Assembly (NCBI RefSeq): GCF_036688685.1
Contig: NZ_JAQQPS010000007.1
Coordinates: 2,013-66,012 of the forward strand
Source: Massilia sp. S19_KUP03_FR1
GTDB lineage: Bacteria; Pseudomonadota; Gammaproteobacteria; Burkholderiales; Burkholderiaceae_D
Length of the DNA: 64,000 nt
Reading direction: 5' to 3'
The notes under the pieces were generated by a model. The model saw only the letters and a list, made by a program, of their open reading frames with translations, was not told the DNA's origin and did no database searches. Shown piece by piece: positions 1 through 64,000 of this stretch (positions within the stretch are counted from its first letter, which is position 1; the number at the start of each line of letters is the position of its first letter). The position numbers and the translations under genes were made by a program.

Positions 1-1
1 C

Positions 2-1489
2 GCGCCGGCGCCAACCCGGCGCGGCGCGGCCCTGGCCGCAAACCCGAACCAGCCGATTCCGGTCGAGATCCGCGCGCCCCGCGTCACCACGCGCGACGCG
101 ATTGCGCGCGCGTTCGCGCTGGCATGGGGACCGGTCGGCTCGGCCGGGGTGGTGCTGGTGCTGCTGGTGTTTATTTTGCTCGAGCACGAATCGCTGCGCG
201 ACCGCCTGATCCGCCTGGCTGGCCAGGGTGAAACCCGGCGCACCATCAAGGCGCTGTCGGACGCGACCACCGGCGTGTCGCGCTTTTTCTTTTCCCAGTT
301 CATCGTGAATGTCACCTTCGGCGCGCTGATCGGCTTGTCGCTGTGGGCGGCCGGCGTGCCGCATGCGGCGCTGTGGGGGGTGCTGTCCGGCTTGCTGCGC
401 TTTGTGCCCTATCTCGGCATCCTGCTGGCCGGCGCCGTCATCGCGCTGTTTGTCGCGGCGATCGACCCCGGCTGGAAGCTGGCCCTTTCATGCATGAGCC
501 TGTTTGTCGCGCTCGAAATGATCGTCGCCAACTTCGTCGAGCCGAAGGTGTACGGCCAGAGTTCGGGCATGTCGCCGCTGGCGATCATCGTCTCGGCCCT
601 GTTCTGGGCGGCGATCTGGGGCCCGGTCGGGCTGTTGCTGTCGACCCCGCTGACGCTGTGCCTGGTGGTGGCCGGACGCCATGTGCGTTCGCTCGAACTG
701 GTCACCACCCTGCTTGGCGACACCCCCAGCGTGAACGCCGCCGAGCGCCTGTACCAGCGCTTCCTGGTGGGCGACACCAACGCCATCATCAGCGATGCGC
801 GCGCCTTCCTGCGCCAGTGCAGCTTCGCGCGCTACTGCGACCAGATTTTGCTGCCGGGCCTGGCACTGTCGGCGGCCGACACCCGCGAAGGCAATATCGA
901 CCAGGCCCAGGAAGAGCGCGTGCGGCTCGGCATCGCCGATGTCGCGGCGGCCCTGACGCCGGTCTCGAGCGCGCCCGCGCGCCGCCAGCGCCGGCGCGAC
1001 GTGTCGCTACTCGACACCAACGTCGGCGCCCACCTGCGCCGCATGCGCGAAGCACGCCTGGGCCAGTGGCAGGGTTCGCTCGACGTGCCGGTGCACTCGA
1101 TCGTGCTGTGCTGCGGCCTGCGCTCGGCGCGCGACGACCTGCTCATGGAGTTGCTGGTGCGGGCTTTGCGTGAAGTGTCGGTCGACGCGCGCAGCGTCAC
1201 GGTCGGCAGCGAAGACGCGCCCGGCGAAGACACGCCGGGGCTGGACAAGGCTGACCTGGTATCGTCGGTGTTTCTGGCCTATCCGACCGATGCCACGCTG
1301 GAAGCATGGCGCAAGGCCGCCATCGAACTGCGCGTGGCGCTGCCCGACGCGCTGTTCGTGACGATTCGCCTGCCGTTCGACGAGCGCGCCGCGCATCCGG
1401 GCGGCGTGGAAGATTACGTCGACATGATCCTGCGCTCCTACGAAGAGGGACTTGCCTTCGTGTCCCAGGAAAAGCCCGCCGCGGATTAA
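2..1489 (+). CDS. AI-2E family transporter (PerM/UPF0118-like) with C-terminal cytoplasmic extension; 5' end runs off the window
   Basis: Frame is open from base 2 with no in-frame stop. Multi-TM region has AI-2E-like motifs (GVLSGLLRFVPYLGILLAG, LVVAGRHV). Long hydrophilic C-terminal tail. Confidence 0.75.
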   Translation, partial: APAPTRRGAALAANPNQPIPVEIRAPRVTTRDAIARAFALAWGPVGSAGVVLVLLVFILLEHESLRDRLIRLAGQGETRRTIKALSDATTGVSRFFFSQFIVNVTFGALIGLSLWAAGVPHAALWGVLSGLLRFVPYLGILLAGAVIALFVAAIDPGWKLALSCMSLFVALEMIVANFVEPKVYGQSSGMSPLAIIVSALFWAAIWGPVGLLLSTPLTLCLVVAGRHVRSLELVTTLLGDTPSVNAAERLYQRFLVGDTNAIISDARAFLRQCSFARYCDQILLPGLALSAADTREGNIDQAQEERVRLGIADVAAALTPVSSAPARRQRRRDVSLLDTNVGAHLRRMREARLGQWQGSLDVPVHSIVLCCGLRSARDDLLMELLVRALREVSVDARSVTVGSEDAPGEDTPGLDKADLVSSVFLAYPTDATLEAWRKAAIELRVALPDALFVTIRLPFDERAAHPGGVEDYVDMILRSYEEGLAFVSQEKPAAD

Positions 1490-2850
1490 GCGCCGATCAG
1501 GGCCTGGCCGCAGACGCGGACGGTCTGGCCGCTGATGCCGCCCGCGCCCGGTGTGGCGAGGAAGGTCACCAGTTCGGCCACGTCGCGCGGCTGGCCGCCC
1601 TGCTTGAGCGAATTGGCGCGCCGCCCCAGTTCGCGCAGCATGAAGGGCATGGCGTCGGTCATCGGCGTTTCGATGAAGCCGGGCGCCACCGCGTTGATGC
1701 AGATGGCGCGCGCCGCCAGCCGCGGCGCCTGGGCCGCGACGTAGCCGATCAGCGCCGCCTTCGACAGCGCATAATTGCTCTGGCCGACATTCCCGGCAAT
1801 GCCGCTGATCGATGCCAGGCACACGATGCGGCCGCCGTCGCGCAGCACGGCGCCGTCCAGCAAGGCGTGATCCAGCGCCGCCACCGCGCCGAAATTGATC
1901 TCCATGACCAGGTCCCAGTATGGCGCTTTCATATTGGCCAGGCGCCGGTCACGCGTGACGCCTGCATTGTGCACGACGATGTCGACGCCGCCGCATTGGG
2001 CGCGCAGGAAGGCGCTGATCTGGTGCGCGGCGCCCGCTTCGGCGATATCGAGCACCAATGGCGTGAAATTGAAACGGCTGCAGGCGGCGTGCAAGACGGT
2101 GGCCGCGGCGGGCACGTCGAGCGCCACCACGCGCGCACCTTCCTCCTGCAAGCGTTGCGCAATCGCCACGCCGATGCCGCGCGCTGCCCCCGTGACCAGC
2201 GCGACCTTGCCGGCCAGCGCCTGGCGCAACGGTGCGGCCTCGGCGCCGACGCCGCGCGCCAGGTGCAGCGCCTGCCCCGTCACATAGGTCGTGGCAATGC
2301 CGCAAAAAAAGCGCACCGGCCCGGCCAGGCGTTCGAGCGCATCCGGCGCGACATACACCAGGTTGACCGTGATGCCGCGCGGCCCCAGTTCCTTTGCCAG
2401 CGAGCGCACGAACCCTTCGATGCCGCGTGCCAGGGCCGCCGCGACCGGGTCGCCGGCCGCGCCCGGATCGGCCGCGGCAATCAGAACACGGCCGTTCAGC
2501 GCCAGGCGCCGCATCAGCGGGTGGAACGCCGCGTACAGGAGGCGCGTGGCATCGACGCTGGTGCAGGCGGTGGCGTCGAGCACGAAGATGTCCACCGGGC
2601 TGGTATCGGCCACCGCATCGGCGAGATGCAAGCGGGCTGGCGCGGCGCCGGCGGCTGCAAGCGCCGCGTCCAGGGCGCCGAGCGCATAACCGCCGGGCGC
2701 CTGGGCAGTGAGCACGCGCAGGCCGGCAAACGGCTGCGCCGTATAGCCGCCCGCAGCGCGCGCCAGCGCCACCGGCTTGGGCAGGCCGAGCGCGCGGACC
2801 AGGTGCCGCGTGAAGATATTTTCGTGCAGCCTGACCAGACCATCGCGCAT
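1486..2850 (-). CDS. High-molecular-weight SDR / 3-oxoacyl-ACP reductase (FabG4-like, N-terminal flavodoxin-like domain plus C-terminal SDR)
   Basis: 454 aa. C-terminal Rossmann motif ALVTGAARGIGVAIA, NAG, YxxxK (YALSKAAL). Same length and architecture as actinobacterial FabG4. Confidence 0.8.
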   Translation of the reverse strand: MRDGLVRLHENIFTRHLVRALGLPKPVALARAAGGYTAQPFAGLRVLTAQAPGGYALGALDAALAAAGAAPARLHLADAVADTSPVDIFVLDATACTSVDATRLLYAAFHPLMRRLALNGRVLIAAADPGAAGDPVAAALARGIEGFVRSLAKELGPRGITVNLVYVAPDALERLAGPVRFFCGIATTYVTGQALHLARGVGAEAAPLRQALAGKVALVTGAARGIGVAIAQRLQEEGARVVALDVPAAATVLHAACSRFNFTPLVLDIAEAGAAHQISAFLRAQCGGVDIVVHNAGVTRDRRLANMKAPYWDLVMEINFGAVAALDHALLDGAVLRDGGRIVCLASISGIAGNVGQSNYALSKAALIGYVAAQAPRLAARAICINAVAPGFIETPMTDAMPFMLRELGRRANSLKQGGQPRDVAELVTFLATPGAGGISGQTVRVCGQALIGA

Positions 2851-2971
2851 CGCCCGCTCCTTGTTTTATTGTTGAGTCTTCATTCTACGTGTTGCCAGCT
2901 TGAATAGAAAAAAACCCAATAGTGCATTTACGGTAGCATGCAAATTTACCTTGTGAAGGGACCTTGACGCC

Positions 2972-3655
2972 ATGTGCGGACGATTCGACCAAAGCCAGAC
3001 GGCGCGCTATTACGCCAGCGTATTCGGCTGGGCCGATGCGCTGTACGACAGCGCTGCCGATCCCTTGTACAACGTGGCGCCCGGTACCTACCGCCCGCTG
3101 ATGCATATCCAGGACGGCGTTCGGCGTGTCGACGACGTTTTCTGGAGTTACCGCGCCAAATGGGCGGAGGGCAAGGTGCCCATTTGCGTCAATGCGCGCA
3201 TGGACAAACTGGCCAATCGTTACTGGGCGCCGCTGCTCAAGAAAGGGCGCGCCGTGGTGGCGGCCGAGGGCTGGTATGAATGGACCGGCGAGAAGGGCCA
3301 CAAGCAGCCCTGGCACATCCACCGCAAGGACGGCCAGCCGCTGTTCATGCTCGCCATCGGCAACTTCGGCACGCTAGATGCGCAGCGCGCCGAACACCGG
3401 GCCGAGGCTGGCTTCGTGCTGGTCACCGACGACGCCGCCGAGGGCATGCTCGATATCCACGACCGCCGCCCGGTGGTGCTCAGCGCCGAGGATGCGGCGC
3501 TGTGGCTCGATCCGGCCATTTCGCCCGAGCAGGCGATCGAACTGGCGCGCCAGAGCGCGTTGAAGCCGGACCAGTTCGAATGGCACAAGGTCAGTCCGAT
3601 GCTCAACCGCGCCGGCAGCGACGGGCCGCAAGTGGCGCTGCCACTGGAAGACTGA
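2972..3655 (+). CDS. yedK: SOS-response associated peptidase (SRAP/YedK family, abasic-site processing protein)
   Basis: Hallmark N-terminus MCGRF (catalytic Cys2). Conserved VAPG, ARMD and EGWYEW-type motifs. Confidence 0.85.
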   Translation: MCGRFDQSQTARYYASVFGWADALYDSAADPLYNVAPGTYRPLMHIQDGVRRVDDVFWSYRAKWAEGKVPICVNARMDKLANRYWAPLLKKGRAVVAAEGWYEWTGEKGHKQPWHIHRKDGQPLFMLAIGNFGTLDAQRAEHRAEAGFVLVTDDAAEGMLDIHDRRPVVLSAEDAALWLDPAISPEQAIELARQSALKPDQFEWHKVSPMLNRAGSDGPQVALPLED

Positions 3656-3713
3656 CGCCCGGGCATAAAATCCCGGACGCCTTGCGGGTGGCCGGGCCTG
3701 TCGATGCAAAGTC

Positions 3714-5123
3714 TTAGTGCTGGTATGCACCGATATCGAAACCGACCGATGCATTGCGTGCCTTGCCGTCGATGTCCGTCGCAGGGGCATTCGTGGCCGT
3801 ACCGCGCGCGATGGCCGGCGAGCTGGCACTCAGGTGGAAGTCCGGCGTGGTCGCCGTGGACGAATAGCCAATGAACAACGGGTCCGAGCTGACGGTACCG
3901 GTGGCCGTCAGGCCGTTGCGCAAGCTGATCGCGGTGCCGTTCTTGTACACCAGGTTGTTGGTGTAGCGGTTGCCGGTACCGGTCTTGCCCTGCTCCGAGA
4001 TGCCGATGCCATTGTTGTACAGAATGTTGTTGGCCACGATGGTGTTGTTGTTGCCGCCCGAGGTGAAGTAAAAGTCGCCGCCGCCGACGATGATGCCGTA
4101 GTGCGAATCGGTCACCGTGTTGTTGGTGATGATGACATTGGTCGCGTCGTGCCAGAGGTGGATCGCCGCTTCGCCGACGCGGTAGACCAGGTTATTTTTC
4201 ACGCTGCCGGAGGTCGACACATAGATGCCCTGGATGAATTTGCACGCCTTCGGCCCGATGTCGTTGACGGTGTTGGCGACGATGTCGTCATTGACCCCCT
4301 TGTAATAGCTGTCCACGCCGATGGCCGAGCCGCCGGCGCTGGTGCACGCGGCCGCATTGGCGATGTGGTGTACATGGTTTTCCTGGATCATGTCGTACGA
4401 GCCACCGCTATACAGGCCATGCAGCCAGAGCTTGCCCGTACCTGGCTTCGAGCCGTCGACATCGAAACCGACGATGCTGACGTAATTGCCGCGGTTATCC
4501 CAGGCATAGTCGGTCGACGAACTGGCCGGGGGCACGATCTTCGCGCCCCACTTGGTGGTCGAAACAAAATAGATGCGCGCGCCGGCCGTGCCGCTGGCGG
4601 TGGTCTTGATGCCGCCGGCATAGGTGCCAGGGGCGATCCAGACGGTGGTGCCGGCCTTGGTGGCCGCCTGTGCCGCACGCTTGAGGGTTTTGAAAGGTGC
4701 GGCCTTGGTACCGGCCGCGCTGTCGGAACCGGTCGGGGCGACGTAGTAATTGATGTTGGTGGCCGGGATGGTGGCGGCAGCGGTCACGTCGATGGCGACC
4801 GCGCTGGCCAGCAGTTTCGGGCTGCCGTCGGCGGCGAATGTGGGTGCGGCTTCTGGCGCGGCGTCGGCGCTCAATGGATGGCTGGCGTAACCGGCCAGGT
4901 CGAAACTGCCATCGGCGGCCGGGGCGCTATCGGCGACGGCCGGGGTGTTGCTGGCGGCATCGGTGACGATGCTGCTCGCGACGTAGCCGGCGGCCTGGCT
5001 GGTCTGGGCGGCGCCGCTGTCGGAAGGGCTGCCACCACCGCAGGCGGTAAGAAGAACAGCAGCGCTGCAGGCGATCAGGGCGTTGATGCGGACATCCGAA
5101 GCAAACGTGGTGAATTTCTTCAT
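3714..5123 (-). CDS. Lipoprotein with right-handed parallel beta-helix (pectate-lyase fold) repeat domain
   Basis: Signal peptide plus lipobox LLTACGGG. Low-complexity Ala/Ser linker. Repeated NNxI(V)xNN beta-helix rungs (NNNTIVANNILYNNGIGI). Confidence 0.8.
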   Translation of the reverse strand: MKKFTTFASDVRINALIACSAAVLLTACGGGSPSDSGAAQTSQAAGYVASSIVTDAASNTPAVADSAPAADGSFDLAGYASHPLSADAAPEAAPTFAADGSPKLLASAVAIDVTAAATIPATNINYYVAPTGSDSAAGTKAAPFKTLKRAAQAATKAGTTVWIAPGTYAGGIKTTASGTAGARIYFVSTTKWGAKIVPPASSSTDYAWDNRGNYVSIVGFDVDGSKPGTGKLWLHGLYSGGSYDMIQENHVHHIANAAACTSAGGSAIGVDSYYKGVNDDIVANTVNDIGPKACKFIQGIYVSTSGSVKNNLVYRVGEAAIHLWHDATNVIITNNTVTDSHYGIIVGGGDFYFTSGGNNNTIVANNILYNNGIGISEQGKTGTGNRYTNNLVYKNGTAISLRNGLTATGTVSSDPLFIGYSSTATTPDFHLSASSPAIARGTATNAPATDIDGKARNASVGFDIGAYQH

Positions 5124-5171
5124 CTGAAAATTTCCCGAAGTAAAGTTGTTGTGAGCAAGGTTGGAGTGGCG

Positions 5172-5196
5172 GAAATTGATTTAGTTCAATTGATTT
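5172..5196 (-). promoter_or_regulatory. Conserved upstream element with direct repeat AAATCAATT x2 (5' region of the beta-helix lipoprotein gene)
   Basis: GAAATTGATTTAGTTCAATTGATTT is identical upstream of both paralogs. On the coding strand it reads AAATCAATTGAACTAAATCAATTTC. Confidence 0.4.
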
Positions 5197-5323
5197 GCAG
5201 AATAATTTCAATGGAGTATCAAATAACCCATCAATCGCTTGTCACGAAAGAAATTAAACCGCTGAAGCGGACGCGTCCCACCCCGCCTGGGACGGCATGC
5301 TGCGGGGTGGGCTGACGGTGGGG

Positions 5324-6751
5324 TTAATGCTGGTATGCGCCGATATCAAAACCGACCGAGGCGTTACGCGCCTTGCCATCGATGTCTGTCGCCGGGGCAT
5401 TCGTGGCCGTGCCGCGCCCGATGGCAGGCGAGCTGGCGCTCAGGTGGAAGTTCGGCGTGGCCGCCGTGGACGAATAGCCGACGAACAGCGGCTCCGAGCT
5501 GACGGTACCGGTGGCCGTCAGGCCGTTGCGCAGGCTGATCGCGGTGCCGTTCTTGTACACCAGGTTATTGGTGTAACGGTTGCCGGTACCGGTCTTGCCC
5601 TGCTCCGAGATGCCGATGCCGTTGTTGTACAGAATGTTGTTGGCCACGATGGTGTTGTTGTTGCCGCCCGAGGTGAAGTAAAAGTCGCCGCCGCCGACGA
5701 TGATGCCGTAGTGCGAATCGGTCACCGTGTTGTTGGTGATGATGACATTGGTCGCGTCGTGCCAGAGGTGGATCGCCGCTTCGCCGACGCGGTAAACCAG
5801 ATTGTTTTTTACGGTGCCGGAGGTCGACACATAGATGCCCTGGATGAATTTGCAGGCCTTCGGCCCGATGTCGTTGACGGTGTTGGCGACGATGTCGTCC
5901 TTGACACCCTTGTAGTAGCTGTCCACGCCGATGGCCGAGCCGCCGGCGCTGGTGCACGCGGCCTTGTTGGCGATGTGGTGTACGTGGTTTTCCTGGATCA
6001 TGTCGTAGGAGCCACCGCTATACAGGCCATGCAGCCAGAGCTTGCCCGAACCCGGCTTCGAGCCATCGACATCGAAACCGATGATGCTGACGTAATTGCC
6101 GCGGTTATCCCAGGCGTAGTCGGTCGACGAACTGGCCGGGGGCACGATCTTCGCGCCCCACTTGGTGGTCGAAACAAAATAGATGCGCGCGCCGGCCGTG
6201 CCGCTGGCGGTGGTCTTGATGCCGCCGGCATAGGTGCCAGGGGCGATCCAGACCGTGGTGCCGGCCTTGGTGGCCGCCTGTGCCGCGCGCTTGAGGGTTT
6301 TGAAAGGTGCGGCCTTGGTGCCGGCCGCGCTGTCGGAACCGGTCGGGGCGACGTAGTAATTGATGTTGGTGGCCGGGATGGTGGCGGCGGCGGTGACGTC
6401 GATGGCGACCGCGCTGGCCAGCAGTTTCGGGCTGCCGTCGGCGGCGAATGTGGGCGCCGCCTGTGGTTCGGCGTCGGCGGTCAACGGATGGGCGCCGTAG
6501 CCGGCCAGGTCGAAACTGGCATCGGCGGCCGGGGCGGCATCGGCGACGGCCGGGGTGGTTTCTGCTGCGGACGTTGCAACTTCCGGAGAAGCGACTACGC
6601 CACTATTGTACGAATAGCCAGCGCTCTGCACCTGTTGGTCGGCGCCGGTATCGGACTGGCCGCCACCGCAGGCGGTGAGCAGGACAGCGGCGCTGCAGGC
6701 GATCAGGGCGTTGAGGCGGACATCCGTAGCAAACGTGGTGAGCTTTTTCAT
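5324..6751 (-). CDS. Lipoprotein with right-handed parallel beta-helix repeat domain (tandem paralog of 3714..5123)
   Basis: Near-identical to the upstream paralog over about 1 kb of nucleotide sequence. The N-terminal linker differs. Lipobox LLTACGGG. Confidence 0.8.
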   Translation of the reverse strand: MKKLTTFATDVRLNALIACSAAVLLTACGGGQSDTGADQQVQSAGYSYNSGVVASPEVATSAAETTPAVADAAPAADASFDLAGYGAHPLTADAEPQAAPTFAADGSPKLLASAVAIDVTAAATIPATNINYYVAPTGSDSAAGTKAAPFKTLKRAAQAATKAGTTVWIAPGTYAGGIKTTASGTAGARIYFVSTTKWGAKIVPPASSSTDYAWDNRGNYVSIIGFDVDGSKPGSGKLWLHGLYSGGSYDMIQENHVHHIANKAACTSAGGSAIGVDSYYKGVKDDIVANTVNDIGPKACKFIQGIYVSTSGTVKNNLVYRVGEAAIHLWHDATNVIITNNTVTDSHYGIIVGGGDFYFTSGGNNNTIVANNILYNNGIGISEQGKTGTGNRYTNNLVYKNGTAISLRNGLTATGTVSSEPLFVGYSSTAATPNFHLSASSPAIGRGTATNAPATDIDGKARNASVGFDIGAYQH

Positions 6752-6795
6752 CTGAGAACTTCCTTACTGTGTGTATGAGCAAGGTTGGAGCCGGA

Positions 6796-6820
6796 GAAAT
6801 TGATTTAGTTCAATTGATTT
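6796..6820 (-). promoter_or_regulatory. Second copy of the conserved AAATCAATT direct-repeat element, upstream of paralog 5324..6751
   Basis: Identical 25-mer to 5172..5196. The flanking TGAGCAAGGTTGGAG is also conserved. Confidence 0.4.
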
Positions 6821-6974
6821 GGAGAAAAAATTTTGCGCCGTGCGAAACCGACCACGACCGTTAGCCCGATGGAAACCGAACAAATATTGCGCAATATCGA
6901 CGTTTCGGAGGCAACTTCTGACGCCATGCGACGGTCTTACAAGGCCTTACCTCACTGCCTTGGGAGACGTCGCG

Positions 6975-7352
6975 ATGGAATCCGTTTTACATTTGAAGCC
7001 GGCTTTGAAAGACGGCGAAATCTATGCTGGCCTGATCTTGGGGAAGGATGGCCAGCATGACTATCACGTCGTGCTGTTGCCCGACGACGCCGGCGATGTC
7101 AGCTGGACGCTGGCGCGCAGCTGGGCCGACCAGCACGGCGGCGAACTGCCCAGCTGCCGCGAGCTGTCGCTGCTGTTCGCCAATCTGCGCGAGCAATTTC
7201 AGCGCGAGTGGTACTGGTCGAGCGAGCAGCACCGCACGCGCATCCAGCTGGTGTGGGGAGAGAATTTTGCCAGTGGAATACAAACCGCGTATGGCCGCCA
7301 GTTCCGGGGCCACGCGCGGGCAGTGCGGCGCGTGGCCATCGACGGGCATTGA
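6975..7352 (+). CDS. DUF1566 (Lcl C-terminal domain)-like protein
   Basis: GGELPSCRELSLLF...EWYWSSEQ pattern is typical of DUF1566. ATG at 6975; the longer TTG-initiated ORF from 6819 is less likely. Confidence 0.5.
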   Translation: MESVLHLKPALKDGEIYAGLILGKDGQHDYHVVLLPDDAGDVSWTLARSWADQHGGELPSCRELSLLFANLREQFQREWYWSSEQHRTRIQLVWGENFASGIQTAYGRQFRGHARAVRRVAIDGH

Positions 7353-7396
7353 CGGCGCTATCAGCCAGCGCAAAGCAACCGCGCCTAGGCCCCGCT

Positions 7397-8827
7397 TTAC
7401 TTCACCAGCACGTCGGCCCGTCCGATCGGCTGGTCCGTATTGGCCAAAAACCACGCCGTCGTGCTCATCACGGCGACATGGCGGCGCAGGTTTTCGGGGT
7501 CGACCTTGTCGAAGGTATCGGCCGGCGAGTGGTGGTAATTAAAATAGTCCGAGCTGTCGATGAGCGGCTCGAAACTCGGCACGCCCGCCAGTTCCAGGCC
7601 CGACAGATCGCCGGTACCGAGTTCGTCTTCGCGGATGAAGCCACCTGCGCCGATCGGTAGCAGGGCCGCCTTCAGGGGCGCGAAGTATTGCACGGCCTGG
7701 CGCGACACACTGGCGCGCACGCCGAATGCGCGCCCCGAGCCATTGTCGTCTTCATAGGCGGCGAAATGTTTCTCGGTATTCCCCGCTTCTGCGGTCAAAT
7801 AGGCGCGTGCACCCTTCTGGCCATTTTCTTCGTTCATCCAGGCAATCATGCGGATGGTGCGGCGCGGCTTGAAGTCGAGCTTTTTGAGCGTGTCGATCAC
7901 CGCCATCGCGCTGGTGACACCGGTGGCGTCGTCGTTGGCGCCGGTGGCCAGGTCCCACGAGTCGAGGTGACCGGACACGATGACGATTTCATTGGCCTTG
8001 TCGGTGCCCGGCAGGTCGGCGATGACGTTGAAGCTGTCGGCATCGGGCAGGTTTTGCGGGGTCAGTGTCAGGTGCATCGTCAGCGCGCCGCGCTTGGCCA
8101 GACGCGTCATCAACAGCGCGTCTTCAATGGTGACGGCGGCAGCGGGAATGCGGGCACCGTCCTGCAGGCCGGCACTGCCGGCGTGGGTGAGCCGGTAGAC
8201 CGCGCCGCCAACCGCGCGCACCAGCGCCGCCGCCGCACCCATTTCTGCAGCCATGCGCGGGCCGGCCACGCGGTAGGCGACCGCTTGTCCATAGGCTGTA
8301 CCAGCCTGGCCGCGGTCGGCCATTTTCTGGTCGAATGGCACATCGAACAGCACGATGCGGCCCTTTACTTCGGCCGCGCGCGCCTTGAGTTCATCGAAGC
8401 TGTGCAGGACAATGACTTCGGCCGTGATGCCGGCCGCCGGCGTCGCGCCCGAACCGCCCAGCGCGGCCAGCACCACCTTTTGCGACACGCCGGCCGGTTT
8501 GCCGGCGTAGTTGACCAGCTCAGCGCTCTCGGCGCCGCGCACCCAATGTGGCACCTTGACTGGCTGCAAGGTCACCTTCGCACCGAGTTTGCGCATGGCC
8601 TCGGCCACCTGCGTCACTGCGGCGGCTGCGCCGACCGAACCCGACAGGCGCGGGCCGATCAGGTCGGTCATCTCTTCCAGGCGAGTGTAGGCATAGTCGC
8701 TTTTCATTGCGGCATCGCGCACCTGCGCCAGTGCCGCCGCTTCGTTGGCGGGCGCGGCAGCAAAGGCGGAGAGTGAAACCAGGGAACTTGCAACGGCAAT
8801 AACGAGGGGCAGCGGGCGGCACTTCAT
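7397..8827 (-). CDS. M28 family zinc aminopeptidase, secreted (PA-domain containing)
   Basis: Signal peptide MKCRPLPLVIAVASSLVSLSAFAA. Zn-ligand motifs HLDSWD, NDDATG and EENG. SD AAGGA 9 nt upstream of the ATG at 8827. Confidence 0.85.
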   Translation of the reverse strand: MKCRPLPLVIAVASSLVSLSAFAAAPANEAAALAQVRDAAMKSDYAYTRLEEMTDLIGPRLSGSVGAAAAVTQVAEAMRKLGAKVTLQPVKVPHWVRGAESAELVNYAGKPAGVSQKVVLAALGGSGATPAAGITAEVIVLHSFDELKARAAEVKGRIVLFDVPFDQKMADRGQAGTAYGQAVAYRVAGPRMAAEMGAAAALVRAVGGAVYRLTHAGSAGLQDGARIPAAAVTIEDALLMTRLAKRGALTMHLTLTPQNLPDADSFNVIADLPGTDKANEIVIVSGHLDSWDLATGANDDATGVTSAMAVIDTLKKLDFKPRRTIRMIAWMNEENGQKGARAYLTAEAGNTEKHFAAYEDDNGSGRAFGVRASVSRQAVQYFAPLKAALLPIGAGGFIREDELGTGDLSGLELAGVPSFEPLIDSSDYFNYHHSPADTFDKVDPENLRRHVAVMSTTAWFLANTDQPIGRADVLVK

Positions 8828-8909
8828 GCGACAAATCCTTGAATGTTGAGTGAGACAAAACAATACCCCATTCAATGCTGCCGCGCAGCAAAATATTGCC
8901 GTACTTACA

Positions 8910-10046
8910 TCACGCAGGAACCAGGCGCACCAGCGTGATTTCGGAGGGCGCGCCGAAGCGTTTCGGCGGGCCCCAGTAGCCGGTGCCGCGGCTGGTGTAG
9001 ACCCACATCGCGCCGAGCCGGTTCAGGCCGCTGACGTAAGGCTGCTGCAGCGGCACGAACAGGTTCCACGGGAAAAACTGGCCGCCATGCGTGTGGCCCG
9101 ACAGTTGCAGGTCAAAGCCGGCCGCCGCGGCGGCGGTCGCGCTGCGCGGCTGGTGCGCCAGCAGCACCCGCAGGGCCAGGCCCTTCGGCGCGCCATGGGC
9201 CGCCTGGTGCGGATCGCTCTTGTGTGCGGGATTGAAATGGTGCGCCGTGTAGTCGGCCACGCCGGCGATCATCAGGCTGGCCGTGCCGCGCGTACGCACC
9301 ACGTGTTCGTTCATCAGCACCGTCACGCCGAGGCGGCGCAGCTCGGCAATCCAGGCCTCCGCGCCGGAATAGTATTCGTGGTTGCCGGTGACAAAAAACG
9401 TGCCGTCCGGCGCGGACAGGCGGGACAGCGGCGCCGTGTGCCGGGACAGGCTGGCCACGCTGCCATCAACCAGGTCGCCGGTGATGGCGATCGCATCGGC
9501 CTCCAGCGAATTGACCTTGTCGACGATGGCGCTGAGGTACTTGTGCTTGATGGTCGGGCCGACGTGGATGTCGCTGATCTGGGCGATCGTGTAGCCGTCC
9601 AGCGCGGGTGGCAAGCCCACCACCGGCACATGGACGTGCTTGACGTGCGCCAGCCGGCGCGCATTGACCAGACCGACCAGGGTGACGGCCACGGCCAGCA
9701 CAGGAACGCCGACGGCTGTTTCGCGCGCCGCATCTGGCCAGGTGAAGGGCAGCAGCTGCAGCGCCAGCAGCAGCAGGTCGCGCCCGAAGGTGGCGACCAG
9801 CAGCGATGAAAACAGCCCCATTGCCAGCAGTCCGGCCCAGGGCAGCTGTTCGGCGCCACGGCGGCGCTTGAAGTATGGCGACAGCAAACCGGTGGGCACC
9901 AGCAGCGTCGACGCCACCAGCAGCACGATGCCGGTCAGCGCGCCGGCAATACCCAGCCCCATGGCGGGAATCAGGCGCAGACCGATATACAGATGCAGGA
10001 TGACCAGCAGGAACAGAACGGTGGCAATGGTGCGGCGTGGTGGCAT
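8910..10046 (-). CDS. Membrane-anchored calcineurin-like metallophosphoesterase
   Basis: N-terminal TM helices then GDxHG (DIHVGP), GDLVDG and GNHEY phosphoesterase motifs. Start taken at MPPRR; an alternative upstream start at 10088 is possible. Confidence 0.8.
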   Translation of the reverse strand: MPPRRTIATVLFLLVILHLYIGLRLIPAMGLGIAGALTGIVLLVASTLLVPTGLLSPYFKRRRGAEQLPWAGLLAMGLFSSLLVATFGRDLLLLALQLLPFTWPDAARETAVGVPVLAVAVTLVGLVNARRLAHVKHVHVPVVGLPPALDGYTIAQISDIHVGPTIKHKYLSAIVDKVNSLEADAIAITGDLVDGSVASLSRHTAPLSRLSAPDGTFFVTGNHEYYSGAEAWIAELRRLGVTVLMNEHVVRTRGTASLMIAGVADYTAHHFNPAHKSDPHQAAHGAPKGLALRVLLAHQPRSATAAAAAGFDLQLSGHTHGGQFFPWNLFVPLQQPYVSGLNRLGAMWVYTSRGTGYWGPPKRFGAPSEITLVRLVPA

Positions 10047-10145
10047 GAAGGATCCGGATTGTGCAAAAGAAGCTTGTACATGGGGCAATCAAGTCAATCC
10101 GCAAGCGCACCCGACAAAGGAATGTTGCATCAATTTAGGTAAATG

Positions 10146-10175
10146 TTACAAAGGGCTATTGACATGTAATAATCT
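10146..10175 (+). promoter_or_regulatory. Putative sigma70-type promoter upstream of the glycine-zipper gene
   Basis: TTACAA/TTGACA-like -35 boxes and an AATAAT -10-like box in the AT-rich stretch about 100 nt upstream of 10275. Confidence 0.3.
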
Positions 10176-10274
10176 GTATTAGCGCGTGGCGTGCGGCAGG
10201 TGCAGGCATATAGTCCATCCATGCCCTGGCGCTTAGCGATCATTCGATCACCGTTAAGGGAAAAGGATAATGCC

Positions 10275-10739
10275 ATGTTCAAGAACAAAGTCTTTGGTGC
10301 GGTGCTGGTAGCCGCGGCCGCTGTTGCCACGGCAACCGTTTCGACCTCGGCCATGGCGCAAGATCGCGGTGTGAATACCGCCGTCGGCGCGGTGCTCGGT
10401 GCGGCAGTCGGCGGTAGCGCCGGTGGCCGCAACGGCGCCATTGTCGGTGGCGTACTCGGCGCCGCGGTCGGTAATTCGATTGGTTCCCGCAACGACCGCT
10501 ATTACGATAATCGCAACTATGACAACCGCGGCTACGCCAGCGTCGGTTACTACCAGCCAGCGCCAGTGTATGTCGAACCGCGCCCGGTGTACGTTGAATC
10601 GCGTCCGGTCTACTACGCCGAGCCGCGCTACTACGCACCGCCAGTGGTCTACTACGGCGGCGGCCGTGGCTACTACGGCGGTGGCCGGGGCTACCACGAT
10701 CGCGGCCACGGCGACCGCGGTTGGCACCACGGCCGTTAA
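10275..10739 (+). CDS. Glycine-zipper (Gly-zip 2TM / 17-kDa-antigen-like) secreted protein with Tyr/Pro-rich C-terminal repeats
   Basis: SD AAGGA upstream. Signal peptide. GAVLGAAVGGSAGG..GGVLGAAVGNSIG glycine zipper. PVYVEPRPVYVESRPVYY and YYGGGRGYYGGGRGY repeats. Confidence 0.8.
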   Translation: MFKNKVFGAVLVAAAAVATATVSTSAMAQDRGVNTAVGAVLGAAVGGSAGGRNGAIVGGVLGAAVGNSIGSRNDRYYDNRNYDNRGYASVGYYQPAPVYVEPRPVYVESRPVYYAEPRYYAPPVVYYGGGRGYYGGGRGYHDRGHGDRGWHHGR

Positions 10740-10760
10740 GCTGCACCCGCTTGCAAACGA

Positions 10761-10788
10761 ACCGCGTCCTGGACGCGGTTTTTTTTCG
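10761..10788 (+). terminator. Rho-independent terminator (bidirectional-looking)
   Basis: ACCGCGTCC-TGGA-CGCGGT hairpin followed by a T8 run. Confidence 0.7.
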
Positions 10789-10890
10789 TGGCGCTGTTCG
10801 CGCACATCGGGCAGTCTTCCCGTCAGCCGGGCTCGGCAGTGGCAAGCAGCAAGCGTAATGCCTTCGGTATTTGCTGGCCGCGCCGCGAAC

Positions 10891-11134
10891 CGGCTCAGCC
10901 AGCTCTTGAAGAAGGCATCCCAGCCGTTCACACTCTGGAGGTGAATCGCGCCGCGCGCGCGTTCTCCGGCCGCACATTGCCAATGCGTGCCGGATGCCGC
11001 TGCCTGCGCGAAACGCCGGTAGGCCATCGCGCCATCTGTGAAGGATGAAAAAAGTCATCACCGGCTGAGCGAATCCGACACCAGAAAAAGAAGAACATCA
11101 CTTGCCGTATATGCAACTACGCTTTTACACTGTG
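10891..11134. repeat. About 245-bp direct repeat, copy 1 (about 80% identical to 13967..14213)
   Basis: Alignable block ending in the conserved TATATGCAACTAC-N-TTTTACACTGTG. The minus strand carries a MAY.. ORF start, but its reading frame is not conserved between the two copies. Confidence 0.7.
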
Positions 11135-11644
11135 CCTCGAGCGACTTGCGCCCTCGGCCAAAAGCTGTGGTTCGCCGCTAGCCCAAATCTCTCTTTATTG
11201 CGCAAAAAATTATGCATGCCAGGCGCTCGCGATAGCAAACAACGGTGCTGGCGATCAGCTGCTCTTCCTTCGTTCTAACGACTGGTACGAGGCAGAAGTT
11301 TACTACTGGTCACACGAAACCGGTGACTTGACTAAGGTGGCAGAGGATTTTGCCCAGCTCGAACGTCTGTACATGCCGCAAGAAACTGGCCGTGCTGCTC
11401 CACCGTCCGCTTTGGGCAGGGAGCTGCCTGGCTTGATAGTTTGCGGGTTTTTCGCCTTGGCAACCCGCTATGCTTGCTCGACAGGCCGAAACAGGGCAAA
11501 AGCTGTCACACCACGCCCAACTAGACATCCATAGTGAACGGATACAAATTTTGTTCGTAAATTCATCGGTACAAAAATGGTAATCGCCAGTAGTTTCAAG
11601 ATGATACTATTAGTTTCTAATTAATTTTGAATCGGTGTCGTCGC

Positions 11645-12265
11645 ATGAATTCGTCAACAGTATCCGGTGTAGTCACTCGCCGTACCTCCCGGGCCGTTTT
11701 CGACATCCTGCTGTTTTGGTTGGCGTTTCACTCTGTTGCGCAAGCCGACAGCCAATATCTGCAACGCGGTGCAGGCGCGGCAGGCGGCATCGTCGCAGGC
11801 ATTTACATACACGAGTTAGGCCATGCGGCCGTGTCCGACTTCGCCGGTGCAGAACACATCCGCATCCGCATCCCGGGTGCGCACTGCAAGCTGCTTTGCG
11901 GGCAGACAGATGTCACCTGGTCGGCGCGTCCCAGCGCCCCGCAGAGGCGCCTGATTACTGTGGCTGGTTTTGTGAGCAGTAACGTGGCGGCAGAAATTAT
12001 GCTTCAGCACGAAAGCTTGGCCCGCTCCGGCTTCGGCCAAGGGTTGATCGCGACCAACTTGTATTCGAACGCGGTGCACGTGTTTTCGTATTACACCAAG
12101 GTGCGCGGTCGGAACGGCTATCAAGGCAACGATATCGATTCCTTTGAATTGGCAGGTGGCAACCCCCACCTGTTGTCGGCGGGGCTGCTGGCCTATTCGG
12201 CGTATGCCCTGCATCGCATGCACAAGAAACATATACCGGTGCTGTTCGTTAGTGCCCGTTTCTGA
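11645..12265 (+). CDS. Putative secreted HExxH zinc metallopeptidase-like protein
   Basis: Signal peptide (LLFWLAFHSVAQA). IHELGHAAV motif. Low-GC context. Confidence 0.5.
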   Translation: MNSSTVSGVVTRRTSRAVFDILLFWLAFHSVAQADSQYLQRGAGAAGGIVAGIYIHELGHAAVSDFAGAEHIRIRIPGAHCKLLCGQTDVTWSARPSAPQRRLITVAGFVSSNVAAEIMLQHESLARSGFGQGLIATNLYSNAVHVFSYYTKVRGRNGYQGNDIDSFELAGGNPHLLSAGLLAYSAYALHRMHKKHIPVLFVSARF

Positions 12266-12507
12266 CGGGTGATCGCGTCTCGTGCTCTTGCCAAAGGCGA
12301 AAGTTCGCGTCTTGGCCCAGCGCAGCTCCCTTTTGGCTTTCTGGTTTGCGAAAATGCGCCACGACTTTAGCCAGGGTACAGAGGTATTTTCCCTCTCGAA
12401 CCTTCCCTTTGGCTGTTGGATTCGCCACTACATCGGTAGTCACCTTTCAGCGATCATGTTTCGAACGGCTGCGATGGGTCGGATAGATACTGTAGGGCCA
12501 GCCTACG

Positions 12508-12570
12508 AGCTTTTACTGTTTACATTCTGATATGCCGAGCCGAAAACAGCCACGTTCGGCCAACTGTGGA
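12508..12570 (+). repeat. Structured intergenic repeat family, partial copy A (3' half)
   Basis: GATATGCCGAGCCGAAAACAGCCACGTTCGGCCAA. The hairpin CCGAA...TTCGG replaces the inner palindrome. Confidence 0.4.
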
Positions 12571-12627
12571 TACAGTTACAATGTAATAAATATTACTTTG
12601 GAAATACCCAAATTCTGAAAGAAGCAA

Positions 12628-13167
12628 GTGAAAAAATCCTCTCCAACGTGGAGTGATGTCAAAACGAAGTTGGGGGACTTCGACCGCGCTGGCATGCTGG
12701 CCTTGGTGCAGGATATGTACGCCGCCAGCAAAGAAAACCGATCATTTCTGCAGGCTCGATTTGGCCTGGGCGCGGATACCCTCAAGTCCTACAAAACGAC
12801 GATTGCGCGTTGGCTTTGGCCGGACATCTCCAGGGGCCAGGACACTTCGATTTCTAAGGCCAAGAAAGCAATAGCTGACTACAAGAAGGCCGTCGGACGA
12901 CCGGAGGACCAGGCTGAACTGATGACCTTCTATTGCGAGCAGGCGGCAGGCTTTTGCCGCGATGTTGGCTTCTCGGATGAGCGCTTTTTCGTTTCGTTGA
13001 TGGGCATGTTCAGCAAGGCGCTGAAATTGACCCTAACCCTGGCCCCTGTGCCGCGCGATAGTTTGCTGGAGCGTCTCGACGAAGTGAGTCGAATCAGCCA
13101 GGACTTTGGCTACGGGGTGGGTGACGAAATGAACGACCTGCTCGACGAGTACTCGGCTAATGACTGA
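12628..13167 (+). CDS. Hypothetical protein (islet cassette gene)
   Basis: 179-aa ORF with GTG start, unremarkable composition and no recognisable domain. Stop abuts the next ORF. Confidence 0.45.
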   Translation: MKKSSPTWSDVKTKLGDFDRAGMLALVQDMYAASKENRSFLQARFGLGADTLKSYKTTIARWLWPDISRGQDTSISKAKKAIADYKKAVGRPEDQAELMTFYCEQAAGFCRDVGFSDERFFVSLMGMFSKALKLTLTLAPVPRDSLLERLDEVSRISQDFGYGVGDEMNDLLDEYSAND

Positions 13168-13284
13168 GTGGACGGCGACTATCGGTCGATTTCGGCCAGA
13201 ACCGGACTTTCGCAGATCGATAGCGTTCGGCCAACAGCCGCCGTTCGCAAACAGTACTCCCGACGCCATTTCAATGATCACGAC

Positions 13285-13800
13285 ATGACCTCAATCGACG
13301 AAACTTCAAGAGCTATTTTCAGCGCTGCTCGAGAAGGCGACGCAGATACGTTGCTGAGTCTGATAGGCACGAGCCAAGACCGTTTACACGCGCAAACGCC
13401 TTTCGGAACACTTTTGCACATTACGTACGCACGCGGCGATATCGCACTTGTTAAGGAGTTAATTAACCTTGGCGCCGATATTGATCGACGCGGCGGCACG
13501 TTCGACGGTACCGCAATCAATCTGGCAGCATCAAAAGGACAGGTCGAGATCGTCGAGTATCTACTTGAATGTCAGGCCGAGTTGGACGTGAGCGATCCGG
13601 AGCGCAAACTTCTTTGGGGCGGAATCGACTCCGGCAGCGTCGAGATCGTGAAACTACTCGTGGCAGCAGGGATCGACGCAACGGTCAGATATTCAGGTAA
13701 GAACATGACGAATATGGGCGCACTCGATTTTGCTATCGAGAGGGGGCAGGTTGAAGTCGCCGAGTTTCTACAGACTCTGCCTTCGATGCGTGTCAATTGA
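13285..13800 (+). CDS. Ankyrin-repeat protein
   Basis: About 4 ANK repeats (TPLHITYARGDIALVKELINLGADID, TAINLAASKGQVEIVEYLLE, GALDFAIERGQVEVAEFL). ATG at 13285; the ORF is also open from a GTG at 13168. Confidence 0.75.
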   Translation: MTSIDETSRAIFSAAREGDADTLLSLIGTSQDRLHAQTPFGTLLHITYARGDIALVKELINLGADIDRRGGTFDGTAINLAASKGQVEIVEYLLECQAELDVSDPERKLLWGGIDSGSVEIVKLLVAAGIDATVRYSGKNMTNMGALDFAIERGQVEVAEFLQTLPSMRVN

Positions 13801-13966
13801 GAGGCGCGTGTTTTGCCGGCGAACCTCGCTGCCGTAGCAATCGAGGCAACGTCTGGTTTTGGGCGAAACCGACTGGTCAATCACACACGGCTGGCCAGTG
13901 AAATTTTTATCACGTGTAGATCGCAACGAAACAATGACCTCCGCCGCGTCAGTGACGGCTATTAAC

Positions 13967-14213
13967 CGGCGCAGCCAGCCCTTGAACCGGGCATGCCAGC
14001 CGTATTCATTCGGGATCTGGATCGCGCCTCGCGCGCGTTCTCCGGCCCGCACATTGACAAATGCGTGGCGGATGCCGCTGTCCTGCGCGAAATGCCAGTA
14101 GGCCATCGCGCCATCTGTGGAGGATGAAAAAAGTTATCACGGGCCGAGCAGAACCGTCCGCAGAAAAATAAAAACATCCCTTGCGGTATATGCAACTACT
14201 CTTTTACACTGTG
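13967..14213. repeat. About 245-bp direct repeat, copy 2
   Basis: Aligns with 10891..11134. It carries three 1-nt indels relative to copy 1, which shift the MAY-frame ORF. This is consistent with a non-coding or decayed element. Confidence 0.7.
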
Positions 14214-14520
14214 TCTACGCTGTGCAGAAGAAGCATTCAGAACGGATTAAACGTTGGGACGAGGGACGCGCAGTACGTAGAAACAACCCCAAAAATTTTC
14301 AATGATTTGCAGACATGCGTCTCAGCTGCGAAGTTGCTTTGGACGGGGCCTACGTAAGTGCGCTGCACGTGCAGTCCACTTGGCTTCTGAGCCGCGACTT
14401 AATTGATCCGCCTTGGATCGGCAGCCGCCTGTCGAGACAGTCTGCAACTTTTCCAGCTCGGTAACGTGCTATGGTCAATCAAGAGGCTGGATTTTTCCAC
14501 GACCTGCACCAACCAATTCA

Positions 14521-14952
14521 ATGAGGACCAAGTTGGAGAGTGATCGCATAGCAGAATTCGTCGGCCAGACAAATGTATCTCCTGCGCAGTTGTCCGCGGC
14601 TGAGCGCGATACTGTAGTGCGGATTCTCAACAGCCAATTCGCCGTCAACGCAAAATCACTCAGGCCATGGGACGCAACGAATGCCCCAGGCGGCGTACAA
14701 ACTGCAATCGGTTGTGCGTTGATATCAAATTACGTAGCTGACTCCCCGTGTCTGGTATTTTCGTCGGGTGCACCTTCGGTATGGAACTTTTCCAACGGGT
14801 CGGATTTACTGCTTTTCTTAAAGGCTTCGCCACCTTTCGAATTCTATGTCTGCGATGACTTAGCAACCTACATGCTTTGTTATACCGATCATGACTTCAT
14901 TATTGGATGGGGGAAGAGCACTGCATGGGTGGAGCAACTTCGGGCAGATTGA
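14521..14952 (+). CDS. Hypothetical small protein (immunity-protein-like)
   Basis: 143-aa ORF in the low-GC islet. It is followed by a structured repeat. No SD; a TTG at 14413 is an alternative start. Confidence 0.4.
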   Translation: MRTKLESDRIAEFVGQTNVSPAQLSAAERDTVVRILNSQFAVNAKSLRPWDATNAPGGVQTAIGCALISNYVADSPCLVFSSGAPSVWNFSNGSDLLLFLKASPPFEFYVCDDLATYMLCYTDHDFIIGWGKSTAWVEQLRAD

Positions 14953-14989
14953 TCCATCAAACGGACTTGCCGGCATGTCCGCTCAGGGT

Positions 14990-15076
14990 CGTTTCCGGTC
15001 TGTCCTGGCTGCCGCTGAATTTTCGCCATGGCATGCTGTTATGCCGAGTCGACCGGCCGAATTCGGCCAAAAGCGG
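14990..15076 (+). repeat. Structured intergenic repeat family, copy B
   Basis: 5' box GTTTCCGGTCTGTCCTGGCTGCCGCT. CCGCT(gaa)TTTT/AAAAGCGG outer stem. Perfect inner palindrome CCGGCCGAATTCGGCC. 3' GGCCAAA. Confidence 0.6.
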
Positions 15077-15130
15077 ACATAAACTAACGGACCGGCTCTG
15101 TCATTACCATAATCTTCAAGATGTACACAC

Positions 15131-15544
15131 ATGAGAAAAATGTACACTGTACTCCTGCTGTCGACTTTCTTGGTGGGCGCCCGTGCGCAAGCTGAACATA
15201 AAGAAGACTGCGATCGGGCTGAATACTCCCAGCAGTATGCTGCCGGCTTTAATCGCGAGCTAAATGGCGCGCTGGATAGATTCAAAAACCAGGATAAAAG
15301 CTCTCGATCCAAGTTGGACGGGATGAAAGCTGCCAGTGATTTCAAGGTGCAACTTTTGTCGCTGGACGGTATTCCTATGATAGCCGGGGGCAACAAAGCT
15401 GCGGAATTGCGCGCGACGTGTTTGCTTGGGCCAAATGCGATCAGCAAAGCTGACGTTTTGTATGCTGTCACGGAGCGGGCGTGGAAGTTACTCGAATCCA
15501 AGGTCGCAGCGGAAGCGCAAGTGAAAAAAGTTACCATGCCATAA
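15131..15544 (+). CDS. Small secreted hypothetical protein
   Basis: Signal peptide MRKMYTVLLLSTFLVGARAQA. 137 aa. Lys/Glu-rich. Confidence 0.55.
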   Translation: MRKMYTVLLLSTFLVGARAQAEHKEDCDRAEYSQQYAAGFNRELNGALDRFKNQDKSSRSKLDGMKAASDFKVQLLSLDGIPMIAGGNKAAELRATCLLGPNAISKADVLYAVTERAWKLLESKVAAEAQVKKVTMP

Positions 15545-15590
15545 AGTACGTTAGTGCAGGCCTGGCTCGCTAGCCAGATCCGCTTTGGGA

Positions 15591-15680
15591 CGTTTTCTGC
15601 CTGTGGCGCCACCCGCTCGATTTTCAACGTGCCCACCTGCTATGCCCGGCCGAAAGACCGGGTTGGGCCAAAATCGCTCC
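15591..15680 (+). repeat. Structured intergenic repeat family, copy C
   Basis: CGTTTTCTGCCTGTGGCGCCACCCGCT box. CGATTTT/AAAATCG outer stem. Inner hairpin CCCGGCCGAAAGACCGGG. GGCCAAA tail. Stem sequences differ from copy B but keep the pairing. Confidence 0.6.
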
Positions 15681-15702
15681 TGGATCAAGAAAGGAACTGC
15701 AA

Positions 15703-15866
15703 TGCCTCAGCTTTTTGCGCATGACCAAATGGACGTTTGGCACGACGGTTCTGCGATTTGTGTTATCGCTGTAGGTTCACATGGTGATCCATTAGATCTA
15801 TCCGAAAGCGAAGTCGAAGCTCTCATTGCGAAGCTGCAGGCGTCGCTGAAAAAAGCGCGTTCTTGA
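15703..15866 (+). CDS. Small hypothetical protein (54 aa)
   Basis: SD AAGGAA 5 nt before the ATG. Predicted amphipathic C-terminal helix. It sits between repeat copies C and D. Confidence 0.4.
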
Positions 15867-15892
15867 TCTGTCGGCCTGGAATTCCGCTATGG

Positions 15893-15975
15893 GTTGTTTC
15901 CGGCCTGTGGCGCCGGCCGCTGTATTTCTGACCTGGCAACTCGCCATATTCGGCCAGTAGCTGACAAAAGGTGCC
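15893..15975 (+). repeat. Structured intergenic repeat family, copy D (3' part degenerate)
   Basis: GTTTCCGGCCTGTGGCGCCGGCCGCT 5' box is shared with copies B and C. Confidence 0.45.
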
Positions 15976-16119
15976 GGGATATGCCCACCGATTGTCGGGA
16001 GTGAGCTCGAGAACGCATTTGATACACAACAATATTAATTTTACGACAAGTATGGCGTGGTCAATGATTGCCGGACGGTACGGCATGTCGCTGCTGCCAT
16101 CGATACGGGAACCGACACA

Positions 16120-16902
16120 ATGAAACGATTCATTTTGGCCGCCAGCTTGCTGGCGGGTAGCTTGGCCGGCCTTGCACAGGCCGCCGACAAGGCCGACGAT
16201 GCCCAGCTGCGCACGGCCATCGCAGGCAGCAACCGGAGTAGCACCAACGTGGCGCGCGATACTTGGCGCCATCCTTACGAAACGCTCACTTTCTTCGGCA
16301 TCAAGCCGACCATGACGGTGGTCGAACTGATGCCGGAAGGCGGCTGGTACACCGAGATCCTGGCGCCCTACCTGCGCCAGGACGGCAAACTGATCAGCGC
16401 CGGCCTCATACTCAGGAACTTGCTGGAGTCAAACCCGGCGGTCTATGGCAAGGTCGTGCGGGGCGCCTTCAATCCGCCAAAGGCCATCTACAACTTCGCC
16501 CCGCCAAACAGCGTTGACATGGTGCTCACCCTGCGCAACGTGCACAACTTCGTCGAGCTTGGCGACGACAAGGTCAAGGACATGTTCAAGGCGCTATACA
16601 CTAGCCTGAAGCCGGGCGGCGTGCTGGGCGTGACCGATCACCGCCTGCCAGAATCCATGCCGCAAGATGCCACGGCCACGAGCGGCTACGTCCACGAGTC
16701 GTATGTGATCAAAATGGCCGAGAGCGCCGGCTTCAAGCTGGCCGCCAAATCCGAGCTCAACGCCAATCCAAAGGACAAGGCCGACCACAAGGGCGGCGTG
16801 TGGGCGCTGCCGCCGACCCTGAGCAACGCCGCACTTGACCGCGACAAATACCAGGCCATCGGCGAGAGCGACCGCATGACGCTCAAGTTCGTGAAACCAT
16901 AA
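16120..16902 (+). CDS. Secreted class I SAM-dependent methyltransferase family protein
   Basis: Signal peptide MKRFILAASLLAGSLAGLAQA. VVELMPEGGWYTEIL SAM-binding-like motif. LKPGGVLGV. Confidence 0.7.
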   Translation: MKRFILAASLLAGSLAGLAQAADKADDAQLRTAIAGSNRSSTNVARDTWRHPYETLTFFGIKPTMTVVELMPEGGWYTEILAPYLRQDGKLISAGLILRNLLESNPAVYGKVVRGAFNPPKAIYNFAPPNSVDMVLTLRNVHNFVELGDDKVKDMFKALYTSLKPGGVLGVTDHRLPESMPQDATATSGYVHESYVIKMAESAGFKLAAKSELNANPKDKADHKGGVWALPPTLSNAALDRDKYQAIGESDRMTLKFVKP

Positions 16903-17171
16903 CCGGCCAGGGCTCGCCACCTGCGCAGGCGTGCCGGCGGCGTGCGCGTCAGCGCGTTGTGGCTGCGCCGGCAAGCGAGGCAGCGAAACCGCTGCAAGCC
17001 GCTGGCCTGGCCACAGCGGTGCACCCATTGGCTGGCGCAGTGCGGGCAGGCCAGCCATGCGCACAGTTGCGCCAGCGCCGCCGGCGCCAGCACGGCCCCT
17101 TCCAGGGCCTCGAGCAATTGATTGAAAGACAGTGCCTCCATCACCTCCCCCCCATGGCTTACCTCGACCAT
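16900..17171 (-). mobile_element. IS1595/IS1-like transposase N-terminal zinc-ribbon remnant (truncated pseudogene)
   Basis: LACPHCAS...[17 protein letters not shown] (CxxC...CxxC transposase zinc ribbon) then PPARLRRW. Only about 90 codons of homology, then the frame runs antisense into the methyltransferase gene. Confidence 0.45.
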
Positions 17172-17277
17172 GGGTGAAAATGCGGCGGATGGATTTGGTT
17201 CGTCCACTTAACGCGAACCGTTCCTTTTTTCGGACGCCCCCGGCTACGCCCTGGCAGGATCAGCGACGGGGGCAAGC

Positions 17278-18180
17278 ATGCAGGCAGCAGGACAGGCAAT
17301 CACGATGGGCAGCGGCCAGTACATGCTGCGCGAACGCCTCGCCGCGTCCAGCTACGGCATTGTCTGGCGCGCCGACGGCCCGACCGGCCCGGTTGCGATC
17401 AAACTTGTCAATGCGGCGCAGATGGCCAGCGCCGACGCCACCGAACACCATGTCTGGACTGCGTCCGCCCAGCGCGAGATTGCCTTCCTGCGCGCGCTGG
17501 CGCCGTGGGATGCACGCCACATCGTGCGCCTGCTCGGCAGCGGCGAGGTCGACGGTTTGCCGGCCATGGCCCTTGAACTGCTCGACGGCGACCTGGCGCG
17601 CCACGACCTGTCACAACTCGATGCCGGCCAGGCGCTGGCCTGGATCGGCCAGCTGAACCAGGCGCTGGCCAAGGTGCACAGTCACGGCTGGCGCTATCTG
17701 GACCTGAAACCGGCGAATATCCTGCTCGACCGGCGCGCCAGCCTGGTCAAACTGGCCGACTTCGGCACCAACCGTGCACTGGCCGACGTTGCCGCCCACA
17801 CCTACGCCGGCACCGCCAGCTGGCAGGCGCCGGAACAGTTTTTCCCGGATCCGCAGCAGCGCTACCGCAGCGACGCGAGAAGCGATTATTTTGCACTGGG
17901 CGCATTGCTGTTTTACCTGGTGTCGGGCGGCCAGCCGCTGCGCTACGGATCGGCGTGCGGCGCCGCATGGCGCGCCCACGGCCGCGCCGGCGCCGTGCAA
18001 CTGCGCGACCAGCACCAGGGCGCCCTGCCGGCTGTCCTGCACGACGATGAAGCCGCGCTGTTCGCGCGGCGCGGCGGCGCGCGCGCGCTGCCACTCCTGC
18101 GCGCCCTGCTTGCCGTCGAACCGGCGCGGCGCCCGCGCCACGCCCTCGACATCAGCCGCGCCCTGGCGAGCGCCGCATGA
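17278..18180 (+). CDS. Ser/Thr protein kinase (Hanks-type)
   Basis: VAIK, HRDLKPANILLD-like (YLDLKPANILLD), DFG and APE motifs. Stop overlaps the next gene (ATGA). Confidence 0.85.
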   Translation: MQAAGQAITMGSGQYMLRERLAASSYGIVWRADGPTGPVAIKLVNAAQMASADATEHHVWTASAQREIAFLRALAPWDARHIVRLLGSGEVDGLPAMALELLDGDLARHDLSQLDAGQALAWIGQLNQALAKVHSHGWRYLDLKPANILLDRRASLVKLADFGTNRALADVAAHTYAGTASWQAPEQFFPDPQQRYRSDARSDYFALGALLFYLVSGGQPLRYGSACGAAWRAHGRAGAVQLRDQHQGALPAVLHDDEAALFARRGGARALPLLRALLAVEPARRPRHALDISRALASAA

Positions 18181-20456
18181 CGCTGCGCCGCGTCGGCATG
18201 GTCGCCGTCGCCGCCTCTGCGCTCGCGTTTCTATGCGCGCTGCAGCTGGTGGCGCTGCTGCGCGCGCCGCCAGCGTTCTATCCAGCCACCATCGAGGTGC
18301 CGCTGCGCGCAGGCGCATCCATCGTCCTCGGCCAGCAGGAACTGGCGGCCCCGGACGCCGAGAGCCGCCACCTGGCCGTGCGGCGCGACGCGTCCGGCGC
18401 CTGGCTGGTCCGCAACGTCAGCGCCGTTTCCGCACTGCGCCTGCTGCGCGGCCGCGCTGAACAGCGCACGGGCGCCACGGCGCTCAGGCAGGGGCAGACA
18501 TTCCAGCTCGGCGCCACCATCTTCAGTGTCGATGGCGCAGGTAGCAGTGACCTCGCCTTCAGCGCAGCCGGCCAGCACTGGCGCTACGACGGCGCCACAC
18601 TCTGGCGTGGCGGCGCGGCGCAGCCCCCCTGTCCTGATAGCCGCTTCGGCGCGCGCGCCCTCGCCGCGTGGAACCGCCTGGCGCCGGTAGCGCTGACGCT
18701 GGCCCGCCCGCTGGTCTTTGGCGGCAACCTCCACTGCGGCAATCGCCTCGGGCTGGGCGGAATCGACGGCGGTGCCGCGCTGGCCAGCCGGGCAGAACAC
18801 GGCATCGTGCTGGCCAGCGCCGTGCAAGCCGCGCTGCTGGTCGACGGCGCGCTACTGGCTGAGACCGAATACAGCCTGGCCGGCGTGACCGGGCTGCTTG
18901 CCGGCCGCACCCGCCTGAGCGTTGCCATCGACGGCGACAGCTTGCACCTGCGTCCGCTCAGTCACGTGGCGCTGTTCATGGCGCCGCAGGCCGAGCTGCC
19001 GGCGCCGCTCGCGTGGCGCTGGCAGCAGCGCGCCGCGTGGGCGCTGCCGCCAGCGGCCGTGGGGCCGGCGGCCTTGCTGTTGCTCGGTGCCCTGGGCGCG
19101 GCAATCTTCAAGGCGCTCGGCGGCAGCGCGGCCTGGACCTGGCGCGTGGCCGGCCTGCTGATCGCCGCCGCCGGTAGCGTCGCGCTCTTTTTGCAGCGCG
19201 CCGGCTACGCGCCCGGCATCGGCATTTCCCTGCTGCTGGCCTGGGCGGCGCTGTGGTATCTGCTGCTCGCGCCTGGCAAACTGCATTTGGTGACGGCTGC
19301 CGCCGTGCTGCTGCTGGCGCTCGGCCTGCTGGCGCAACTGGAACTGGGGCTGGGTGGCGCCGAGTCGTCCTGGCTGCGCCATGTGCAAAAGACCGCGTGC
19401 CTGCTGGCCATCGGCGCCGGTCTCGGTGTGCAACCGCGCCTGTTCCGTCAAGCGCAACGGATGTCGCAGGCGCACCTCGAGTGGCTGCTGGTCGTGCTGG
19501 CCACCATGGCACTCGCGGCACTCCTGCTGCAAGTCGTGTTCGGCGACGAAACCGGTGTGTTCGACATCCAGCCGGTGGAATTCGCCAAGCTGGCCCTGAC
19601 CGCGCTGACCGCCCATTGCCTGGCGCTGGGCATGGGCACGCAAGCGGCGCCCGGCGGCATCCACCGCTGGTTGCGCCTGGGCGCGCCGGCGCTGCTGTTC
19701 ATGGTGCTGCTGGCGCTGGCGCTGGTCGAGGTCGATGATTTTTCGCCCCTGATCCTCCTGCTGGTGTGGAGCACGGCGATGGCCCTGGCCTACGCGCTGG
19801 CCAGCCGCAATGTGGGCCTGGCAGCGCTGGTGGGCGCAGCTGCGTTGATGTGCGTGGGCGGGGTAGCGATGCTGCACAGCGCCGCGCCGCAGCAGGTCGC
19901 CAACTGGCAGTTTTACGGCGACCGTTTCCTGGTCTGGCTCGATCCGGCCACGCACCCGCACACCGGCCAGCAGATGCTCGCCGGCGCACGCGCGATTGGC
20001 GCCGGTGGCTGGTGGGGCAGCGACGGCTTGCTCGGTTTCACCTCGCTGGGCCAGCACGCCGGCGCCGCCATGCGCATCGCGGCCGTGCAGGACGATTTCG
20101 CGCCGGCGTTTTTCCTGAACCGCCATGGCCTGGCCGCGGCGCTCGCGCTGTGGCTCCTGCAAGCCCTGTTCATCGGCGCGCTGCTGCAGGTTGCCGCGCG
20201 CGCGTGGGCGGCCAGCGTGGCCGCGCGCGACTTCCGCCGGGCATCCGTCAACAGGTTCTTCTGCTTTGCCCTGTGCGGCGGCGCCGCCTTCATTCTGGGC
20301 CACCTGCTGCTGTCGTGGGGAACCAACCTGGCCATCTTCCCCATCATGGGCCAGCCGATGTCCTTCCTGTCGGCGGGCGGCTCGCACCTGCTGTTTTTCA
20401 TTTGCCCCCTGCTAGCGGTGGCTAGCTTCAGCGCGCAATCATTCGAGGAGAATTAA
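18177..20456 (+). CDS. FHA-like N-terminal domain fused to SEDS-family (FtsW/RodA/SpoVE) polytopic membrane protein
   Basis: C-terminal region matches SEDS conserved blocks (GAGGWWGSDGLLG...QDDFAPAFF, PIMGQPMSFLSAGGSHLLF). About 10 TM segments. The N-terminal 130 aa is FHA-like. Confidence 0.8.
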   Translation: MTLRRVGMVAVAASALAFLCALQLVALLRAPPAFYPATIEVPLRAGASIVLGQQELAAPDAESRHLAVRRDASGAWLVRNVSAVSALRLLRGRAEQRTGATALRQGQTFQLGATIFSVDGAGSSDLAFSAAGQHWRYDGATLWRGGAAQPPCPDSRFGARALAAWNRLAPVALTLARPLVFGGNLHCGNRLGLGGIDGGAALASRAEHGIVLASAVQAALLVDGALLAETEYSLAGVTGLLAGRTRLSVAIDGDSLHLRPLSHVALFMAPQAELPAPLAWRWQQRAAWALPPAAVGPAALLLLGALGAAIFKALGGSAAWTWRVAGLLIAAAGSVALFLQRAGYAPGIGISLLLAWAALWYLLLAPGKLHLVTAAAVLLLALGLLAQLELGLGGAESSWLRHVQKTACLLAIGAGLGVQPRLFRQAQRMSQAHLEWLLVVLATMALAALLLQVVFGDETGVFDIQPVEFAKLALTALTAHCLALGMGTQAAPGGIHRWLRLGAPALLFMVLLALALVEVDDFSPLILLLVWSTAMALAYALASRNVGLAALVGAAALMCVGGVAMLHSAAPQQVANWQFYGDRFLVWLDPATHPHTGQQMLAGARAIGAGGWWGSDGLLGFTSLGQHAGAAMRIAAVQDDFAPAFFLNRHGLAAALALWLLQALFIGALLQVAARAWAASVAARDFRRASVNRFFCFALCGGAAFILGHLLLSWGTNLAIFPIMGQPMSFLSAGGSHLLFFICPLLAVASFSAQSFEEN

Positions 20457-20458
20457 TC

Positions 20459-21958
20459 ATGCCGGTGTATGTTCAACACGAGATCCTGGGAAAAATCAGC
20501 GATGTCTTCAATGCCGATGCCTTGTGGCAGGCGCCCGGCATGTCCCTGTTTGCACGCCAGCCGCTGCTGCGCGACCTGCTCGAGCGCTCGCCCCGTGAAC
20601 AGCGCGGGCGCGACCCCACCCGCTGCTTCGCGCACGTCACCCTGATGCTGCCGCAGGAAGACGTCGACGACGACCGCCACCTCACGCGCGGTGCGCGTGT
20701 GCGCGACCTGGCCGATTCACTGGCGGCCCTGCACCAGAAGGATTTCGGCGACCTGCTCAAGGGCGATGAGGTGCGCTACGACGTGGTCGGCGCAGAAGCC
20801 CTGGAACCAGGCCAGGTGCACGTCAAATTTGGCCACGCCGTCTACCTGCCCGCGCCCGCCGAAAAGCCGCTATATATGGTCACCGCCTCCACCGACTCGG
20901 CCATCTGGAAAGCCGTCTGCCCGGTGTATCCGCACCAGCGCCTGGCCCTGCTCGGGCCGGATGCGGACGGCGCCAGCCACGCGGTCGCCGACTGGCCGTT
21001 CGGCCTTGATGCCGCGATCCTGCTGATCAACGACGGGCCGGACGGCCAGCTGGAAGTGCAGGTGCGCCCGAAGGATGGCTACGAATGCCAGTTCGATCCG
21101 CTCAGCGGCTATTACACGGTCAAGGCCAGGGGTGCGCCAACAAGGCTGCTGCTGAAGGTGACGCGCACGGCGCCGCGACCGCCAGCGGTGCAGCCGGCGG
21201 CCGCGCCGGCAAAGCCACCCGGCGTCTGGAAAACGCGTGCGCTTGAACCGGCCGAGCAGACCGCGGTGCCGCTGGCACGGGTGCTGGGCGCGCCGAAACT
21301 CGACGAAGCGACCTATGCCCCGATCGCGCAACAGCGGGTCAGCCTGGCGGCGCTGGCACTGCCGCGCCTGTCGCGCTATCGTGACACCGGCGCGACCACG
21401 CTCAATGTGCGGCTCGACCGCCAGCTAGCGATCACGGCCCTTGATGCCGCGATCACCTTTGCGGTCGACGCCGACGACGCCCTGCACGCGATCACAGCGG
21501 CTGGCCGGCAGCGCATCACGGCGCCGGCCAGCTTCACGCCAGTCGATGCGCGCGTCGTCAAACTCGATTGCGTGGCGCCGGCCATGGCTGACCGCTACAG
21601 CGCGCTGCTGCATTTGCCGAACCCGCCCGCGCTGCCGGTCGCCGGTGGCGCACGCCTGGTGTTCGGGCGTGGCGCGCCGATGCTGGCGAGCCTGCGCGTG
21701 CTGGACGGCGCCGGGGCGCTGCGCTCGGACAGCGACGTCATTGAGAACGCCGACCGCCTGGGCCTGTCGCGCAAGGCGTTCAGTTTCGAAGTTGTCGAGG
21801 GCGGCTATCAGGTGACGCGCCTGTCGCCGACCCAGGCCCTGTTCCACCTCGACGCGCAATGTGCTTTCGTCGCCAGCATCGACGACGACCAGCCGTACTT
21901 GCTGCCGCCCGGCCACCACCTGGTCGCCGGCCATTACGTGCTGCGCTTCGACGCTTGA
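20459..21958 (+). CDS. FhaA-like protein (DUF3662-like N-terminal domain plus C-terminal FHA domain)
   Basis: N-terminal RDLAD...GD..V.Y/F pattern as in FhaA. The C-terminal 100 aa has FHA hallmarks (GR....DRLGLSR...EGGYQV..LS). Confidence 0.6.
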   Translation: MPVYVQHEILGKISDVFNADALWQAPGMSLFARQPLLRDLLERSPREQRGRDPTRCFAHVTLMLPQEDVDDDRHLTRGARVRDLADSLAALHQKDFGDLLKGDEVRYDVVGAEALEPGQVHVKFGHAVYLPAPAEKPLYMVTASTDSAIWKAVCPVYPHQRLALLGPDADGASHAVADWPFGLDAAILLINDGPDGQLEVQVRPKDGYECQFDPLSGYYTVKARGAPTRLLLKVTRTAPRPPAVQPAAAPAKPPGVWKTRALEPAEQTAVPLARVLGAPKLDEATYAPIAQQRVSLAALALPRLSRYRDTGATTLNVRLDRQLAITALDAAITFAVDADDALHAITAAGRQRITAPASFTPVDARVVKLDCVAPAMADRYSALLHLPNPPALPVAGGARLVFGRGAPMLASLRVLDGAGALRSDSDVIENADRLGLSRKAFSFEVVEGGYQVTRLSPTQALFHLDAQCAFVASIDDDQPYLLPPGHHLVAGHYVLRFDA

Positions 21959-21963
21959 ACCGC

Positions 21964-22422
21964 ATGTTCTCCGCGCACATTCCAGCGCTCTGGGTCAGCG
22001 CCGCCTGCCTGGCCGGCGCCTTGATCCTGACGCTGATCCTGGCCGCGTTCCTGACGCCGCGCCACTGGTGGCGCCGCGCCAACGCGCGCGCGCTGGCGGT
22101 GCTGGTCGGCGGCACCGCCTTGTTCGGCGCGCTGTTCATGCTGGCCGCGGGCGTCTGGCCACGGCCGGCAACGCCAGTGGCCCTGACTGCCCTGCCCCAG
22201 GTCGTGGTCCCGACCCGCGCCTACCGCGTGTTCGACAACCTGAATTTGCGCGTCGCCAGCGGCACCGGAGCCGCGCGCATCGCGGTCGTCACGAAAGGCA
22301 CCGTGGTCACGACGACCGGTCGTGTCGAGGGTGACTGGTGCGAGGTCACGGCCAGCGTGAACGGGCGCAGCACAACTGGCTGGGCCAGCAGTTTATGGCT
22401 GCGCCGGGGCGACGAACGCTAG
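21964..22422 (+). CDS. Membrane-anchored bacterial SH3 (SH3b) domain protein
   Basis: Two TM helices, then YRVFDNLNLRVASGTGAARIAVVTKGTVVTTTGRVEGDWCEV...GWASSLWL (SH3_3 pattern). Confidence 0.7.
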   Translation: MFSAHIPALWVSAACLAGALILTLILAAFLTPRHWWRRANARALAVLVGGTALFGALFMLAAGVWPRPATPVALTALPQVVVPTRAYRVFDNLNLRVASGTGAARIAVVTKGTVVTTTGRVEGDWCEVTASVNGRSTTGWASSLWLRRGDER

Positions 22423-22445
22423 CGATGGGCGTGCATCCGTGCCAA

Positions 22446-22916
22446 TCACGCGTTGCGCGCGCGGGCGCAGACCATCGGCTGGAACGTCACGCCATTGCGG
22501 CATTGCGCGGCGCCGTCGCAGCGGAAGCCCAGCGCTTCGTAGGCCGGCACGGCATACGGCGATGAATTGACCGTAAAAATCGCGGCTGGCGCCGCTTGCG
22601 CGCAGGCCGCCCGCCACAAGGCGCGCGCCACGCCACGCCGGTGCCAGCGATGATCAACAAACAAGTGAAATACATGGCTGGGCGGCCGCAGTGCGATGTA
22701 GCCGGCCAGCCTACCCTCGATCTCTGCCACGCTGGCAACGTGTCCGCGGTCACGATATGCCCGCAGTGCCGCTTCATCGTTATCACGCAAAAAGGTGGCG
22801 CCCGCTTCCGGTGGCATACCGGGCACGATGAACGCCGTTGCCAGCGTGCGCAGCATGGCGGCCATGGCCGGATAGTCGGCATCCACTGCGGGCCGGATCA
22901 CTATTTTTTTGTCCAT
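22446..22916 (-). CDS. GNAT family N-acetyltransferase
   Basis: Acetyl-CoA-binding motif HRRGVARALW. About 156 aa. Confidence 0.75.
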   Translation of the reverse strand: MDKKIVIRPAVDADYPAMAAMLRTLATAFIVPGMPPEAGATFLRDNDEAALRAYRDRGHVASVAEIEGRLAGYIALRPPSHVFHLFVDHRWHRRGVARALWRAACAQAAPAAIFTVNSSPYAVPAYEALGFRCDGAAQCRNGVTFQPMVCARARNA

Positions 22917-23020
22917 TGTTATTAGGTCACGTTGGGAAAATCACGAAAATCGGCAAGCACAATGTAACAAATAATTGCATTTGTTGACTTGTGACATTAG
23001 TGCCCCGTAGACTTGTTTCC

Positions 23021-24307
23021 ATGCGAAAAGCCAGTCTTACTGCCAGTTTTGCCACCGCCAGCGTCGCCGGCGTTGAGCATGCGCCAGCAGGATTGCCACG
23101 CCTTACCATACCACTGTCGCGCCCGCTACGCCATCCGCGCTACCGGCGCCTGTGGTGCGCCAACCTGGTGTCGAACCTGGGCAGCTGGACCCAAACATTT
23201 GCATCGGCCTGGCTGATCGCCTCGCTGTCACACTCGGCCTCGACCACCACGCTGGTGCAGACCGCCACCTATATTCCCATCTTTCTTTTCGCACTGCTGG
23301 CCGGCGTGGTCGCCGATGGCGTGCACCGTCCCAAATTCCTGTTTTTTTGCAACCTGTTCCAGGCCGCCTGTGCGTGCGTCCTGGCTGCGCTCGTCATTAC
23401 CGGGCACGCCAGCATCGGCCCGGTGCTGGCCGTCACCTTTTGCCTCGGGGTGGGCTCGGCCTTCATGTGGCCGGCCTGGCAGGCAGCACTGTCCGGGCTG
23501 GTGGAGCCGGACGAAGTCGAAGCGGCGGCAACCCTGAACAACCTCAGCTACAACGTCTCGGCCATCCTGGGCCCGGCGCTGGGCGGCATCTTGTTCAGCT
23601 GGATCGGCGCGGGCGCGCTGTTCCTGGTGAACGCGATTTCCTTCGTGGGCTTGCTGTCCGTGTACTGGGCCTGGTGGCGCGAACAGCCGGCCCAGAAGGT
23701 GGTACCGACCCGCTTCATGGCGCGCCTGCGCGACGGCGTGAACCTGGCGCTCGGCTGCGCCCGCTATCGCTGCATCCTGGTCAATGTCTGCACCGTGTTT
23801 TTCGCGACAATTGCCTTCGCCGGCCTGTTGCCGGTATTCGTGCGCGACGTGCTGCACATGAATTCGGGCGTGTTCGGCACGCTGATGGGCAGCCTGGGCG
23901 CAGGGGCCGTCGCGGCCGCCTTTTGCCTGCCGTCGCTGCGCACCCGGGTCGGCAAAACCCGCTTGCTGGTGGGCGCACTGGTGGTCTACGGCATCATGCT
24001 GCTGGGTTTGTCGATGCTGCGCTCGCTGGCGCTGCTGATTCCCCTCATCGTCTGCGGCGGCATGGCCTGGTCGACCATTGTCTCCACTCTCAACGCGGCA
24101 GCACAATTGTCATTTCCGGCGCCAGTGCGGGCGCGCACCTTGTCGATCTACCTGTTCGTCATGGCGGGCGGCTACACGGCCGGCAGCATATTCTGGGGCA
24201 AAATCGCCGATCAGTTCGGCGTCAGCGCCGCGTTTGCCGGCGCCGGCGCCTGCGTTCTGGTGAATGCTGCGATGTTGTTTAAGGGAAAGCGGGAAAATCC
24301 CATCTGA
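23021..24307 (+). CDS. MFS transporter
   Basis: 12 predicted TM helices. MFS signature-like GRR loops. Start uncertain (22991 or 23021). Confidence 0.8.
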   Translation: MRKASLTASFATASVAGVEHAPAGLPRLTIPLSRPLRHPRYRRLWCANLVSNLGSWTQTFASAWLIASLSHSASTTTLVQTATYIPIFLFALLAGVVADGVHRPKFLFFCNLFQAACACVLAALVITGHASIGPVLAVTFCLGVGSAFMWPAWQAALSGLVEPDEVEAAATLNNLSYNVSAILGPALGGILFSWIGAGALFLVNAISFVGLLSVYWAWWREQPAQKVVPTRFMARLRDGVNLALGCARYRCILVNVCTVFFATIAFAGLLPVFVRDVLHMNSGVFGTLMGSLGAGAVAAAFCLPSLRTRVGKTRLLVGALVVYGIMLLGLSMLRSLALLIPLIVCGGMAWSTIVSTLNAAAQLSFPAPVRARTLSIYLFVMAGGYTAGSIFWGKIADQFGVSAAFAGAGACVLVNAAMLFKGKRENPI

Positions 24308-24348
24308 TTCACGCTTTGCTCAGTGCCCATCCGGGGTAAAGTAGCACC

Positions 24349-25311
24349 ATGCCCATCTCCCCGCCTCTTCCGTATCGCATCGACCTTGCCGCCCGCTCCA
24401 GTATTGGCGCCGGTCCCGACGCCCGCGGGGAAAACCAGGATAACTATTTGACCATCGATGCCGACGGCAACGCCTGCTATCTGGTCGGGCAAGTTGCCTG
24501 CCGGCGCCACGTGGCCGGCTGGCCGCGCGGGCACGCGCGCATGGCCGTGCTCGACGGCATGGGTGGCCACGGCCACGGGCGCGAAGCGGCCGAAGCGGTG
24601 GTCGCGGGCCTGTTGTACCTGCCGGCCTGCAGCAGCCTCGCCGTCCTGGAACAGGCGCTCGACGCCATGCATGCCGACCTGCAGCACGCCTTTGCGCGCG
24701 ATGCCGGGCGGCGTCCGGGCACCACCCTGACGCTGCTGGAAATTCCGCCAGGCCAGCAGGCCATGCTCTACCACGTCGGCGATTCGCGCCTGTACGCCGT
24801 GGCGGACAGCACCATTACCCCCTTGACGGTCGACCATGTGCCGGCCACGTCGTTCGCCATGGCTGGCACGCTGGGCGAAGACGACTGGTGGGAGCAAGTA
24901 CACGGTGAACACCGCCCGCAGATTTCCCAGGCATTCATGCTGGGCAACGCGTTCAGCAATCCGGCAAGGTTGGCCGACGCCTTGTTTCCACTGACACCCG
25001 CCAACTTGCCACCGTGGCTGCGCCTGCTGGCCGACCGCCGCGTCCTCGTCCTGCAGCCGCATGTGGCGTATGTGCTGGCCACCGACGGTTTCTGGTCGTG
25101 TCCGCAGGCGCTGAAATGGATGGCGCGCTGGCCGGCGCTGGCGCGGGGCCGCAGCGACGCCAGGGCGATCGTGGCGGCGCTGTTCGACGCACTGGAAAAC
25201 CATCCGCCCGCCGGCCTGCAGCCGGACAATGCCACGGCAGTGGCGCTGCGCCTGCTGCCGGTTGCCGCAGCGGACGAAACGGCGCTGCCGGAACGCCTGG
25301 GCAGCAACTAA
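24349..25311 (+). CDS. PP2C-family Ser/Thr protein phosphatase
   Basis: ENQDN, LDGMGGHGHG, GTTLTLL and VGDSRLY motifs. Confidence 0.85.
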   Translation: MPISPPLPYRIDLAARSSIGAGPDARGENQDNYLTIDADGNACYLVGQVACRRHVAGWPRGHARMAVLDGMGGHGHGREAAEAVVAGLLYLPACSSLAVLEQALDAMHADLQHAFARDAGRRPGTTLTLLEIPPGQQAMLYHVGDSRLYAVADSTITPLTVDHVPATSFAMAGTLGEDDWWEQVHGEHRPQISQAFMLGNAFSNPARLADALFPLTPANLPPWLRLLADRRVLVLQPHVAYVLATDGFWSCPQALKWMARWPALARGRSDARAIVAALFDALENHPPAGLQPDNATAVALRLLPVAAADETALPERLGSN

Positions 25312-25437
25312 CATGCGCAAAAGCAACAATACCAGCGAAACCAGCAAGACAGCGCGCCCGCCACGTGCAAATACAGTTAAGCTGTCTTTGGCTGCACCGT
25401 GCTACCCTGTCCCCTCCCCCGCACTGGCCCGACGTTC

Positions 25438-26958
25438 ATGAACAAGTGTTGCAATCCCGATCATCCGCACTGCACCGTCTGGGTCATGCCCGGCGCGGAC
25501 AGTTGCGTGCACGGGCATGCGCAGCCAGCGGCCGCGGCAATGTCAGCGGCGCCAGCGCCAGTCGCGCTGACGCCGACGCTCGACAATCCTTTTGACATGT
25601 TGACGGCGCTGCGCCAGCGCCGCGACGATGCCCCGGCCGGCATCCATCCGCGCCATCCGGTGGCGCGCCGGCCGCATTTGCGCATCAGCGGTTTCGATCC
25701 GCGCGCAGCCGGCGGGCGCCAGTCGATCAAAATCGACCTGCGTGGTCTGGCGCCCAACACGGCGACCCAGATGCACATGACGCTCGCGTCCGACCTGTTT
25801 GCCCACGGCAGCGAGCGCCACACGTTTGCGCACAGCGTCGACGGTGACTGGCGCCCCGCGTTCGTGGAATTTTCTTCGCGCGGCCTGGAACATGGCCAGT
25901 ACCGCATCGATGTCGAACTGCGCAGCGAAGAACCGGGCGAGCGTGGCCCGCGCGCAGCGCGCACCTGGGTGTGTACGCTGATGATCCTGGTGCCGCGCCT
26001 GGATGCGTCGCTCACCGATATCCACCAGACCTTCCTGGCCACGCACAAAAACGTGCGCGTGATGGCCGACGACGCCGGCATTGCCCGCGTCAACGCGCCG
26101 GGCGGCGCCAGCATGAATATCGACGTCACCGCACGCAATGCCTCGATCGCGCACCTGAATCTCGATACGCCCAGCGGCAAGGTCGACCACAGCATCGGCA
26201 CCATCGCCTGGGACGAAGACCTGATCGAAATCGCTACGCGCCGCAACGAGCCGCATGCGTTCGCGGCCAGCGCCGCCAGCCTGGTCGACGCTGCGCCGGA
26301 CCACGGTGCGCCGCGCCACGTGCGCCTGTTCGCGCTCGATGAATGCATCCTGGGCCGCTGGGAGAGCGCGGCGCCGAAGGCCGACGTGCTGCTGGCCCAC
26401 TACGGTGAGAATGGCCAGGACCAGGCCGGCCTCACGCGCCGCCTGTCGGCCCGCCATGCCGTCATCCGGCGCGGTTCGCGTGGCTATGAAATCGAAGACG
26501 TCTCGCGCTACGGCATCCTGCTCGACGGCGTCTGGCCGGGCAAGCACCAGCCGATTCCGCTGCGCCTGGGCATGCGCATCGAACTGTCGGCCAGCATCAA
26601 GGGCATCGTCGTCATGGAGGTGGGCGCCCTGCTGCCGAACGGCGTCATCCTGCACCGCATCGACCAGGGCGCGGGCGCCGAGTGCCTGTACCTGATGGAT
26701 CCGGAACGCCACCCCGGCTTTCCGGTGCCAGATTATCCATGCGCGCCGCGCGCCTGCGCGATGCCGGTGCTGTTCCACCGCGATGGCGGCTTCTGGCACC
26801 TTGACGCCAACACCGGACGCGAAACATCCCTCGGTCCGGCCACGCTGGTCGACCGCCTGACACGCTTCGGGCGCCACGTGCGCTTTGCGGGCAAGCCCTA
26901 CCCGGAAGACCAGTCGGTGCGCACAACCGAACGCCGGCGCGCACCAGCACACTCGTAA
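25438..26958 (+). CDS. FHA-domain protein (C-terminal FHA)
   Basis: RRLSARHAVIRRGSRGYEIEDVSRYGILLDG has FHA hallmarks. The Cys/His-rich N-terminus is unusual. Confidence 0.65.
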   Translation: MNKCCNPDHPHCTVWVMPGADSCVHGHAQPAAAAMSAAPAPVALTPTLDNPFDMLTALRQRRDDAPAGIHPRHPVARRPHLRISGFDPRAAGGRQSIKIDLRGLAPNTATQMHMTLASDLFAHGSERHTFAHSVDGDWRPAFVEFSSRGLEHGQYRIDVELRSEEPGERGPRAARTWVCTLMILVPRLDASLTDIHQTFLATHKNVRVMADDAGIARVNAPGGASMNIDVTARNASIAHLNLDTPSGKVDHSIGTIAWDEDLIEIATRRNEPHAFAASAASLVDAAPDHGAPRHVRLFALDECILGRWESAAPKADVLLAHYGENGQDQAGLTRRLSARHAVIRRGSRGYEIEDVSRYGILLDGVWPGKHQPIPLRLGMRIELSASIKGIVVMEVGALLPNGVILHRIDQGAGAECLYLMDPERHPGFPVPDYPCAPRACAMPVLFHRDGGFWHLDANTGRETSLGPATLVDRLTRFGRHVRFAGKPYPEDQSVRTTERRRAPAHS

Positions 26959-27188
26959 CACGCGGCGTCGTTCTACAGTATCAGGAACATCAGTATCCAG
27001 CCCAGCAGCAGCACCCCTTGCAGACCGAACACAAGTGCCGGAATTTCCAGTTCTTTGGGGATCTTCATGGCCGCTCCGCTTCTTTGCGCATACCCGTCTT
27101 AGTGTCGCCGCGAGGTGAAAAAGTTCCCGGCACCGTCGCAATGAAGGCAAATAAATCAGCTTGACGTGATATCACCAGGAGATGATAA

Positions 27189-27593
27189 TTGAATCAGCCT
27201 GCGAACTGGAAGGTGTCTTTCCATGATGATTTCGATCCCGAGTTCGACGCGTTTGCAGCCGATGTGCAAGATGAGCTGCTGGCCGCCGCCGCTGCGCTGA
27301 AACGGCTGGGGCCTGCAGCAGACCGGCCGCACGTCGGCACGCTGGACAATCCCAGCCATCCGAACATGAAAGAACTGCGTTTCAAGGCAAACAACGGCGC
27401 GGAAATTTGGCGGGCCGCGTTCGCCTTCGATCCGCAGCGGGAGGCGATCATCCTGGTTGCGGCGGACAAACAGGGCGTCGATGAAACGAAGTTCTACAAG
27501 AATTTGTTGAAGAAGGCTAACAAGCGCTTCGACCAACATTTGGCGAGCCTGGCGGCGCAGGTACAAGCCGGCGGCGGCAAGCAAAAAAAATAG
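27189..27593 (+). CDS. Type II toxin, HigB/RelE-superfamily (Gp49/PF05973-like)
   Basis: WKVSF..F..EFD.F, MKELRF and WRAAFAFDPQREAIILVAADKQG match Gp49-like toxins. AGGAGA SD; TTG start. Lys-rich tail. Confidence 0.6.
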   Translation: MNQPANWKVSFHDDFDPEFDAFAADVQDELLAAAAALKRLGPAADRPHVGTLDNPSHPNMKELRFKANNGAEIWRAAFAFDPQREAIILVAADKQGVDETKFYKNLLKKANKRFDQHLASLAAQVQAGGGKQKK

Positions 27594-27602
27594 GAGAGTG
27601 AC

Positions 27603-28040
27603 ATGGGCAGAAACCTCGACGACATCATCCACAGTTTGCCGGCTGAACGCCAGGCAAAGATTGCCCGCGCGGCCGACCAAAAAGTCGCGGACATGCTGGC
27701 CCATGCCACCACACTCGCCGAATTTCGCAAGGCTGTCGGCAAGACGCAGGCCGAGGTTGCAAGCGAGCTCGGCATCGGGCAGAACGCCGTCTCACAGATG
27801 GAGCAGCGTGCCGACACCTATGTTTCCACGCTGCGACGTTATCTGAAGTCGCTCGGGATGACGCTCGAATTGTCGGTGGTCGACAAGGATGGCGATCGGT
27901 ACGACTTGCCGTATTTCCTTCCCTGGCAGGCAACTGGACTGGAAGTGAATCAACAAGCGGCGTCCTACGCTGCCGAAAAAACATCCAGCGCGGCCACACC
28001 CGCAGTGCGCGCGAATCGGCGCAAGCCCGGCGCAGCATAA
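27603..28040 (+). CDS. XRE-family HTH antitoxin (HigA-like)
   Basis: HTH LAEFRKAVGKTQAEVASELGIGQNAVSQME. It starts 10 nt after the toxin stop and has a good SD. Confidence 0.7.
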   Translation: MGRNLDDIIHSLPAERQAKIARAADQKVADMLAHATTLAEFRKAVGKTQAEVASELGIGQNAVSQMEQRADTYVSTLRRYLKSLGMTLELSVVDKDGDRYDLPYFLPWQATGLEVNQQAASYAAEKTSSAATPAVRANRRKPGAA

Positions 28041-28057
28041 AAACACCTCAAACGAGC

Positions 28058-28735
28058 TCAGCCTGCCCGCGAAATCACACGCACCGGCGACAGGCAATGG
28101 TCGCGAAAGCCCATGCGTTTGTACAGGCCGTGCGCCGCCGCGTTGTCGTGCATGACATGCAGGAACGGCGTCTCGCCACGCATCAGCTGCAGGCGCGCCA
28201 GTTTGGCCACCAGCCGCCGCGCCATGCCGCGCCCCGCGTAATCGGGATGCGTGCAGACGCCCGACACCTCGCGCAAGCCATCTGCAGCGAGGCGTTCGCC
28301 GGCCATCGCGATCAGGCGCCCGCCTTCAAAATAGCCGAAGTAGTCGCCCAGTTCGATGGTGCGGATCCCGAAAGGTCCCGGCCTGGTCAGTTCGGCCAGC
28401 GCCAGTGCGGCCTGGGCGTGTTCGGGACCGAGTTTCACGGCGTCCGGCGCCTGGTCGTTGGCGGGAATCGGCGCATCCCACACCATGCGGTACATGCTCG
28501 CTTCGTGGTCGAGGCGCCAGCCGTGCGGCACCGGGCCGCTCCAGCCATCGCAGTAGATTTGCTCGCCCGGTGCGCACAGGTGCGCCAGCGCGATGAAGTC
28601 GGGCGAGGCAGCCTGCTCGAAACCCGCGATGGGCGAAAAACCCGGCGCGTAACGGCGCACTTCGCCGCTCCCGACAGCGTATTCGGCTTGCGGACCCTTG
28701 AGGGAATTCCAGAAAATATTATCGAGCAGGCTCAT
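28058..28735 (-). CDS. GNAT family N-acetyltransferase (FR47-like)
   Basis: C-terminal acetyltransferase core (GVCTHPDYAGRGMARRLV). It lies 6 nt downstream of the kinase-FGE gene. Confidence 0.7.
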   Translation of the reverse strand: MSLLDNIFWNSLKGPQAEYAVGSGEVRRYAPGFSPIAGFEQAASPDFIALAHLCAPGEQIYCDGWSGPVPHGWRLDHEASMYRMVWDAPIPANDQAPDAVKLGPEHAQAALALAELTRPGPFGIRTIELGDYFGYFEGGRLIAMAGERLAADGLREVSGVCTHPDYAGRGMARRLVAKLARLQLMRGETPFLHVMHDNAAAHGLYKRMGFRDHCLSPVRVISRAG

Positions 28736-28741
28736 GGGGCG

Positions 28742-31009
28742 TTATTGTTGGTTAATTGATATTGACGACTCTAGCATGCGCTCCGAATGCATCAACTCGC
28801 GTACGACACGAAATCCGACGATATCGTTCGCCATTGTGGCGGAAAAGCCATTTCGTAATGCAGAGCGCAGATAGCGCGGGTGATACAGCCAGCAGCCGCC
28901 ACGCAAAATATGGCGGCTCTGGTCGCCGCCGTTGCGCCAGGCACTGCCGTCCGTCGGCGCGCCGTCGTAGGTATCGTGCACCACATCCTGGACCCATTCC
29001 CAGACGTTGCCGTGCATGTCGAGCAGGCCCCACGGGTTCGGTGCGAACGCCCCCACCGGCGTGGTGCCGCGCCTGAACACGCCGGTGGCGCCGCCATTGT
29101 ACGAAAAGCTGGCATCGTAATTGGCCTGGCCGGCATGGATCGTGTCACCGGTGGAAAACGCCGTGCGCGTGCCGGCGCGGCAGGCGTATTCCCATTCCGC
29201 CTCGGTGGGCAGGCGGTAGCGCTGGCCGGTCTGCTTGCACAACCAGACCAGGTATAGCTGGACGTCATTCCACGACACGCCAACCACGGGGTGCGTATCG
29301 GTTTGCGTGAAGCCGGGTGCTTCCCAGTCGACGTCGCCGTGGTGGCGCCAGCCGGTGGCGCTGGCAAAGCGGCGCCACTCGCCTACCGTGACGGGCGTGC
29401 GGCCCATGGCCAGCGGCCGCTCGATGCCGACCCAGTGCTGCGGCGTTTCGCGCGCGAGCCAGATGCGCTGCGCGCCGGCCGCCAAGGCGATCGCGCGCTC
29501 GTGCTCGGGCGAACCCATGTGGAAACGCCCGGTCGCGATCAGCACCAGTTCCGGGGCAGCTGCGCCATCGGCGAATGTGTCGCGCAAGATGCCTTGCGGG
29601 TCCGCCACCGGGCTGTCAGGCGACGGCAGCAGCTGCGCCAGCTCGGCCTGGTTGCGCGCGGCCGCCTCGGCGCGCGCGCGCTGTTGTTCGGACAGGTAGG
29701 CGGCGGCCGCTTTGGCCTGGTTGGCCTTGCGCTGGGCTTCGTCCTGCTCGGCTTGCGCCTTGGCCGCATCCAGCGCGCGCCGTTCGCGCAGCTGCTCGCG
29801 CAGGATCACCCGGCGTGCGCGCCTGGCCGTCTCGGCCTCGCGCTGGGCGATCTGCTCCTGCTCCTTGCGCTGGCGTACCACCAGCGCCCGCGCCAGCACG
29901 GCCTGCTCTTCCGCCTTTCTACGGGCCACCTGTTGGGCCGCCTGTTTTTCGGCACGGACCTGGGCCGCCACCTGGCGCGCGACCAGGTCGTCGGCCGATG
30001 GTGGACGCGGACCACGCAGGCGCGCCAGCAATTGCGTCACGCTGGGCTGGCGCAGCTTGGGATCGAAGGCAAAGCCCTCCTGCAGCGCGCCCCACTGGGC
30101 CGGGGTAAGCGAGCCCGGCGACTGGTCCGGCAAATGCGCCAGTTCGGCGCGGCCGGTGAGCATCTGGTAAATCATGACGGCCACCGCATACACGTCCAGC
30201 GTGCGCACCGGCACCATGGCGGCGTTATTTGATTCCGGCGCGCGGTACACCAAGGTACCCGAATCGGCCGGCGCCTCGCGGCTGGCCAACTGCTCCGGCT
30301 CGGCGCCACGCGAGCGCGCCGCGATGCCGAAGTCGAGCAGCTTGACGTCACCGCCCTTCGTGACGAACACATTGGCCGGTTTGATGTCGCGGTGGACCAG
30401 GTGCTGCTTTTCCCACGCATAATCGAGCGCCACGCCGACCGGCTCCAGCAGGTTCAACACGCGTTCGAGCGGCAGCGCGCCGGCATGCGACATCAGGCCG
30501 GCCAGGTCTTCGCCGTCGAGGTATTCCATGATGATGAAATAACTCATCGTCGCCGGATCCTGGGCCCAGTCGTAGACACGCACGATGTGTTCGTGCGCCA
30601 GCGCGCGCGCGCGCGTGGCTTCTTCGACCAGCAAGCGGGCGAAGTGCGGGCTGTGGGTCAGCTGGGGCGGGATGATCTTCAATGCCACCACGGCGCTGTG
30701 ACCGAGTTCGGCGTGGGTGGCCAGGTCAAGGGCCTGCCACACCTGGCCCATGCCGCCCAGCGCCACCATGCGCTCGAGCCGGTAGCGGCGGTTTGCGGGC
30801 CCCACTTCCTGGCCGGTCATCAGGCCGATCTCGGTGCCCGACCCTGGCGCGCTGCCAGGCCCCGACCCCGCCGCGCCGGGCGTCCGGCCCGGCGGTGCGT
30901 ACTCCGCATCGAGAATGGCGTTCTTGCGGCGCTCGAACTCGTCCCTGCTGAGCAGGCCGTCGTCGTGCAGCGCGCGCAGTTCGCGGATCTTGTCGATGGC
31001 GGTGTGCAT
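28742..31009 (-). CDS. Multidomain SHOCT - Ser/Thr kinase - coiled coil - FGE-sulfatase (SUMF1-like) protein
   Basis: N-terminal SHOCT-like (LRALHDDGLLSRDEFERRKNAIL). Kinase motifs HRDIKPANVFV, DFGIA and APE. Long Ala/Glu/Arg-rich coiled coil. C-terminal FGE motifs (VSWNDVQLYLVWL, RLPTEAEWEYACRAG, HGNVWEWVQD). Confidence 0.85.
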   Translation of the reverse strand: MHTAIDKIRELRALHDDGLLSRDEFERRKNAILDAEYAPPGRTPGAAGSGPGSAPGSGTEIGLMTGQEVGPANRRYRLERMVALGGMGQVWQALDLATHAELGHSAVVALKIIPPQLTHSPHFARLLVEEATRARALAHEHIVRVYDWAQDPATMSYFIIMEYLDGEDLAGLMSHAGALPLERVLNLLEPVGVALDYAWEKQHLVHRDIKPANVFVTKGGDVKLLDFGIAARSRGAEPEQLASREAPADSGTLVYRAPESNNAAMVPVRTLDVYAVAVMIYQMLTGRAELAHLPDQSPGSLTPAQWGALQEGFAFDPKLRQPSVTQLLARLRGPRPPSADDLVARQVAAQVRAEKQAAQQVARRKAEEQAVLARALVVRQRKEQEQIAQREAETARRARRVILREQLRERRALDAAKAQAEQDEAQRKANQAKAAAAYLSEQQRARAEAAARNQAELAQLLPSPDSPVADPQGILRDTFADGAAAPELVLIATGRFHMGSPEHERAIALAAGAQRIWLARETPQHWVGIERPLAMGRTPVTVGEWRRFASATGWRHHGDVDWEAPGFTQTDTHPVVGVSWNDVQLYLVWLCKQTGQRYRLPTEAEWEYACRAGTRTAFSTGDTIHAGQANYDASFSYNGGATGVFRRGTTPVGAFAPNPWGLLDMHGNVWEWVQDVVHDTYDGAPTDGSAWRNGGDQSRHILRGGCWLYHPRYLRSALRNGFSATMANDIVGFRVVRELMHSERMLESSISINQQ

Positions 31010-31016
31010 CAAGAGG

Positions 31017-32984
31017 CTAGGTTCCCAACGGCGCGCCACAGACGCCGCAAACCTGTTCGTGCGCCAACCCAGGGTGACCGTGGGCGCAGCGCCGCACCAG
31101 GCCTGCCGCCAGCTGCGCCTGCGACGTCAACGCCGTCTTGTTGACGTCGTTCTGGATGGTCAGCAGGTCGAACTGGTGACGCCGGTCCTTGTCCACTTCC
31201 GCATCGCGGCGGGCGCCTGCTTCCCGCATGGCTTCCTGCGCCATGCGCTGCGCTTCCTGCGGCGTGACGCCGGCCTGCGCTGCCGCCACCTGGGCCAGTG
31301 CGGCCAGTTGGCTGGCATCCATACCGGCGTGGACACGTGTTTTCAGGTAGTCGGCCAGCACAGCGGCATTCGGTGCCGGCGCCATGGCCAGCTTGGTTGC
31401 ATCGTCTACCGCGCTCATGGCCTGCATGCGCGCCAGGTCGTGGCTGTGGACCGCATCCTGGCTGTCGCGCGCCATGGCGTGGCGGCGCTCGTCGCCGTCG
31501 AGCGCGATGTCGCTGGCGATGCGTTGCGAGCGGGCGTCCGCTTCGATCGTGCGCAGCAGCTTTTCGTGCTGGGCCAGGCTGTCGCGCTGACCGCCGCTGC
31601 GGCGCATGTCGCCCAGCTGCTGCGCGGTGGTTTCGTCCTCAACCGATGCCGCGCGTTCGGTCTCGCGCAGGCGCGCCTGGTGGGCGGCCGCGAGCAACGC
31701 GCGCCGGCCCTGGTATGCATCCTCCTCGATGTCATGCTCACGGCGCGCGGCGGCCACTTCCATCTCGCGCAGGCGCGCCAGCTCGGCGCGCTGGTGCGCG
31801 GCGTCGGCAATCCCGCCGGCCTGCTCGATCTTGTTCCTGATTTGCTGCTGCAGCACCTGGTGCGCGAAACGCTGCTGCGCCAGCTGGCGCGACTGCAGTT
31901 CGTCCTGGTGCGCCAGCGCCAGTTCGGCGTGCATATGGACTTCGGCCAGTTTACGCAAGTGCTGCCACTGCGTTTTCTCGTCGCCGCGCGCCAGGCTTTT
32001 CTGTGCCATCTCGTGTTCGAGTTCAGCCAGCACTTCCCCCGCGCCACGCTCGACCGCCTGTTTTTTGGTGGCCGAATCCATGATGCGCGCATACAGTTCG
32101 ATCTCGCGCGCGCGCATGGCCTGGCTGCGCTCTGCGCTTTGCAGCGTCAGTTCGGCCTGCTCGATGGACGCATCGGCGCGCAGTTCCTGGCGGCGCTTGT
32201 CCAGGCGCGCGTCCTGCTCCGCGCGGCGGATGCGCTGCCATTCTTCGTCGTCGTACAGCTGTTCGAGGTTGCGCGCGTGCTCCACCTGCACCTGACGCTC
32301 GTCGGCGGCCAGCCACAGGCTGGCGACCTTGTCGCGGTTGGCGTCGAATTTATCGTGGCGCAGTTCGATCGTGTCGACCTGGGTGACGGCCAGGCCGAAC
32401 TGGGCCAGGCGCAGTTTCAGGGCGGCCTGCAGGCGCTCGTCGAGTTGCGGGCGCAGCGCGCGGTTGGCGGCCATCTCGCGCAGCGAACGGGCGCCCACGA
32501 ATTCGGCCGCCAGCTGGCGCACGGACGGCGCCAGCAATTCGCGCAGCTGGGCGCTGGCCACCGTGCCCGGCGCGGTCATGAAGTGGCGCGCAAAGGCGGC
32601 GACGTTGTCGACCTGCACACTGATCGTCATGCGCGCGTCAACCAGTAAATGTTCGGAGGTGGCCAGCCCGCCAAAGCTGAACGACACCGGCAGCGCGCTG
32701 GTGCGGGTGATCAGGATCTCGGCATGGCCGTCGCGCAGCAGGTGATTGAGGCGCGTAAAAAAACCTTCGATTTCGTACTCGCCCTGAGGCACCTCGGTGG
32801 CCTGGTCGCCCTGCAGGATGTAGGCACGGGTGGTGGCCGGCACGCGCAGGGTTTTGACGAAGATGCCCGACAAGGCCGACACGCCAAAAAACACGGCCAG
32901 GTCGTCCGGGCCGGCGATCCAGCGGTTGTCCACCAGGACCGGGCTACCTCGTGCTGCGCCTGCATTTGCCATCTCGACCATCAT
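31017..32984 (-). CDS. SPFH/band-7 (flotillin/YqiK-like) protein with long coiled coil and C-terminal Cys/His zinc-ribbon-like tail
   Basis: SPFH core (ILITRTSALPVSF...LLVDARMTISVQV...FGLAVTQVDTIEL). About 350 aa of coiled coil. C-terminal CAHGHPGLAHEQVCGVC. Start chosen at the ATG behind the GAGGGAG SD; the ORF is open to 33155. Confidence 0.75.
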   Translation of the reverse strand: MMVEMANAGAARGSPVLVDNRWIAGPDDLAVFFGVSALSGIFVKTLRVPATTRAYILQGDQATEVPQGEYEIEGFFTRLNHLLRDGHAEILITRTSALPVSFSFGGLATSEHLLVDARMTISVQVDNVAAFARHFMTAPGTVASAQLRELLAPSVRQLAAEFVGARSLREMAANRALRPQLDERLQAALKLRLAQFGLAVTQVDTIELRHDKFDANRDKVASLWLAADERQVQVEHARNLEQLYDDEEWQRIRRAEQDARLDKRRQELRADASIEQAELTLQSAERSQAMRAREIELYARIMDSATKKQAVERGAGEVLAELEHEMAQKSLARGDEKTQWQHLRKLAEVHMHAELALAHQDELQSRQLAQQRFAHQVLQQQIRNKIEQAGGIADAAHQRAELARLREMEVAAARREHDIEEDAYQGRRALLAAAHQARLRETERAASVEDETTAQQLGDMRRSGGQRDSLAQHEKLLRTIEADARSQRIASDIALDGDERRHAMARDSQDAVHSHDLARMQAMSAVDDATKLAMAPAPNAAVLADYLKTRVHAGMDASQLAALAQVAAAQAGVTPQEAQRMAQEAMREAGARRDAEVDKDRRHQFDLLTIQNDVNKTALTSQAQLAAGLVRRCAHGHPGLAHEQVCGVCGAPLGT

Positions 32985-33090
32985 TGACTCCCTCATTTCA
33001 AGCTGCGTCACCCTGCCGTTGCGGGCAGTACACGATTCTAGCAGGGGCGCCGCCTCAACACCCCCGGCACACCCGTCATTTTGTTTCTTT

Positions 33091-34071
33091 TCAGAAAATT
33101 CCGATTTGCGCGACACAGGCCAGGCTGGCGCCACGGGCGCGCACCGCATCGGCAAACTCTGGCGGCAGCATGGTCTGCCAGGCTTGCGGCAGCAAAATCC
33201 GGTCGCCCGGCGCGGCTTCGGCCGCGATCAGGGCGCATTTCGGCACTATCCCTTCGACCGTGTCGACCTGGCCCGTGTGCCAGCCATGCGAGGTACCCGA
33301 GGCGATGATGCGGCCGCGCGCCACATAGTCGCGCCCGCGCGCCAGCCGGTCGGCCAGCACCAGCGCCAGTTCGTACGAATTGCCCTGGAAGCGCTGCTGG
33401 CCAAACCTGATGGTGGTGCGCCAGCGCCCGGGGACGCAGCGGTCGAAATCGCGCGCCCCCAGCAGCGCCTGGCGCACTGCCAGCTGGCGCGTGACATCCA
33501 GGCCCGGGACGGTCACGGCGTCGTCGTCAAGGTCGCCCGCCAGCAGCGGATACACGCTGACCTCGACCCAGCACAGGCTGTCGTTGATGCCGCCGCTGTG
33601 CAGCGGGAACCAGGCGCGCGCGCTCGACACCACGTGCGCCGCATCCGGCTGGCCGGTCAGCGCGCCCAGGTGCGCCATGCCGCCTGCGCCGCCGAGCAAG
33701 GCGGGCGGGTCGGCGTCGATGGTGTGGCCGTCGATACGGCCCAGCTGCCACTGGTCGGACCAACCGTTGGCGCACGGCTCGTTAAGGTGCACCAGGCCGC
33801 GCACCATCCGGTCGGCCAGCACGGCGGCGAGTTCCCAGTCACGCGTGCCGGGGTCGATGTCGATGCTCAGCACGACCTGATCGCGGCTGTCGATGCGCGG
33901 CTCGGTGTGGCGTGCCAGGCGCACCACCTGCTGCATGCGCTCGGCCAGCCCCGGCACGCCGCTGCACTTGACGTCGGCACGGCCGGCGCGCGGGCGCCGC
34001 GTCGCCGTGACGGTGGCAAAGCTGCCGTTGGCCAGCAGGCAGCGGCAGGCGGCACGATCGGGACAGTTCAT
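33091..34071 (-). CDS. Lon/S16-like Ser-Lys protease domain protein with internal duplication
   Basis: GNSYELALVLADRLARG (Ser motif) ... IIASGTSHGWHTGQVDTVEGIVPKCALIAAEAAPGDRILLP (Lys motif) resemble the Lon C-terminal domain. An earlier half-repeat DWELAAVLADRMVRGL. ATG overlaps the upstream stop (ATGA). Confidence 0.55.
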   Translation of the reverse strand: MNCPDRAACRCLLANGSFATVTATRRPRAGRADVKCSGVPGLAERMQQVVRLARHTEPRIDSRDQVVLSIDIDPGTRDWELAAVLADRMVRGLVHLNEPCANGWSDQWQLGRIDGHTIDADPPALLGGAGGMAHLGALTGQPDAAHVVSSARAWFPLHSGGINDSLCWVEVSVYPLLAGDLDDDAVTVPGLDVTRQLAVRQALLGARDFDRCVPGRWRTTIRFGQQRFQGNSYELALVLADRLARGRDYVARGRIIASGTSHGWHTGQVDTVEGIVPKCALIAAEAAPGDRILLPQAWQTMLPPEFADAVRARGASLACVAQIGIF

Positions 34072-35057
34072 GCGCTCTCCATGGCGCGGCGCCCGGCCAG
34101 CGCAGCTTCGAGATTGGCGGCGATCCGTTCGGCGTCGTCGAGCAGGTCGGCATTCGCCCTGGACCCGGCGCGGGCCAGCCAAGCCCAGGTTTCGTCCAGT
34201 GCATCCGTGGCGCACAGCGTGTGGCGCGCGCGGCGCTGCTGAGCACCGAGCGGCAAGGGCCGGGCGGGTGCGGCCAGTGCCAGTGCGGGCATCGTCAATA
34301 CGGCCAGGCTGGCATGGTCGAAACGCTGCACCAGCGCCCTCTGGCGGGCAAACCCATCGACATCGAGCAGGCGCAGGCGGCTGGTCACGACGGGTAGTTC
34401 GAGGAACAGGCGGCGCAGCGCGGCAGCGTCCGTGAGGCAAGCTGCCGGCTCCGGCAAGGGCGCAGTCACGAAGGCGCAAACGGGTACATCGGCCAGCGCG
34501 CGTGCTGCCAGCAACGCGGCGTAATCGACCTGCCCGGCCAGGTCGACCGGGATGCACTCGTCGACGGTGACGCCGAAGCGCATGTACAGCAATTCATTGA
34601 GGCCGGCGCGAAACGCGTTCCATTCTTCCAGCAAGGTGCAGGGTGGCAGGTCGAGGTGGCCCTGCGCCAGTTCGCGCTGCAGGGCCGCATCGAGTGCGGC
34701 ACGAAAGGCGTCCAGCGCGACCGACTGCCCGCCTTCGCCGGCCAGGAATAAATCGAAGCGCTGCTGGGCAGCCAGCGGATCGGGACTGTCGACCACCACG
34801 CGCAGTTGCAGGCCAATTTCGGGCGCGGCCAAAAATGGCGTGAGAACCAGCTGGTACGGGCCGGGATGAAAACACCACGCGTGTCCACCGGCCACGAGCG
34901 CCATGCGCGCGCCCTCTGCGAAGCGGCGCGTGCGACCGGCCGCATCGACCGCCACGCCCACGCAGCCGGGCGGCACCACGCCCACCATGCGCGCGGCCAT
35001 GACGGCGCCGCCCAGGGTGACGGGTGCGGGACGGCGCCGCTGGAACAGGTTTTTCAC
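34068..35057 (-). CDS. Hypothetical protein (operon gene C)
   Basis: Ala/Leu-rich 330-aa ORF. Proposed GTG start forms a GTGA overlap with the stop of gene B. Its TGA overlaps the ATG of the Lon-like gene. Confidence 0.45.
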   Translation of the reverse strand: MKNLFQRRRPAPVTLGGAVMAARMVGVVPPGCVGVAVDAAGRTRRFAEGARMALVAGGHAWCFHPGPYQLVLTPFLAAPEIGLQLRVVVDSPDPLAAQQRFDLFLAGEGGQSVALDAFRAALDAALQRELAQGHLDLPPCTLLEEWNAFRAGLNELLYMRFGVTVDECIPVDLAGQVDYAALLAARALADVPVCAFVTAPLPEPAACLTDAAALRRLFLELPVVTSRLRLLDVDGFARQRALVQRFDHASLAVLTMPALALAAPARPLPLGAQQRRARHTLCATDALDETWAWLARAGSRANADLLDDAERIAANLEAALAGRRAMESA

Positions 35058-35592
35058 GGCAGCGCTTCGACGGCGAACCCGGCGCCACAATGCTGAAAGT
35101 GGTCGGCAGGCGCGCGCACGAACGGCCACGCGCTTTCGCATTCGCCATCGGCGTCAAGGCGGCCAGACAGCACCACCCCACCGGCGCCATCGAGCACGCG
35201 CAGCATCGGCTGCGCGGCCAGCAGCTGGCGCGCGAACGGCGCCGCTGCGGCCAGTTGCAGGATTACGCGGCAAGCATCCGGGGCCTTGATGAAGTGCAGT
35301 GTCCAGAAACCGTCGTCGGTGACCAGTTCATCCAGTGCAGCGCCACTGTCGGCGGCGCGCAGCATGCCGCGGCTGGCGCGCCAGGCGCCAGAGCGCTCGC
35401 CGACCAGCTGACGCAAGCGCCGGATCGTCAGGGGGGACGCCGCCAGCGCCGCTTTTTCAGCAGCCGACAGCGGCAGGCTGCCGTCGATGGCTGCGCGCAG
35501 TACGGCATCGGCCAGCACCAGGCGGTCGTTGGCCACGGGCGCGACCAGCAGCGCCGCGCGCAGCTTGCGTTCGAATGGATCGTTCGGTGTCA
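35054..35592 (-). CDS. Hypothetical protein (operon gene B)
   Basis: 179 aa. SD AAAGGAG before the ATG. ATG overlaps the stop of gene A (ATGA). Confidence 0.55.
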
Positions 35593-36783
35593 TGTGGTCT
35601 CCTTTTCGCGCGCCGCCTGCATCAGGCGGGCGATTGCCGCATCGCGGCGTTTTCTCAGGGTCGGCAGCGACACGCCGGCCAGCACGGCCAGCTGCTGCAT
35701 CGTCGGCAACGCGCGCGTCGCCGGGTCGCACCAGGCGTCCGGATACACATCATCCTCCGGGCCGGTCAATTTCAGGTACACCGCCAGCCGCACCGGCAAG
35801 CCATCGTCCATCATCATGCGGGCCGCCCAGCTGTGCCGGTCTTCGGCCAGTTGCGCCATCTGGATAAAGCCGGGGGGCAGTGCAACACTGGCGGCAACGG
35901 CGTCGCTGGCAGGGTCGAGCACCAGTGGCACGGTGTCGACGACGTCCATCGGCAGGTCGATCGGTTCCTGGCGCGCTTCCAGGATACGGTCCGGTGCGGG
36001 CGCCGTCTGTTCGGGCGCGGCCAGCACGCGCCAGTAGTCGTCCAGCCAGTCGGTGGCTTCACCGGCGTCGAGGCGCCAGTCGGCGTCGCGGTTGGCGGAC
36101 AAGGCTTCGTACTCGGCGATTTCGGCCAGCATGACGCCGATCTTGGCCGGATTGTCTTTCAGCGCCTCGAAGCGCTTCGAGCGCGTGTGCAGCGGACCGC
36201 CGCACGACGCGCTCCAGCGCAGGACCCATTCGGGGCGGCACCCGGCAATCGACGTCATCTGGCGCACCTCGATCGGGGCAGCGAGTACTTCGCGCCCGAG
36301 AATCGCACCCACCTGCAGCGCGTGGCTGCGCCAGTCGGCAAACAGGCGGGCAATCTCATGGTAGGCCGTGTCGAGCATGCGGTAGGCGTAGATGCGGTTC
36401 GGGCTGCACGCGCGCCCGCACGCGACCTGGTAGTTGTCCGAGTCGACCTTGTCGCGCAGCGTGGCATACATGTCGTTGACCTTCTTGCGCAGCAGCGCTT
36501 CGCCCGCATCGACCGGCAACGATGCCTGGAACTCGTCCCAGTCGCCGGGCCGCGCCTGCAATTCGTACAACAGCGTCAAAGCCAGGTCGCGCACGCTGTC
36601 GCCGTAGCTGTTGCCGGGACCGTCGAAGCGGCTGCCAACGCGGTACAAGGCCGCTGACATCTGCTCCACATACGCGTCGAGGCACAGCGCGGGGGCGGCA
36701 AAAGCGCCGAGCGAGCACTGGCCGAGCAGTTTGCGCACCTGCTCCCAACCGTGTTCCTGGTACCGGGTTCCCGGCAAACGCAT
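35590..36783 (-). CDS. Hypothetical protein with C-terminal sigma70-region-4-like HTH (operon gene A)
   Basis: SD GAAGGGAG before the ATG at 36783. C-terminal LPTMQQLAVLAGVSLPTLRKRRDAAIARL resembles an ECF-sigma region 4 HTH. The N-terminal 330 aa has no recognisable domain. Confidence 0.55.
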   Translation of the reverse strand: MRLPGTRYQEHGWEQVRKLLGQCSLGAFAAPALCLDAYVEQMSAALYRVGSRFDGPGNSYGDSVRDLALTLLYELQARPGDWDEFQASLPVDAGEALLRKKVNDMYATLRDKVDSDNYQVACGRACSPNRIYAYRMLDTAYHEIARLFADWRSHALQVGAILGREVLAAPIEVRQMTSIAGCRPEWVLRWSASCGGPLHTRSKRFEALKDNPAKIGVMLAEIAEYEALSANRDADWRLDAGEATDWLDDYWRVLAAPEQTAPAPDRILEARQEPIDLPMDVVDTVPLVLDPASDAVAASVALPPGFIQMAQLAEDRHSWAARMMMDDGLPVRLAVYLKLTGPEDDVYPDAWCDPATRALPTMQQLAVLAGVSLPTLRKRRDAAIARLMQAAREKETT

Positions 36784-36851
36784 AGGCTCCCTTCGACGGC
36801 GCCCGCGCACGGGCGAGCTGGTAAATTCATGCTACATCTTGCCATATCCAC

Positions 36852-39800
36852 TCAAGGGACAAGGCGTCCGTCAGAACCGGATTTCCCCTTCTTTTCCTGA
36901 TTCTGCAGCATCGCCCGCAGCACGGCCGCGACAACCGGCGCCGCGTGGTCGCCGCCGCTCGCCTCCGAGTGGCTGACGAACGTGGCGAACCCCAGCCGGT
37001 GGCGCTGGCCGGGCAGGCTGCCCGGCTCCAGCCAGCCAGTGAACCAGACCGTGGCGGTGGCGCCATCGCTGCCCGAGGCCGGCCCGGTTGGCGCGGTGCC
37101 GGTCTTGCCCGACAAGCCGCGCCGCACCAGCGCCAGTTCCGGCGCCCCGAAAGCATGGGCCGCCGTGCCGACGTCGACCACGCCCTTCATGCCGGCGCGG
37201 ATCCGGTCCAGCCGCACGCCCGTCGCGGGCGCGTCGGCGGCGACTGCCGGCCGGCCATCGAGGGCCAGCAACAGGCGTGGGGCCGGGATGCGTCCCTGCC
37301 CGACAGCGGCGGCGGCCAGCGCCATCTGCAACGGCGTGGCCTGCATGCGCAGTCCAATGGCCATCTGGCGCAGTTCGTGGCGCGAGTGGATCGGGTCGAT
37401 ATGGGCAGCGCTGGTCTGCAAGGCATCCCACGCCGACCAGTTGAAATCATCAGGCAACAGGCCGCCATCGAGGCGCAGCTGCCGCTCGAAGCCGAGCCGG
37501 TGCGCCATGGCGACAATCGGCCGCACGCTCTCGAGCGCCGCCGGCTCAAGCCCGGCCAGGTCGGGGGCGCCGCCGGCGCCGCGTCCGAACAGGCTGCGGT
37601 CGGACAGCTCGCCGGTCCAGGCGAACCAGGTATTCAAACTCCAGGTCAGCGCCTGCGCCATGCCAAGGCGCCCATCCTGGGCGCGCCGGCCCGCCAGCTG
37701 CTCGCGGTAGTTGGTGATGCGCGCCTGCCTGACGGCCGGGTCCCACGGATAGGCCGGCGCGTCGGTCTGAAAGGCGAAGCCGCGCGAGCGCGCCAGCCGG
37801 TCGATTTCTGCCAGCGGTATGCCATTCATGAGCGCGTCGAGTTGCGGGTCGCGCTGCGCGGCCAGCTCCAGGCCGAGCGCGCTGATCACCTTGAAGCTTG
37901 ACCCCGGACTCCGGTGGGCGCCGCCATCGTGCTGCAGCGCCGGCAGGCGCAAGGGACTGCGGGCCGGATCGAGCCGGTCGAAGTCGCGCACCTCGGCCCA
38001 GTTGGCGGCGTCGACCTGGCCCGTGCCGGCGCCAGCGGCAGCCAGCACGTCGCCGGTTTCCGTGTCAAGGATAACCATGCCGGCGTGGCGGCCGTCCGGC
38101 GCCGCCATGCCACCCGTGCAATGGCTGCCGTCCCAGCGGCCGCGGCGCATGCCAATGCAATCGAGCGCGCCCTGGCTGGCCGCCTGCAGCGCCAGGTCGA
38201 GCGTCAAGGTGGCGGCATGCGCGCCGCCGTCGCCCACCCGCCCCAGCATGCCCGCAATGCTGTTGGCCTGGTCGGCGCGGTAGCCCAGCAGCGGCGCCAG
38301 CCCCGCCGCGCTGGCAGCGGCGCTGGGTGCGCCGTCGCGCCACAAGGCGGCGCCGTTGCGGTCGACCAGGGTCACTGGCGCCAGGCTGGCGCGCGCCACG
38401 GTCGGGCGCGCAGCCATGCTTTGCCAGGCCAGTTTGCCCCCGGCCAGGCCGATGTGGCGGTAAGCCGCGTCGCCCGGCGCCGCCAGCGTTTGCATGGGCG
38501 CCACGTCCAGCCGCACGCTGGTGGCACCCGGCAGCAGCCCGAGGCGCAGTTCCTGGGCCGCATCGGCTGCCGGACACGCGCGCCCGGTGCAGGCCGGCTC
38601 GCTGGCCAGCAGCCGCGCGCCTGCTACCGAACCGACGCCACCGAGCACTATCAGGCGCAAGATTTCCGTGCCTTGCGCCGGCTGCGCCAGCGTGTAGGTC
38701 AAGCGCGCCGGGCCGGACCCGGGCCAGTCCTGGATCCGGCGCCAGGCATCCCAGCCCTGCGGCAGCTGGGCGAACAGGCGGGCGGCAGCGGCCGGCATCG
38801 TCTGCGCAACGGTGGCGGGCGCGCCACCCACGCTCGCTTGCCAGGTGCCGGCCAGCGCCTGCGGGCGCGTGCGCCATGCCAGCAGGCGCCGCTCACTATT
38901 AAACAGTTCCACCTGGGCGCGCACGAAATCGCCGTCGGCGCGGTGGTACAGCCGTTCGAGGCGTTTCAATGCGGCTGGATCGAGCGCCGTGTGCTCCCAA
39001 CCGGCCAGCGCTGCGGCGCGCGCCGGCCCGGGCGCTGCGCGCCATGCGGCCAGGTCGCGCGGCGCCAGCATGATCAGGCCATCGGGGCCCAGGCGCAGCA
39101 GGCCGCCGGCGACCAATTGCGCGAACAAGGCCTGGTCTTCCAGCGCCGGCGCGGCCACCACCGGCACCTGGTAGCGCCCGGCCGGCAGCCAGGCAGTGTC
39201 GGTGACGGCGCCGTACGCCATCACCAGCGCCCGGCCCGCTAGCGCCGCCGCGGGACGCAGCAACTGCACCTGCAACTCGCCCGCGGCCGCACAGCTGGCA
39301 CTGGCCCGGCGCTGCAGGCGCAGCGCCGCAGTTTGCCCGCCCGTCGTCCACAGCAGCCAGCCGTCGCGCCCGAGCGGCACCGATGCCGCCGCGCCCGACA
39401 CGATGCGGCCGGCGCCGGCGTCGCCGATCCAGTGTACATTCTCCACCCCGGCCACGCCTTCCCAGCGCAGCCGCGCGGCCTTCGCCACGCCACTTACTTC
39501 CACCCGCGGCGTCAGCGCGCCGGGCGCAGCCAGCACCACATTGCGCGGCGTGACACTGGTGCTGCCCGATGCATTGCGCGCGACCCACGCCGCGACATCG
39601 CTGAACTGGTAACCGAGGCGCAGCGGCAGCAGGCGCCCGGTCGCGCTGTCGGCCATCTGGCTGCACAGGTCGATCCGCAGCGGCGCCTCGCTGCGCATGT
39701 TCGACGCAATCAGCAATGCCGCCGCGCCGCGCTGCTCGAGCGTGATGCCGGGCATGGCGGCGACCGTGAAGGCGGCGCCGGGCAAGGTGGCGTGGAAGGC

Positions 39801-40097
39801 GGCGGCCGCGTACACGCCCTCGACCGCGCCCACGGGTCCGGCCGTCACCGACAGATGGCGCGCGTGACCGGCGATGACGAACGCGCCGGCGAGCGCACCG
39901 AGGACGCTGGCGGCGGCGATCCATTCAGCGGGACGTGGCGCCCGCAGCCGCGCCAGCCTGAAGCGCGGCGCACTGCCCTGCAGCGCCGGCGCGGTGTCGG
40001 CGCGGCGGGCGCCATGGCGCAGGTTGCGCGCGCGCCGCCCCGCGGTCCGGCTGGCGCGCCACGCTTCGAACACTGTCCTCGATCCCCGCATGTGCAT
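36852..40097 (-). CDS. Large membrane-anchored penicillin-binding-protein-like transpeptidase (1081 aa) with about 650-aa N-terminal domain of unknown function
   Basis: N-terminal TM helix. C-terminal transpeptidase motifs in the correct order: SxxK (SSFK), SxN (SLN) and KTG (KTGT). Confidence 0.75.
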   Translation of the reverse strand: MHMRGSRTVFEAWRASRTAGRRARNLRHGARRADTAPALQGSAPRFRLARLRAPRPAEWIAAASVLGALAGAFVIAGHARHLSVTAGPVGAVEGVYAAAAFHATLPGAAFTVAAMPGITLEQRGAAALLIASNMRSEAPLRIDLCSQMADSATGRLLPLRLGYQFSDVAAWVARNASGSTSVTPRNVVLAAPGALTPRVEVSGVAKAARLRWEGVAGVENVHWIGDAGAGRIVSGAAASVPLGRDGWLLWTTGGQTAALRLQRRASASCAAAGELQVQLLRPAAALAGRALVMAYGAVTDTAWLPAGRYQVPVVAAPALEDQALFAQLVAGGLLRLGPDGLIMLAPRDLAAWRAAPGPARAAALAGWEHTALDPAALKRLERLYHRADGDFVRAQVELFNSERRLLAWRTRPQALAGTWQASVGGAPATVAQTMPAAAARLFAQLPQGWDAWRRIQDWPGSGPARLTYTLAQPAQGTEILRLIVLGGVGSVAGARLLASEPACTGRACPAADAAQELRLGLLPGATSVRLDVAPMQTLAAPGDAAYRHIGLAGGKLAWQSMAARPTVARASLAPVTLVDRNGAALWRDGAPSAAASAAGLAPLLGYRADQANSIAGMLGRVGDGGAHAATLTLDLALQAASQGALDCIGMRRGRWDGSHCTGGMAAPDGRHAGMVILDTETGDVLAAAGAGTGQVDAANWAEVRDFDRLDPARSPLRLPALQHDGGAHRSPGSSFKVISALGLELAAQRDPQLDALMNGIPLAEIDRLARSRGFAFQTDAPAYPWDPAVRQARITNYREQLAGRRAQDGRLGMAQALTWSLNTWFAWTGELSDRSLFGRGAGGAPDLAGLEPAALESVRPIVAMAHRLGFERQLRLDGGLLPDDFNWSAWDALQTSAAHIDPIHSRHELRQMAIGLRMQATPLQMALAAAAVGQGRIPAPRLLLALDGRPAVAADAPATGVRLDRIRAGMKGVVDVGTAAHAFGAPELALVRRGLSGKTGTAPTGPASGSDGATATVWFTGWLEPGSLPGQRHRLGFATFVSHSEASGGDHAAPVVAAVLRAMLQNQEKKGKSGSDGRLVP

Positions 40098-40273
40098 CCC
40101 GTCGCTGTTGTTCCTGCAAGCGAGCTAGCCGGGGGCGCCTGAAACCAGGCTCGCCCCGCGCTTTTTGCATCCTGTTCCGCCCATTCGGCGGCCCGTCGCA
40201 ATCCGGTGTTGTGGCAAGGGGAGCAAGCCTAAAGTGAACACATCGAAACACCCCCAACCCAAGGAGAAACACC

Positions 40274-40513
40274 ATGAATGCACTGAAACATATGGAAGCC
40301 GTTTTCGTCATCGCCCTGTCGGTTGCCAGCGTCAGCGGCTACCTGGCCGCCACCACGCAGGACGCCAACGCGAGTCCGGCGCCGGTCGTCAGAGATGCAC
40401 AGGTGGCGCCACAAATGGCCGTCGTCAACGTTGTCGCGAAACGCTTGAGCGCCGCCGAGAAGGCGCAGTCGCTGCGTGAAGAAGCCGCTGCCACCGTCGT
40501 CGCGAGCCGCTGA
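40274..40513 (+). CDS. Small secreted hypothetical protein (79 aa)
   Basis: SD AAGGAG, signal peptide. It is followed by the perfect palindrome GCAAGGCGGCG/CGCCGCCTTGC. Confidence 0.5.
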   Translation: MNALKHMEAVFVIALSVASVSGYLAATTQDANASPAPVVRDAQVAPQMAVVNVVAKRLSAAEKAQSLREEAAATVVASR

Positions 40514-40525
40514 TGGCGGGCCCGG

Positions 40526-40547
40526 GCAAGGCGGCGCGCCGCCTTGC
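40526..40547 (+). terminator. Candidate terminator hairpin
   Basis: 22-nt perfect GC-rich palindrome followed by a T-rich stretch (CATTCTGTTT). Confidence 0.35.
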
Positions 40548-40648
40548 GCACATTCTGTTTCAAATGTAAGCACATGCATCACTTCTGCCCTGTCCGCACA
40601 TCGCTTGTTATATTCGATGCATCCACTTCGGACAAGGAGACAGACATC

Positions 40649-41131
40649 ATGAAACGCACCCTCACACTCGCTGCCTTGCTGGCCCTCGGCTCAGCCGCTT
40701 TCGCACCATTGCCAGCAATGGCCCAGCCCAACATCAGCGTCTACGTCGGTGGCCCGCCGCCACCGCCGCGCTTCGAGCGCGTGCCTGAGGCCCGTCGTGG
40801 TCATATCTGGTCGCAGGGCCATTGGGAATACCGCGGCCGCCGCCATCAATGGGTGCCGGGCGTCTGGATTGTCGAGCGCCCGGGCTATGCCTACGCGGCG
40901 CCGGTCTGGTACGAGGAGCGCGGGCGCTGGCAGATGCGTCCGGCCGCATGGTCGCGCGGTGGCCCTGACCGTGACCGCGACGGCATCCCGGACCGCTTCG
41001 AGCGCCCACGCCACGGCGGCGACCGCGACCGCGACCACGATGGCGTACCGAATCGCTACGACCGCGACCGCGATGGCGACGGCGTCCCGAACCGCCACGA
41101 CCGCCAGCCGGACAACCCGCGCCGCGACTAA
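40649..41131 (+). CDS. Secreted WXXGXW/YXWGXW-repeat protein with C-terminal thrombospondin-type-3-like Asp-rich calcium-binding repeats
   Basis: SD AAGGAG. Signal peptide. HIWSQGHWEYRGRRHQWVPGVW and WYEERGRWQMRPAAW repeats. DRDRDGIPD, DRDHDGVPN and DRDGDGVPN repeats. Confidence 0.7.
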   Translation: MKRTLTLAALLALGSAAFAPLPAMAQPNISVYVGGPPPPPRFERVPEARRGHIWSQGHWEYRGRRHQWVPGVWIVERPGYAYAAPVWYEERGRWQMRPAAWSRGGPDRDRDGIPDRFERPRHGGDRDRDHDGVPNRYDRDRDGDGVPNRHDRQPDNPRRD

Positions 41132-41148
41132 ACGGATAAACTGGCGGG

Positions 41149-41808
41149 ATGAACGATAACGTCCTGCTGGCTCTCTCTTACAAAACCGAACGCGCCGCCA
41201 GCCGGCGCCTGATGGCCAGCGGGCTGTCGGAACACGAGGCCCTGCACCAGACGCTGACCATCAGCGCCGGGCGCCAGGGCCTCGACGCATTGCTGACCCA
41301 GCGTGCGGCCTTGCAGCAGCACGCGCAGGTGCGCGCGGACGCCAGAGCCGCCGCGCAAGCGCTGCGCCGCAGCGCGCCGGCCAGCACGGCCACACCGTGG
41401 CGCGCCTGGTTCGACGGCTCGGCGCACCCGAATCCCGGTCGCTGCGGCATCGGCGCCCTGCTGCACGGGCCCGACGGCCAGCGCATCGAGGTGGCGCAGG
41501 CGGCCGGTTACGGCAATAGCAGTGAAGCCGAGTACCGCGCCTTGATCACCCTCCTGCAAGCGGCCGTCGCCCACGGCGCGAATGGCCTGACCGTGTACGG
41601 CGACAGCCGCGTCGTCATCGACGATGTGGCGCTGCCGCCGCACCTGGCCGCGCCGTCGCTGCTGCCCCTGCACGCTGCCGCCCGCGCCTTGCTGGCGCAG
41701 CTGGACGACGTCCGCCTGCGCTGGATTCCCCGCCACAAAAACGTCGATGCCGATGCCTTGTCACAGCGCGGCAGCGCCATGCACCTCGAGAGCCCCGATG
41801 GAAACTGA
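41149..41808 (+). CDS. RNase H type-1 fold protein with N-terminal extension
   Basis: AWFDGSAHPNPGRCGIG (DxS), EAEYRAL (E), VYGDSRVVI (D) and RWIPRHKNVDADALS (H...D) motifs. Confidence 0.7.
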   Translation: MNDNVLLALSYKTERAASRRLMASGLSEHEALHQTLTISAGRQGLDALLTQRAALQQHAQVRADARAAAQALRRSAPASTATPWRAWFDGSAHPNPGRCGIGALLHGPDGQRIEVAQAAGYGNSSEAEYRALITLLQAAVAHGANGLTVYGDSRVVIDDVALPPHLAAPSLLPLHAAARALLAQLDDVRLRWIPRHKNVDADALSQRGSAMHLESPDGN

Positions 41809-42478
41809 ACCACGACCGGCCGACTGGCTGCCCCGCCTGGTGGCGATTGCCAGCGCCGCCAGCGGCGACGACGCCGCTCACGATCTGCAACACCTGCAGC
41901 GGGTCTGGTCCAGCGCGCAGCTGTTGTTGGCCCGTGCACCCGGGGCGGATGCGCTGGTCGTCATGGCCGCCTGCTTCCTGCACGACCTGGTGAACCTGCC
42001 GAAAGATGCACCGGACCGCGCCCAGGCGTCGAAGCGCTCGGCGCAACTGGCGCGCCACCAGTTGGCCTGGCTGGGCTTTCCGGCCGATAAACTGGACGCA
42101 GTGGCGCATGCCATCGAAGCGCACAGTTTTTCGGCGGCAATAACACCCACCACGCTCGAAGCCCAGCTTGTGCAGGACGCCGACCGGCTCGACGCGCTCG
42201 GCGCGGTTGGCCTGGCGCGCATGTTTTATATTTCCGGACGGCTGGGGCGCGCGCTTGCGCACCCGACGGACCCGCTCGCGCTGCACCGCCCGCGCAACGA
42301 CATGGCGTATGCACTGGACCATATCGAGGAAAAACTGGCGCAATTGCCGGCCATGATGCAGACGGCGGCAGGACGGGAACTGGCGCAGGAACGCTTGCAG
42401 TTGATGCTGGCGTTCCGGGACGCGTTTGTGGCCGAATGGTCGCAAGCACATTCGCCTGCCCAGCCCTCTGATCACTGA
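41798..42478 (+). CDS. HD-domain phosphohydrolase
   Basis: HDL...DADRLDALGA HD motif. ATG at 41798 overlaps the RNase H stop by 11 nt. Confidence 0.7.
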   Translation: METEPRPADWLPRLVAIASAASGDDAAHDLQHLQRVWSSAQLLLARAPGADALVVMAACFLHDLVNLPKDAPDRAQASKRSAQLARHQLAWLGFPADKLDAVAHAIEAHSFSAAITPTTLEAQLVQDADRLDALGAVGLARMFYISGRLGRALAHPTDPLALHRPRNDMAYALDHIEEKLAQLPAMMQTAAGRELAQERLQLMLAFRDAFVAEWSQAHSPAQPSDH

Positions 42479-42484
42479 CCAGCG

Positions 42485-43726
42485 ATGACCAAATCCGCCC
42501 CCAACCTCAACTTCGTCCTGGTCTGCGTCTTCATCGACATGCTGGGCATCGGCCTGATCGTCCCCGTGTTACCCCTGCTGGTCGGCGACTTCGTCGACGG
42601 CCGCGAGCAGCAGGCGCTGTGGTTCGGCGTGCTGTCGATGGTATTCGGGCTGATGCAGTTCATTTTCATGCCCATGTTGGGAGCAATCAGCGACCGGGTC
42701 GGGCGCCGCCCCGTGCTGATGTATTCGATGGCTGGCATGTGCATCAATTTTCTCGCCACGGCCTGGGCGCCGAATCTGGCCTGCCTGTTCATCGGCCGCG
42801 TGATCGGCGGCGCGTCGTCAGCCAGCATGGCCGTGGCTTCGGCCTACGCGTCCGACATCACGGCCCATGACAACCGGGCGCGCAGCTTCGGCATGATCGG
42901 CGCGGCCTTCGGCCTGGGGTTTATCTGCGGCCCGGCGCTGGGCGGCCTGCTCGGCAGCGTCAACCTGCACCTGCCCTTTTATGTGGCAGCGGGCCTGTCG
43001 GCGGCCAATCTCGCCTACGGCTACCTGTTCGTGCCCGAATCGCTCGCGGCCAGCCGGCGTGCACCGTTCGACCTGCACAAGATCAATCCTTTCACAGCCC
43101 TGCTGAAACTGGTGCGCCGCCGGGATATCCGCGGCCTGGTGGTGGTCTACACCCTCACCACGTTCGCCGCCATGATGCTCAATGTGACCTGGGTGCTGTA
43201 CACCACGTTCCGCTTCGACTGGACCCCGCGCGAGAATGGCATCGCGCTGTTTTGCGTCGGCCTGTCGGCAGCCGTGGTGCAGGCCGGCCTGCTGTCCTGG
43301 CTGATGCGGCGCTTCGGCGAGGTGCGCCTTTCTCTGCTGGGCATGGCGTCGGGCGCCATCACTTACGTCCTGTACGGCCTGGCCACCCAGGGCTGGATGA
43401 TGTACCTTTTCATCGTCTGCAACCTGCTGGCGTTTGCCGCCGGCCCGGCGCTGCAGGGCATCATCTCGAAAGCATCGGGCCCCGACGAACAGGGAGAGCT
43501 GATGGGTTCACTGCAATCGATCAGCAGCCTGGGCGTGGTTGTCATGCCGCTGATCGGCACCACCATCCTCGGCGCGGTGAGCCATTTGCCGCCCGCCGAC
43601 TGGCGCGTGGGCAGCACCTTCTTCCTGTGCGCGTTGATGCAGGCGGCCGGCATCTGGGTCGCGCGGCGCTATTTTGCGGCGCACCATCGCGCCGCTACAG
43701 CCACGCCAACGGCGACGCCCCCCTGA
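42485..43726 (+). CDS. MFS transporter, TetA/TCR-like drug-proton antiporter family
   Basis: 12 TM. N-terminal LGIGLIVPVLP and GAISDRVGRRPVL motifs typical of TetA-class MFS. Confidence 0.8.
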   Translation: MTKSAPNLNFVLVCVFIDMLGIGLIVPVLPLLVGDFVDGREQQALWFGVLSMVFGLMQFIFMPMLGAISDRVGRRPVLMYSMAGMCINFLATAWAPNLACLFIGRVIGGASSASMAVASAYASDITAHDNRARSFGMIGAAFGLGFICGPALGGLLGSVNLHLPFYVAAGLSAANLAYGYLFVPESLAASRRAPFDLHKINPFTALLKLVRRRDIRGLVVVYTLTTFAAMMLNVTWVLYTTFRFDWTPRENGIALFCVGLSAAVVQAGLLSWLMRRFGEVRLSLLGMASGAITYVLYGLATQGWMMYLFIVCNLLAFAAGPALQGIISKASGPDEQGELMGSLQSISSLGVVVMPLIGTTILGAVSHLPPADWRVGSTFFLCALMQAAGIWVARRYFAAHHRAATATPTATPP

Positions 43727-43780
43727 ATCCGGGTATTTCACCGCTATAATGTTGGATCGCCATCGTTTGAGGTTCGCGCC

Positions 43781-44629
43781 GTGTCTGATCGCCTGAAAGT
43801 ATTACCGCAGTACCTGATGCCCAAGCAGGCCATGACGGCGTTCGCCGGCCGCGTTGCCGGCGCGAAGGGCGGCGCGCTGACGACCCGCCTGATCCGCTGG
43901 TTCGTCGGCAAATACGGCGTCAACATGGACGAAGCGGCCAATCCCGACATCGCCAGCTACGCCAGCTTCAACGCATTTTTCACGCGCCCGCTGCGCGCGG
44001 GTGCGCGACCGCTGGCCAAGGCGCCGTTCATCTGCCCGGTGGACGGCGCCATCAGCCAGTTCGGCGCAATCGACGACCACCAGATTTTCCAGGCCAAGGG
44101 CCACACCTTCAGCACCGCGGAACTGGTCGGCGGCGACCAGACGCTGGCAGCGCATTTCCAGCACGGCAGCTTTGCCAACCTGTACCTGAGCCCGAAGGAT
44201 TACCACCGTCTGCACATGCCGTGCGACGGCCGCCTGACGCGCATGATCTACGTGCCCGGCAAACTGTTTTCGGTGAACCCGACCACCGCGCGCGGCGTGC
44301 CCGGCCTGTTTGCCCGCAACGAGCGCGTGGTGTGCGTGTTCGACTCGCCCGAACACGGCCCGTTTGTGCTGGTGCTGGTCGGCGCGACCATCGTCGGCAG
44401 CATGGCCACCGTCTGGCACGGCGTGGTCAACCCGACCCGCACGGGCGCCGTCGCCGAGTGGACCTACGCAGACCAGAACATCGTGCTGAAAAAAGGCGAC
44501 GAGATGGGCCGCTTCCTGCTCGGCTCGACCATCGTCATGCTGTTCCAGGCCGACACCGTCCGCTTCAATCCGGCCTGGCAGCCGGAAGGCAGCGTGCGCC
44601 TGGGCGAGGTCATGGGCACCAACACGTAA
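43781..44629 (+). CDS. psd: Phosphatidylserine decarboxylase proenzyme
   Basis: Full-length Psd conservation including the LGST self-cleavage site (LLGSTIV) near the C-terminus. Confidence 0.9.
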   Translation: MSDRLKVLPQYLMPKQAMTAFAGRVAGAKGGALTTRLIRWFVGKYGVNMDEAANPDIASYASFNAFFTRPLRAGARPLAKAPFICPVDGAISQFGAIDDHQIFQAKGHTFSTAELVGGDQTLAAHFQHGSFANLYLSPKDYHRLHMPCDGRLTRMIYVPGKLFSVNPTTARGVPGLFARNERVVCVFDSPEHGPFVLVLVGATIVGSMATVWHGVVNPTRTGAVAEWTYADQNIVLKKGDEMGRFLLGSTIVMLFQADTVRFNPAWQPEGSVRLGEVMGTNT

Positions 44630-44635
44630 ACCGCG

Positions 44636-45556
44636 TCAGACCGGCAGGCCGGCCTTGCGGGCTTGCTCGCAGCCCATCTCTTCCATCATGTCGAGGAATA
44701 CCCGGGTTTTGGCGGGCATCAGGCGCCGCCCCGGGAACACCGCCCAGCCGATCGCCACCGGCAAATCCCATTCGGGCAAGATGCGCACCAATTCGCCCTT
44801 GTCCACGTGGGGGCCGGCAAACAGGTCGGAGCTGGCCGCGATGCCCACGCCATTACACGCCATGCGCGCCAGCACTTCGGGCGAGTTGGCGGTCAGGCGC
44901 GCGCGCAGGCTGCGCTCCCAGGTTGTCTTGCCGCGGGTGAGCGTCCAGGGCATGGCGCCGCCGGACCGGCTCAGAATGCACAGCAAATCGTGGTTCAGCA
45001 AATCATCGGGCTGCTCCGGCAAGCCGCGCAAGCCGATGTAGGAAGGCGCGGCGTACAGGGCCAGTTTTTCGACGATGACCCGGCGTGCCGACAGGCTCGA
45101 ATCGTCCGGCAGGTCGCCCATGCGGATCGCAATGTCAAAATTTTCCGCCACCAGGTCGACCCGGCGCGGCGACAGATCGAGTTCCAGACTGACCAGCGGA
45201 TACTTGGCCAGGTAGCGCGCCATCACGCCGCCCATGCTCAGGTTGGCCAGGTCGGCCGGCATCGAGATGCGCAGGCGCCCGCTCGGCGCCACTTGCCGGT
45301 GCTGGGCCAGCGCGCCGGCGGCCTCCACTTCATCGGCCACCTTGCGCGCGTGCTCGAGCAAGCTGGCGCCGAACTCGGTCACCATCAGCTTGCGGGTAGT
45401 GCGCTGCAGCAGGCGCTCGCCGAGCGTGGCTTCGAGCAGGGCCAGGCGGCGCGACACGGTCGACTTTGGCAAGTCGACGCGCAAGGCCGCCTGCGTAAAG
45501 CTGCCGGTCTCGACGATCCGGGCAAACAGCAATAAATCGTTCGGTTCGATATCCAT
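44636..45556 (-). CDS. LysR-family transcriptional regulator
   Basis: N-terminal HTH LLLFARIVETGSFTQAALRVDLPKSTVSRRLALLE. Divergent from azoR. Confidence 0.85.
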   Translation of the reverse strand: MDIEPNDLLLFARIVETGSFTQAALRVDLPKSTVSRRLALLEATLGERLLQRTTRKLMVTEFGASLLEHARKVADEVEAAGALAQHRQVAPSGRLRISMPADLANLSMGGVMARYLAKYPLVSLELDLSPRRVDLVAENFDIAIRMGDLPDDSSLSARRVIVEKLALYAAPSYIGLRGLPEQPDDLLNHDLLCILSRSGGAMPWTLTRGKTTWERSLRARLTANSPEVLARMACNGVGIAASSDLFAGPHVDKGELVRILPEWDLPVAIGWAVFPGRRLMPAKTRVFLDMMEEMGCEQARKAGLPV

Positions 45557-45583
45557 CGATTGTCCCACTGTGCGAATAATGTT

Positions 45584-45610
45584 ATCCATATTATGCTCTA
45601 CCGGATGGAT
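45584..45610. promoter_or_regulatory. LysR-type binding site (T-N11-A palindrome) in the divergent intergenic region
   Basis: ATCCAT-N15-ATGGAT inverted repeat between the LysR gene and azoR. Confidence 0.45.
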
Positions 45611-45663
45611 TTTGGAACTGATAAAGTCTACCCGTCGCAGTTCCATTTACCCAAGGAAATTAA

Positions 45664-46263
45664 ATGAACATTTTGCAAATCAATTCCAGCGCCCGCAGCA
45701 GCGGTTCCGAATCGACCCGCCTGGCCGACGCCATCGTCGCCAAGCTGAGCGCCGCCAATGCTGGTGCGCAAGTCACCCGCCGCGACCTGGCCGCCGCACC
45801 GCACCCGATCCTGGACGAAGCCGCGCTGGGCGCCCTGTTCACCCCGGCTGACGCCCGCACCGAAGCGCAAAACGCGCGCGTGGCGCTGGACATGGCGCTG
45901 GTCGCCCAGGTGCAGGCTGCCGACGTCATCGTCATCGGCGCGCCGATGTACAACTTCGGTATGACCGTGCAATTGAAGGGCTGGTTCGACGCCATCGCCA
46001 AGGCCGGCGTGACGTTCCAGTACGGCGCCAACGGCCCTGAAGGCCTGTTGACCGGCAAAAAAGTCTACGTGACCCTGTCGCGCGGCGGCATGCACAAGAA
46101 CGGCGCTTCCGACGCGCTGGTACCGCACCTGAAAACCCTGCTCGGCTTCCTCGGCATGACCGATGTCACGCTGATTTACGCGGAAGGCCTGGGCATGGGT
46201 CCGGAAGCCGTCGCCAAAGCGCAGGCCGAAGCCGACGCCGAAATCGCCGCGCTGGCAGCGTAA
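45664..46263 (+). CDS. azoR: FMN-dependent NADH-azoreductase
   Basis: MNILQINSS... GAPMYNFG... full-length AzoR similarity. Confidence 0.85.
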
Positions 46264-46273
46264 GGAGAACCTT

Positions 46274-47134
46274 GTGGAAGAGATCAAGGTGGCCCGCTCG
46301 CGCGGCGTCGAACGCATCATCGCCGGCCAGGCTGTGATGGATGGCGCGGGCGTGCGCATCAACCGCGTGCTGACCCAGCCGCTGCAGCGCCGCCTCGATC
46401 CTTTCCTGATGCTCGACGCCTTCGGCAGCGACAAGCCGGGCGACTACATTGCCGGATTTCCGGAACACCCGCACCGCGGCTTCGAGACCATCACGTATAT
46501 GTTGGCCGGCAAAATGCGCCACCGCGACAGCTTTGGCAACGAAGGCGTGATTACCGATGGCGGCGTGCAGTGGATGACGGCCGGGCGTGGCGTGATCCAT
46601 TCTGAAATGCCGGAGCAGAACGAAGGCCTGATGGAAGGCTTTCAATTGTGGCTGAACCTGCCGGCGCGCGACAAAATGCAGGCGCCGTGGTACCGGGATA
46701 TCCCGGCTGCCGAGGTGCCGCGCTTCACCACCGAGGCGGGCGTCACGGTGCAGGTCATGGCCGGCGCCTCGCACGGCGTGCAGGGCGCCGTCGAGCGCGC
46801 CGGCACGGAAATCGTCTATCTCGACCTGGCGCTGCCGGCCGGCGCCCGCTTCGACCAGCCGCTGCCTGCCGGACACAATGCATTCCTGTACGTGTTTCGC
46901 GGCGAAGCGGTGGTTGGCGGCAAGGGCATCGGCCAGGCGCGCATGGCCATACTCGACAATGCGCCGCAAGCCGATGGCGTCAGCATCAGCGCAGCGTCGG
47001 ACTGCCGCGTGCTGCTGCTGGCCGGCCGCCCGCTGCGCGAACCGATTGCCCAGCACGGGCCGTTCGTGATGAACACCCAGGCCGAACTGGTGCAAGCGTT
47101 CGAGGATTTCCGCGCGGGACGCTTCGCCGCCTGA
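46274..47134 (+). CDS. Pirin family protein
   Basis: FPEHPHRGFETITYML and VQWMTAGRGVIHSE cupin motifs. GTG start behind SD AAGGAG. Confidence 0.85.
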   Translation: MEEIKVARSRGVERIIAGQAVMDGAGVRINRVLTQPLQRRLDPFLMLDAFGSDKPGDYIAGFPEHPHRGFETITYMLAGKMRHRDSFGNEGVITDGGVQWMTAGRGVIHSEMPEQNEGLMEGFQLWLNLPARDKMQAPWYRDIPAAEVPRFTTEAGVTVQVMAGASHGVQGAVERAGTEIVYLDLALPAGARFDQPLPAGHNAFLYVFRGEAVVGGKGIGQARMAILDNAPQADGVSISAASDCRVLLLAGRPLREPIAQHGPFVMNTQAELVQAFEDFRAGRFAA

Positions 47135-47254
47135 CCTTGTGGCGCCGTCGTTCGTGCCAATAGGGCCCGGATGACGGAAACAAATGCCCGCCATTGCCGC
47201 CTTCGCGGCCGCGCGCCAGGCTACACTGGCGCATCTTCCTCATTCTTTATTTTC

Positions 47255-47728
47255 ATGCCGCTGCTTCCCGTCATCATGAACCTGTTGGGCCGCGCCAGCC
47301 GCGCGCTCGGGTTCGAGACCATCGATGCTTTCCCGCCCGGCCACGTGCATGCGCGCACGCGCTGGGACCGCGCCTATTTTGATATTGCCTCCGACGTCAA
47401 GGCGGACCAGATCGAGTCGGCCGTGTGCGAAGCCATCGCCAACACACCACTGGTATTCGGCCGCATCGTCAACCCGACGCCACGCATGCAGCGCACCGTG
47501 CTGGGTATTATCGATGCGCGCCTGCGTGGTTCTGGCGGCGCGCCGGCCGACCTGGTGCGCCTGCTGATCGAGGCCTACCGCAGCGCCGACACGGTCGAAG
47601 CCATCCCCGGCCTGCGCGCGGCGATCGCCTCGACCGGACACCTGGAGATGCCGGTGCGCGTGGTGCGCCTGCTCGATTACCTGGCCGACATGCCGTCAGC
47701 GTTTGATGTCATTCAAGCCCAACCGTAG
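47255..47728 (+). CDS. Hypothetical protein
   Basis: ORF with unremarkable codon usage and no recognisable domain. Start uncertain (47171, 47255 or 47276). Confidence 0.4.
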   Translation: MPLLPVIMNLLGRASRALGFETIDAFPPGHVHARTRWDRAYFDIASDVKADQIESAVCEAIANTPLVFGRIVNPTPRMQRTVLGIIDARLRGSGGAPADLVRLLIEAYRSADTVEAIPGLRAAIASTGHLEMPVRVVRLLDYLADMPSAFDVIQAQP

Positions 47729-48859
47729 AGCACGCACGCTGGTCGGAAAATAGCGCTCGCGCAGCCGCATGAAGGGCGTCTCGACCGCGTAGAACAGCAC
47801 AGCGCCGGTCAGAACCGACGCAAGCAGCAGGACGCCAACCGCGATCACGCTGTCCGGCGCGTAACCGTATTGTTTCAGCACGCCCGCGCCCAGCACGCAC
47901 ACCTGGCGGTGCAACAAATAGATCGCATACGACCACAACGCGATGCTGGCTGCGCCGGGAATCCGAACCGCCCGCAGCAGCGACTTTTCGGACAGCGCGG
48001 CCAGGATCAGCAGGCTGAAGCCGAGCGCCAGCAGCGGGTAGCCGAACACGGTCGGCGCGCGTCCGTACCGGTCATCCAGAAACAGCCAGCTGGCCAGACC
48101 CAGCACCGCCAGGCCCAGCAGCGCGCTCAGGTTCCCCTGGCGGGTCAGCCAGGCCCATGTACGCGGATGATATTGCCGGACCAGCGCCAGCGCCACGCCA
48201 GCTAACAGTTCATCGGCGCGGCACAAGGTGGCGTAGTAGATGAACTTGAAGTAATGATTTTCGCCGTAAGGGTTGGCGTCGACGACGTCTTGCCAGAGCT
48301 GCGCGCGCCACAGCATGCCGCCCATGACCAGCAGCGCCAGCGCCACCCAGGCCAGCCGCAGCGTCCCGCGCAGCATGGGGCACAGCCACGCAGCCAGCAA
48401 GGCGACTGCCGGCAACACCATATAAAACTGTTCTTCGATGCACAGCGACCAGGCATGCGAAAACGCGGTGCCGGGCGGCAGCCGGAAATTGAGCGTGAAG
48501 GTGAGCAGGCGCCACAGGTCCGGCAGGGGCGCTTCGCCGCGAAAGCCGGGCAGCAGGAAATACAGCGCTACCACCACGTAGAAATTCGGCAGCGTGCGCA
48601 GTAGGCGGCGCGCATAAAAGCGCCCCAGCGACAGGCCGCGCGGGTCGGCCATTGCGGCGAAGATCTGGCGTCCGATCAGGTGGCCGGACAGCGCGAAAAA
48701 CAGGTCGACACCGGCCCAGCCCATCTGCCCGACCCAGCCGAAGGTGTGCGCGTCGCGCGTGACGAACAGCGTGTAGTGGTGCAGCACGACCAGGGTCACG
48801 GCGAGCGCGCGCAGGGTGTCGAGGCCGGCCAGGCGGGTAGAAGGGTGAAACGTCGCCAT
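47696..48859 (-). CDS. Acyltransferase family 3 (OafA/OpgC-like) membrane protein
   Basis: LDTLRALAVTLVVLHH N-terminal motif. 10+ TM helices. Confidence 0.8.
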   Translation of the reverse strand: MATFHPSTRLAGLDTLRALAVTLVVLHHYTLFVTRDAHTFGWVGQMGWAGVDLFFALSGHLIGRQIFAAMADPRGLSLGRFYARRLLRTLPNFYVVVALYFLLPGFRGEAPLPDLWRLLTFTLNFRLPPGTAFSHAWSLCIEEQFYMVLPAVALLAAWLCPMLRGTLRLAWVALALLVMGGMLWRAQLWQDVVDANPYGENHYFKFIYYATLCRADELLAGVALALVRQYHPRTWAWLTRQGNLSALLGLAVLGLASWLFLDDRYGRAPTVFGYPLLALGFSLLILAALSEKSLLRAVRIPGAASIALWSYAIYLLHRQVCVLGAGVLKQYGYAPDSVIAVGVLLLASVLTGAVLFYAVETPFMRLRERYFPTSVRALRLGLNDIKR

Positions 48860-48961
48860 GCAGTTTTGCGTCGAAGGAAACCCGGATCATGCCACGCTGC
48901 CCCGCCCGCCGCCATGAATTCCCGATAAAATGGTACCACCTTGTTTATTTGGAATACAGCA

Positions 48962-49927
48962 ATGACCAGCGTCCCTGAGCTTCAGTTTAAATCCATCAAC
49001 TACACCGGGCTGGGGAATGGCCCGCGCCTGATCGTCACTGGCGCCGTGCACGGCAATGAAACCTGCGGCACCAAGGGGATCCTGCGCGTGATGGCCGAAC
49101 TCGACAGTGGCGCCCTGCTGATCAGGAGCGGCAGCGTCACCTTCGTCCCCATCGTCAACCCGCTGGCCTATCAGAAACAGCAGCGATCGGGTGATCGCAA
49201 CCTGAACCGCAACCTGTTCCCGAATCCCGATCCGCAGGATTTCGAAGACCGTATTGCCAACTGGCTGTGCCCCCTGCTGGGCCAGCACGATGTGCTGCTC
49301 GACCTGCACTCGTTCAATGCTGCCAGCGAACCGTTCGTCATGGTCGGCCCACAAAACAATGAAGGCAGCTTGCAGCCGTTCGGCCATGCCGCCAAGGAAC
49401 GCGCGCTGGCGCGCCGGCTGGGCGTGCGCAGGTTTGTCGACGGCTGGCTGGCCACCTACGGCGAGGGCGTGCAGCGCCGCAGCCGTGGCGACGCCGCTGC
49501 ACTCGAGACCAATTTGCGCTACGGCGTCGGGACCACCGAATTCATGCGCAGCACTGGCGGCTACGCGCTCACGCTCGAATGCGGTCAGCACGCCGACCCG
49601 GCTGCACCGGATGTCGCCTACCGCGCCATTCTGAATGCCCTCGCGCACCTGGAACTGATCGATGCGCCCCGCCCGGAGCCGATCGCGCTCGATGACATGG
49701 ACGCACTGTCGATGGTCGTGGTGTACGATAAACTCGAAGCCGGCGACCGTTTCACGCGCACCTGGTCGAGCTTTGACCCGGTCGCTGAAGGTGAGCAGAT
49801 CGGTGTGCGCGCCGACGGCACGCCGGTACTAGCGGCATTCGCTGGCCGCATCCTGTTCCCGGACGTGAACGCCCAGCCCAACCACGAGTGGTATTACCTC
49901 GCGCGCCCGAACGGCAACTTCGTTTGA
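48962..49927 (+). CDS. Succinylglutamate desuccinylase/aspartoacylase (AstE/AspA) family zinc hydrolase
   Basis: GAVHGNETCG and LDLHS motifs of the AstE_AspA family. Confidence 0.75.
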   Translation: MTSVPELQFKSINYTGLGNGPRLIVTGAVHGNETCGTKGILRVMAELDSGALLIRSGSVTFVPIVNPLAYQKQQRSGDRNLNRNLFPNPDPQDFEDRIANWLCPLLGQHDVLLDLHSFNAASEPFVMVGPQNNEGSLQPFGHAAKERALARRLGVRRFVDGWLATYGEGVQRRSRGDAAALETNLRYGVGTTEFMRSTGGYALTLECGQHADPAAPDVAYRAILNALAHLELIDAPRPEPIALDDMDALSMVVVYDKLEAGDRFTRTWSSFDPVAEGEQIGVRADGTPVLAAFAGRILFPDVNAQPNHEWYYLARPNGNFV

Positions 49928-50002
49928 TGAAGGCGCCTGCGTGCAGGCCAGCGACGCCCCGCAGCGGGGATGGTAATCGTTTAAACGCTGAACCGCGCCC
50001 GC

Positions 50003-51103
50003 TCAGCGCGGCGCCATACGCCGTTCCATCGCCACTGGCCACATGCCCGGCAGAGCGGGGGCGACACGGCGCTCAACCCGGACTGTCGTCTTGCTGCGCC
50101 CGCCGATGGCAAGCGAGAATGGGCCGGGCATGACCCGCATCGCCATTTTGTAGAGTGCGATTAAGATTGCCACGACGACGAATGGCATCACGACCGTGAA
50201 TACAGGAACCGGAACCGGCGCGCCTGCCAATTTGTTCAATTTCCACAGGCCGAACAGTAAGGGGGCGTGAGAAATGAAGATAAAAAAGCTGTAGCGGCTC
50301 TGTTTTACAGCCCATTGACCGAAGCTGGTTTCGACCAGCACGGCGCTGATCGGCCAGATCAAGAATGGCGCCACCAGACGCAGGACGAGGATACTACCGT
50401 CACCAAACCACACTGCGTACATACATAACGCAACGAATGCTGCAAATGCGGGATAAGCGTATCGATCGATCGCGCGGAGATTAGATTGATGCAATGCAAT
50501 TATTCCGCCCGCATAAAACATGACCGGCATATCGCCGCGCAAAATCAATAAGCCGTCCAGGTCGGACAAGAAGAATACCGCAACGGCGGCCAGTCCGACA
50601 AAAGGTGTGCGGCGCAAAACCCATCCGAACAGTGGCGTCAATAGAATGAGCACCATCAAGTCGCGCAGGAAATACAGCGGAAGATTGATCGGATAGCCAA
50701 ATATGCCAAACATGGAAGTCAGCCAGGCGCGCGCATCCTGCATGGCGGCGCGGTCATAAACAATCGACGCGCCAAAAAAACGATCAGCCAGGACATCGAT
50801 CAACAGCATACCCAGGTTAAAGATCAGGAAGGGCAACAGCAGCGTGCGGGCTTTTTTGGCAATCAGCTTGCGAAAATTAGTATCCAGGCCAGATTTGAAC
50901 AGGCAATAACCTGAAATAAGCGTCAACACGGGCACCGTGGCGCGGAAAAAACCATTCTGGAAAAATGCGACCAACAGCGGAAACCATTCATTTGGCACCG
51001 CGCCATATGGCGCGTACGGTGGCGTATGTACCACGACGACTCCGAAAATCATCAGGAATCGAAGCATATTGATTCGCTGACTGACCGCACCTTGAATTGC
51101 CAC
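50003..51103 (-). CDS. Acyltransferase family 3 membrane protein (lower-GC gene)
   Basis: MLRFLMIFGVVVVHT N-terminal motif. Polytopic. GC about 50% against a 67% background. It is followed by a 450-bp AT-rich intergenic region. Confidence 0.75.
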   Translation of the reverse strand: MAIQGAVSQRINMLRFLMIFGVVVVHTPPYAPYGAVPNEWFPLLVAFFQNGFFRATVPVLTLISGYCLFKSGLDTNFRKLIAKKARTLLLPFLIFNLGMLLIDVLADRFFGASIVYDRAAMQDARAWLTSMFGIFGYPINLPLYFLRDLMVLILLTPLFGWVLRRTPFVGLAAVAVFFLSDLDGLLILRGDMPVMFYAGGIIALHQSNLRAIDRYAYPAFAAFVALCMYAVWFGDGSILVLRLVAPFLIWPISAVLVETSFGQWAVKQSRYSFFIFISHAPLLFGLWKLNKLAGAPVPVPVFTVVMPFVVVAILIALYKMAMRVMPGPFSLAIGGRSKTTVRVERRVAPALPGMWPVAMERRMAPR

Positions 51104-51651
51104 GCGATTTCCTTTGTAATTACATGCTGAATCTGAGATGGGATCAGAAAGATACCACGAAATTCACATAGTTGCCCAAATAATATTATGGTTTTTTCTA
51201 GGTAATTTTTTACGAGCCGGTTTACGATTGCCGTTTCTGAAGACCGCTTCCGAGACACGCCCCCCGCCCGTATTGACGGCTGAGAAACCAGTGCCAATGG
51301 ATGAGTAATGCTGCTGTGCAAGATGTGTACATTATAATATTAATTTACGCATGTCCAGCGTAGCTCTATTGAATCAGTATAAAAGTGTGTCCTGTTGAAC
51401 AAGCGGCGCACGCCAGTTCAGCCATGTCAGCAGTTTTTCTGTCGCGTGTTCTTGTGCGGGTTTTGACACGGGGTTCGTGGTTTCAAGAGGCTTTCACGAT
51501 ATGCAACCGGGCGCCCGGCGATCAAGTCGAGCAAATGCCTGAGCCGAATTGCCGATCGGGTATCATCAGCGCCACCTATCGCTTTCTGGTGCAATCATTG
51601 ATTGCCGCCGTGGCGCTGAAACCCGCATCGATCAAGAGTCTGGAGCAAAAA

Positions 51652-52440
51652 ATGAAGATTGCCACCTTTAACATCAACGGCATTGGCAGCCGCCTGCCGG
51701 CCCTGCTCCAATGGTTGGAAGAAACCCAGCCGGATGTCGCCTGCCTGCAGGAACTGAAAGCCCCGACCGAGAAATTCCCAGAGCAAGCGCTGCGCGATAT
51801 CGGCTATCACGCGATCTGGCAGGGCCAAAAAAGCTGGAATGGTGTGGCGATCCTGGCACGCGGCGTGCAGCCGCAGGAAGTGCAACGTGGCTTGCCGGGT
51901 GACACCAGCGACGAGCAAAGCCGCTACCTGGAAGCGGCTGTCAACGGCGTGCTGATCGCATGCCTGTACCTGCCCAACGGCAACCCTGCGCCCGGCCCCA
52001 AGTTCGACTACAAACTGGCCTGGATGGAGCGCTTCATCGAGCGCGCCGCCGGCCTGTACGCCAGCGGCGCGCCGGTGGTGCTGGCCGGCGACTACAACGT
52101 CATTCCGACCCCTGACGACGTCTACAAACCCGAACGCTGGCTGACAGACGCCCTGTTTCGCCCCGAAACCCGGGCCGCATTCGAGCGCCTGATGGCGCAG
52201 GGCTGGCTCGATGCGCTGCGTCACATGCATCCGGACGAAACGATCTACACCTTCTTCGACTATTTCCGCGAAGCCTACAAGCGCAACGCCGGCCTGCGCA
52301 TCGACCATTTATTACTCAGTCCGGCCGTCGCCCGGGGTCTCGTTGCAGCGCAAGTCGACCACGATGTGCGCGGCCGCGAGAAGCCGAGCGACCACGCGCC
52401 GACCTGGATCGAACTGGATATGACGAAAGTGCACGGTTAG
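51652..52440 (+). CDS. xth: Exodeoxyribonuclease III
   Basis: MKIATFNINGI ... CLQELK ... full-length ExoIII similarity. The upstream in-frame ORF extension is not coding. Confidence 0.9.
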   Translation: MKIATFNINGIGSRLPALLQWLEETQPDVACLQELKAPTEKFPEQALRDIGYHAIWQGQKSWNGVAILARGVQPQEVQRGLPGDTSDEQSRYLEAAVNGVLIACLYLPNGNPAPGPKFDYKLAWMERFIERAAGLYASGAPVVLAGDYNVIPTPDDVYKPERWLTDALFRPETRAAFERLMAQGWLDALRHMHPDETIYTFFDYFREAYKRNAGLRIDHLLLSPAVARGLVAAQVDHDVRGREKPSDHAPTWIELDMTKVHG

Positions 52441-52587
52441 CGCGAGGACGGATAGACAACCGGGTTCGTCACGCTGCGCACCTGTTTTTTTGGTTACCTT
52501 ACATGATGGGCGCCTGAATTTTCCGCGCACTGCGGTGCACTGCGGAATTGATAATAAATTGCCATTCGGCTACACTGCCGCCCAGCC

Positions 52588-52938
52588 ATGACATCCCTTA
52601 CTGCCCCACACATCCTGCCCCGCCCTGCCGCTCCCTGCGGCCGGCCGGCGTGGGCGGCGTGGCTGGCACGGCTGCTCGCCATCGTCCTGCTGGTGCAGCT
52701 GTTCGCACTGACGCAGCATGACCACCCCGTCTCGTCCAAATCGCAGCACTGCGCTGCCTGCGCACTGCATGCGCAGCCGCATGCCGGGCCGCCCCAGGCG
52801 CTGCCGGCGCCTGCGCCATTCAGCTGGACGCTATTACACGCCGCGTTGCAGGTTCCCCCTCTCGCAGCGCCGGCCCGTGCGGCGGCCTGGCTGCTGCCGC
52901 CCGCACACGCCCCGCCCGCTTTCCTGCCGCTAGCCTGA
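52588..52938 (+). CDS. DUF2946-family small membrane/periplasmic protein (TonB-receptor-associated, Cys/His-containing)
   Basis: TM/signal segment. HCAACALH motif. It sits immediately upstream of the TonB-dependent receptor, as DUF2946 genes typically do. Confidence 0.55.
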   Translation: MTSLTAPHILPRPAAPCGRPAWAAWLARLLAIVLLVQLFALTQHDHPVSSKSQHCAACALHAQPHAGPPQALPAPAPFSWTLLHAALQVPPLAAPARAAAWLLPPAHAPPAFLPLA

Positions 52939-53032
52939 TCTGGCGCGCGCCCCGGTGCGCGCCATCCCTCTCATTTTGCGGAACTTGCACGCAGGCCTGG
53001 CTTCGTGCTGTCCGCTAGCGCAGGAAACATGT

Positions 53033-55105
53033 ATGCACCACTTCTCCCTCCGTTGCCTGGCGTATCTCGCCGGCAGCATGCCGCTCATCGCCCTGGCCGA
53101 TCCGGCCACCGACACCGTCATCGTCACTGGTGAACGCGCGGCCTACCGCAACCTGTCCGTGGCCGGCGCCACCAAGACCGACAGCTTGCCGCGCGACTTG
53201 CCGCAAAGCGTACGCACCCTCAACGCCGACCTGTTGCAAGACGCCGGCGTCAGCTCGCTGTCCGGCGCCCTCGAACTCACCAGCGGCATCAGCCGCCAGA
53301 GCGACCTGGGTGGCCTGTGGGACAGCTACGCCATGCGCGGCTTCACGGGCGACCCGAATTTCGGGTCCGACTATATGGTCAACGGCTTTTCCGCCAGCCG
53401 TGGCTATAACGGCCTGCGCGACGTCGCCGGCACCCAGGCGATCGAAGTGCTGAAGGGCCCGAGTTCGGCCTTGTACGGGCGGGGCGAACCGGGCGGCACC
53501 GTCAACATCCTCACCAAAAAGCCGCGCTTCAAGCCGGACGCCACGCTCGAGCTGTCCATCGGCAGCCATGCAAGCAAGCGCGGCGCCATCGACGTGACGG
53601 GGCCCTTGTCCGAGACCGTCGCTTACCGTCTGAACGCCGCGCACCAGGCCGGCGGGTCGTTCCGCGACACGGCCCACACCAGCCGCGATTACCTGGCGCC
53701 CTCCTTCGTCTGGCTGGCCGGGCGCGATACCACCGTGTCGTATGAAATCGAGGCCACGCGCCAGCGTGCGCCGTTCGACCGCGGCATACCGGCCATCGGG
53801 GGCATCCTCGGCGCGGTGCCGGTCGAGCGCTTCCTTGGCGAGCCCGGCGACGGCCGCAGCACCGTCCAGTCGCTTGGCCAGCAACTGTTCGTCCAGCACG
53901 TCCTGGCCGAGGGCTGGTCGCTGCAAGGCGGCGCCGCGTATCGCAACAGTGCCCTGCAAGGTTTTTCGAGCGATGCAAACGACTTGCTGGCCGATGGCCA
54001 CACGCTGCGCCGCCAGCGCCGCTACCGCGACTGGTCCGCACTGGACCGCTCGGCACGCATCGAACTGCTCGGCAGCGCCAGCCTGCTCGGCATGCGTCAT
54101 GCCTTCCTGGCCGGCGTCGAGGGCTACCGTTTCGACGACTACCGCGTGCAACTGCGTCGCAATCCCTCGGCCGCCAACCCGTACGCGATCGATGTGTTCA
54201 ACCCCGTCTACGGCGCCGTGGCCGCGCCGCTGACGCTGTCGATCGACACGCTCGAGCACCAGCGTGCCAGCGGCCTGTATCTGCAGGATCAGCTCGACCT
54301 GGCGCCACGCTGGAAGGCACTGCTCGGGGTGCGCGCCGACCAATATCATCAAACCGTCATCAATCGTCGCACGGCGGCCGTCAACCAGCAGGATCTGAGC
54401 GCCGTCAGCCCGCGCGCCGGGCTGGTGTACCAGCCGAGCGGCGCCGTGGCGCTGTACGCCAGCGTCGCGCGCGGGTTCCGGCCGAACAGCGGGATCGCGA
54501 TCGACAACAGCGCCTTCCCGGCCGAACAAAGCCGCTCGCACGAACTGGGCGTCAAGGTCGACACGCCAGCTGGCCTGGCCGGCACGCTCGCGGTGTACCG
54601 GATCGACAAGGACAATGTGCTCACACCCAACCCCGCCAACACCGATTTCTCGATGCCTGCGGGCGCCGTCGCCAGCAAGGGTGTGGAATTCGATGTGGCC
54701 GGCCAGTTGCGCAAAGGACTCAAGCTGTCGGCCGCGTACGCCTATACAGACGCGCGCGTGACGCATGGCGACAATACCATCCGCACCGGCAGCCGGTTTC
54801 CGAACGTGCCGCGCCACAGTGCCAACTTGCTGCTGGTGGCCAGCAGCGCCAATGCGTCCTTCGGCGGCGGTCTGGCGTACCTGGGCGCGCGTTTCGGCAA
54901 TGTGGCCGCGTCAAGCGACTTCCGCCTGCCCGGCTACACCACGGCGCGCCTGCTGGCCAGCTATGCAGCAGGCCCGCACTGGCGGGTGTCCGCCCACATC
55001 GAGAACCTGTTCGACCGGCGCTACTATGCCAGCGCCTACAGCCCGCTGTGGGTGGCGCCCGGGACCACCCGCAGCATGAACGCAACCTTGTCCTACCGTT
55101 TTTAA
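53033..55105 (+). CDS. TonB-dependent outer-membrane receptor (OprC/NosA-like, possibly copper or siderophore)
   Basis: Signal peptide. TonB box DTVIVTG. Plug domain. Terminal aromatic SYRF. Confidence 0.85.
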   Translation: MHHFSLRCLAYLAGSMPLIALADPATDTVIVTGERAAYRNLSVAGATKTDSLPRDLPQSVRTLNADLLQDAGVSSLSGALELTSGISRQSDLGGLWDSYAMRGFTGDPNFGSDYMVNGFSASRGYNGLRDVAGTQAIEVLKGPSSALYGRGEPGGTVNILTKKPRFKPDATLELSIGSHASKRGAIDVTGPLSETVAYRLNAAHQAGGSFRDTAHTSRDYLAPSFVWLAGRDTTVSYEIEATRQRAPFDRGIPAIGGILGAVPVERFLGEPGDGRSTVQSLGQQLFVQHVLAEGWSLQGGAAYRNSALQGFSSDANDLLADGHTLRRQRRYRDWSALDRSARIELLGSASLLGMRHAFLAGVEGYRFDDYRVQLRRNPSAANPYAIDVFNPVYGAVAAPLTLSIDTLEHQRASGLYLQDQLDLAPRWKALLGVRADQYHQTVINRRTAAVNQQDLSAVSPRAGLVYQPSGAVALYASVARGFRPNSGIAIDNSAFPAEQSRSHELGVKVDTPAGLAGTLAVYRIDKDNVLTPNPANTDFSMPAGAVASKGVEFDVAGQLRKGLKLSAAYAYTDARVTHGDNTIRTGSRFPNVPRHSANLLLVASSANASFGGGLAYLGARFGNVAASSDFRLPGYTTARLLASYAAGPHWRVSAHIENLFDRRYYASAYSPLWVAPGTTRSMNATLSYRF

Positions 55106-55115
55106 GGCGCCATCG

Positions 55116-56240
55116 ATGACAAACCAACGTATCGCCTCAATCGACGTCGCACGCGGCCTGGTCATGCTCCTGATGACGGTCGACCATGTACGCGAGACTT
55201 TTTTCATGCAGCACCAGGTGAGCGACCCGATGGACCTCGCCGCCACCAGCCCGGCGCTGTTTTTTACGCGCCTGAGCGCGCACTTCTGCGCACCGATGTT
55301 CGTGTTCCTGACCGGGCTGTCGGCCTGGCTGTACGCCAATCCGGCCAGCGGCCCGCGCGACCCGACCAGCTTCCTGGTCAAACGCGGCCTGCTGCTGGTC
55401 ACCATGGAGATCGTGGTGGTCAACTTCGCCTGGAGCGGCAGCTTCACGCCCGCAATACTGTATCTGCAGGTGATCTGGGCGATCGGGCTGGCGATGCTGA
55501 CGCTGGCACTGCTGCAGCGCCTGCGTCTGGCCGTGCTGGCGGCACTCGGCGTGCTCATCGTGGGCGGGCACAATGCGCTCGCCGGTGTCGCGTTTGAGCC
55601 GGGCAGCGTGGCGGCAAGCGTGTGGACCATCCTGGAACAGCGCGGCTACCTGCTGGAAACGCCGCTACGGGTGAAAGTCAGCTATCCGGTGCTGGCATGG
55701 ATCGGTGTGATCCTGCTCGGCTATGCGTGCGGGCCGCTGTTCGCGCGCGCTGCGGCACCACTGCGGCGCCGGCGTTGTCTGATGCTGGGCGGGAGCTTGT
55801 GCCTGGCGCTGCTGGTGCTGCTGCGCACCGTCAACGCGTATGGCGAGCCGGTGCCGTGGACGGTGCAGGCCGATGCGCTGCATAAGGTGATGGCCTTCGT
55901 GAACTTCACCAAATATCCGCCGTCGCTGGACTTTTTGCTGCTGACCCTGGGCTGCGGGGTGCTGGTGCTGGCCTGGCTCGACGCGCGCGATACAGCCTTC
56001 ACGCGCATCGCCGCCGTGTTTGGCGGGGCGCCGCTGTTTTACTACCTGCTGCATTTATACGTGCTGCTGGGGCTGGGACGGATGGCGGCGGCGGCAAGCG
56101 GGGTGAGCCGGGCCGACGTGACCGCGGTGTGGCAGATCTGGGCGATTGCGGCAGCGCTGGTGGCGGCGCTGTACTGGCCCACGCGCCGGTTTGGCCAGTA
56201 CAAGCGCACCAGCCACAGGGCGTGGGTGAAGTACCTGTAG
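55116..56240 (+). CDS. DUF1624/HGSNAT-like acyltransferase-fold membrane protein
   Basis: IDVARGLVMLLMTVDHV N-terminal motif. About 9 TM. Confidence 0.65.
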   Translation: MTNQRIASIDVARGLVMLLMTVDHVRETFFMQHQVSDPMDLAATSPALFFTRLSAHFCAPMFVFLTGLSAWLYANPASGPRDPTSFLVKRGLLLVTMEIVVVNFAWSGSFTPAILYLQVIWAIGLAMLTLALLQRLRLAVLAALGVLIVGGHNALAGVAFEPGSVAASVWTILEQRGYLLETPLRVKVSYPVLAWIGVILLGYACGPLFARAAAPLRRRRCLMLGGSLCLALLVLLRTVNAYGEPVPWTVQADALHKVMAFVNFTKYPPSLDFLLLTLGCGVLVLAWLDARDTAFTRIAAVFGGAPLFYYLLHLYVLLGLGRMAAAASGVSRADVTAVWQIWAIAAALVAALYWPTRRFGQYKRTSHRAWVKYL

Positions 56241-56272
56241 CGCCGGGCAGCCAGGCGCGCGAGGATCGGTGA

Positions 56273-57052
56273 TCAGGAATCGCGCGCCATCTGGTGCTCA
56301 ACCAGAGTACGCGTGATGGTGCCGCTGGCAGCAAGTTCACGCGCCGCCAGGTCGCGCAAGGCGTCATGTTGCAGCCCGTCGAGCAGCGCCGCACGCAATT
56401 GCCTGGCCTCGGCGGCTCGCCCAAGCCCCTCGAGTACCGCCATGCCAATCGCAACCTCGCCGACCAGTCCGCTCAGGCTGGCAGCCAGGCGCGGCGCTTC
56501 GTGCGCGCCGGGATACAGCGGCATCGTACGCGCATCGAAATTGATCGCGTCAAGGTAACGCAGCGGCGCGCCGCGATAACGGTCAGCCAGCGCAAACCTG
56601 CCGGTCGCCACCAGCGCCGGCAGGGCCGCACCGGCATAGGTTTCAGCCAGCGCGGGTTGGTCCGCGTCCAGGCGTTGAAACAAGGTGGCGGTTGAGGCAG
56701 GCTCGTCGATCATCCGGTTGATGTCGACGACAATCGCAAAACGCGTCGTTTGCCTCGTGCGGCCCTCGTCGAAAATGGGTTCGCCAGGCGGGCCGAAAAA
56801 AAGGTCGCCGGCAAGCAGTTGCCGGATCTGCGCCTCGCGCAAGGTCTGCAAGGCGGCGCGCGCAGGCGGGTAGGCCGCCACCAGCATTTGCCAGCCGAAC
56901 ATCGTGATGAACAGGCGCGAGCGACCAGAAACCGTGGCGCACGCCTCTTCCGCGAACAATTGCTTCAGCAGGGACAGCGCTTCGGCGAAACGGCCGTCCG
57001 CGTGGGCGGCCAGCGCGGCGGTGACGAGTGGATCGCGATCGGGCATGGGCAT
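56273..57052 (-). CDS. Hypothetical protein
   Basis: 259-aa ORF downstream of the SMR gene on the same strand. No recognisable domain. Confidence 0.45.
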   Translation of the reverse strand: MPMPDRDPLVTAALAAHADGRFAEALSLLKQLFAEEACATVSGRSRLFITMFGWQMLVAAYPPARAALQTLREAQIRQLLAGDLFFGPPGEPIFDEGRTRQTTRFAIVVDINRMIDEPASTATLFQRLDADQPALAETYAGAALPALVATGRFALADRYRGAPLRYLDAINFDARTMPLYPGAHEAPRLAASLSGLVGEVAIGMAVLEGLGRAAEARQLRAALLDGLQHDALRDLAARELAASGTITRTLVEHQMARDS

Positions 57053-57094
57053 CCTCCGGTAAAGCGCAAGTGTAGATCGGGCCGCGCCGCGCGC

Positions 57095-57415
57095 TCAGTG
57101 CGGCGTCAGGATCTTCAGGCCGATAATGCCGACCACGATGAGTCCGATGGCGCCCAGTCGCAGGGCCCCGGCCGGTTCGCCCAGCATCAGCATGCCGGCG
57201 ATCGCCACGCCGACCGTGCCGATGCCGGTCCAGACGGCATATGCCGTCCCCAGCGGCAGGTCGCGCAGGGCCAGCCCCAGCATCCCGACGCTGCCTAACA
57301 TGGCCAGCAAGGTAAACAGCGACGGAATCAGGCGCGTAAAACCCGCGGTGTATTTCAGGCCCACGGCCCAGCCGACTTCCAGCAACCCCGCCAGAACCAG
57401 GTAAATCCAGCTCAT
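57095..57415 (-). CDS. sugE: SMR family small multidrug/guanidinium exporter (SugE/Gdx-like)
   Basis: 106 aa, 4 TM. Conserved Glu in TM1 ([13 protein letters not shown]). The ORF-track extension upstream of the ATG is not coding. Confidence 0.85.
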
Positions 57416-57569
57416 GCAAACTCCGACAGAAAATGAATGATGCCCCAGTATAACATTAGTGTTTTTCAGCCTTTCAGCAGAGTTGGCGCAGATACCGTAG
57501 CATCGTGTGCAGCGGGCCAATGCCAGCGCCCGCATCCATCCAACCGCACCAGCCAAAGAACCAAACCAC

Positions 57570-58628
57570 ATGACGACATTATTTGACCCGATCCAGGTCG
57601 GCGACCTGACCCTGCCAAACCGCATCATCATGGCACCGCTCACGCGCGCCCACGCACCCGGCGCCGGCCGCGTGCCGAATGCCCTCATGGCCGAATACTA
57701 CACGCAGCGCGCCAGTGCCGGCCTGATTCTGTCGGAAGCGACCTCCGTCACGCCGATGGGCGTGGGCTACGCCGACACGCCAGGCATCTGGTCCGACGAG
57801 CAGGTGGCCGGCTGGAAGCTGATCACCGACGCGGTGCACGCAGCCGGCGGTCGCATCATGCTGCAACTGTGGCACGTGGGCCGCATCTCGGACCCGGTAT
57901 TCCTCGACGGCTCGGCGCCGGTGGCGCCGAGCGCAATCGCCGCCGTCGGCCACGTCAGCCTGCTGCGCCCGATGCGCGATTTCCCGGTCCCGCGCGCGCT
58001 CGACCTGGAAGAACTGCCGGGCATCGTCGCCGCCTTCCGCAAGGGCGCCGAGAACGCCAAACTGGCCGGTTTCGACGGCGTGGAAGTGCACGGCGCGAAT
58101 GGTTACCTGCTCGACCAGTTCCTGCAGGACAGCACCAACCACCGCACCGACAACTACGGCGGCACCATCGAAAACCGCGCCCGCCTGTTGCTGGAAGTGA
58201 CCGACGCCTGCATCGCTGTCTGGGGCGCCGGGCGCGTCGGCATGCACCTCTCGCCGCGCGGCGACATGCACACCATGGGCGACGCGGATCCGGCCGCCAC
58301 CTTCGGTTACGTCGCACGCGCACTCAAGCAGCGCGCCATCGCGTTCATATTCGCGCGCGAATCAGTGGGCGCCGACAGCCTGGGCCCAATGCTCAAGGAT
58401 GCCTTCGGCGGCGTGTATATCGCCAACGAAAAATTTACCAAAGAAAGCGCGACTGCCCTGATCAACGAAGGCAAGGCCGATGCCGTCGCCTTCGGACAGT
58501 GGTTCCTGGCCAACCCTGACTTGCCGCGCAGACTGGAACTGAATGCGCCGATCAACCAGCCGAACTACGAAACTATTTATCAGCCAGGCCCGGTCGGCTA
58601 TACCGATTACCCCGCCCTGCCTGCGTAA
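57570..58628 (+). CDS. Old Yellow Enzyme family NADH:flavin oxidoreductase / alkene reductase (NemA-like)
   Basis: [18 protein letters not shown] and GGT motifs of the OYE family. Confidence 0.85.
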
Positions 58629-58645
58629 ACACGCCGGTCCGCAGT

Positions 58646-58689
58646 CACGGCGGCACTGTCATTCGGTAGTGCCGCCGTGTTATTCTTGG
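58646..58689 (+). terminator. Rho-independent terminator
   Basis: CACGGCGGCACT-N10-AGTGCCGCCGTG hairpin followed by TTATTCTTGG. Confidence 0.6.
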
Positions 58690-58722
58690 TGACGATTTTG
58701 TTCGCCTGACCAGGACCCTCAC

Positions 58723-61374
58723 TTGAAATCATTTGCCGCATCCGCGCTGGCGCTCGCCATCGCAAGCTCAATTCCCGCGCTCGCCGCGCCAGCCGCCACC
58801 GCAGCGACCTCCCGCCCCGAGAATGCCTTTCTGGCGCAGGCTGACGCCGCCGCCCGCGCCGCGCGTGTGGCGAATGTCGATTACGTGCTCGATTTCAGCT
58901 TGACTGGCAAGGAAAGTTTTAACGCTACCACCACCGTGCAGTTCGACTTGCTGGACGCCAGCACGCCACTGACCCTCGACCTCGACAAGGCGAGCATCGC
59001 CATGCTGACCGTCAACGGCAAGCAGGTCACGCCGGTCTATAACAACTGGTTCATCACGCTCGCCCCCGCCGACCTGGTCAAGGGCCGCAACCTCGTCAGC
59101 GTGGTTTACCAGCGCCTGCACAGCACCAACGGCGAAGGCTTGCACCGTATGAAAGACCCGGTCGATGGCCTGGTCTACACCTACTCGCACTTCGAGCCGG
59201 CCGCGGCGCACCAGATGTTCGCCGTGTTCGACCAGCCCGACCTGAAAGCGACATACCAGCTGAGCGTGACGGCGCCGCGCGACTGGACTGTCATCTCGAC
59301 CATGCGCGAAAGTGGCGTCGAGCCGGCCGCGGCCGAGAGCCGCCGCTGGACCTTCCCGCGCACCAAAAAACTCAGTCCCTACAATTTTTCCATGCATGCC
59401 GGCCCCTACAAGATGTGGGAAGACAACAGCGGCCCCTACCCGATGCGCCTGTTCGCCCGCCAGTCGGTGGCCAGCCAGATCAAGCCGGACGAGTGGTTCA
59501 AGTACACCAAACAGGGCTTGGCCTTCTTCGACAATTATTTCGGCGTCCCCTACCAGTTCGCCAAGTACGACCAGATCCTGGTGCCCGACTTTCTGTACGG
59601 CGCCATGGAAAACGCCGCCGCCATCACCTTCGGCGAAGCGGGCTTCCTGTACAAGGCGGACATGACCGCGGCAGAGCGCCAGAGCCTGGCCAGCGTGATC
59701 ATGCACGAGATGGCGCACCAGTGGTTCGGCGACCTGGTCACCATGAAATGGTGGAACGGCTTGTGGCTGAACGAAAGTTTTGCGTCCTTCATGGGTACGC
59801 TCGCCACCGCCGAGGCGACCGAATTCAAGGATGCCTGGCGCGATTTTTATTCGGGCGGCAAACAGGGAGCCTATGCGCAGGACCAGACCGCCAGTACGCA
59901 CCCGATCGAAGTGCCGGTGCCGTCCACGGCAAATGCCTTCGACAATATCGATGCGATCACCTATTCGAAAGGTGCCTCGACACTGATGCAGCTGCGCCAC
60001 TTGCTGGGCGAAGAGGTGTTCCGCAAGGGCGTGCACAACTATCTCACCAAATTCGCCTACCAGAACGCGACGCTGGACGATTTTATCGGCACGCTGGGCG
60101 AGACGGCCGGACGCGACCTGAAGCCCTGGACCGCCGAATGGCTGTACCAGGCTGGCGTGAACACGCTCGTCGCCAACTACCAGTGCAAGGCCGGCCGCAT
60201 CAGCAGTTTTAGCTTGCAACAAAGCGCCCCGAGCGCCGCCCTGCCAGCCCTGCGCGAGCAGCGCGTGCAAGTGGCCACATTCACACGCGCCGGCGACAAG
60301 CTGGCGCTCGGCAAGAACGTGGCCGTGACCTACCGCGGCGCGTCGACCAGCGTCCCTGGCCTGGTCGGCAGCGCCTGCCCCGACCTGGTGTACCCGAACT
60401 ACCAGGATTGGGGCTTTGTGAAAATCGCCCTCGACGCGCGTTCGCAGGCCACAACGCGCGCCCATCTGGCCAAGGTCGACGACCCGCTGCTGCGCGCGAT
60501 GCTGTGGCAAAGCCTGTGGGACGGCGTACGCGACGGCAAAACGTCGCTGCTCGACTTCATCGACACCGCCCTGCACAACGTCCCGACCGAGAAAGATTAC
60601 ACCTTGCTGGGCGACGTGCTGGGCAAGCTTGGGTCGGCCCGCCGCCTGCTCGATCGCATGCACGTCGATAGCCCGGCGACCCGCCGCGCCGGCGTCGCCC
60701 TCGAAGCGATGGCCTGGAACGGCGTGCTGGCCAATGCCGCCAACGGCGACTTCCAGCGCCGCTGGTTGCGCAGCTACCTCGACCAGGCCGGCAGCGTCGA
60801 CGCGCAGCAGCGCCTCGCCGGCCTGCTCGACGGCACCGTGAAGGTCGACGGCCTGGTGGTCAACCAGGACGTGCGCTGGGACATCCTGCAACAGCTGAGC
60901 CGGCGCGACTACCCGGGCAGCGCCGCGCTGGTGAGCGCCGAAGCGGTGCGCGACAAGTCCGCAGCCGGCCAGGCCGCGGCCATTGCCGCCGAGGTGGTGC
61001 GCCCCGCGGCCGCCAACAAGGCACGCTGGCTGGCCACCATCCAGGACACCAAAACGGCGCTGCCATTTTCCCAAATCCGCGTCGCCATGTTCAGCCTCTA
61101 TCCCGGCGAACAAGGTGCGTTCAGCGAAGCGACAGCGGACCAGCGCCTGGCACAACTGGCCGTGCTGGACCAGAGCGCCGGCCCGGTCTACATGCGCGCC
61201 TACGCCGGCGCCATGATCCCGTCCAACTGCACGCCAGCGAGCGTGGCGCGGCTGGCACAGGCGTCGCGCAGCATGACGACGCTGTCGGCGCTGACCCGGC
61301 GCGCGCTGCAGAACAGGCTGGAAGAAGACCAGCGTTGCGTGGCCATCAAGCGCACGATGACGGGCGCAAAGTAA
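58723..61374 (+). CDS. Secreted M1-family aminopeptidase (aminopeptidase N-like)
   Basis: Signal peptide. GAMEN exopeptidase motif. HEMAHQWFG...E zinc motif (HExxH-18-E). TTG start behind an AGGA SD. Confidence 0.85.
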   Translation: MKSFAASALALAIASSIPALAAPAATAATSRPENAFLAQADAAARAARVANVDYVLDFSLTGKESFNATTTVQFDLLDASTPLTLDLDKASIAMLTVNGKQVTPVYNNWFITLAPADLVKGRNLVSVVYQRLHSTNGEGLHRMKDPVDGLVYTYSHFEPAAAHQMFAVFDQPDLKATYQLSVTAPRDWTVISTMRESGVEPAAAESRRWTFPRTKKLSPYNFSMHAGPYKMWEDNSGPYPMRLFARQSVASQIKPDEWFKYTKQGLAFFDNYFGVPYQFAKYDQILVPDFLYGAMENAAAITFGEAGFLYKADMTAAERQSLASVIMHEMAHQWFGDLVTMKWWNGLWLNESFASFMGTLATAEATEFKDAWRDFYSGGKQGAYAQDQTASTHPIEVPVPSTANAFDNIDAITYSKGASTLMQLRHLLGEEVFRKGVHNYLTKFAYQNATLDDFIGTLGETAGRDLKPWTAEWLYQAGVNTLVANYQCKAGRISSFSLQQSAPSAALPALREQRVQVATFTRAGDKLALGKNVAVTYRGASTSVPGLVGSACPDLVYPNYQDWGFVKIALDARSQATTRAHLAKVDDPLLRAMLWQSLWDGVRDGKTSLLDFIDTALHNVPTEKDYTLLGDVLGKLGSARRLLDRMHVDSPATRRAGVALEAMAWNGVLANAANGDFQRRWLRSYLDQAGSVDAQQRLAGLLDGTVKVDGLVVNQDVRWDILQQLSRRDYPGSAALVSAEAVRDKSAAGQAAAIAAEVVRPAAANKARWLATIQDTKTALPFSQIRVAMFSLYPGEQGAFSEATADQRLAQLAVLDQSAGPVYMRAYAGAMIPSNCTPASVARLAQASRSMTTLSALTRRALQNRLEEDQRCVAIKRTMTGAK

Positions 61375-61428
61375 ACGCACCTCGAACCAGCGCAGGGCCG
61401 GGACCCTGCCGGGATCCGGAAACAAACC

Positions 61429-61743
61429 TCAGCGCCGCGTGCACAGCTGCGCCAGCCGGCGCCAGGTGCCCTCGCCCTGGCAGACCCCGGGTGGCCGCGT
61501 GTTCAGCAGCTGCCCGAGGTCGAGCGGCGCCGCCTCGCGCACGCGCACGTCGCGGGCGACCCTCATGCACACCACGTCCTGCCACGCCGCGCCGTAGCTG
61601 CCCGGCACCGGCACGGCCCCGCGTAGCGACAAGGCCGCCCGTTCGCATGCGCTGCGGTCGCGATAAGCGCCACGCAGACGCGCGCCGTCGAGTGTGACGT
61701 CGACGCCCTGTTGCAGGTACAGCAGCAAAACCATGGTGTACAT
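61429..61743 (-). CDS. Small hypothetical protein
   Basis: About 105-aa ORF from MYTMVLLLY. It fills the gap between convergent genes. Weak support. Confidence 0.25.
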   Translation of the reverse strand: MYTMVLLLYLQQGVDVTLDGARLRGAYRDRSACERAALSLRGAVPVPGSYGAAWQDVVCMRVARDVRVREAAPLDLGQLLNTRPPGVCQGEGTWRRLAQLCTRR

Positions 61744-61791
61744 GACAGTAGAATAGGCACACCCGCACAACCATGCTTGACAAGGATGCAG

Positions 61792-62259
61792 ATGAACGAC
61801 GGAACCAGCTGGGACTTTCCCGGTCCGCACACAATCGCGTGCACGCCAGCGGACACCGACATCGATGGCCTGAACCACACGAATAACGGCGTGTACGTGC
61901 GCTGGTGCCAGGATGCCGGCTGGTCGCATTCGGCAGCACTGGGCCTGACGCTGCGCGACTACCAGCAGCTCGATCGTGCCATGGCAATCCGGCGCGGCGA
62001 ATACGATTATTTGCTGGCAACCTCGGTGGGCGAAGCGCTGACGCTGGCCACCTGGCTGGTCGCCACCGACGGCCTGATGACGATGGCGCGACGCTTCCAG
62101 CTGGTGCGCGACCGCGATGGCGCCACCGTGCTGCGCGGGCGCTGGGACCTGGTGTGCATCGAAATTTCCAGCGGCCGCCCAAGGCGCATGCCGCCGGCGT
62201 TCACTTCGGCTTATTTGCCGGCGCTGGTGGCGCTAAAGGCGCCACCAGCGCCGCCGTAA
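61792..62259 (+). CDS. Hotdog-fold acyl-CoA thioesterase (4HBT family)
   Basis: TDIDGLNHTNNGVYVRW (4HBT motif with active-site Asp/His region). SD AAGGA 5 nt before ATG 61792. Confidence 0.7.
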   Translation: MNDGTSWDFPGPHTIACTPADTDIDGLNHTNNGVYVRWCQDAGWSHSAALGLTLRDYQQLDRAMAIRRGEYDYLLATSVGEALTLATWLVATDGLMTMARRFQLVRDRDGATVLRGRWDLVCIEISSGRPRRMPPAFTSAYLPALVALKAPPAPP

Positions 62260-62620
62260 AAGTCTTCATGTAGCCGATCAGGTTGACGATCTGCTGCTGG
62301 TCGCTGATGCCCCAGAAGCGCATCTTGTTACCTGGAATGAATTCACTGGGCGCGCGCAGGAAGCCGGCCAGGTTCTGCTCGCTCCAGCTGAAGTTGGCAT
62401 TTTTGAGGACCGCCGAATACGCGAAATCGGTCGTGCTGCCGGCGCGGCGCCCGACGATGCCGTTCAGCTGCGGCGCATAGCCACCGCGCGCATACGGTCC
62501 CACCGCATGACACGACGCGCACTTCTGAAACGCCGCCTTGCCCGCGACCAGGTCGGCCGGCGCGGCGTGCGCGCCCGCGCCGAGCACCAGCAGGAACAGG
62601 ACCGAAACACGCGCCATCAT
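62201..62620 (-). CDS. Class I c-type cytochrome (c2/c552-like), periplasmic
   Basis: Signal peptide. CASCH heme-binding motif. Distal Met region. Confidence 0.8.
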   Translation of the reverse strand: MMARVSVLFLLVLGAGAHAAPADLVAGKAAFQKCASCHAVGPYARGGYAPQLNGIVGRRAGSTTDFAYSAVLKNANFSWSEQNLAGFLRAPSEFIPGNKMRFWGISDQQQIVNLIGYMKTFTAALVAPLAPPAPANKPK

Positions 62621-63465
62621 CGCATCGCCAGTGGCGTGGCCCGGCGCGGCGGCGGAAACGCCGCGTCCAGCTCGGACAGGTCAGCACCAGAGAGCAACAC
62701 GTTCAGTGCCGCCCGGTTCTGCTCGACATGCTCCAGCTGGACCGCTTTCGGAATCACCGCCACGTTCGGCCGGTGCAGCAGCCACGCTACGGCCAACTGG
62801 CCCGGCGTGATGCCGTGGCGCGCGGCCACAGAGACCAGCGTGGCGTTGCGCAGCAGGCTGGACGTTTCCGCCGGAGACGAATCCAGCGGCGAGTACGCCA
62901 TCAGCGGCATGTGCTGCTGGTGCATCCATGGCAGCAAATCCCATTCAACGCCGCGCTTGGGCAGGTTGTACAGCACCTGGTTCGTCGCAATGGCTGCGCC
63001 ACCCGGCAAGCCGGCCGCTTCCAGCATGTCGTCGCGGTCGAAATTGCTGACGCCAAACTCGAGGATCTTGCCCTCAAGCTGCAGCGCCAGCAAGCCGGCC
63101 AGCGTCTCTGCCAGCGGCATATCGCCACGCCAGTGCAGCAGGTACAGGTCGAGGCGGTCGGTGCCGAGTCGGCGCAGGCTGCGCTCGCACGCTGCGCGCA
63201 CGCCTGCCCGGCTGGCATTGTGCGGATACACCTTGCTGACCAAAAACACCGCATCGCGCCGACCGGCAATGGCTGCGCCCACCACTTCCTCAGCCCCGCC
63301 CTCGCCATACATTTCGGCCGTGTCGATCAGGTTCATCCCCAGGTCCAGGCCCAGTTGCAAGGCCGCCACTTCGGCGCCGCGCGCCTGCCGGTCCTCCCCC
63401 ATATTCCAGGTACCCTGCCCCAGCGCCGGCATGGTGCGGCCGGACGGCAATCTGACTGTGCGCAT
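62617..63465 (-). CDS. Aldo/keto reductase
   Basis: AKR catalytic tetrad context (D...Y...K...H). LIDTAEMYG motif. SD GAGGAG before the ATG. Confidence 0.85.
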   Translation of the reverse strand: MRTVRLPSGRTMPALGQGTWNMGEDRQARGAEVAALQLGLDLGMNLIDTAEMYGEGGAEEVVGAAIAGRRDAVFLVSKVYPHNASRAGVRAACERSLRRLGTDRLDLYLLHWRGDMPLAETLAGLLALQLEGKILEFGVSNFDRDDMLEAAGLPGGAAIATNQVLYNLPKRGVEWDLLPWMHQQHMPLMAYSPLDSSPAETSSLLRNATLVSVAARHGITPGQLAVAWLLHRPNVAVIPKAVQLEHVEQNRAALNVLLSGADLSELDAAFPPPRRATPLAMR

Positions 63466-63637
63466 CTGTTCTCCTCGTGTAGGCGTCCACCATAGCGCAG
63501 CAAGCATTTTGCCGCCAGCACGCACGGATGGCTGCGCCTTGTTTTAAGGAAAATCAAAGACAACCTTGCGCAAACCGTCCGCATCGACGCTTGTGTCAGG
63601 TCAAACTTCCCCAATCATTTCACGCGAGGAATTGACC

Positions 63638-64000
63638 ATGAAACGCAGCCCGACACTGTCCTTTGCCCTCCCCCTGGTAACGCTGTGCCTTCTGGCCGCC
63701 GCCTGCGGGGCGCGCGACAGCGCGCCCGGCGCGCCCGTCTACAACGTGCCCGTGATGATGGTGACGCATCTGTATGTGGCGCCGAACGGGCGCGACACCA
63801 ATACCGGCAGCGAGACTTCGCCGTTCCTGACCATCGGCCGCGCCGCGCAGGCGGCCATGCCCGGCACCATCGTGCACGTGGCGCCCGGCGTCTACGAAGG
63901 CGGCTTCAAGACACAAACCTCCGGCAGCATCACGCCGGGCGGACGCATCACCTACCAGTCGACAGTGCGCTGGGGCGCCAGAATCGTACCGCCCAACGAG
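63638..64000 (+). CDS. Right-handed beta-helix lipoprotein, third paralog (3' end beyond the window)
   Basis: Lipobox LLAAACG. YVAPNGRD..G...PFLTIGRAAQAA..GTIVHVAPGVYEGG parallels the N-terminal catalytic-region sequence of 3714..5123. The frame is open to the window end. Confidence 0.7.
   Translation, partial: MKRSPTLSFALPLVTLCLLAAACGARDSAPGAPVYNVPVMMVTHLYVAPNGRDTNTGSETSPFLTIGRAAQAAMPGTIVHVAPGVYEGGFKTQTSGSITPGGRITYQSTVRWGARIVPPNE

Follow-up and report, generated by a model that had tools for sequence, protein, structure and literature searches.

A dead IS1595-type transposon carrying an orphan array of gene cassettes in a Massilia-like genome

The window analysed here, a 64,000-nucleotide stretch of a Massilia sp. 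contig, contains an islet of low GC content: each 1-kb bin between 11001 and 16000 has a GC fraction of 0.52–0.55, as compared with 0.65–0.70 in the immediate surroundings and 0.65–0.74 in most of the window. A preliminary description of this DNA had already pointed to a drop below a 65–70% background, and third-position GC (GC3), determined gene by gene, agrees, being 0.51–0.69 in the islet ORFs and 0.83–0.87 in the native genes on either side. That description placed seven plus-strand ORFs between 11135 and 16100, next to a glycine-zipper gene with a terminator. The left neighbour is as described, and six credible ORFs do lie in that range on the plus strand, but the seventh, orf7, lies past its end, and the range itself was too small: the unit runs from 10789 to 17224 and takes in orf7, a transposase stub and two 250-nt IS fragments as well (Table 1).

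Table 1. Features of the insertion and its junctions (positions in the window)
Feature	Position	Strand	Description
Glycine-zipper gene terminator	10759–10785		
Target-site duplication, left copy	10781–10788		TTTTTTCG, 8 bp, in T-tract of the glycine-zipper terminator
IS1595 element, 3′ end	10789–11137	−	Right inverted repeat TGGCGCTGTTCGCG..., transposase stop region, pseudogene codons ~204–267
Module 1	10888–11137	−	IS1595 transposase fragment repeat, within 10789–11137
SUKH fragment	11139–11399	+	SMI1/KNR4 (SUKH) immunity-type gene, 5′-truncated; abuts module 1
Repeat A	11404–11510	+	5′ arm, centre, 3′ arm; nhmmer E 2e-21
orf1	11645–12265	+	206 aa, signal-like N-terminus, HELGH motif, GC3 0.67
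Repeat B	12464–12570	+	In cassette common to L116; nhmmer E 5e-5
orf2	12628–13167	+	179 aa, large conserved family
Repeat C	13168–13242	+	Short form; diverged 5′ arm, then two 3′-arm copies
Ankyrin-repeat protein	13285–13800	+	171 aa, Pfam Ank_2 E 8e-17
Repeat C2	13851–13963	+	5′ arm and part of centre, interrupted by module 2
Module 2	13964–14216	−	IS1595 transposase fragment, codons ~204–258; from repeat detection
Repeat D	14405–14499	+	nhmmer E 1e-11
orf4	14515–14952	+	145 aa, DUF6756-type family
Repeat E	14974–15082	+	Best-preserved copy; nhmmer E 7e-28
orf5	15131–15544	+	137 aa, signal-peptide-like N-terminus
Repeat F	15576–15681	+	nhmmer E 9e-25
orf6	15702–15866	+	Putative gene, 54 aa, ORF only
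Repeat G	15880–15976	+	Shortened centre; nhmmer E 4e-18
orf7	16120–16902	+	260 aa, signal peptide, weak methyltransferase similarity
Transposase stub	16920–17141	−	IS1595-family N-terminus, aa 1–94, zinc ribbon, 20-aa internal gap
Left inverted repeat	17212–17224	−	IS1595-family element; reverse complement GGAACGGTTCGCG...
Target-site duplication, right copy	17225–17232		TTTTTTCG, 8 bp

Among the genes of the islet, the ankyrin-repeat protein proposed earlier is confirmed by its Pfam match and also matches PADLOC PDC-M72A (E 1e-12). The reading of orf1 as a secreted metallopeptidase is supported in part, by the HExxH motif, the signal-like N-terminus and a match to Peptidase_M50B (E 0.027) that is below the cut-off. 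orf2 has 3756 homologues, of which the best is 93% identical. The orf4 family has 247 representatives (E ≤ 1e-3) and 18 of 30 relatives match PF20541 (DUF6756), so we regard it as a real family. Searches with Pfam and other family profiles gave no match for orf5, and a profile search gave none for orf6. orf7 is inside the insertion and is missing from the syntenic site of relatives; its GC3 of 0.81 indicates an origin other than that of the low-GC cassettes. orf1, orf2, the ankyrin gene, orf5 and orf7 are also called as genes on an identical public contig. The expected immunity-like content was found in part: the truncated SUKH fragment exceeds the Pfam SMI1_KNR4 cut-off (E 6e-6; 27.3 bits against 25.4) and matches SUKH_6 (E 5e-6; model positions 71–121 of 125), but profile searches gave no immunity-family match for orf4, orf5 or orf6. 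Related arrays do contain genes annotated as Tdi1 and CDI immunity genes, as well as a DUF7660 gene, and the cassettes may serve defence or immunity.

The two genes that bound the unit, one for the glycine-zipper protein and one for a Ser/Thr kinase, are adjacent in the closest MAG (L002, 87%) and, among the first 24 related loci, in all of the ~20 Massilia or other Oxalobacteraceae loci that hold both. Because these flanking genes are neighbours in relatives, the true insertion is 10789–17224 (6.4 kb). L002 is an empty site, in which homology with the window breaks at 10785/17236: positions 10012–10785 align as far as the L002 terminator, and 17236–17994 resumes 18 nt further on. The 8-bp sequence TTTTTTCG is an exact match at both junctions. 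None of the islet genes is present at the syntenic site in L002 or in the ~20 related loci, so that the comparison between genomes bears out the earlier proposal of recent horizontal acquisition, and not a region common to all relatives.

Both ends of the insertion belong to an IS1595-family element, since a full-length element in locus L082 aligns by its right end with the end at 10789, and the left ends of both L082 elements align with 17212–17224. The transposase remains comprise three fragments only, an N-terminal stub and two C-terminal copies, all on the minus strand. The stub, whose homologues carry PF12762, matches NCBIfam IS1_IS1595_Zn (E 5.5e-9) and protein P0003 (tblastn, E 3e-22). 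Its earlier identification as IS1/IS1595-like was thus correct, but it had been taken for an outside neighbour; the stub is a component of the insertion unit. At the other end, 10789–11137 gives a weak match to NCBIfam transpos_IS1595, and the pseudogene codons are disrupted by a ~45-nt insertion with two stops and a frameshift. Module 1 is 56% identical to residues 204–255 of protein P0004 (tblastn, E 6e-13); module 2 is 85% identical to 10888–11137, carries the identical internal lesion and is 58% identical to P0004 (tblastn, E 3e-16). What is missing of the transposase is exactly its middle, ~aa 95–203, while both IS ends and the duplication are intact. Since the transposase gene is destroyed, the element must now be immobile unless transposase is given in trans. 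We conclude that 10789–17224 is a dead IS1595-type transposon, carried here by this Massilia-like genome alone among the loci compared. It resembles other IS1595-family ISs in the domains of its transposase (N-terminal zinc ribbon, DDE_Tnp_IS1595), in having terminal inverted repeats and a duplication of 8 bp, and in the choice of a T-run after a terminator as insertion site, which the window unit and L082 have in common. It differs from these and from IS-bounded compound elements in that its transposase is in three fragments, with the middle replaced by a 5.6 kb foreign array.

The AT-rich spacers between the ORFs do contain the structured repeats reported earlier, a ~105-nt family with six significant copies (A, B and D–G, found with an nhmmer family profile) and two partial ones (C and C2, recognized by eye); nhmmer with this profile found no further copies in the 64 kb. 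Arm matches lie at 13193 and 13228 in repeat C, and at 13851 in C2 (GTCTGGTTTTGGGCG). The family consensus forms a long hairpin (z −4.4), repeat E also folds as a hairpin (DNA fold z −2.4 on the plus and −3.6 on the minus strand), and repeat F folds no better than shuffles. In the repeat alignment, 74% of cells pair, as compared with 23–47% when the register is slid, these counts reflecting conservation of the inverted repeat and not compensatory change.

Arrays of small co-oriented genes set apart by these repeats are also present in metagenomes, on a Janthinobacterium lividum plasmid, and in Massilia arenae, Alcaligenes and Pectobacterium; a pattern of 21 specified bases was found in 30 metagenome loci. 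In L086, L089, L111 and L102 the arrays have a period of ~565 nt and their flanks contain no integrase; there are more arrays in L116 and in L124 of M. arenae. On the J. lividum plasmid, where T6SS and CDI immunity genes are annotated, a 3′ arm lies 24–408 nt upstream of each of the 11 annotated CDS (11/11), and ~20 distinct arm positions (29 listed matches) compare with 1.35 in shuffles. In the window, L086, L102, L115, L116 and L125, the repeats are restricted to the arrays, the flanking native intergenic regions having none. Single cassettes recur between arrays. The window cassette containing orf2 (12476–13185) is 91% identical to L116 6115–6822, with identity ending at ...CTATCGG|TCG, in the 5′ arm of repeat C; L086 and L102 have cassettes in common with boundaries in a 5′ arm and a 3′ arm; and J. 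lividum has a duplicated block that extends from a 3′ arm to a 5′-arm spacer. Boundaries in both conserved arms would also be expected from RecA-dependent recombination or template switching between repeats. These observations uphold the suggestion of a cassette array, and the ~5.6 kb of cargo is a piece of such an array from a lower-GC pool common to Oxalobacteraceae and other Proteobacteria.

In L116, L124, L125 and L136, and partly in L127–L130, the gene for a conserved 208-aa tyrosine recombinase lies between the repeat arms. This protein consists of a catalytic domain alone (PF00589, E 1e-19) and has 8000 homologues or more, with identities of 76–98% among the best 120 listed. Minimal palindromic sites of 24 bp, GnCCGCTTT-N6-AAAGCGGAC, are found at array ends. 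The repeats look like sites of this small, widespread recombinase, and not like classical integron attC. Neither tblastn nor Pfam searches of neighbouring genes detected a tyrosine recombinase in the window, which makes its array an orphan; we infer its tie to the 208-aa protein from repeat homology only.

The islet, then, is an IS-carried orphan array of gene cassettes, and we believe that it is probably a fragment, lacking its recombinase, of an integron-like cassette system that does not use IntI. We base this on the observed insertion and its boundaries, the identity of the IS, the repeat family and its array-specific distribution, the shared cassettes and the association of recombinase with repeats. 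In arrays of this type each small gene is set apart from the next by a hairpin repeat of ~105 nt or by a short form of ~60 nt or 24 nt, and each repeat would present two inversely oriented core sites for a tyrosine recombinase, GTCCGCTTT-GGGTCG-nnnCCGGCC and the inverse site GGCCGGnTT-CGGCCA-AAAGCGGAC. As candidate enzyme we propose the 208-aa recombinase encoded inside such repeats in other genomes, which may act on double-stranded or on folded DNA. Single cassettes would be excised or inserted when like-oriented sites recombine, which would shuffle the arrays, and IS-mediated movement would have brought one array to the T-tract of the glycine-zipper terminator, where the unit would have come to be flanked by the 8-bp duplication.

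How the array entered the element can be read in two ways, as transposition of the whole unit or as exchange of the middle part of an IS already in place, and either is consistent with the data. An intact IS1595 may have inserted and made the duplication, its middle being later swapped by homologous recombination with an array flanked by IS fragments. The exact loss of the transposase middle between intact ends and duplication speaks for such a two-step origin, as does module 2 inside the array, which indicates that IS pieces travel with such arrays. We consider it a possible but somewhat doubtful route, because the IS1595 family is reported to include members with passenger genes (ISfinder), which makes movement in one step possible. 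An old, fixed, compositionally odd native region is so improbable that we reject it: no related locus holding both flanking genes has the region at the syntenic position, and target duplication and IS ends are present.

The array might instead be a classical integron remnant (CALIN) with divergent attC sites, separated by an IS from an integron whose IntI is encoded elsewhere. CALINs are common, with an IS next to 38% of them (PMC4889954), and the repeats have an attC-like build, an imperfect hairpin in which two boxes pair, a spacer is unpaired and the loop varies; GTTCGGC, GTTGGGC or ATTCGGC stands at the R′ place, ORFs end 0–50 nt upstream of a repeat, and some arrays start with TTCGGCC.... 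We nevertheless think this unlikely. All 7 of 7 real class 1 attC sites compared show ...TAAC and GTTA/T..., but the 5′ arm here has no conserved AAC triplet (alignment columns 23–25 are variable and unpaired with GTT); pairing runs 15 bp past the putative core, the 5′ arm contains cassette boundaries too, IntI was not found in the window or any array locus with a probe 100% identical to real IntI1, and the recombinase that is embedded in the repeats is a different one. An ordinary acquired operon with REP-, REPIN- or MITE-like intergenic palindromes, lacking cassette-level mobility, would account for ~100-nt imperfect palindromes in intergenic spacers and for the solitary copies of a related ~75-nt form in diverse metagenome contigs. 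It is very unlikely, however, given repeats confined to arrays in the window, L086, L102, L115, L116 and L125, one cassette in different arrays with its boundaries within repeats, and a recombinase gene within the repeat.

An integron-like cassette system of this kind has several known counterparts. CALINs likewise have co-oriented, mostly small genes between imperfect-palindrome recombination-type repeats that resemble each other more within than between arrays, no integrase nearby and an IS beside the array (Cury et al., 2016; PMC4889954). Window-type repeats differ in lacking the AAC triplet, in pairing over ~15 + 6 + 9 bp, in having boundaries in both arms and minimal 24-bp palindromic forms, and in a recombinase of 208 aa, catalytic domain only, as against the ~320-aa IntI. 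The rAID-1 arrays of Bacteroidales are low-GC arrays of co-directional orphan immunity-type genes, with a tyrosine recombinase, residence on mobile DNA and repetitive intergenic sequences described as ‘reminiscent of integrons’ (Ross et al., bioRxiv 10.1101/471110); the Tdi1 and CDI immunity genes in relatives of the window array add to the likeness. However, their hosts belong to another phylum, and a full-length XerD-like recombinase lies at the 5′ end, whereas the 208-aa protein lies inside a repeat and is absent from the window. In the pdif (dif) modules of Acinetobacter plasmids, small accessory genes between inversely oriented short sites are similarly shuffled as discrete modules (PMC6449649; PMC13141974). 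Those are 28-bp XerC/XerD sites (11-6-11) served by the host Xer system, whereas window-type arms are 9-6-9, unrelated in sequence, usually separated by 75–85 nt within a hairpin and associated with a dedicated recombinase, in arrays that are chromosomal or on large plasmids/ICEs.

The source organism belongs to the Oxalobacteraceae and is of Massilia/Telluria type. The metallophosphoesterase encoded beside the islet has its best relative, at 87% amino acid identity, in a MAG (locus L002), followed at about 70% by those of many Massilia genomes. In L002, and in about 20 of the 24 related loci compared first, the genes run in the order M28 peptidase, metallophosphoesterase, glycine-zipper protein, Ser/Thr kinase and FtsW-like protein, with the glycine-zipper and kinase genes adjacent and no islet gene at the syntenic site. 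The horizontal acquisition proposed in the preliminary description is therefore supported, the same genes having been looked for in synteny in relatives and found to be absent there. In a nucleotide alignment, window positions 10012–10785 match L002 up to its terminator, and the match resumes with 17236–17994, 18 nt further on; because the alignment breaks there, we place the insertion between about 10786 and 17235. It is larger than had been thought (11135–16100, with the transposase stub as a neighbour) and takes in orf7 and the zinc-ribbon stub. The conserved block by the insertion site is made up of a second kinase gene (17278–18180), in addition to the kinase fusion at 28742–31039, and the genes for a 759-aa FtsW/RodA-like protein and a PP2C phosphatase (24349–25311). 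No tRNA genes were found within the window.

The island is an insertion bounded by insertion sequence (IS) ends and a target duplication, and its cargo belongs to a family of repeat-punctuated arrays. The reported fall in GC below background is borne out both by 1-kb bins, which stand at 0.52–0.55 throughout 11001–16000 against 0.65–0.74 in most of the window, and by third-position GC, which is 0.51–0.69 in the islet ORFs and 0.83–0.87 in the flanking native genes. Also sustained is the arrangement of plus-strand ORFs with repeat-bearing spacers, orf6 being unverified and the repeat family proving real by profile search (see table). The identical public contig that supplied gene calls is contained in the reads of SRR23879938.

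Genes and repeats of the islet, in window coordinates
Feature	Position	Strand	Basis or remark
repeat A	11404-11510		profile match
orf1	11645-12265	+	gene call on identical public contig
repeat B	12464-12570		profile match
orf2	12628-13167	+	gene call on identical public contig
repeat C	13168-13242		arm matches and by eye
ankyrin protein (ank)	13285-13800	+	Pfam Ank_2, E 8e-17; gene call on identical public contig
repeat C2, truncated	13851-13963		arm matches and by eye
repeat D	14405-14499		profile match
orf4	14515-14952	+	DUF6756-type family
repeat E	14974-15082		profile match
orf5	15131-15544	+	gene call on identical public contig
repeat F	15576-15681		profile match
orf6	15702-15866	+	putative gene, unverified
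repeat G	15880-15976		profile match
orf7	16120-16902	+	signal-peptide protein, weak methyltransferase similarity, GC3 0.81; gene call on identical public contig

The stub, which reads from 17141 to 16920 on the minus strand, matches the IS1/IS1595 zinc-binding domain NF050000 (E 5.5e-9), confirming its earlier assignment to an IS1595/IS1-like transposase, and aligns to residues 1–94 of transposases with a DDE_Tnp_IS1595 domain; the homologues P0003 and P0004 carry PF12762. Further transposase sequence lies in a 250-nt segment present in two copies of 85% identity, fragment 1 (10888–11137) and fragment 2 (13964–14216). Both encode residues 204–258 on the minus strand, including the TDG and N...K motifs, with an identity to transposases of this kind of 56% in fragment 1 and 58% in fragment 2 (E 6e-13 and 3e-16, respectively, in a search of the island only). 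An insertion of about 45 nt with two stop codons is common to both, and we conclude that they come from one copy that was already dead. Fragment 1, after a frameshift, runs on towards the end of the transposase gene. The transposase of the unit is thus represented by three fragments, all on the minus strand; with residues ~95–203 missing and stops and a frameshift in the C-terminal fragments, the gene is not intact and the element is non-autonomous.

A full-length relative with a 317-aa transposase (locus L082) supplied the reference element ends. The reverse complement of the right end of the island (GGAACGGTTCGCGTTAAGTGGACGAACC...) aligns with the left end of this element, and the left end of the island (TGGCGCTGTTCGCG..., then the transposase stop region) with its right end. 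Both ends of the island thus carry terminal inverted repeats with homology to those of an element of full length. Directly outside them lies an 8-bp target-site duplication, TTTTTTCG, at 10781–10788 and 17225–17232. Duplications of 8 bp are a trait of the IS1595 family in ISfinder. Because IS ends and duplication are found at both junctions, we define the unit as 10789–17224, 6436 bp. The L082 element is likewise inserted in a T-run after a terminator. At that locus (8840–10640), a second copy with an internal deletion (residues 1–97 fused to ~220–317) comes after it in head-to-tail arrangement and also lies in a T-run after a terminator, an independent case of internal deletion in an IS1595-type element.

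Within the island, repeat C2 is broken off by fragment 2, and next to fragment 1 stands an SMI1/KNR4 (SUKH) gene that has lost its 5' part, which shows that the IS had inserted into the array and rearranged it. A sequence resembling a repeat 3' arm, CTCGGCCAAAAGCTGTG, occurs 16 nt past fragment 1 (11153–11169) but is weak; it conflicts with a faint trace of transposase residues 179–189 at 11265–11233, and neither reading is secure.

When the islet ORFs were compared with PADLOC, NCBIfam and Pfam, the only matches were to the ankyrin repeats, as predicted, weakly to M50B and methyltransferase families, and to the SUKH fragment (Pfam, 27.3 bits against a cut-off of 25.4). The putative secreted metallopeptidase has an HExxH motif, a signal-like N-terminus and the weak M50B match; of immunity-like content the window has the truncated SUKH gene, the other window ORFs having no immunity-family match. 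The orf4 family is real, with 247 representatives, and DUF6756 was matched by 18 of 30 relatives. The closest homologue of Orf2 (93% amino acid identity) is located in another array, in the metagenome locus L116; no partner recombinase emerged from the surroundings of orf2 homologues, which vary too much from genome to genome.

A profile built from repeat copies in the window and elsewhere, searched over the 64 kb, recovered six copies (A, B and D–G) with E-values of 5e-5 to 7e-28 and no others. The consensus can be written GTCCGCTTTGGGTCG-nnn-CCGGCC(TGTCG)...centre...(CGAC)GGCCGG-GTT-CGGCCAAAAGCGGAC. It folds on either strand as a long hairpin (−29 kcal/mol, z about −4.4) with an outer stem of 9 + 5 bp, one conserved G.A mismatch, a 3 × 3 internal loop and further stems. 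The long stem was not recovered by RNAalifold, and pairs were therefore counted on a structure that we specified ourselves: in 20 copies, 74% of cells pair, as against 23–47% when the partner is slid, and column shuffles reach 72.6%, so that the inverted repeat is conserved but shows no real covariation. Of the copies in the window, E gives a good fold, unlike F, and single-copy folds gave weak or no signal. The terminal loop varies from about 6 to about 750 nt between repeats.

The arms read GTCCGCTTT and AAAGCGGAC, with a 6-nt spacer; along the arrays, 5' arms alternate with 3' arms, each kind being the inverted copy of the other. Shorter forms also exist, namely repeats of about 60 nt with a small loop and 24-bp palindromes, G(T/G)C(C/T)GCTTT-N6-AAAGC(G/A)GAC, which stand at the array ends of L116, L124 (Massilia arenae) and L125 (Alcaligenes faecalis) and within the arrays of L086, L089, L111 and Janthinobacterium lividum. 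A search of Rfam with 9–19 kb at E ≤ 1 returned nothing relevant, and a simple sigma-70 scan found no promoters in the repeats. By eye, the conserved centre (TGGCAAC...TATGC) could be read as sigma-54-like, with a spacing one base off; this reading was dropped.

Arrays of the same kind occur elsewhere. Thirty metagenome loci matched a pattern of 21 specified bases derived from the 5' portion of repeats F and G, and several of them carry the whole element of about 100 nt. Repeats and small ORFs of one orientation alternate, with a period of about 565 nt, in L102 and in L086, L089 and L111, the last three being from one organism and a 370-kb contig. The L102 array, of four or five cassettes, is flanked by native genes, arsH-like on one side and NUDIX/folK/pcnB on the other, and has no integrase. 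A weak plasmid match led to an array of 11 co-oriented small genes on the J. lividum EIF2 plasmid NZ_CP049829.1, including genes annotated as 'T6SS immunity protein Tdi1' and 'contact-dependent growth inhibition system immunity protein'; this 24-kb stretch has about 20 distinct arm positions (29 listed matches), against 1.35 in shuffled sequence, and all 11 genes have a 3' arm 24–408 nt upstream. In the L116 array there are also genes of the class D beta-lactamase and histidine/phenylalanine ammonia-lyase types, together with an IS110 element. The beta-lactamase gene (L116 7141–7917) scores 291.7 bits with the NCBIfam model bla_class_D_alt, cut-off 280, and the IS110-family transposase gene (12103–13128) adjoins a repeat arm. 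A related form of about 75 nt (ATGTCCGCTATGGGTCGTTTTCTGCCTGTCGC...GGCGAAAGCGGTCAT) is found singly or as inverted pairs on many metagenome contigs with no obvious array (L085, L087, L088, L091, L093-L097, L099-L101, L103-L104, L107-L110 and L112-L113); these copies may be solo sites or a mobile repeat of another kind.

Single cassettes recur between arrays with their boundaries in the repeat arms. Window 12476–13185 takes in most of repeat B, orf2 and the 5' arm of repeat C, and shares 91% identity with L116 6115–6822; the neighbouring cassettes differ between the two, and identity ends on the right at ...CTATCGG|TCG, within the 5' arm. Two consecutive cassettes common to L086 and L102 start in the 3' arm (...|TCGGCCAAAAGCGGAC) and end in the 5' arm (...TTAGGGTCG|), and a duplicated two-gene block in J. 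lividum starts at or just after the 3' arm and ends in the 5'-arm spacer. Taken together, the ends of these shared blocks place cassette boundaries in both arms, next to the conserved nonamers: those of the 5' arm fall at GGG|TCG and the others at or near the 3' arm. We had considered crossover at the 5' arm alone and discarded it, since the L102/L086 pair and the J. lividum duplication also show 3'-arm boundaries.

The repeats also physically enclose the gene of a small tyrosine recombinase. In L116, a gene for a 208-aa enzyme of this type has a 5' arm on one side and a 3' arm on the other, which places it inside a repeat. The protein consists of the catalytic domain only (PF00589, E 1e-19), and its matches to Xer and integron-integrase models are far below the cut-offs. 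Its homologues number at least 8000, with identities of 76–98% for the best 120 listed, and named sources include M. arenae, M. norwichensis, Noviherbaspirillum, Herminiimonas, Alcaligenes, Castellaniella, Pusillimonas and Pectobacterium, and the gene is also present on 356 plasmids. Arms flank it likewise in M. arenae, A. faecalis and Pectobacterium brasiliense (L136), and partial or rearranged arms surround more distant homologues on E. coli, Pseudomonas, Methylomonas and Azonexus plasmids. In A. faecalis, the recombinase gene belongs to a low-GC islet whose small ORFs share one orientation and which has a minimal palindromic site at each end. This islet (CP095873; L125 8000–13000) has a GC of 0.42–0.49 against 0.55–0.60 and four co-oriented ORFs, among them Lambda_ea8_5 and HNH proteins, and is the most compact 'complete' example that we have seen. 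In P. brasiliense (L136 7100–11800), the gene is part of an ICE-like region, and short arm pairs of about 60 nt stand between the co-oriented ORFs around it; TraG/TrwB genes are nearby, and OLD-family and UvrD-like defence genes adjoin. In our window, tblastn found no 208-aa recombinase gene and Pfam no recombinase in the neighbouring genes. With neither recombinase nor transposase, the island is inert now, barring enzymes supplied in trans.

Several known systems resemble these arrays. The window array works like a CALIN, an integron cassette array without integrase, and 38% of CALINs have an IS beside them (PMC4889954). The repeats also share with attC sites an imperfect hairpin, two paired boxes, an unpaired spacer and a variable terminal loop. 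However, attC sites have two conserved triplets that complement each other, R'' carrying AAC and R' carrying GTT (PMC4889954), and both were present in all seven real class 1 attC sites that we fetched as controls, whereas in the repeats the 3' arm has GTT or ATT in most copies, the facing triplet of the 5' arm is variable (GTA, TTT, GAA, GTT and others) and unpaired, and AAC is absent. An integron cassette consists of an ORF and the attC that follows it, and crossover takes place at G|TT of R'; the boundaries seen here fall at or near the 3' arm and also at GGG|TCG of the 5' arm. The integron enzyme is IntI, and the enzyme tied to these repeats is not; an IntI1 probe, which matches the IntI1 of more than 5000 plasmids at 100% identity, gave no tblastn match in the window (64 kb of the source genome) or in array loci L085-L114.

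The recombinase-associated acquired interbacterial defence (rAID-1) clusters of Bacteroidales are resembled in the low-GC co-directional genes with repetitive intergenic sequences in the window and in the tyrosine recombinase of related arrays. rAID-1 genes are homologous to polymorphic-toxin or T6SS immunity genes; of such genes the window has one truncated SUKH gene, its other ORFs giving no match of this kind, and the related J. lividum array has the annotated Tdi1 and CDI immunity genes. rAID-1 nevertheless differs in phylum and in the type and position of its recombinase, the window having none and related arrays the 208-aa enzyme. The pdif modules of Acinetobacter plasmids similarly lie between inversely oriented sites, but these are 28-bp XerC/XerD dif-like sites, and the repeat arms bear no resemblance to the dif consensus. 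Finally, REP, REPIN and MITE sequences are dispersed in intergenic regions genome-wide, whereas in the 64-kb window and the array loci every copy of the repeat lies inside an array.

How the repeats might work can be pictured as follows. Each repeat would comprise two inversely oriented core sites, in each of which a 6-bp crossover region would separate a 9-bp arm from a second, weaker one; the recombinase would exchange strands in the GGGTCG or CGGCCA spacers, and recombination between like-oriented sites would excise or insert 'centre + ORF' or 'ORF + centre' units. The 24-bp palindromes suggest duplex DNA as the substrate, and the long hairpin suggests a folded strand, as in attC. The array most likely came to this chromosome by way of the IS, either because the whole 6.4-kb unit transposed or because the middle of a resident IS was replaced through recombination with IS-flanked array DNA.

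The preliminary view of a recently acquired accessory cassette array was therefore largely right; what is new is the boundaries of the island, its dead IS1595-family vehicle, and repeats that are not canonical attC sites and are linked elsewhere to a small tyrosine recombinase. The system from which this orphan island came may be an undescribed integron-like mechanism. With somewhat less than even confidence, we propose that the repeats and the 208-aa recombinase form a distinct, apparently undescribed proteobacterial cassette system, parallel to integrons and rAID-1 but built differently, with paired inverse 9-6-9 sites (~105-nt hairpins or 24-bp palindromes), the recombinase gene inside one site, and arrays that gather immunity, defence and beta-lactamase genes and are spread by ISs, plasmids and ICEs; the window would hold an orphan, IS-captured fragment. 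A literature search with the repeat sequence returned only unrelated primers, and no described non-IntI cassette system was found, which is weak evidence because coverage was incomplete.

If the proposal is true, integron-like capture and shuffling in Beta- and Gammaproteobacteria are not confined to IntI/attC, and a second system with its own small recombinase feeds immunity, defence and resistance genes, such as the class D beta-lactamase cassette of L116, to chromosomes, plasmids and ICEs. Searches for IntI and canonical attC alone could miss such arrays. The window offers a concrete case in which an orphan array reaches a new chromosome within dead insertion sequence ends, and for this genome it defines a precisely bounded, recently acquired 6.4-kb island without its own means of movement.

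Other features of the window were seen in passing. A second low-GC stretch (0.53–0.54) at 50–52 kb, from which the repeat family is absent, includes a gene for an Acyl_transf_3 membrane acyltransferase (50003–51103, minus strand). Tandem paralogues of about 470 aa at 3714–5123 and 5324–6751, both on the minus strand, have lipoprotein-like N-termini and DUF1565/right-handed beta-helix domains, and the GC around them is somewhat lower, at 0.58–0.64. At 27189–27593 and 27603–28040 (plus strand), a Gp49-like gene (PF05973, E 5e-17) is followed by an HTH_3 gene, a toxin–antitoxin-type pair in a GC dip to 0.58, and the 765-aa ORF at 28742–31039 (minus strand) is an unusual fusion of SHOCT, Ser/Thr protein kinase and FGE-sulfatase domains.

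Follow-up and report, generated by a model that had tools for sequence, protein, structure and literature searches.

The low-GC island at positions 10895 to 15980 (+ strand) of the window, as the whole 64-kb stretch of DNA analysed here is called, is best explained as a horizontally acquired, integron-like and rAID-like array of about seven small cassettes that has no integrase gene, is joined by a non-canonical junction repeat and relies on a recombinase acting in trans. The probability of this reading is put at roughly 50%. An earlier note on this DNA had proposed, among other readings, an attC-like cassette array without an integrase. The cassette array and the missing integrase withstand closer analysis, but the covariation argument does not, and a classical attC identity, which the note itself did not regard as established, is not supported. 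The cassette-like arrangement itself, in which each small ORF of a low-GC island has its own repeat and all point the same way, recurs in many other loci.

The GC content is 53% in the island and 67% outside it, and a GC scan of the window gives values of 0.52–0.55 compared with 0.62–0.74 in the flanks. The island contains the entire array, and its extent is supported both by base composition and by genomes with an empty site. It is bordered on one side by a Gly-zipper gene with its terminator, which ends at about 10790, and on the other side by the promoter region of a methyltransferase-like gene of the core flank (16120..16902, + strand). The region upstream of the latter gene is an anchor common to the arrays of the window and of a related locus, L038. 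In L038, a different array of four copies occupies the same place upstream of the methyltransferase gene, and the flanking gene shows 89% nucleotide identity. In L041–L043 the site is empty, and the blastn alignment with the window begins only at about 15981–15997. Judged from these alignments, the site is hypervariable. The L038 genome also carries several mini-arrays dispersed over intergenic sites. No tRNA or tmRNA was found as an anchor of the island. The island of about 5 kb is a foreign-looking insertion in a Massilia-like (Oxalobacteraceae) chromosome. An IS-like remnant outside the repeat family interrupts the array at 10895..11140 (− strand), and a second copy, found as family D1 of the repeat search and by its similarity to the first, lies at 13975..14216 (− strand). 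The two are 87% identical with three 1-nt indels and show weak similarity to the C-terminus of an IS1595 transposase (E 0.05).

A repeat search and an nhmmer profile applied to the 64 kb reveal five full or recognisable copies of the repeat (A, H, D, E and F) and three degenerate pieces, all on the + strand within 11.1–16.0 kb, with one ahead of each small + strand ORF. Copy A (11405–11510; E 2.9e-25; repeat-search families D3/D5) is full length. Copy H (14406–14493; E 2.4e-8) has a degenerate 3' arm, and copy D (14977–15083; E 3.9e-28; inverted repeat I3) has the best-kept arms, ATGTCCGCT and AGCGGACAT. These are followed by copy E (15578–15684; E 6.1e-27) and by copy F (15882–15972; E 2.3e-20), which is the last in the array, has an internal deletion of about 21 nt and, as blastn and alignment show, has its ortholog from 15949 (TTCGGCCAGTAGC) onwards in the final copy of the L038 array. 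Fragment G (11153–11175) consists of the 3' box alone (TCGGCCAAAAGCTGTGG) and adjoins the end of the IS-like remnant. Copy B (12474–12571; families D8/D12) is degenerate, with an nhmmer match at 12474–12563 (E 0.067), and still has its central motif as well as a 3' box, TTCGGCCAAC (12555–12571). Copy C (13180–13250; family D4) is made of two tandem 3'-box modules, TTCGGCCAGAACCGGAC and TTCGGCCAACAGCCGCC, and has no 5' box. The box TTCGGCCAAAAGC occurs 10 times in the window with two or fewer mismatches, compared with 2.2 expected, and 8 of these 10 occurrences are within the island. A match to the 5' box at 50971 is attributed to chance because it sits inside a coding gene. Neither nhmmer nor motif scans detect a copy in the 59 kb of the window outside the island, and core genes have none between them.

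The repeat family is thus real, and the three copies described in the earlier note correspond to D, E and F with boundaries that agree within about 13 nt. That list was incomplete, since copies A (3e-25) and H (2e-8) had been overlooked, and its half-copy at 12508–12570 is present as copy B, although the match is weak (12474–12563, E 0.07). A search for further copies, which it had suggested, adds copies A and H in the window by nhmmer, and many more copies occur in other loci.

The repeat is about 100 nt long. It begins with a 5' box, (S)AAN-GTCYGC-TTTGGGTCG, contains a conserved central motif of 16 nt, GCAACCTGCTATGCTG, and an internal palindrome, GCCGAAC-GGCCGG-GTTCGGC (7-6-7), and ends with a 3' arm, CCAAAAGCRGAC-NTT, which is the 5' box inverted. 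Each repeat holds two direct (S)AAC-N6-(K)TT(S)GG motifs, one of which is a perfect 7-6-7 palindrome. The arms are kept, but the length of the centre ranges from about 5 to about 130 nt. Variants that keep the arms include one of 65 nt, a compact one of about 36 nt and others with different insertions; compact versions are organized as 13-5-13. A protein-coding reading of the repeat was rejected because copies differ by 1–2-nt indels and all three frames are open; this openness also gives rise to spurious ORF calls in annotations. A sigma-54 reading of the central TGGCAA-N5-TATGC was rejected by eye because the GG–GC spacing is one base too long. Literature searches with strings of the repeat sequence returned chance matches to primers only.

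The ORFs of the array are all small and lie on the + strand. The first, at 11181..11405, is a 5'-truncated cassette gene for the C-terminal part of a SUKH/SMI1-KNR4 immunity-type protein (Pfam SUKH_6, E 3.7e-6, 27.9 bits against a cutoff of 27; SMI1_KNR4, E 5e-6). It is followed by an ORF of 206 aa at 11645..12265, which has no Pfam or NCBIfam match above cutoff and is also called at the same locus of a Logan assembly, by an ORF of 179 aa without a family at 12628..13167 and by an ORF of 171 aa with ankyrin repeats at 13285..13800 (Pfam Ank_2, E 8e-17). The remaining members encode 143 aa without a family (14521..14952), 137 aa with an N-terminal signal-peptide-like segment and no family (15131..15544) and 54 aa (15702..15866). 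Comparison of the cassette proteins with Pfam, NCBIfam, PADLOC and PDB sequences yields matches for the ankyrin protein and the SUKH fragment only, and 14 other cassette proteins have no Pfam match. An array in Janthinobacterium lividum contains genes annotated as Tdi1 and CDI immunity proteins (CdiI). Together with the SUKH fragment and the ankyrin gene of the window, these annotations suggest that some of the cargo, at the least, is made up of immunity-type genes against interbacterial toxins.

The same repeat family builds arrays in soil metagenome contigs, in Massilia forsythiae plasmids and in a J. lividum plasmid. The genome and metagenome loci contain 39 near-full copies, mostly in same-orientation arrays with copies 350–800 bp apart and small ORFs between them. 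A 440-bp unit, which comprises a repeat and a 74-aa ORF and is 97–99% identical between copies, occurs in six contigs behind five unrelated upstream sequences; its identity begins at the 5' box and stops in the next 5' box. Where the same ORF is compared, the repeats in front of it agree at 99% and those behind it at 67.6%, which is the level of the family background (68 ± 7%). In L017 and L019, the junction reads GTCCGGTT|TGGGTCGG in one and GACTGCTA|TGGGTCGG in the other, followed by 955 nt at 97%. The J. lividum plasmid carries an internal duplication of 853 bp, both ends of which lie in repeats. At the level of sequence, these comparisons establish that the repeats are the joining places of cassettes, with the same unit present in different arrays and on plasmids and chromosomes, and that an ORF stays linked to its upstream repeat. 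The independent mobility events are few, essentially one cassette in several contexts and two other junctions. Three or four junctions fall in the 5' box and two near the internal palindrome, namely the left end of the duplication in L046 and the start of the orthology between the window and L038 at 15949. A single-site recombinase predicts one position whereas short-homology recombination predicts scatter, and the scattered junctions therefore count against the best explanation.

This scatter bears on a rival explanation, in which the repeats are primarily a REP/REPIN-like selfish palindrome or a conserved 5' leader or regulatory module, and cassettes are shuffled only incidentally, when the many copies undergo homologous or short-homology recombination and gene conversion with one another. 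It would account for junctions in different conserved blocks of the repeat and for the duplication in J. lividum that ends in repeats. The element always sits 20–70 nt upstream of a start codon, and what is conserved across the whole 100 nt, including the 16-nt central motif, is sequence rather than pairing. A hairpin with two inverted arms also recalls REP doublets. However, the conserved blocks of 11–16 nt are short for RecA-dependent exchange, and the copies move together with accessory low-GC genes across plasmids and chromosomes. REP and REPIN elements are recognized by many copies dispersed between genes throughout the genome and by a cognate RAYT. In the window, no copy lies in the 59 kb outside the island or between core genes, and tblastn with RAYT and IS608 TnpA detects no RAYT or IS200-type gene in the window or the loci. 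On the same two points, the REP-like reading of the earlier note does not fit. A promoter and terminator scan finds no excess of sigma-70 promoters or terminators, and neither an Rfam family nor a consensus RNA structure is associated with the repeat. On this evidence the rival is unlikely, and the reading as a cassette array with a recombinase in trans is preferred.

The proposal of a functional fold had been derived from compensatory stem changes between three copies. RNAalifold applied to 32 copies gives no consensus structure, a column-wise helix search of the repeat alignment finds no helix reaching 4 bp, and covariation is no higher than in shuffled alignments. The outer stem seen earlier is 74.1% paired compared with 74.6% for column shuffles, 326 of 500 of which are as high, and the two inner hairpins fall in non-homologous columns. 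The step from covariation to a functional folded RNA or DNA consequently does not survive the 32-copy alignment. The terminal arms are inverted repeats at the consensus level only: 69–75.5% of the cells are paired compared with 30–44% when the arms are slid against each other, the 3' arm has one extra A, and their covariation is not above shuffles (76/500). Folding of each copy as single-stranded DNA on both strands, which includes the bottom-strand fold expected of attC, distinguishes copy D alone from shuffles (z −2.1 and −3.5), and the folds of the other five of six copies do not surpass those of shuffles. Duplex energies are unremarkable for the two arms within one hairpin (p 0.42 and 0.145) and for the 3' arm paired with the 5' arm of the next copy, as in a circular-unit model (p 0.14). 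Wobble pairs show no strand bias, with 30 GT and 23 AC. Because neither covariation nor a wobble strand bias is present, nothing in these data indicates that folding matters.

It is highly improbable that the repeats are structured cis-acting RNAs or simple terminators of the small genes, placed in their 3' UTRs. Their intergenic position and the stable fold of copy D would agree with such a role, as would one weak terminator-like site in copy F. However, the number of terminator-like sites is that expected by chance (7 versus 7.0 ± 2.8), only one of them is in a repeat, and no T-run follows the conserved hairpin. At the gathering score, Rfam 15 has no match anywhere in the 64 kb. With E-values relaxed to 5, the island yields chance-level matches only, and six array loci yield nothing at E up to 0.1. 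Together with the empty RNAalifold result, the level of covariation and the shuffle-like folding of five of six copies, this largely refutes the RNA and terminator readings, and the cis-regulatory RNA suggested by the earlier note gains no support from Rfam, the terminator scan or RNAalifold.

A further alternative is a classical integron cassette array (CALIN), in which the repeats would be ordinary attC sites of a chromosomal-integron family, folding as bottom strands for recombination by an IntI whose gene lies elsewhere in the genome. IntegronFinder would be expected to call such sites. Arrays of the CALIN type are common, frequently with no intI nearby (PMC4889954). The anatomy of the array and the variable length of the repeat centre suit attC, and the arms can be divided into a 7-mer, a spacer of 5 nt (GTCYG / CRGAC) and a box resembling L, one arm being a base longer. 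Some copies have xxxxAAC ... GTTxxxx at their outer ends. However, in the columns flanking the arms, AAC is found in 7 of 32 copies, GTT in 4 and both in one, with none among the five window copies, and the outer 7-mers of attC, R'' (RYYYAAC) and R' (GTTRRRY), do not characterize the family. As noted before, GTTRRRY is present in one copy only (GTTGGGC in copy E), and the family consensus at that place is GTTCGGC. This conserved GTTCGGC is one base off GTTRRRY, but it is internal, 6 nt from its own complement, rather than at the end of the element. An integron cassette is an ORF with its own attC and crossover at the distal R', whereas the boundaries of the present units lie at successive 5' boxes. 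Because the ORF is linked to the upstream repeat, the cassette phase is reversed, the unit being repeat–ORF and not ORF–attC. The strand asymmetry expected of folded bottom strands is also absent. Neither sequence nor cassette phase supports the repeats as canonical IntI attC sites.

The search for an integrase points in the same direction. Tblastn with IntI1 and VchIntIA detects no IntI or IntI pseudogene in the window or the 47 loci; the best match in the window has an E-value of 0.096 at an unrelated place, and the loci give only XerC/D-like genes. An integron would have intI, the gene of a tyrosine recombinase with the IntI-specific insertion, next to the array, and a CALIN would have none within 4 kb. 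No intI is adjacent to the array, an absence that fits a CALIN only if the sites are attC. A CALIN is considered quite unlikely.

The preferred reading is thus an array with non-canonical junctions, in which a recombinase encoded elsewhere would recombine the repeats, either in duplex form as core-like palindromes or after they fold into a hairpin. Units of repeat plus ORF would thereby be cut out and inserted, much like those of integrons and of the rAID-1 clusters of Bacteroidales. The putative enzyme is probably of the tyrosine type, and the 64-kb window contains no tyrosine recombinase gene. In plasmid loci (L011, L023, L026–L029 and L045), an XerD-like gene in either orientation lies 1–2.5 kb from the arrays. 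It was rejected as a dedicated array recombinase because it belongs to the plasmid backbone, with RepA/TrfA, ParA, T4SS and H-NS neighbours. More distant homologues (73–78% identical) have no repeats within 10 kb. The XerD-like gene is therefore a candidate recombinase only.

More tentatively, the arrays may represent a possible IntI-independent cassette system of Oxalobacteraceae and perhaps of other soil Proteobacteria. It would combine 5' elements, each with a pair of core-like (S)AAC-N6-(K)TT(S)GG sites and inverted arms, with an Xer-type or other non-IntI recombinase, and would exchange orphan toxin-immunity genes between chromosomes and plasmids as a proteobacterial counterpart of rAID with a defined site. 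If the repeats are true recombination sites, they would constitute a second, sequence-distinct route to integron-like arrays, one that needs no IntI and places the site ahead of the gene. They would also show how soil Betaproteobacteria gather small accessory genes, some of them for toxin immunity, on plasmids as well as at many intergenic sites, and would define an array class that programs for finding integrons may overlook or assign the wrong phase. Massilia forsythiae GN2-R2 and Janthinobacterium lividum EIF2 are carriers in culture.

Compared with known systems, the repeats resemble RAYT-mobilised REP, BIME and REPIN elements in being intergenic imperfect palindromes with two inverted arms around a spacer and in their modular, mosaic make-up with compact, short, long and 'type 2' versions. 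They differ in that the copies are all in accessory arrays instead of being dispersed over the genome, have a fixed orientation to the genes and travel with ORFs. The arrays share with integrons and CALINs (Cury et al. 2016, PMC4889954) the tandem, small, mostly orphan and co-oriented ORFs between repeats, and the repeats are likewise imperfect palindromes of one orientation and variable length with conserved ends. Cassettes are shuffled among arrays and replicons, no integrase is adjacent and the base composition is foreign. In contrast to integrons, the present repeats have no conserved terminal AAC/GTT core triplets and are conserved over the whole 100 nt and not in R and L boxes alone, the unit is repeat–ORF, junctions fall at two places, no locus has an IntI, and one genome (L038) carries several mini-arrays at intergenic sites.

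The rAID-1 clusters of Bacteroidales are low-GC, co-directional arrays of small genes, including orphan immunity genes, with integron-like intergenic repeats on mobile DNA (Ross et al., bioRxiv 10.1101/471110 / Nature 2019). The GC skew, co-direction, intergenic repeats and mobile DNA are all found here, and an XerD-family recombinase gene is near some arrays, those of the plasmid loci. The present arrays, however, belong to Betaproteobacteria and their repeat sequence is presumably unrelated. rAID-1 has a co-directional XerD-like gene at the 5' end, whereas the array of the window has no recombinase gene and the XerD-like gene of the plasmid loci is a backbone gene of variable orientation without a fixed 5' position. 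An immunity function is indicated for few cassettes here, namely the SUKH fragment, the ankyrin protein and the Tdi1/CdiI genes of J. lividum.

Xer-dependent modules include the pdif modules of Acinetobacter plasmids and the folded hairpin of the CTX-phage attP. Unlike these, the repeats described here have no known sequence similarity to dif or pdif and keep one orientation instead of alternating, and an action of XerC/D on them would be hypothetical. As in Xer modules, genes are bounded by short palindromic core-like sites (here 7-6-7 and 13-5-13), and the two inverted half-sites, about 80 nt apart, could conceivably fold into a duplex-like site.

Repeat copies are confined to a low-GC island at 11.1-16.0 kb of the window (0.52-0.55 versus 0.62-0.74 around it), and motif and profile searches find none in the other 59 kb. 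A profile made from the copies in the window detects five of them with E-values of 4e-28 to 2e-8: A (11405-11510), H (14406-14493), D (14977-15083), E (15578-15684) and F (15882-15972), the final copy of the array. Reading of the sequence, the repeat search and the profile all bear out the three copies listed in the earlier note (14990-15076, 15591-15680 and 15893-15975), which are D, E and F; A and H had been overlooked. The half-copy it placed at 12508-12570 is a degenerate one, B (12474-12571). The repeat search also identifies two 3'-box modules at 13180-13250 and a 3'-box fragment at 11153-11175. Every copy lies on the plus strand, with small plus-strand ORFs on either side. All three plus frames of the repeat are open (window repeats; L019:11878-12324; L006:4849-5067), so ORF callers run through it and produce spurious proteins, with read-through peptides such as GRFRPVA, FGQKRT and RPKADI. 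The window contains no tRNA and no Rfam family. Two further low-GC patches, at ~27000-28000 (0.58) and 50000-52000 (0.54), carry no repeat copy; the latter includes a minus-strand gene for a 366-aa membrane protein (50003-51103).

A 245-nt direct duplication (10895-11140 and 13975-14216; 87% identical, three 1-nt indels) has a minus-strand translation that weakly resembles the C-terminus of IS1595-family transposases (E 0.05-0.09). Because its first copy adjoins the 3'-box fragment, this IS remnant probably interrupted a repeat copy. The 112-aa gene called on the second copy in a public assembly (13768-14106) is probably a pseudogene.

The repeat is a sequence-conserved element bearing inverted repeats. 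A genome scan and a metagenome scan together yielded 39 near-full-length copies, and 32 non-redundant ones were aligned. RNAalifold predicts no consensus structure from this alignment, and a search column by column reveals no helix of at least 4 bp pairing in at least 70% of copies. The terminal arms GTCYGCTTTGG and CCAAAAGCRGAC are complementary at the family level, pairing in 75.5% of cells in the inner 11 bp and 69% overall, versus 30-44% with the partner slid. Their covariation does not exceed that of column shuffles (76/500), covariation is never seen in the conserved small hairpin GGCCG-RRTT-CGGCC, and cognate arms show no advantage in duplex energy over non-cognate ones (p 0.42; second test p 0.145). 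G-T and A-C mismatches are even (30 vs 23), so neither strand is favoured. With these results, the repeat is not demonstrated as a covarying structure. The covariation from which the earlier note argued for a functional RNA or DNA structure thus fails: pairing in the outer stem thought to carry compensatory changes equals its shuffles, and the two inner hairpins taken as compensated equivalents occupy non-homologous columns. Its cis-regulatory RNA reading gains no support from the consensus-structure and Rfam searches, and a structured RNA or terminator, for which the terminator scan likewise gives no support, is highly improbable. The REP-like or REPIN reading is not supported by the confinement of all window copies to one island or by the RAYT search, which finds neither RAYT nor IS200-type genes in the window and loci.

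In most other loci, the copies share one orientation and are spaced 350-800 bp apart, each neighbouring pair being separated by one small ORF (L011, L013, L014, L017, L020). In the Massilia-like host of the window, the methyltransferase flanking the array is 74% identical to that of Massilia sp. PDC64. In a relative, L038, this gene has 89% nucleotide identity to that of the window, and a different four-copy array with ORFs of 107 and 82 aa occupies the same site directly upstream of it; two more mini-arrays lie within 20 kb. L040 carries repeat copies downstream of the gene, and the site is empty in L041-L043. Plasmids also bear family members (two of Massilia forsythiae GN2-R2; p356839 of Janthinobacterium lividum EIF2). 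A ~440-bp unit comprising a repeat and a 74-aa membrane-protein ORF shows 97-99% identity across six contigs, with unrelated upstream sequences in five of them; identity starts at the 5' box and stops within that of the following repeat. Between L011 and L017, the repeats upstream of this ORF are 99% identical and the downstream ones 67.6%, which matches the background level within the family (68 +/- 7%); the unit is therefore repeat-ORF. The family profile, the co-oriented small ORFs and the units shared between contexts establish the repeat family and its cassette-like array as real.

A second repeat of ~130 nt (GTGACTTTCCGAAATAGATGCGACGTTTTGGAA...GCTTCTTGCTGAGTTACA...), absent from the window and without an Rfam match, also precedes cassette ORFs and shares with the main family the compact hairpin and 3' box at its end (GAACTTCYGSTTTCGGCCAARAGC); it occurs at L017:128-255, L017:6935-7066, L021:2159-2290, L018:22-152, L028:14727-14851 and L006:about 4740-4890. 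In a long-hairpin variant (L003:2150-2340; L006:2950-3120), a 20-nt inverted repeat (GGCCGAGCCTGTGTGAAAACTC ... GGAGTTTTCACACAGGCTCGGCC) is inserted ahead of the 3' box ATTAGCGGAC, and L003 has such modules on both strands. In the genome scan, the core GTCCGCTTT...AAAGCGGAC matched loci from Pseudomonas baetica and from other Proteobacteria MAGs, so the distribution of the palindrome core may be far wider than that of the 100-nt family.

Within each element, the motif (S)AAC-N6-(K)TT(S)GG is present as two direct copies: the 5' flank and box form the first, and the perfect 7-6-7 palindrome GCCGAAC-GGCCGG-GTTCGGC forms the second. Both classes of junction fall at these motifs. The L017-L019 junction breaks between box nucleotide 8 and GGGTCG, and an 853-bp stretch duplicated within the J. 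lividum plasmid begins near the palindrome and ends past a 5' box. Copy F is orthologous to the last copy of L038 from TTCGGCCAGTAGC (window 15949) onward, which makes the 3' arm part of the chromosomal flank. These positions fit two core-like sites per element and, equally well, short-homology recombination at conserved blocks. Homology-driven shuffling of repeats whose primary role is another is a less probable alternative. We prefer, at a probability of about 0.5, an integron-like, rAID-like cassette array whose non-canonical junction repeats would be acted on in trans by a putative recombinase encoded elsewhere, probably of tyrosine type.

No IntI turns up in the window or any fetched locus, and the window encodes no other tyrosine recombinase. 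Arrays in L011, L023, L026-L029 and a 23-kb M. forsythiae plasmid have a gene for a 326-aa XerC/D-like recombinase 1-2.5 kb away, in either orientation and among plasmid backbone genes (RepA/TrfA, ParA, H-NS, T4SS). The protein is under NCBIfam cutoffs, the integron-integrase model covers only its last 40 residues, and around the genes of its homologues with 73-78% identity no repeats occur within 10 kb; it is only a candidate for the array recombinase. On a plasmid contig (L011:2420-2520), the XerD-like gene has three tandem iteron-like repeats of ~22 nt (CAACCATCCTCAACCGAAAAA) just beyond its stop codon, and L023:1200-1290 has a distinct AGGCAA-type iteron cluster.

The first cassette of the window is 5'-truncated and retains the C-terminal region of a SUKH/SMI1-KNR4 immunity-type protein (Pfam E 3.7e-6, exceeding the cutoff), and one further window cassette encodes an ankyrin-repeat protein; domain-family searches assign no family to the remaining window cassette proteins and ten further cases. 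The J. lividum array includes genes annotated as T6SS (Tdi1) and CDI immunity proteins. A TPS/CdiA-like giant protein (L038:15209-20846) and PAAR, VRR-NUC and type VI immunity genes (J. lividum plasmid, L046:17752-20067) lie within a few kb of arrays, and such polymorphic-toxin machinery would accord with some cassettes acting as immunity genes.

Neither a literature sequence search nor Rfam yields a prior description of the repeat. The anatomy and behaviour of the arrays are integron-like, and the earlier label of an integrase-less array fits. A classical integron cassette carries its attC behind the ORF and crosses over at the distal end of that site (PMC4889954), whereas the repeat-ORF unit has the opposite phase. 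AAC cores occur in 7/32 copies and GTT cores in 4/32, and no window copy has either. With these cores, this phase and no IntI neighbourhood, classical attC identity is not supported, and a true IntI/attC CALIN is unlikely. Although the recombinase of the rAID-1 cluster of Bacteroidales has no counterpart in the window array, this cluster is the closest published analogue in concept, and the two have in common GC skew, co-direction, repeats and some immunity-type cargo.

Follow-up and report, generated by a model that had tools for sequence, protein, structure and literature searches.

SEDS–bPBP pairs stand at the centre of cell-wall construction and are major targets of antibiotics, and what switches them on is under active study. 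In Actinobacteria and Firmicutes, phosphorylation-dependent control by way of FHA adaptors is established. Among Proteobacteria, the only kinase/PP2C/FHA system that we know of is the regulatory pathway of the type VI secretion system (T6SS). In the literature, no description was found of phospho-control via FHA adaptors of a proteobacterial SEDS–bPBP pair, nor any account of a kinase-linked SEDS–bPBP locus like the one of Massilia considered here. This locus lies in a 64-kb stretch of DNA, referred to as the window, in which the original prediction had recognized the parts list of an actinobacterial wall locus; a kinase, a PP2C phosphatase, two FHA proteins and a SEDS protein are indeed all there. 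The reading that we prefer, and hold to be probable rather than secure, is that the locus encodes an accessory, highly divergent peptidoglycan synthase, made of a SEDS protein (759 aa) and a penicillin-binding protein (PBP, 1081 aa), which would be under reversible cytoplasmic Ser/Thr phosphorylation.

Two convergent operons

All eight genes that had been placed between 17278 and 26958, on the two strands, were recovered at those coordinates, including the ATGA (18177–18180) in which the TGA stop of the kinase gene overlaps the ATG of the SEDS gene by 4 nt (Table 1). The gaps that follow measure 2 nt between the SEDS and p499 genes and 5 nt between the p499 and SH3b genes, and together with the overlap they read as translational coupling. 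The core of this operon consists of six genes, those of the Hanks kinase, the SEDS protein, p499, the SH3b protein, PP2C and p506. A SEDS relative is encoded in 249 species genomes; in the best 80 loci of these, which were compared, the six genes are colinear with their strand kept in 70, and chance clustering is therefore rejected. These loci come from several genera, all of them Oxalobacteraceae (Massilia, Duganella and Rugamonas). The original prediction's description of such clusters as not standard in Burkholderiales must be qualified, since the locus is a conserved trait of these three genera and its second operon is also found in Janthinobacterium. The GNAT and MFS genes interrupt the cluster as predicted: the former is missing between the SH3b and PP2C genes in 38 of the 70 complete loci, the latter is missing in 48, and 35 lack both, a pattern pointing to later insertions outside the core. 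Promoter and terminator scans returned sites no commoner than chance. A toxin–antitoxin pair and a low-GC island are also present at the locus in the Massilia strain.

Table 1. Coordinates, strand and main characteristics of the features of both operons.
Feature	Position	Strand	Match or property
Soluble Hanks-type Ser/Thr kinase, 300 aa	17278..18180	+	Pkinase 2e-26, 93.4 bits
Divergent SEDS glycosyltransferase-family protein, 759 aa	18177..20456	+	PF01098 1e-17
SEDS N-terminal FHA-fold domain, aa 30-285	18264..19031	+	predicted periplasmic, pThr residues degenerate
p499, cytoplasmic adaptor-like protein, 499 aa	20459..21958	+	AF2/Foldseek FHA, invariant GR and SR
Membrane-anchored SH3b protein	21964..22422	+	SH3_3 7e-10, C-terminal; two TM helices
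GNAT acetyltransferase, optional insert	22446..22916	-	Acetyltransf_10 4e-28
MFS_3 transporter, optional insert	23021..24307	+	MFS_3 5e-101
Soluble PP2C-type Ser/Thr phosphatase, 320 aa	24349..25311	+	PP2C_2, Stp1/IreP
p506, zinc-ribbon-like and FHA protein	25438..26958	+	PF00498 in orthologues
Second Ser/Thr kinase: SHOCT, kinase, coiled coil, FGE-sulfatase	28742..31039	-	Pkinase 6e-31, FGE-sulfatase 4e-57
SPFH/Band-7 protein, coiled coil and C-terminal zinc ribbon	31017..33155	-	Band_7 1e-6
o352, uncharacterised conserved gene	33091 to about 34149	-	same order in Duganella, Janthinobacterium
o357, uncharacterised conserved gene	34068-35141	-	same order in Duganella, Janthinobacterium
o225, uncharacterised conserved gene	35054-35731	-	same order in Duganella, Janthinobacterium
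o406, uncharacterised conserved gene	35590-36810	-	same order in Duganella, Janthinobacterium
PBP1081, giant class-B-like penicillin-binding protein, 1081 aa	36852..40097	-	Transpeptidase 7.6e-13

Convergent with the first operon runs a second one of seven genes, from 40097 to 28742 on the minus strand, which begins with the gene of PBP1081 and ends with that of a second kinase. This convergent operon (28742–40097), with its putative cognate PBP and second kinase, had been missed by the original prediction. In Duganella it is conserved, again in convergent orientation, and Janthinobacterium has it too; the gene of the second kinase is convergent with that of p506, 1.5–4.1 kb downstream, in 18 of the 31 loci whose flanks were long enough, the distance in Duganella CF517 being 3.9 kb. 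We infer that the operons at 17278–26958 (+) and 40097–28742 (−) form one system, which is about twice as large as it had been taken to be. The SPFH gene, which probably begins further downstream than its ORF, is conserved beside the kinase-FGE gene. No Pfam or PADLOC match was obtained for o406, o225, o357 and o352 (33091..36810), and the Lon-like look of the o352 C-terminus was an impression only, a PDB search with o352 having given nothing useful. SPFH, FGE-sulfatase and the four uncharacterised proteins are atypical for wall synthesis.

The SEDS protein and its putative PBP partner

The SEDS protein comprises a TM helix, a two-lobed FHA-fold domain, three extra TM helices and the 10-TM core, with an N-terminal extension of about 365 aa. 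PF01098 matches aa 430–745 only, with 64.6 bits against a cut-off of 26.4, and the NCBIfam equivalog scores are very low (58.7 vs 336.7 for RodA, 55 vs 337.5 for FtsW); by these cut-offs the protein is not an orthologue of either. PDB searches with phmmer and with the SEDS family profile matched no solved SEDS structure. E. coli RodA can nevertheless be aligned with aa 367–555 and 580–742, and its E114, K117, D159 and D262 correspond to E468, K471, D521 and D640, which are invariant in 19 homologues. D640 is the catalytic-type Asp of ECL4 (RodA D262, FtsW D297), and FtsW D297 is regarded as a putative catalytic residue (PMC8765783). The HTD motif reads QDD. Of the catalytic Asp and loop residues that the original prediction had singled out, the Asp is kept and two loop features are lost. 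The ECL2 Arg-Trp segment (GAQRWLDLG in RodA) is deleted, and W105 of B. subtilis RodA, equivalent to the missing Trp, is reportedly needed for function. The SYGG of ECL5 is replaced by an invariant S732-A733-G734-G735, without the Tyr. In E. coli FtsW, W138A is dominant-negative and non-functional, and Y379A is non-functional as well (PMC8765783). As Ala733 stands in place of that Tyr, polymerase activity or lipid II specificity of the SEDS protein is unassured.

The N-terminal domain does have the FHA fold that the original prediction had attributed to it. The domain sits between TM helices at aa 9–27 and 293–311, and three TM helices separate it from SEDS TM1. With one TM helix before it and three between it and TM1, the fold would be periplasmic by parity; parity and the positive-inside rule together make this location probable, charge bias taken alone being a weak sign. 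The residue after G52, which corresponds to the Arg of the GR ligand pair, is Gln in 34 and Arg in 30 of 78 sequences, and Glu62 of the window sequence aligns to the phosphate-binding Ser of p506. Given the predicted periplasmic site and the degenerate phosphothreonine ligands, the fold would be no reader of a cytoplasmic kinase, and phosphothreonine reading by this domain is unlikely. The domain family forms 184 clusters at 50% identity, in contexts from 31% to 73% GC, and hhalign found no relation between it and the PBP.

PBP1081 consists of a TM helix (aa 59–77), a periplasmic uncharacterised module of about 550 aa and a transpeptidase domain, in which SxxK (S733/K736), SxN (820–822) and KTGT (998–1001) are invariant in 20 homologues. 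PF00905 (aa 907–1060) was the only family found, the pedestal/dimerisation domain PF03717 not being detected. The PBP1081 profile matches MrdA and SpoVD weakly, over the transpeptidase part only, and a PDB search with the single sequence returned nothing useful. In the window its gene is 16 kb from the SEDS gene. Both proteins have the same taxon range, and in distant metagenomic relatives their genes are adjacent or overlapping; in five distant contexts (L086, L088, L090, L091 and P0387) the SEDS gene is immediately preceded by that of the PBP. We infer that PBP1081 is the cognate partner of the SEDS protein.

The operon of L091 holds o225-like, o352-like, PBP, SEDS and p499-like genes and unites genes of both Massilia operons. 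Its p499 homologue directly follows the SEDS gene (hhalign 99.7%, 1.2e-25), and in L091 and L092 homologues of uncharacterised genes of the second operon adjoin the SEDS gene. A SEDS–PBP–p499 core occurs in distant metagenomic lineages in which no kinase is close by, with p499 as the partner that travels with the pair. Several candidates were discarded: the 579-aa and 690-aa proteins of L091 have no detectable relation to p506 or SPFH, the 1567-aa multi-FHA protein P0503 is not a neighbour in L088, and the cadherin-repeat giants of the representative search are repeat-driven noise.

Kinases, phosphatase and FHA proteins

The first kinase is of the non-RD type, with Y-L-D in place of H-R-D. Its catalytic residues K42, E67, D142, N147 and D161 show no variation among 78 sequences, and T179 of the activation loop is kept in 77 of 78 orthologues. 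No TM segment was detected in it, and no TM or hydrophobic segment in the second kinase, so neither has the hydrophobic segment of a PASTA receptor kinase (PknB/Stk1); the PknB_PASTA model covers just the kinase core of the first, at 67 bits against a cut-off of 450. In a preprint STK atlas, ‘Proteo1’ kinases are noted to carry FGE-sulfatase or DUF4384 domains. The phosphatase lacks a TM segment; PP2C_2 matches it marginally (26.3 bits vs a cut-off of 24) and Stp1/IreP at 5e-13, and its metal-binding Asp residues D69, D145, D246 and D293, as well as N294, do not vary among 73 sequences. The SH3b protein has TM helices at aa 11–29 and 43–61 with an Arg-rich loop between them, and probably faces the periplasm.

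p499, which the original prediction had called FhaA-like, begins with a highly conserved stretch of 128 aa; two beta domains follow, and a Pro/Ala linker leads to a putative FHA fold at the C-terminus (about aa 395–499). It has no Pfam or NCBIfam match, and no Pfam match was found in 34 orthologues. With its AF2 model (mean pLDDT 66, below 50 at aa 1–128 and 244–289), 31 of the 33 top Foldseek matches were FHA domains (E 6e-3 to 8e-2, mostly with probability 0.99–1.0). All 78 sequences keep G403-R404 and S437-R438, His being replaced by Ala or Phe, and the predicted C-terminal placement of the FHA domain rests on these GR and SR motifs (aa 403–438). The proposed N-terminal domain found no support: no PF12401 (DUF3662) match at E<=1 was obtained in 34 orthologues, the N-terminal profile retrieved no FhaA chain from the PDB at E<=10, and the ‘RDLAD/DUF3662’ likeness was an impression only. 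A PDB profile search with p499 gave nothing useful.

The second FHA protein, p506, has the Cys/His-rich, zinc-ribbon-like N-terminus foreseen by the original prediction, with C4, H9, C12, C23 and H27 invariant in 73 sequences; a middle domain separates it from a canonical FHA domain (about aa 290–395), after which comes a C-terminal domain. PF00498 matches 20 of 32 orthologues (best 3e-7), and the window copy has no Pfam match at E<=10. G306-R307, S337 and H340, the GR and S..H phosphothreonine ligands, are invariant, and by these ligands and the matches in orthologues p506 is classed as an FHA protein. A PDB profile search with it was not useful, and hhalign of the whole proteins showed no relation between p506 and p499.

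Proposed mechanism and likeness to known systems

In the preferred reading, the SEDS core would polymerise lipid-linked glycan and PBP1081 would cross-link it, as the active-site residues and the PBP–SEDS adjacency in relatives suggest. The soluble non-RD kinase, with its nearly invariant T179, may phosphorylate Thr on itself or on cytoplasmic partners, and the kinase-FGE protein would probably do likewise. The FHA domains of p499 and p506, with invariant GR and S(R) ligands, would bind these phosphothreonines and recruit or gate the synthase, and PP2C, with invariant catalytic Asp residues, would reset the switch. On the periplasmic side, because of the topology and the degenerate site, the SEDS FHA fold and SH3b would contact the PBP module or the sacculus, not phosphopeptides.

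Alternatively, SEDS and PBP could have been neofunctionalised, as a sensor of envelope damage or invaders or as the builder of a polymer that is not ordinary peptidoglycan, within a stress, defence or programmed-death module. The extreme divergence from RodA and FtsW with loss of the ECL2 Trp and SYGG Tyr, the SPFH, kinase-FGE-sulfatase and four uncharacterised proteins of the second operon, and the toxin–antitoxin pair and low-GC island at the Massilia locus would fit this idea, as would some distant loci that adjoin genes for caspase-like Peptidase_C14 and an FtsH-like AAA/nSTAND protease. However, apart from one weak PP2C model the non-kinase parts had no defence match in PADLOC-DB 2.0, the other models hit being generic kinase ones; the locus is syntenic across genera at 50–60% identity and, unlike mobile defence islands, vertically conserved; and the catalytic-type residues of SEDS and PBP are invariant, which a pure sensor would not need. 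We regard this alternative as rather unlikely.

Little probability is given to the kinase, PP2C and p506 being a general signalling set with other targets that merely flanks an accessory SEDS–PBP–p499 unit. Its attraction is that no kinase or PP2C lies within 10 kb in L086, L088, L090 and L091, from which it follows that phospho-control is either lineage-specific or acts in trans; moreover, the optional inserts split PP2C and p506 from the first four genes, and one metagenome-assembled locus (L040) is without PP2C. Nonetheless, the stop codon of the kinase gene shares bases with the SEDS start codon, 70 of the best 80 loci preserve both order and strand, the intact phosphate ligands of the predicted p499 FHA fold imply kinase input, and a Pkinase gene adjoins the PBP–SEDS pair in the independent P0387 context.

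A phosphorylation-switched synthase would matter in several ways. It would offer a compact, conserved Gram-negative case of one locus that encodes both enzymes along with a kinase, a phosphatase and two readers; a SEDS protein with the catalytic Asp but without residues considered necessary for FtsW and RodA tests active-site models; and the p499 adaptor family and the possible extracytoplasmic FHA fold are further points of interest. Massilia, Duganella and Janthinobacterium are culturable, which makes the predictions directly testable. As a tentative extension, possible but less likely than not, the locus may represent, in Oxalobacteraceae, a third SEDS–bPBP class that is phylogenetically widespread and uncharacterised, a triad of giant PBP, SEDS with extracytoplasmic FHA fold and cytoplasmic p499-family adaptor, switched on by Ser/Thr phosphorylation for a specialised task. 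If so, an FHA fold would act outside the cytoplasm on a non-phospho ligand, and the task would be one such as repairing the wall, remodelling it under stress or building a developmental wall, not growth or division.

The trio of kinase, PP2C and FHA protein, typical of T6SS regulation too, is shared with the proteobacterial PpkA–PppA–Fha1 pathway, but membership in such a threonine-phosphorylation arm has next to no probability, since, as the original prediction had noted, no T6SS gene is visible (none in Pfam scans of 46 ORFs along the 64-kb window, nor in the neighbourhoods of related loci), the kinase lacks the TM and vWA of PpkA, and the output is SEDS/PBP.

With RodA–PBP2, FtsW–FtsI and SpoVE–SpoVD, the Massilia pair shares the 10-TM SEDS core, in which E114, K117, D159 and D262 have their counterparts, the SxxK, SxN and KTG motifs of the PBP and, in its relatives, adjacent or overlapping genes. 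Like SpoVE–SpoVD, it would be additional to the housekeeping pairs, Massilia RodA and FtsW being assumed. It differs in a SEDS protein below the equivalog cut-offs, with deleted ECL2 Arg-Trp, SAGG, QDD and the long extension, and in a PBP where the uncharacterised module replaces a recognisable pedestal domain. In contrast to cytoplasmic phosphothreonine-reading FHA domains (FhaA, GarA, Rv1747, YscD/EssC-type), the SEDS-fused copy is predicted to be extracytoplasmic and has lost the phosphate ligands.

The closest likeness is to the actinobacterial fhaA-fhaB-pstP-rodA-pbpA-pknA-pknB locus of Mycobacterium and Corynebacterium, since both have two kinases, one PP2C, two FHA proteins, a SEDS protein and a class-B-type PBP, and FhaA and p499 both join an N-domain through a disordered linker to an FHA domain at the C-terminus, which in p499 is a predicted one. 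The parallel drawn by the original prediction holds for this parts list, not for orthology, none being detectable, nor for gene order. Horizontal acquisition of an actinobacterial orthologue is very improbable: GC (0.65–0.73) is that of the host genome, every gene has its closest relatives in Oxalobacteraceae, the RodA equivalog score is far below its cut-off, and DUF3662 was not found. Furthermore, the Massilia kinases are soluble, without TM or PASTA, and one carries FGE-sulfatase; PP2C has no TM; the SEDS protein adds a TM helix, an FHA-fold domain and three TM helices; the gene of the 1081-aa PBP belongs to another, convergent operon, along with SPFH and four uncharacterised genes; SH3b is added and the host is Gram-negative. 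On these comparisons, the Massilia locus is like the mycobacterial cluster in its logic, but appears to be an independent assembly.

The first operon and its conservation

From sequence, predicted structure and synteny, we infer that the locus encodes a phospho-regulated SEDS-bPBP synthase with several unusual features. The parts list and coordinates originally proposed for the first operon were borne out by an ORF listing and by Pfam and NCBIfam scans (see table). The stop codon of the Hanks kinase gene overlaps the SEDS start codon (ATGA), and the gaps to the genes of p499 (a 499-aa protein with a predicted FHA fold) and of the SH3b protein are 2 nt and 5 nt, respectively. In the annotation of strain S19_KUP03_FR1, the SEDS protein appears as an FtsW/RodA/SpoVE-family protein (100% identity). 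Both signalling enzymes keep their key residues: K42, E67, D142, N147, and D161 of the kinase and the catalytic D69, D145, D246, and D293 of the PP2C phosphatase are invariant among orthologues. The kinase is of the non-RD type, with an invariant Y-L-D and an activation-loop T179 present in 77 of 78 sequences.

Coordinates of the features discussed, with strand and basis of assignment
Feature	Position	Strand	Basis
DUF1565/right-handed beta-helix protein, 469 aa	3714-5123	-	
DUF1565/right-handed beta-helix protein, 475 aa	5324-6751	-	
Metallophosphoesterase gene	8910-10088	-	
Low-GC stretch	10100-16000		GC 0.52-0.57 vs ~0.67
Ankyrin-repeat ORF	13168-13800		
Two overlapping ORFs	16057-17207	opposite strands	
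ORF, InsA-type zinc ribbon	16686-17207	-	weak match, 1.2e-4
Hanks kinase, 300 aa	17278-18180	+	ORF listing, Pfam/NCBIfam
SEDS-family protein, 759 aa	18177-20456	+	ORF listing, Pfam/NCBIfam
p499, 499 aa	20459-21958	+	ORF; no family match
p499, aa 1-128	20459-20842	+	
SH3b protein	21964-22422	+	Pfam/NCBIfam
GNAT	22446-22916	-	Pfam/NCBIfam
MFS_3 transporter	23021-24307	+	Pfam/NCBIfam
PP2C phosphatase	24349-25311	+	Pfam/NCBIfam
p506, 506 aa	25438-26958	+	ORF; no family match
Gp49/HigB-like and HTH genes	27189-28040		
o352	33091-34149	-	
PBP1081, 1081 aa	36852-40097	-	Pfam, downstream ORFs
Second GC dip	50001-52000		GC 0.54

In a search with each species represented by one genome, 249 genomes contained a SEDS relative, and the best 80 loci of these 249 were compared. 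All 80 belong to Oxalobacteraceae (Massilia/Telluria, Duganella, Rugamonas, Zemynaea, and MAGs, one labelled Janthinobacterium). The order kinase-SEDS-p499-SH3b-PP2C-p506 is found on the same strand in 70 of the 80 (tblastn with the window proteins). Of the ten remaining loci, nine have a start or an end so near the cluster that there is no room for all six genes, and the tenth, from a MAG, is without PP2C. GNAT and MFS genes lie between SH3b and PP2C in some loci only, and neither is present in 35 of the 70.

Several features flank the operon. The low-GC stretch, between the metallophosphoesterase gene and the kinase, contains the ankyrin-repeat ORF and several ORFs that match no family. The same interval spans only ~0.8-1 kb in related genomes, and the stretch was probably inserted recently. 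Of the two overlapping ORFs directly upstream of the kinase, the minus-strand one, with its weak InsA-type match, may be an IS remnant bordering this insertion. The Gp49/HigB-like and HTH genes, a combination characteristic of toxin-antitoxin modules, lie between the two convergent operons and, among 81 loci, were found only in this strain's own contig (tblastn). The beta-helix proteins are tandem paralogues, and the second GC dip is distant from the locus.

The SEDS protein and the FHA folds

The loss of the catalytic Asp, which would have spoken against a SEDS enzyme, was not seen. Against the E. coli K-12 RodA record, E468, K471, D521, and D640 of the SEDS protein align with RodA E114, K117, D159, and D262, and all four are invariant; the FtsW equivalent of D640, D297, is a putative catalytic residue (PMC8765783). 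On the other hand, the ECL2 segment with the Arg-Trp motif is deleted and the tyrosine position of SYGG is an invariant Ala733; in FtsW, W138A and Y379A are non-functional (PMC8765783). RodA and FtsW equivalog scores reach about 1/6 of the NCBIfam cut-offs, and sequence searches of the PDB with this protein matched no solved SEDS structure. Even with the catalytic-type Asp kept, it is an outlier among SEDS enzymes.

In the window proteins, Pfam matches none of the FHA domains proposed for the SEDS N-domain, p499, and p506, even with the threshold at E<=10, and each of the three claims was therefore examined separately. As folds, the claims hold, for p499 at the level of a predicted structure. 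In the case of p506, 32 orthologues from related loci were scanned one at a time against Pfam, and 20 matched PF00498 (best 3e-7). Its phosphothreonine ligands (G306-R307, S337, and H340) are invariant in 73 sequences, as are C4, H9, C12, C23, and H27 of an N-terminal zinc-ribbon-like motif. No member of the 34 p499 orthologues matched a relevant Pfam family. A p499 model built with AlphaFold2 on 43 homologues averages pLDDT 66, dropping below 50 at aa 1-128 and 244-289, and has beta-rich domains at 130-243, 290-400, and 400-499. When this model was compared with the PDB by Foldseek, FHA domains (APLF, YscD-type, DgcB, FhaA, and GarA) made up 31 of the 33 top hits, mostly at probability 0.99-1.0 (E 6e-3 to 8e-2). 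The Foldseek output does not give the aligned part; the invariant pairs G403-R404 and S437-R438 were the reason for placing the predicted fold in the C-terminus.

The DUF3662-like N-domain proposed for p499 did not stand: PF12401 was found in 0 of 34 orthologues, and a profile of aa 1-135 retrieved no FhaA chain in the PDB. An RDLAD...GD.VRY pattern in aa 1-128 is reminiscent of the FhaA N-domain by eye, a likeness unsupported by any search. Nothing else in the cluster is as conserved as this segment (mean column identity 87% across 25 orthologues), despite its low AlphaFold2 pLDDT; it may fold only upon partner contact.

RodA aligns to aa 367-555 and 580-742 of the SEDS protein, with RodA TM1 at aa 370-390. 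Four hydrophobic helices precede this core (aa 9-27, 293-311, 321-339, and 347-365), and the FHA fold lies between the first two. SEDS TM1 starts on the cytoplasmic side; by helix parity the FHA-fold domain is therefore quite likely periplasmic. The N-terminal helix, kept in distant relatives, and C152 and C187, invariant in 78/78 sequences, are consistent with this placement, and the loop charge bias gives it mild support. If the placement is correct, the domain cannot read a cytoplasmic kinase. Its phosphate ligands are not conserved: G52 is followed by Q in 34/78 and by R in 30/78 sequences, and the window protein has Glu62 at the position of the phosphate-binding Ser of p506. The SEDS-fused fold is thus probably not a phospho-reader. 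In most Massilia SEDS orthologues (L003, L010, and other loci), EE(N/I) is followed by a cytoplasmic tail rich in Ser/Thr, such as QSCRSMSNTKC, which overlaps the p499 start and is absent from the window and Duganella copies; it is a possible lineage-specific phospho-acceptor.

The second operon and distant relatives

The extent first proposed, 17278-26958, proved too small, and the system spans ~17278-40097, including a minus-strand operon that begins with PBP1081, a class-B-like PBP. This protein has a TM helix (aa 59-77) and a C-terminal transpeptidase domain whose SxxK, SxN, and KTGT are invariant among 20 homologues; its family profile weakly matches MrdA and SpoVD. Its homologues cover the same taxon range as the SEDS homologues, at similar identity levels. 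Downstream follow four genes without family match, named by length (o406, o225, o357, and o352), an SPFH/zinc-ribbon protein, a kinase with coiled coil and FGE-sulfatase domain and, in this strain, a GNAT. Inspected by eye, the C-terminus of o352 (GNSYELALVLA...GRIIASG...VPK...ILLP) resembles the catalytic domain of a Lon protease; a profile of three sequences gave no such PDB match. The operon is also present in one Janthinobacterium strain and in Duganella sp. CF517, where it converges with the p506 end of the first after a gap of 3.9 kb (contig coordinates). Of the 31 loci with sufficient flank, 18 carry the kinase-FGE gene downstream of p506, at a distance of 1.5-4.1 kb.

The locus is part of a wider uncharacterised family. 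An exhaustive search with the SEDS N-domain profile yielded 184 clusters at 50% identity; full-length members are nearly all 750-1050 aa with the domain N-terminal, and the divergent SEDS core is kept in those tested. A transpeptidase-domain protein (870-1142 aa; 23-32% identity to PBP1081) is encoded directly upstream of the SEDS gene, often overlapping it, in five of six distant neighbourhoods. Locus L091 (GC 0.70) combines o225-like, o352-like, PBP, and SEDS genes and the gene of a full-length p499 homologue (hhalign 99.7%, E 1.2e-25) in a single co-directional operon. In L092, o406-, o225-, and o357-like genes adjoin the SEDS gene divergently, and upstream of PBP-SEDS in L090 (GC 0.315) lies the gene of a protein that in part matches p499 aa 95-157 (tblastn E 1.6e-6). 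No kinase or PP2C was found by Pfam within 10 kb in L086, L088, L090, and L091; a Pkinase gene adjoins the PBP-SEDS pair in the P0387 context. Given these neighbourhoods, the ancestral core is PBP, SEDS, and p499, plus some uncharacterised genes. In the Oxalobacteraceae version, this core is divided over two convergent operons and the kinase, PP2C, p506, and SH3b set is added.

Readings of the locus

The very divergent SEDS-PBP pair may instead have a non-canonical role within a stress- or conflict-type signalling module, where it would sense, repair, or build a different polymer. The SPFH protein, the FGE-sulfatase domain, and the uncharacterised proteins of the second operon suggest this reading, as do caspase-like genes near two distant loci. 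These Peptidase_C14 genes adjoin the PBP-SEDS pairs of L091 (at 16467-17528 of that locus) and of the P0387 context, and hint at a connection with signalling in conflict or cell death. In one of these contexts the neighbours also include a kinase, a lytic transglycosylase (SLT/LysM), and an AAA/M41 protein that resembles FtsH and shows a hint of nSTAND. Searches for known defence systems returned no match beyond generic kinase models. A T6SS regulatory arm is excluded within the 64-kb window, where Pfam scans of 46 ORFs along its length found no T6SS families.

As for the phospho-regulated synthase, full-text literature searches found no published description of this system; an STK atlas preprint describes a 'Proteo1' kinase family with FGE-sulfatase or DUF4384 domains and nothing further on it. 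Orthology with, or transfer from, the actinobacterial module is contradicted on several counts: DUF3662 was not found, neither kinase has a TM segment or PASTA repeats, the gene order differs, the GC content is host-like, and the nearest relatives are exclusively Oxalobacteraceae. The original prediction of an actinobacterial-style module is partly right: it stands as to how the parts work and fails as to membership. The Massilia locus is similar in its working to the actinobacterial cell-wall module and lies outside it.
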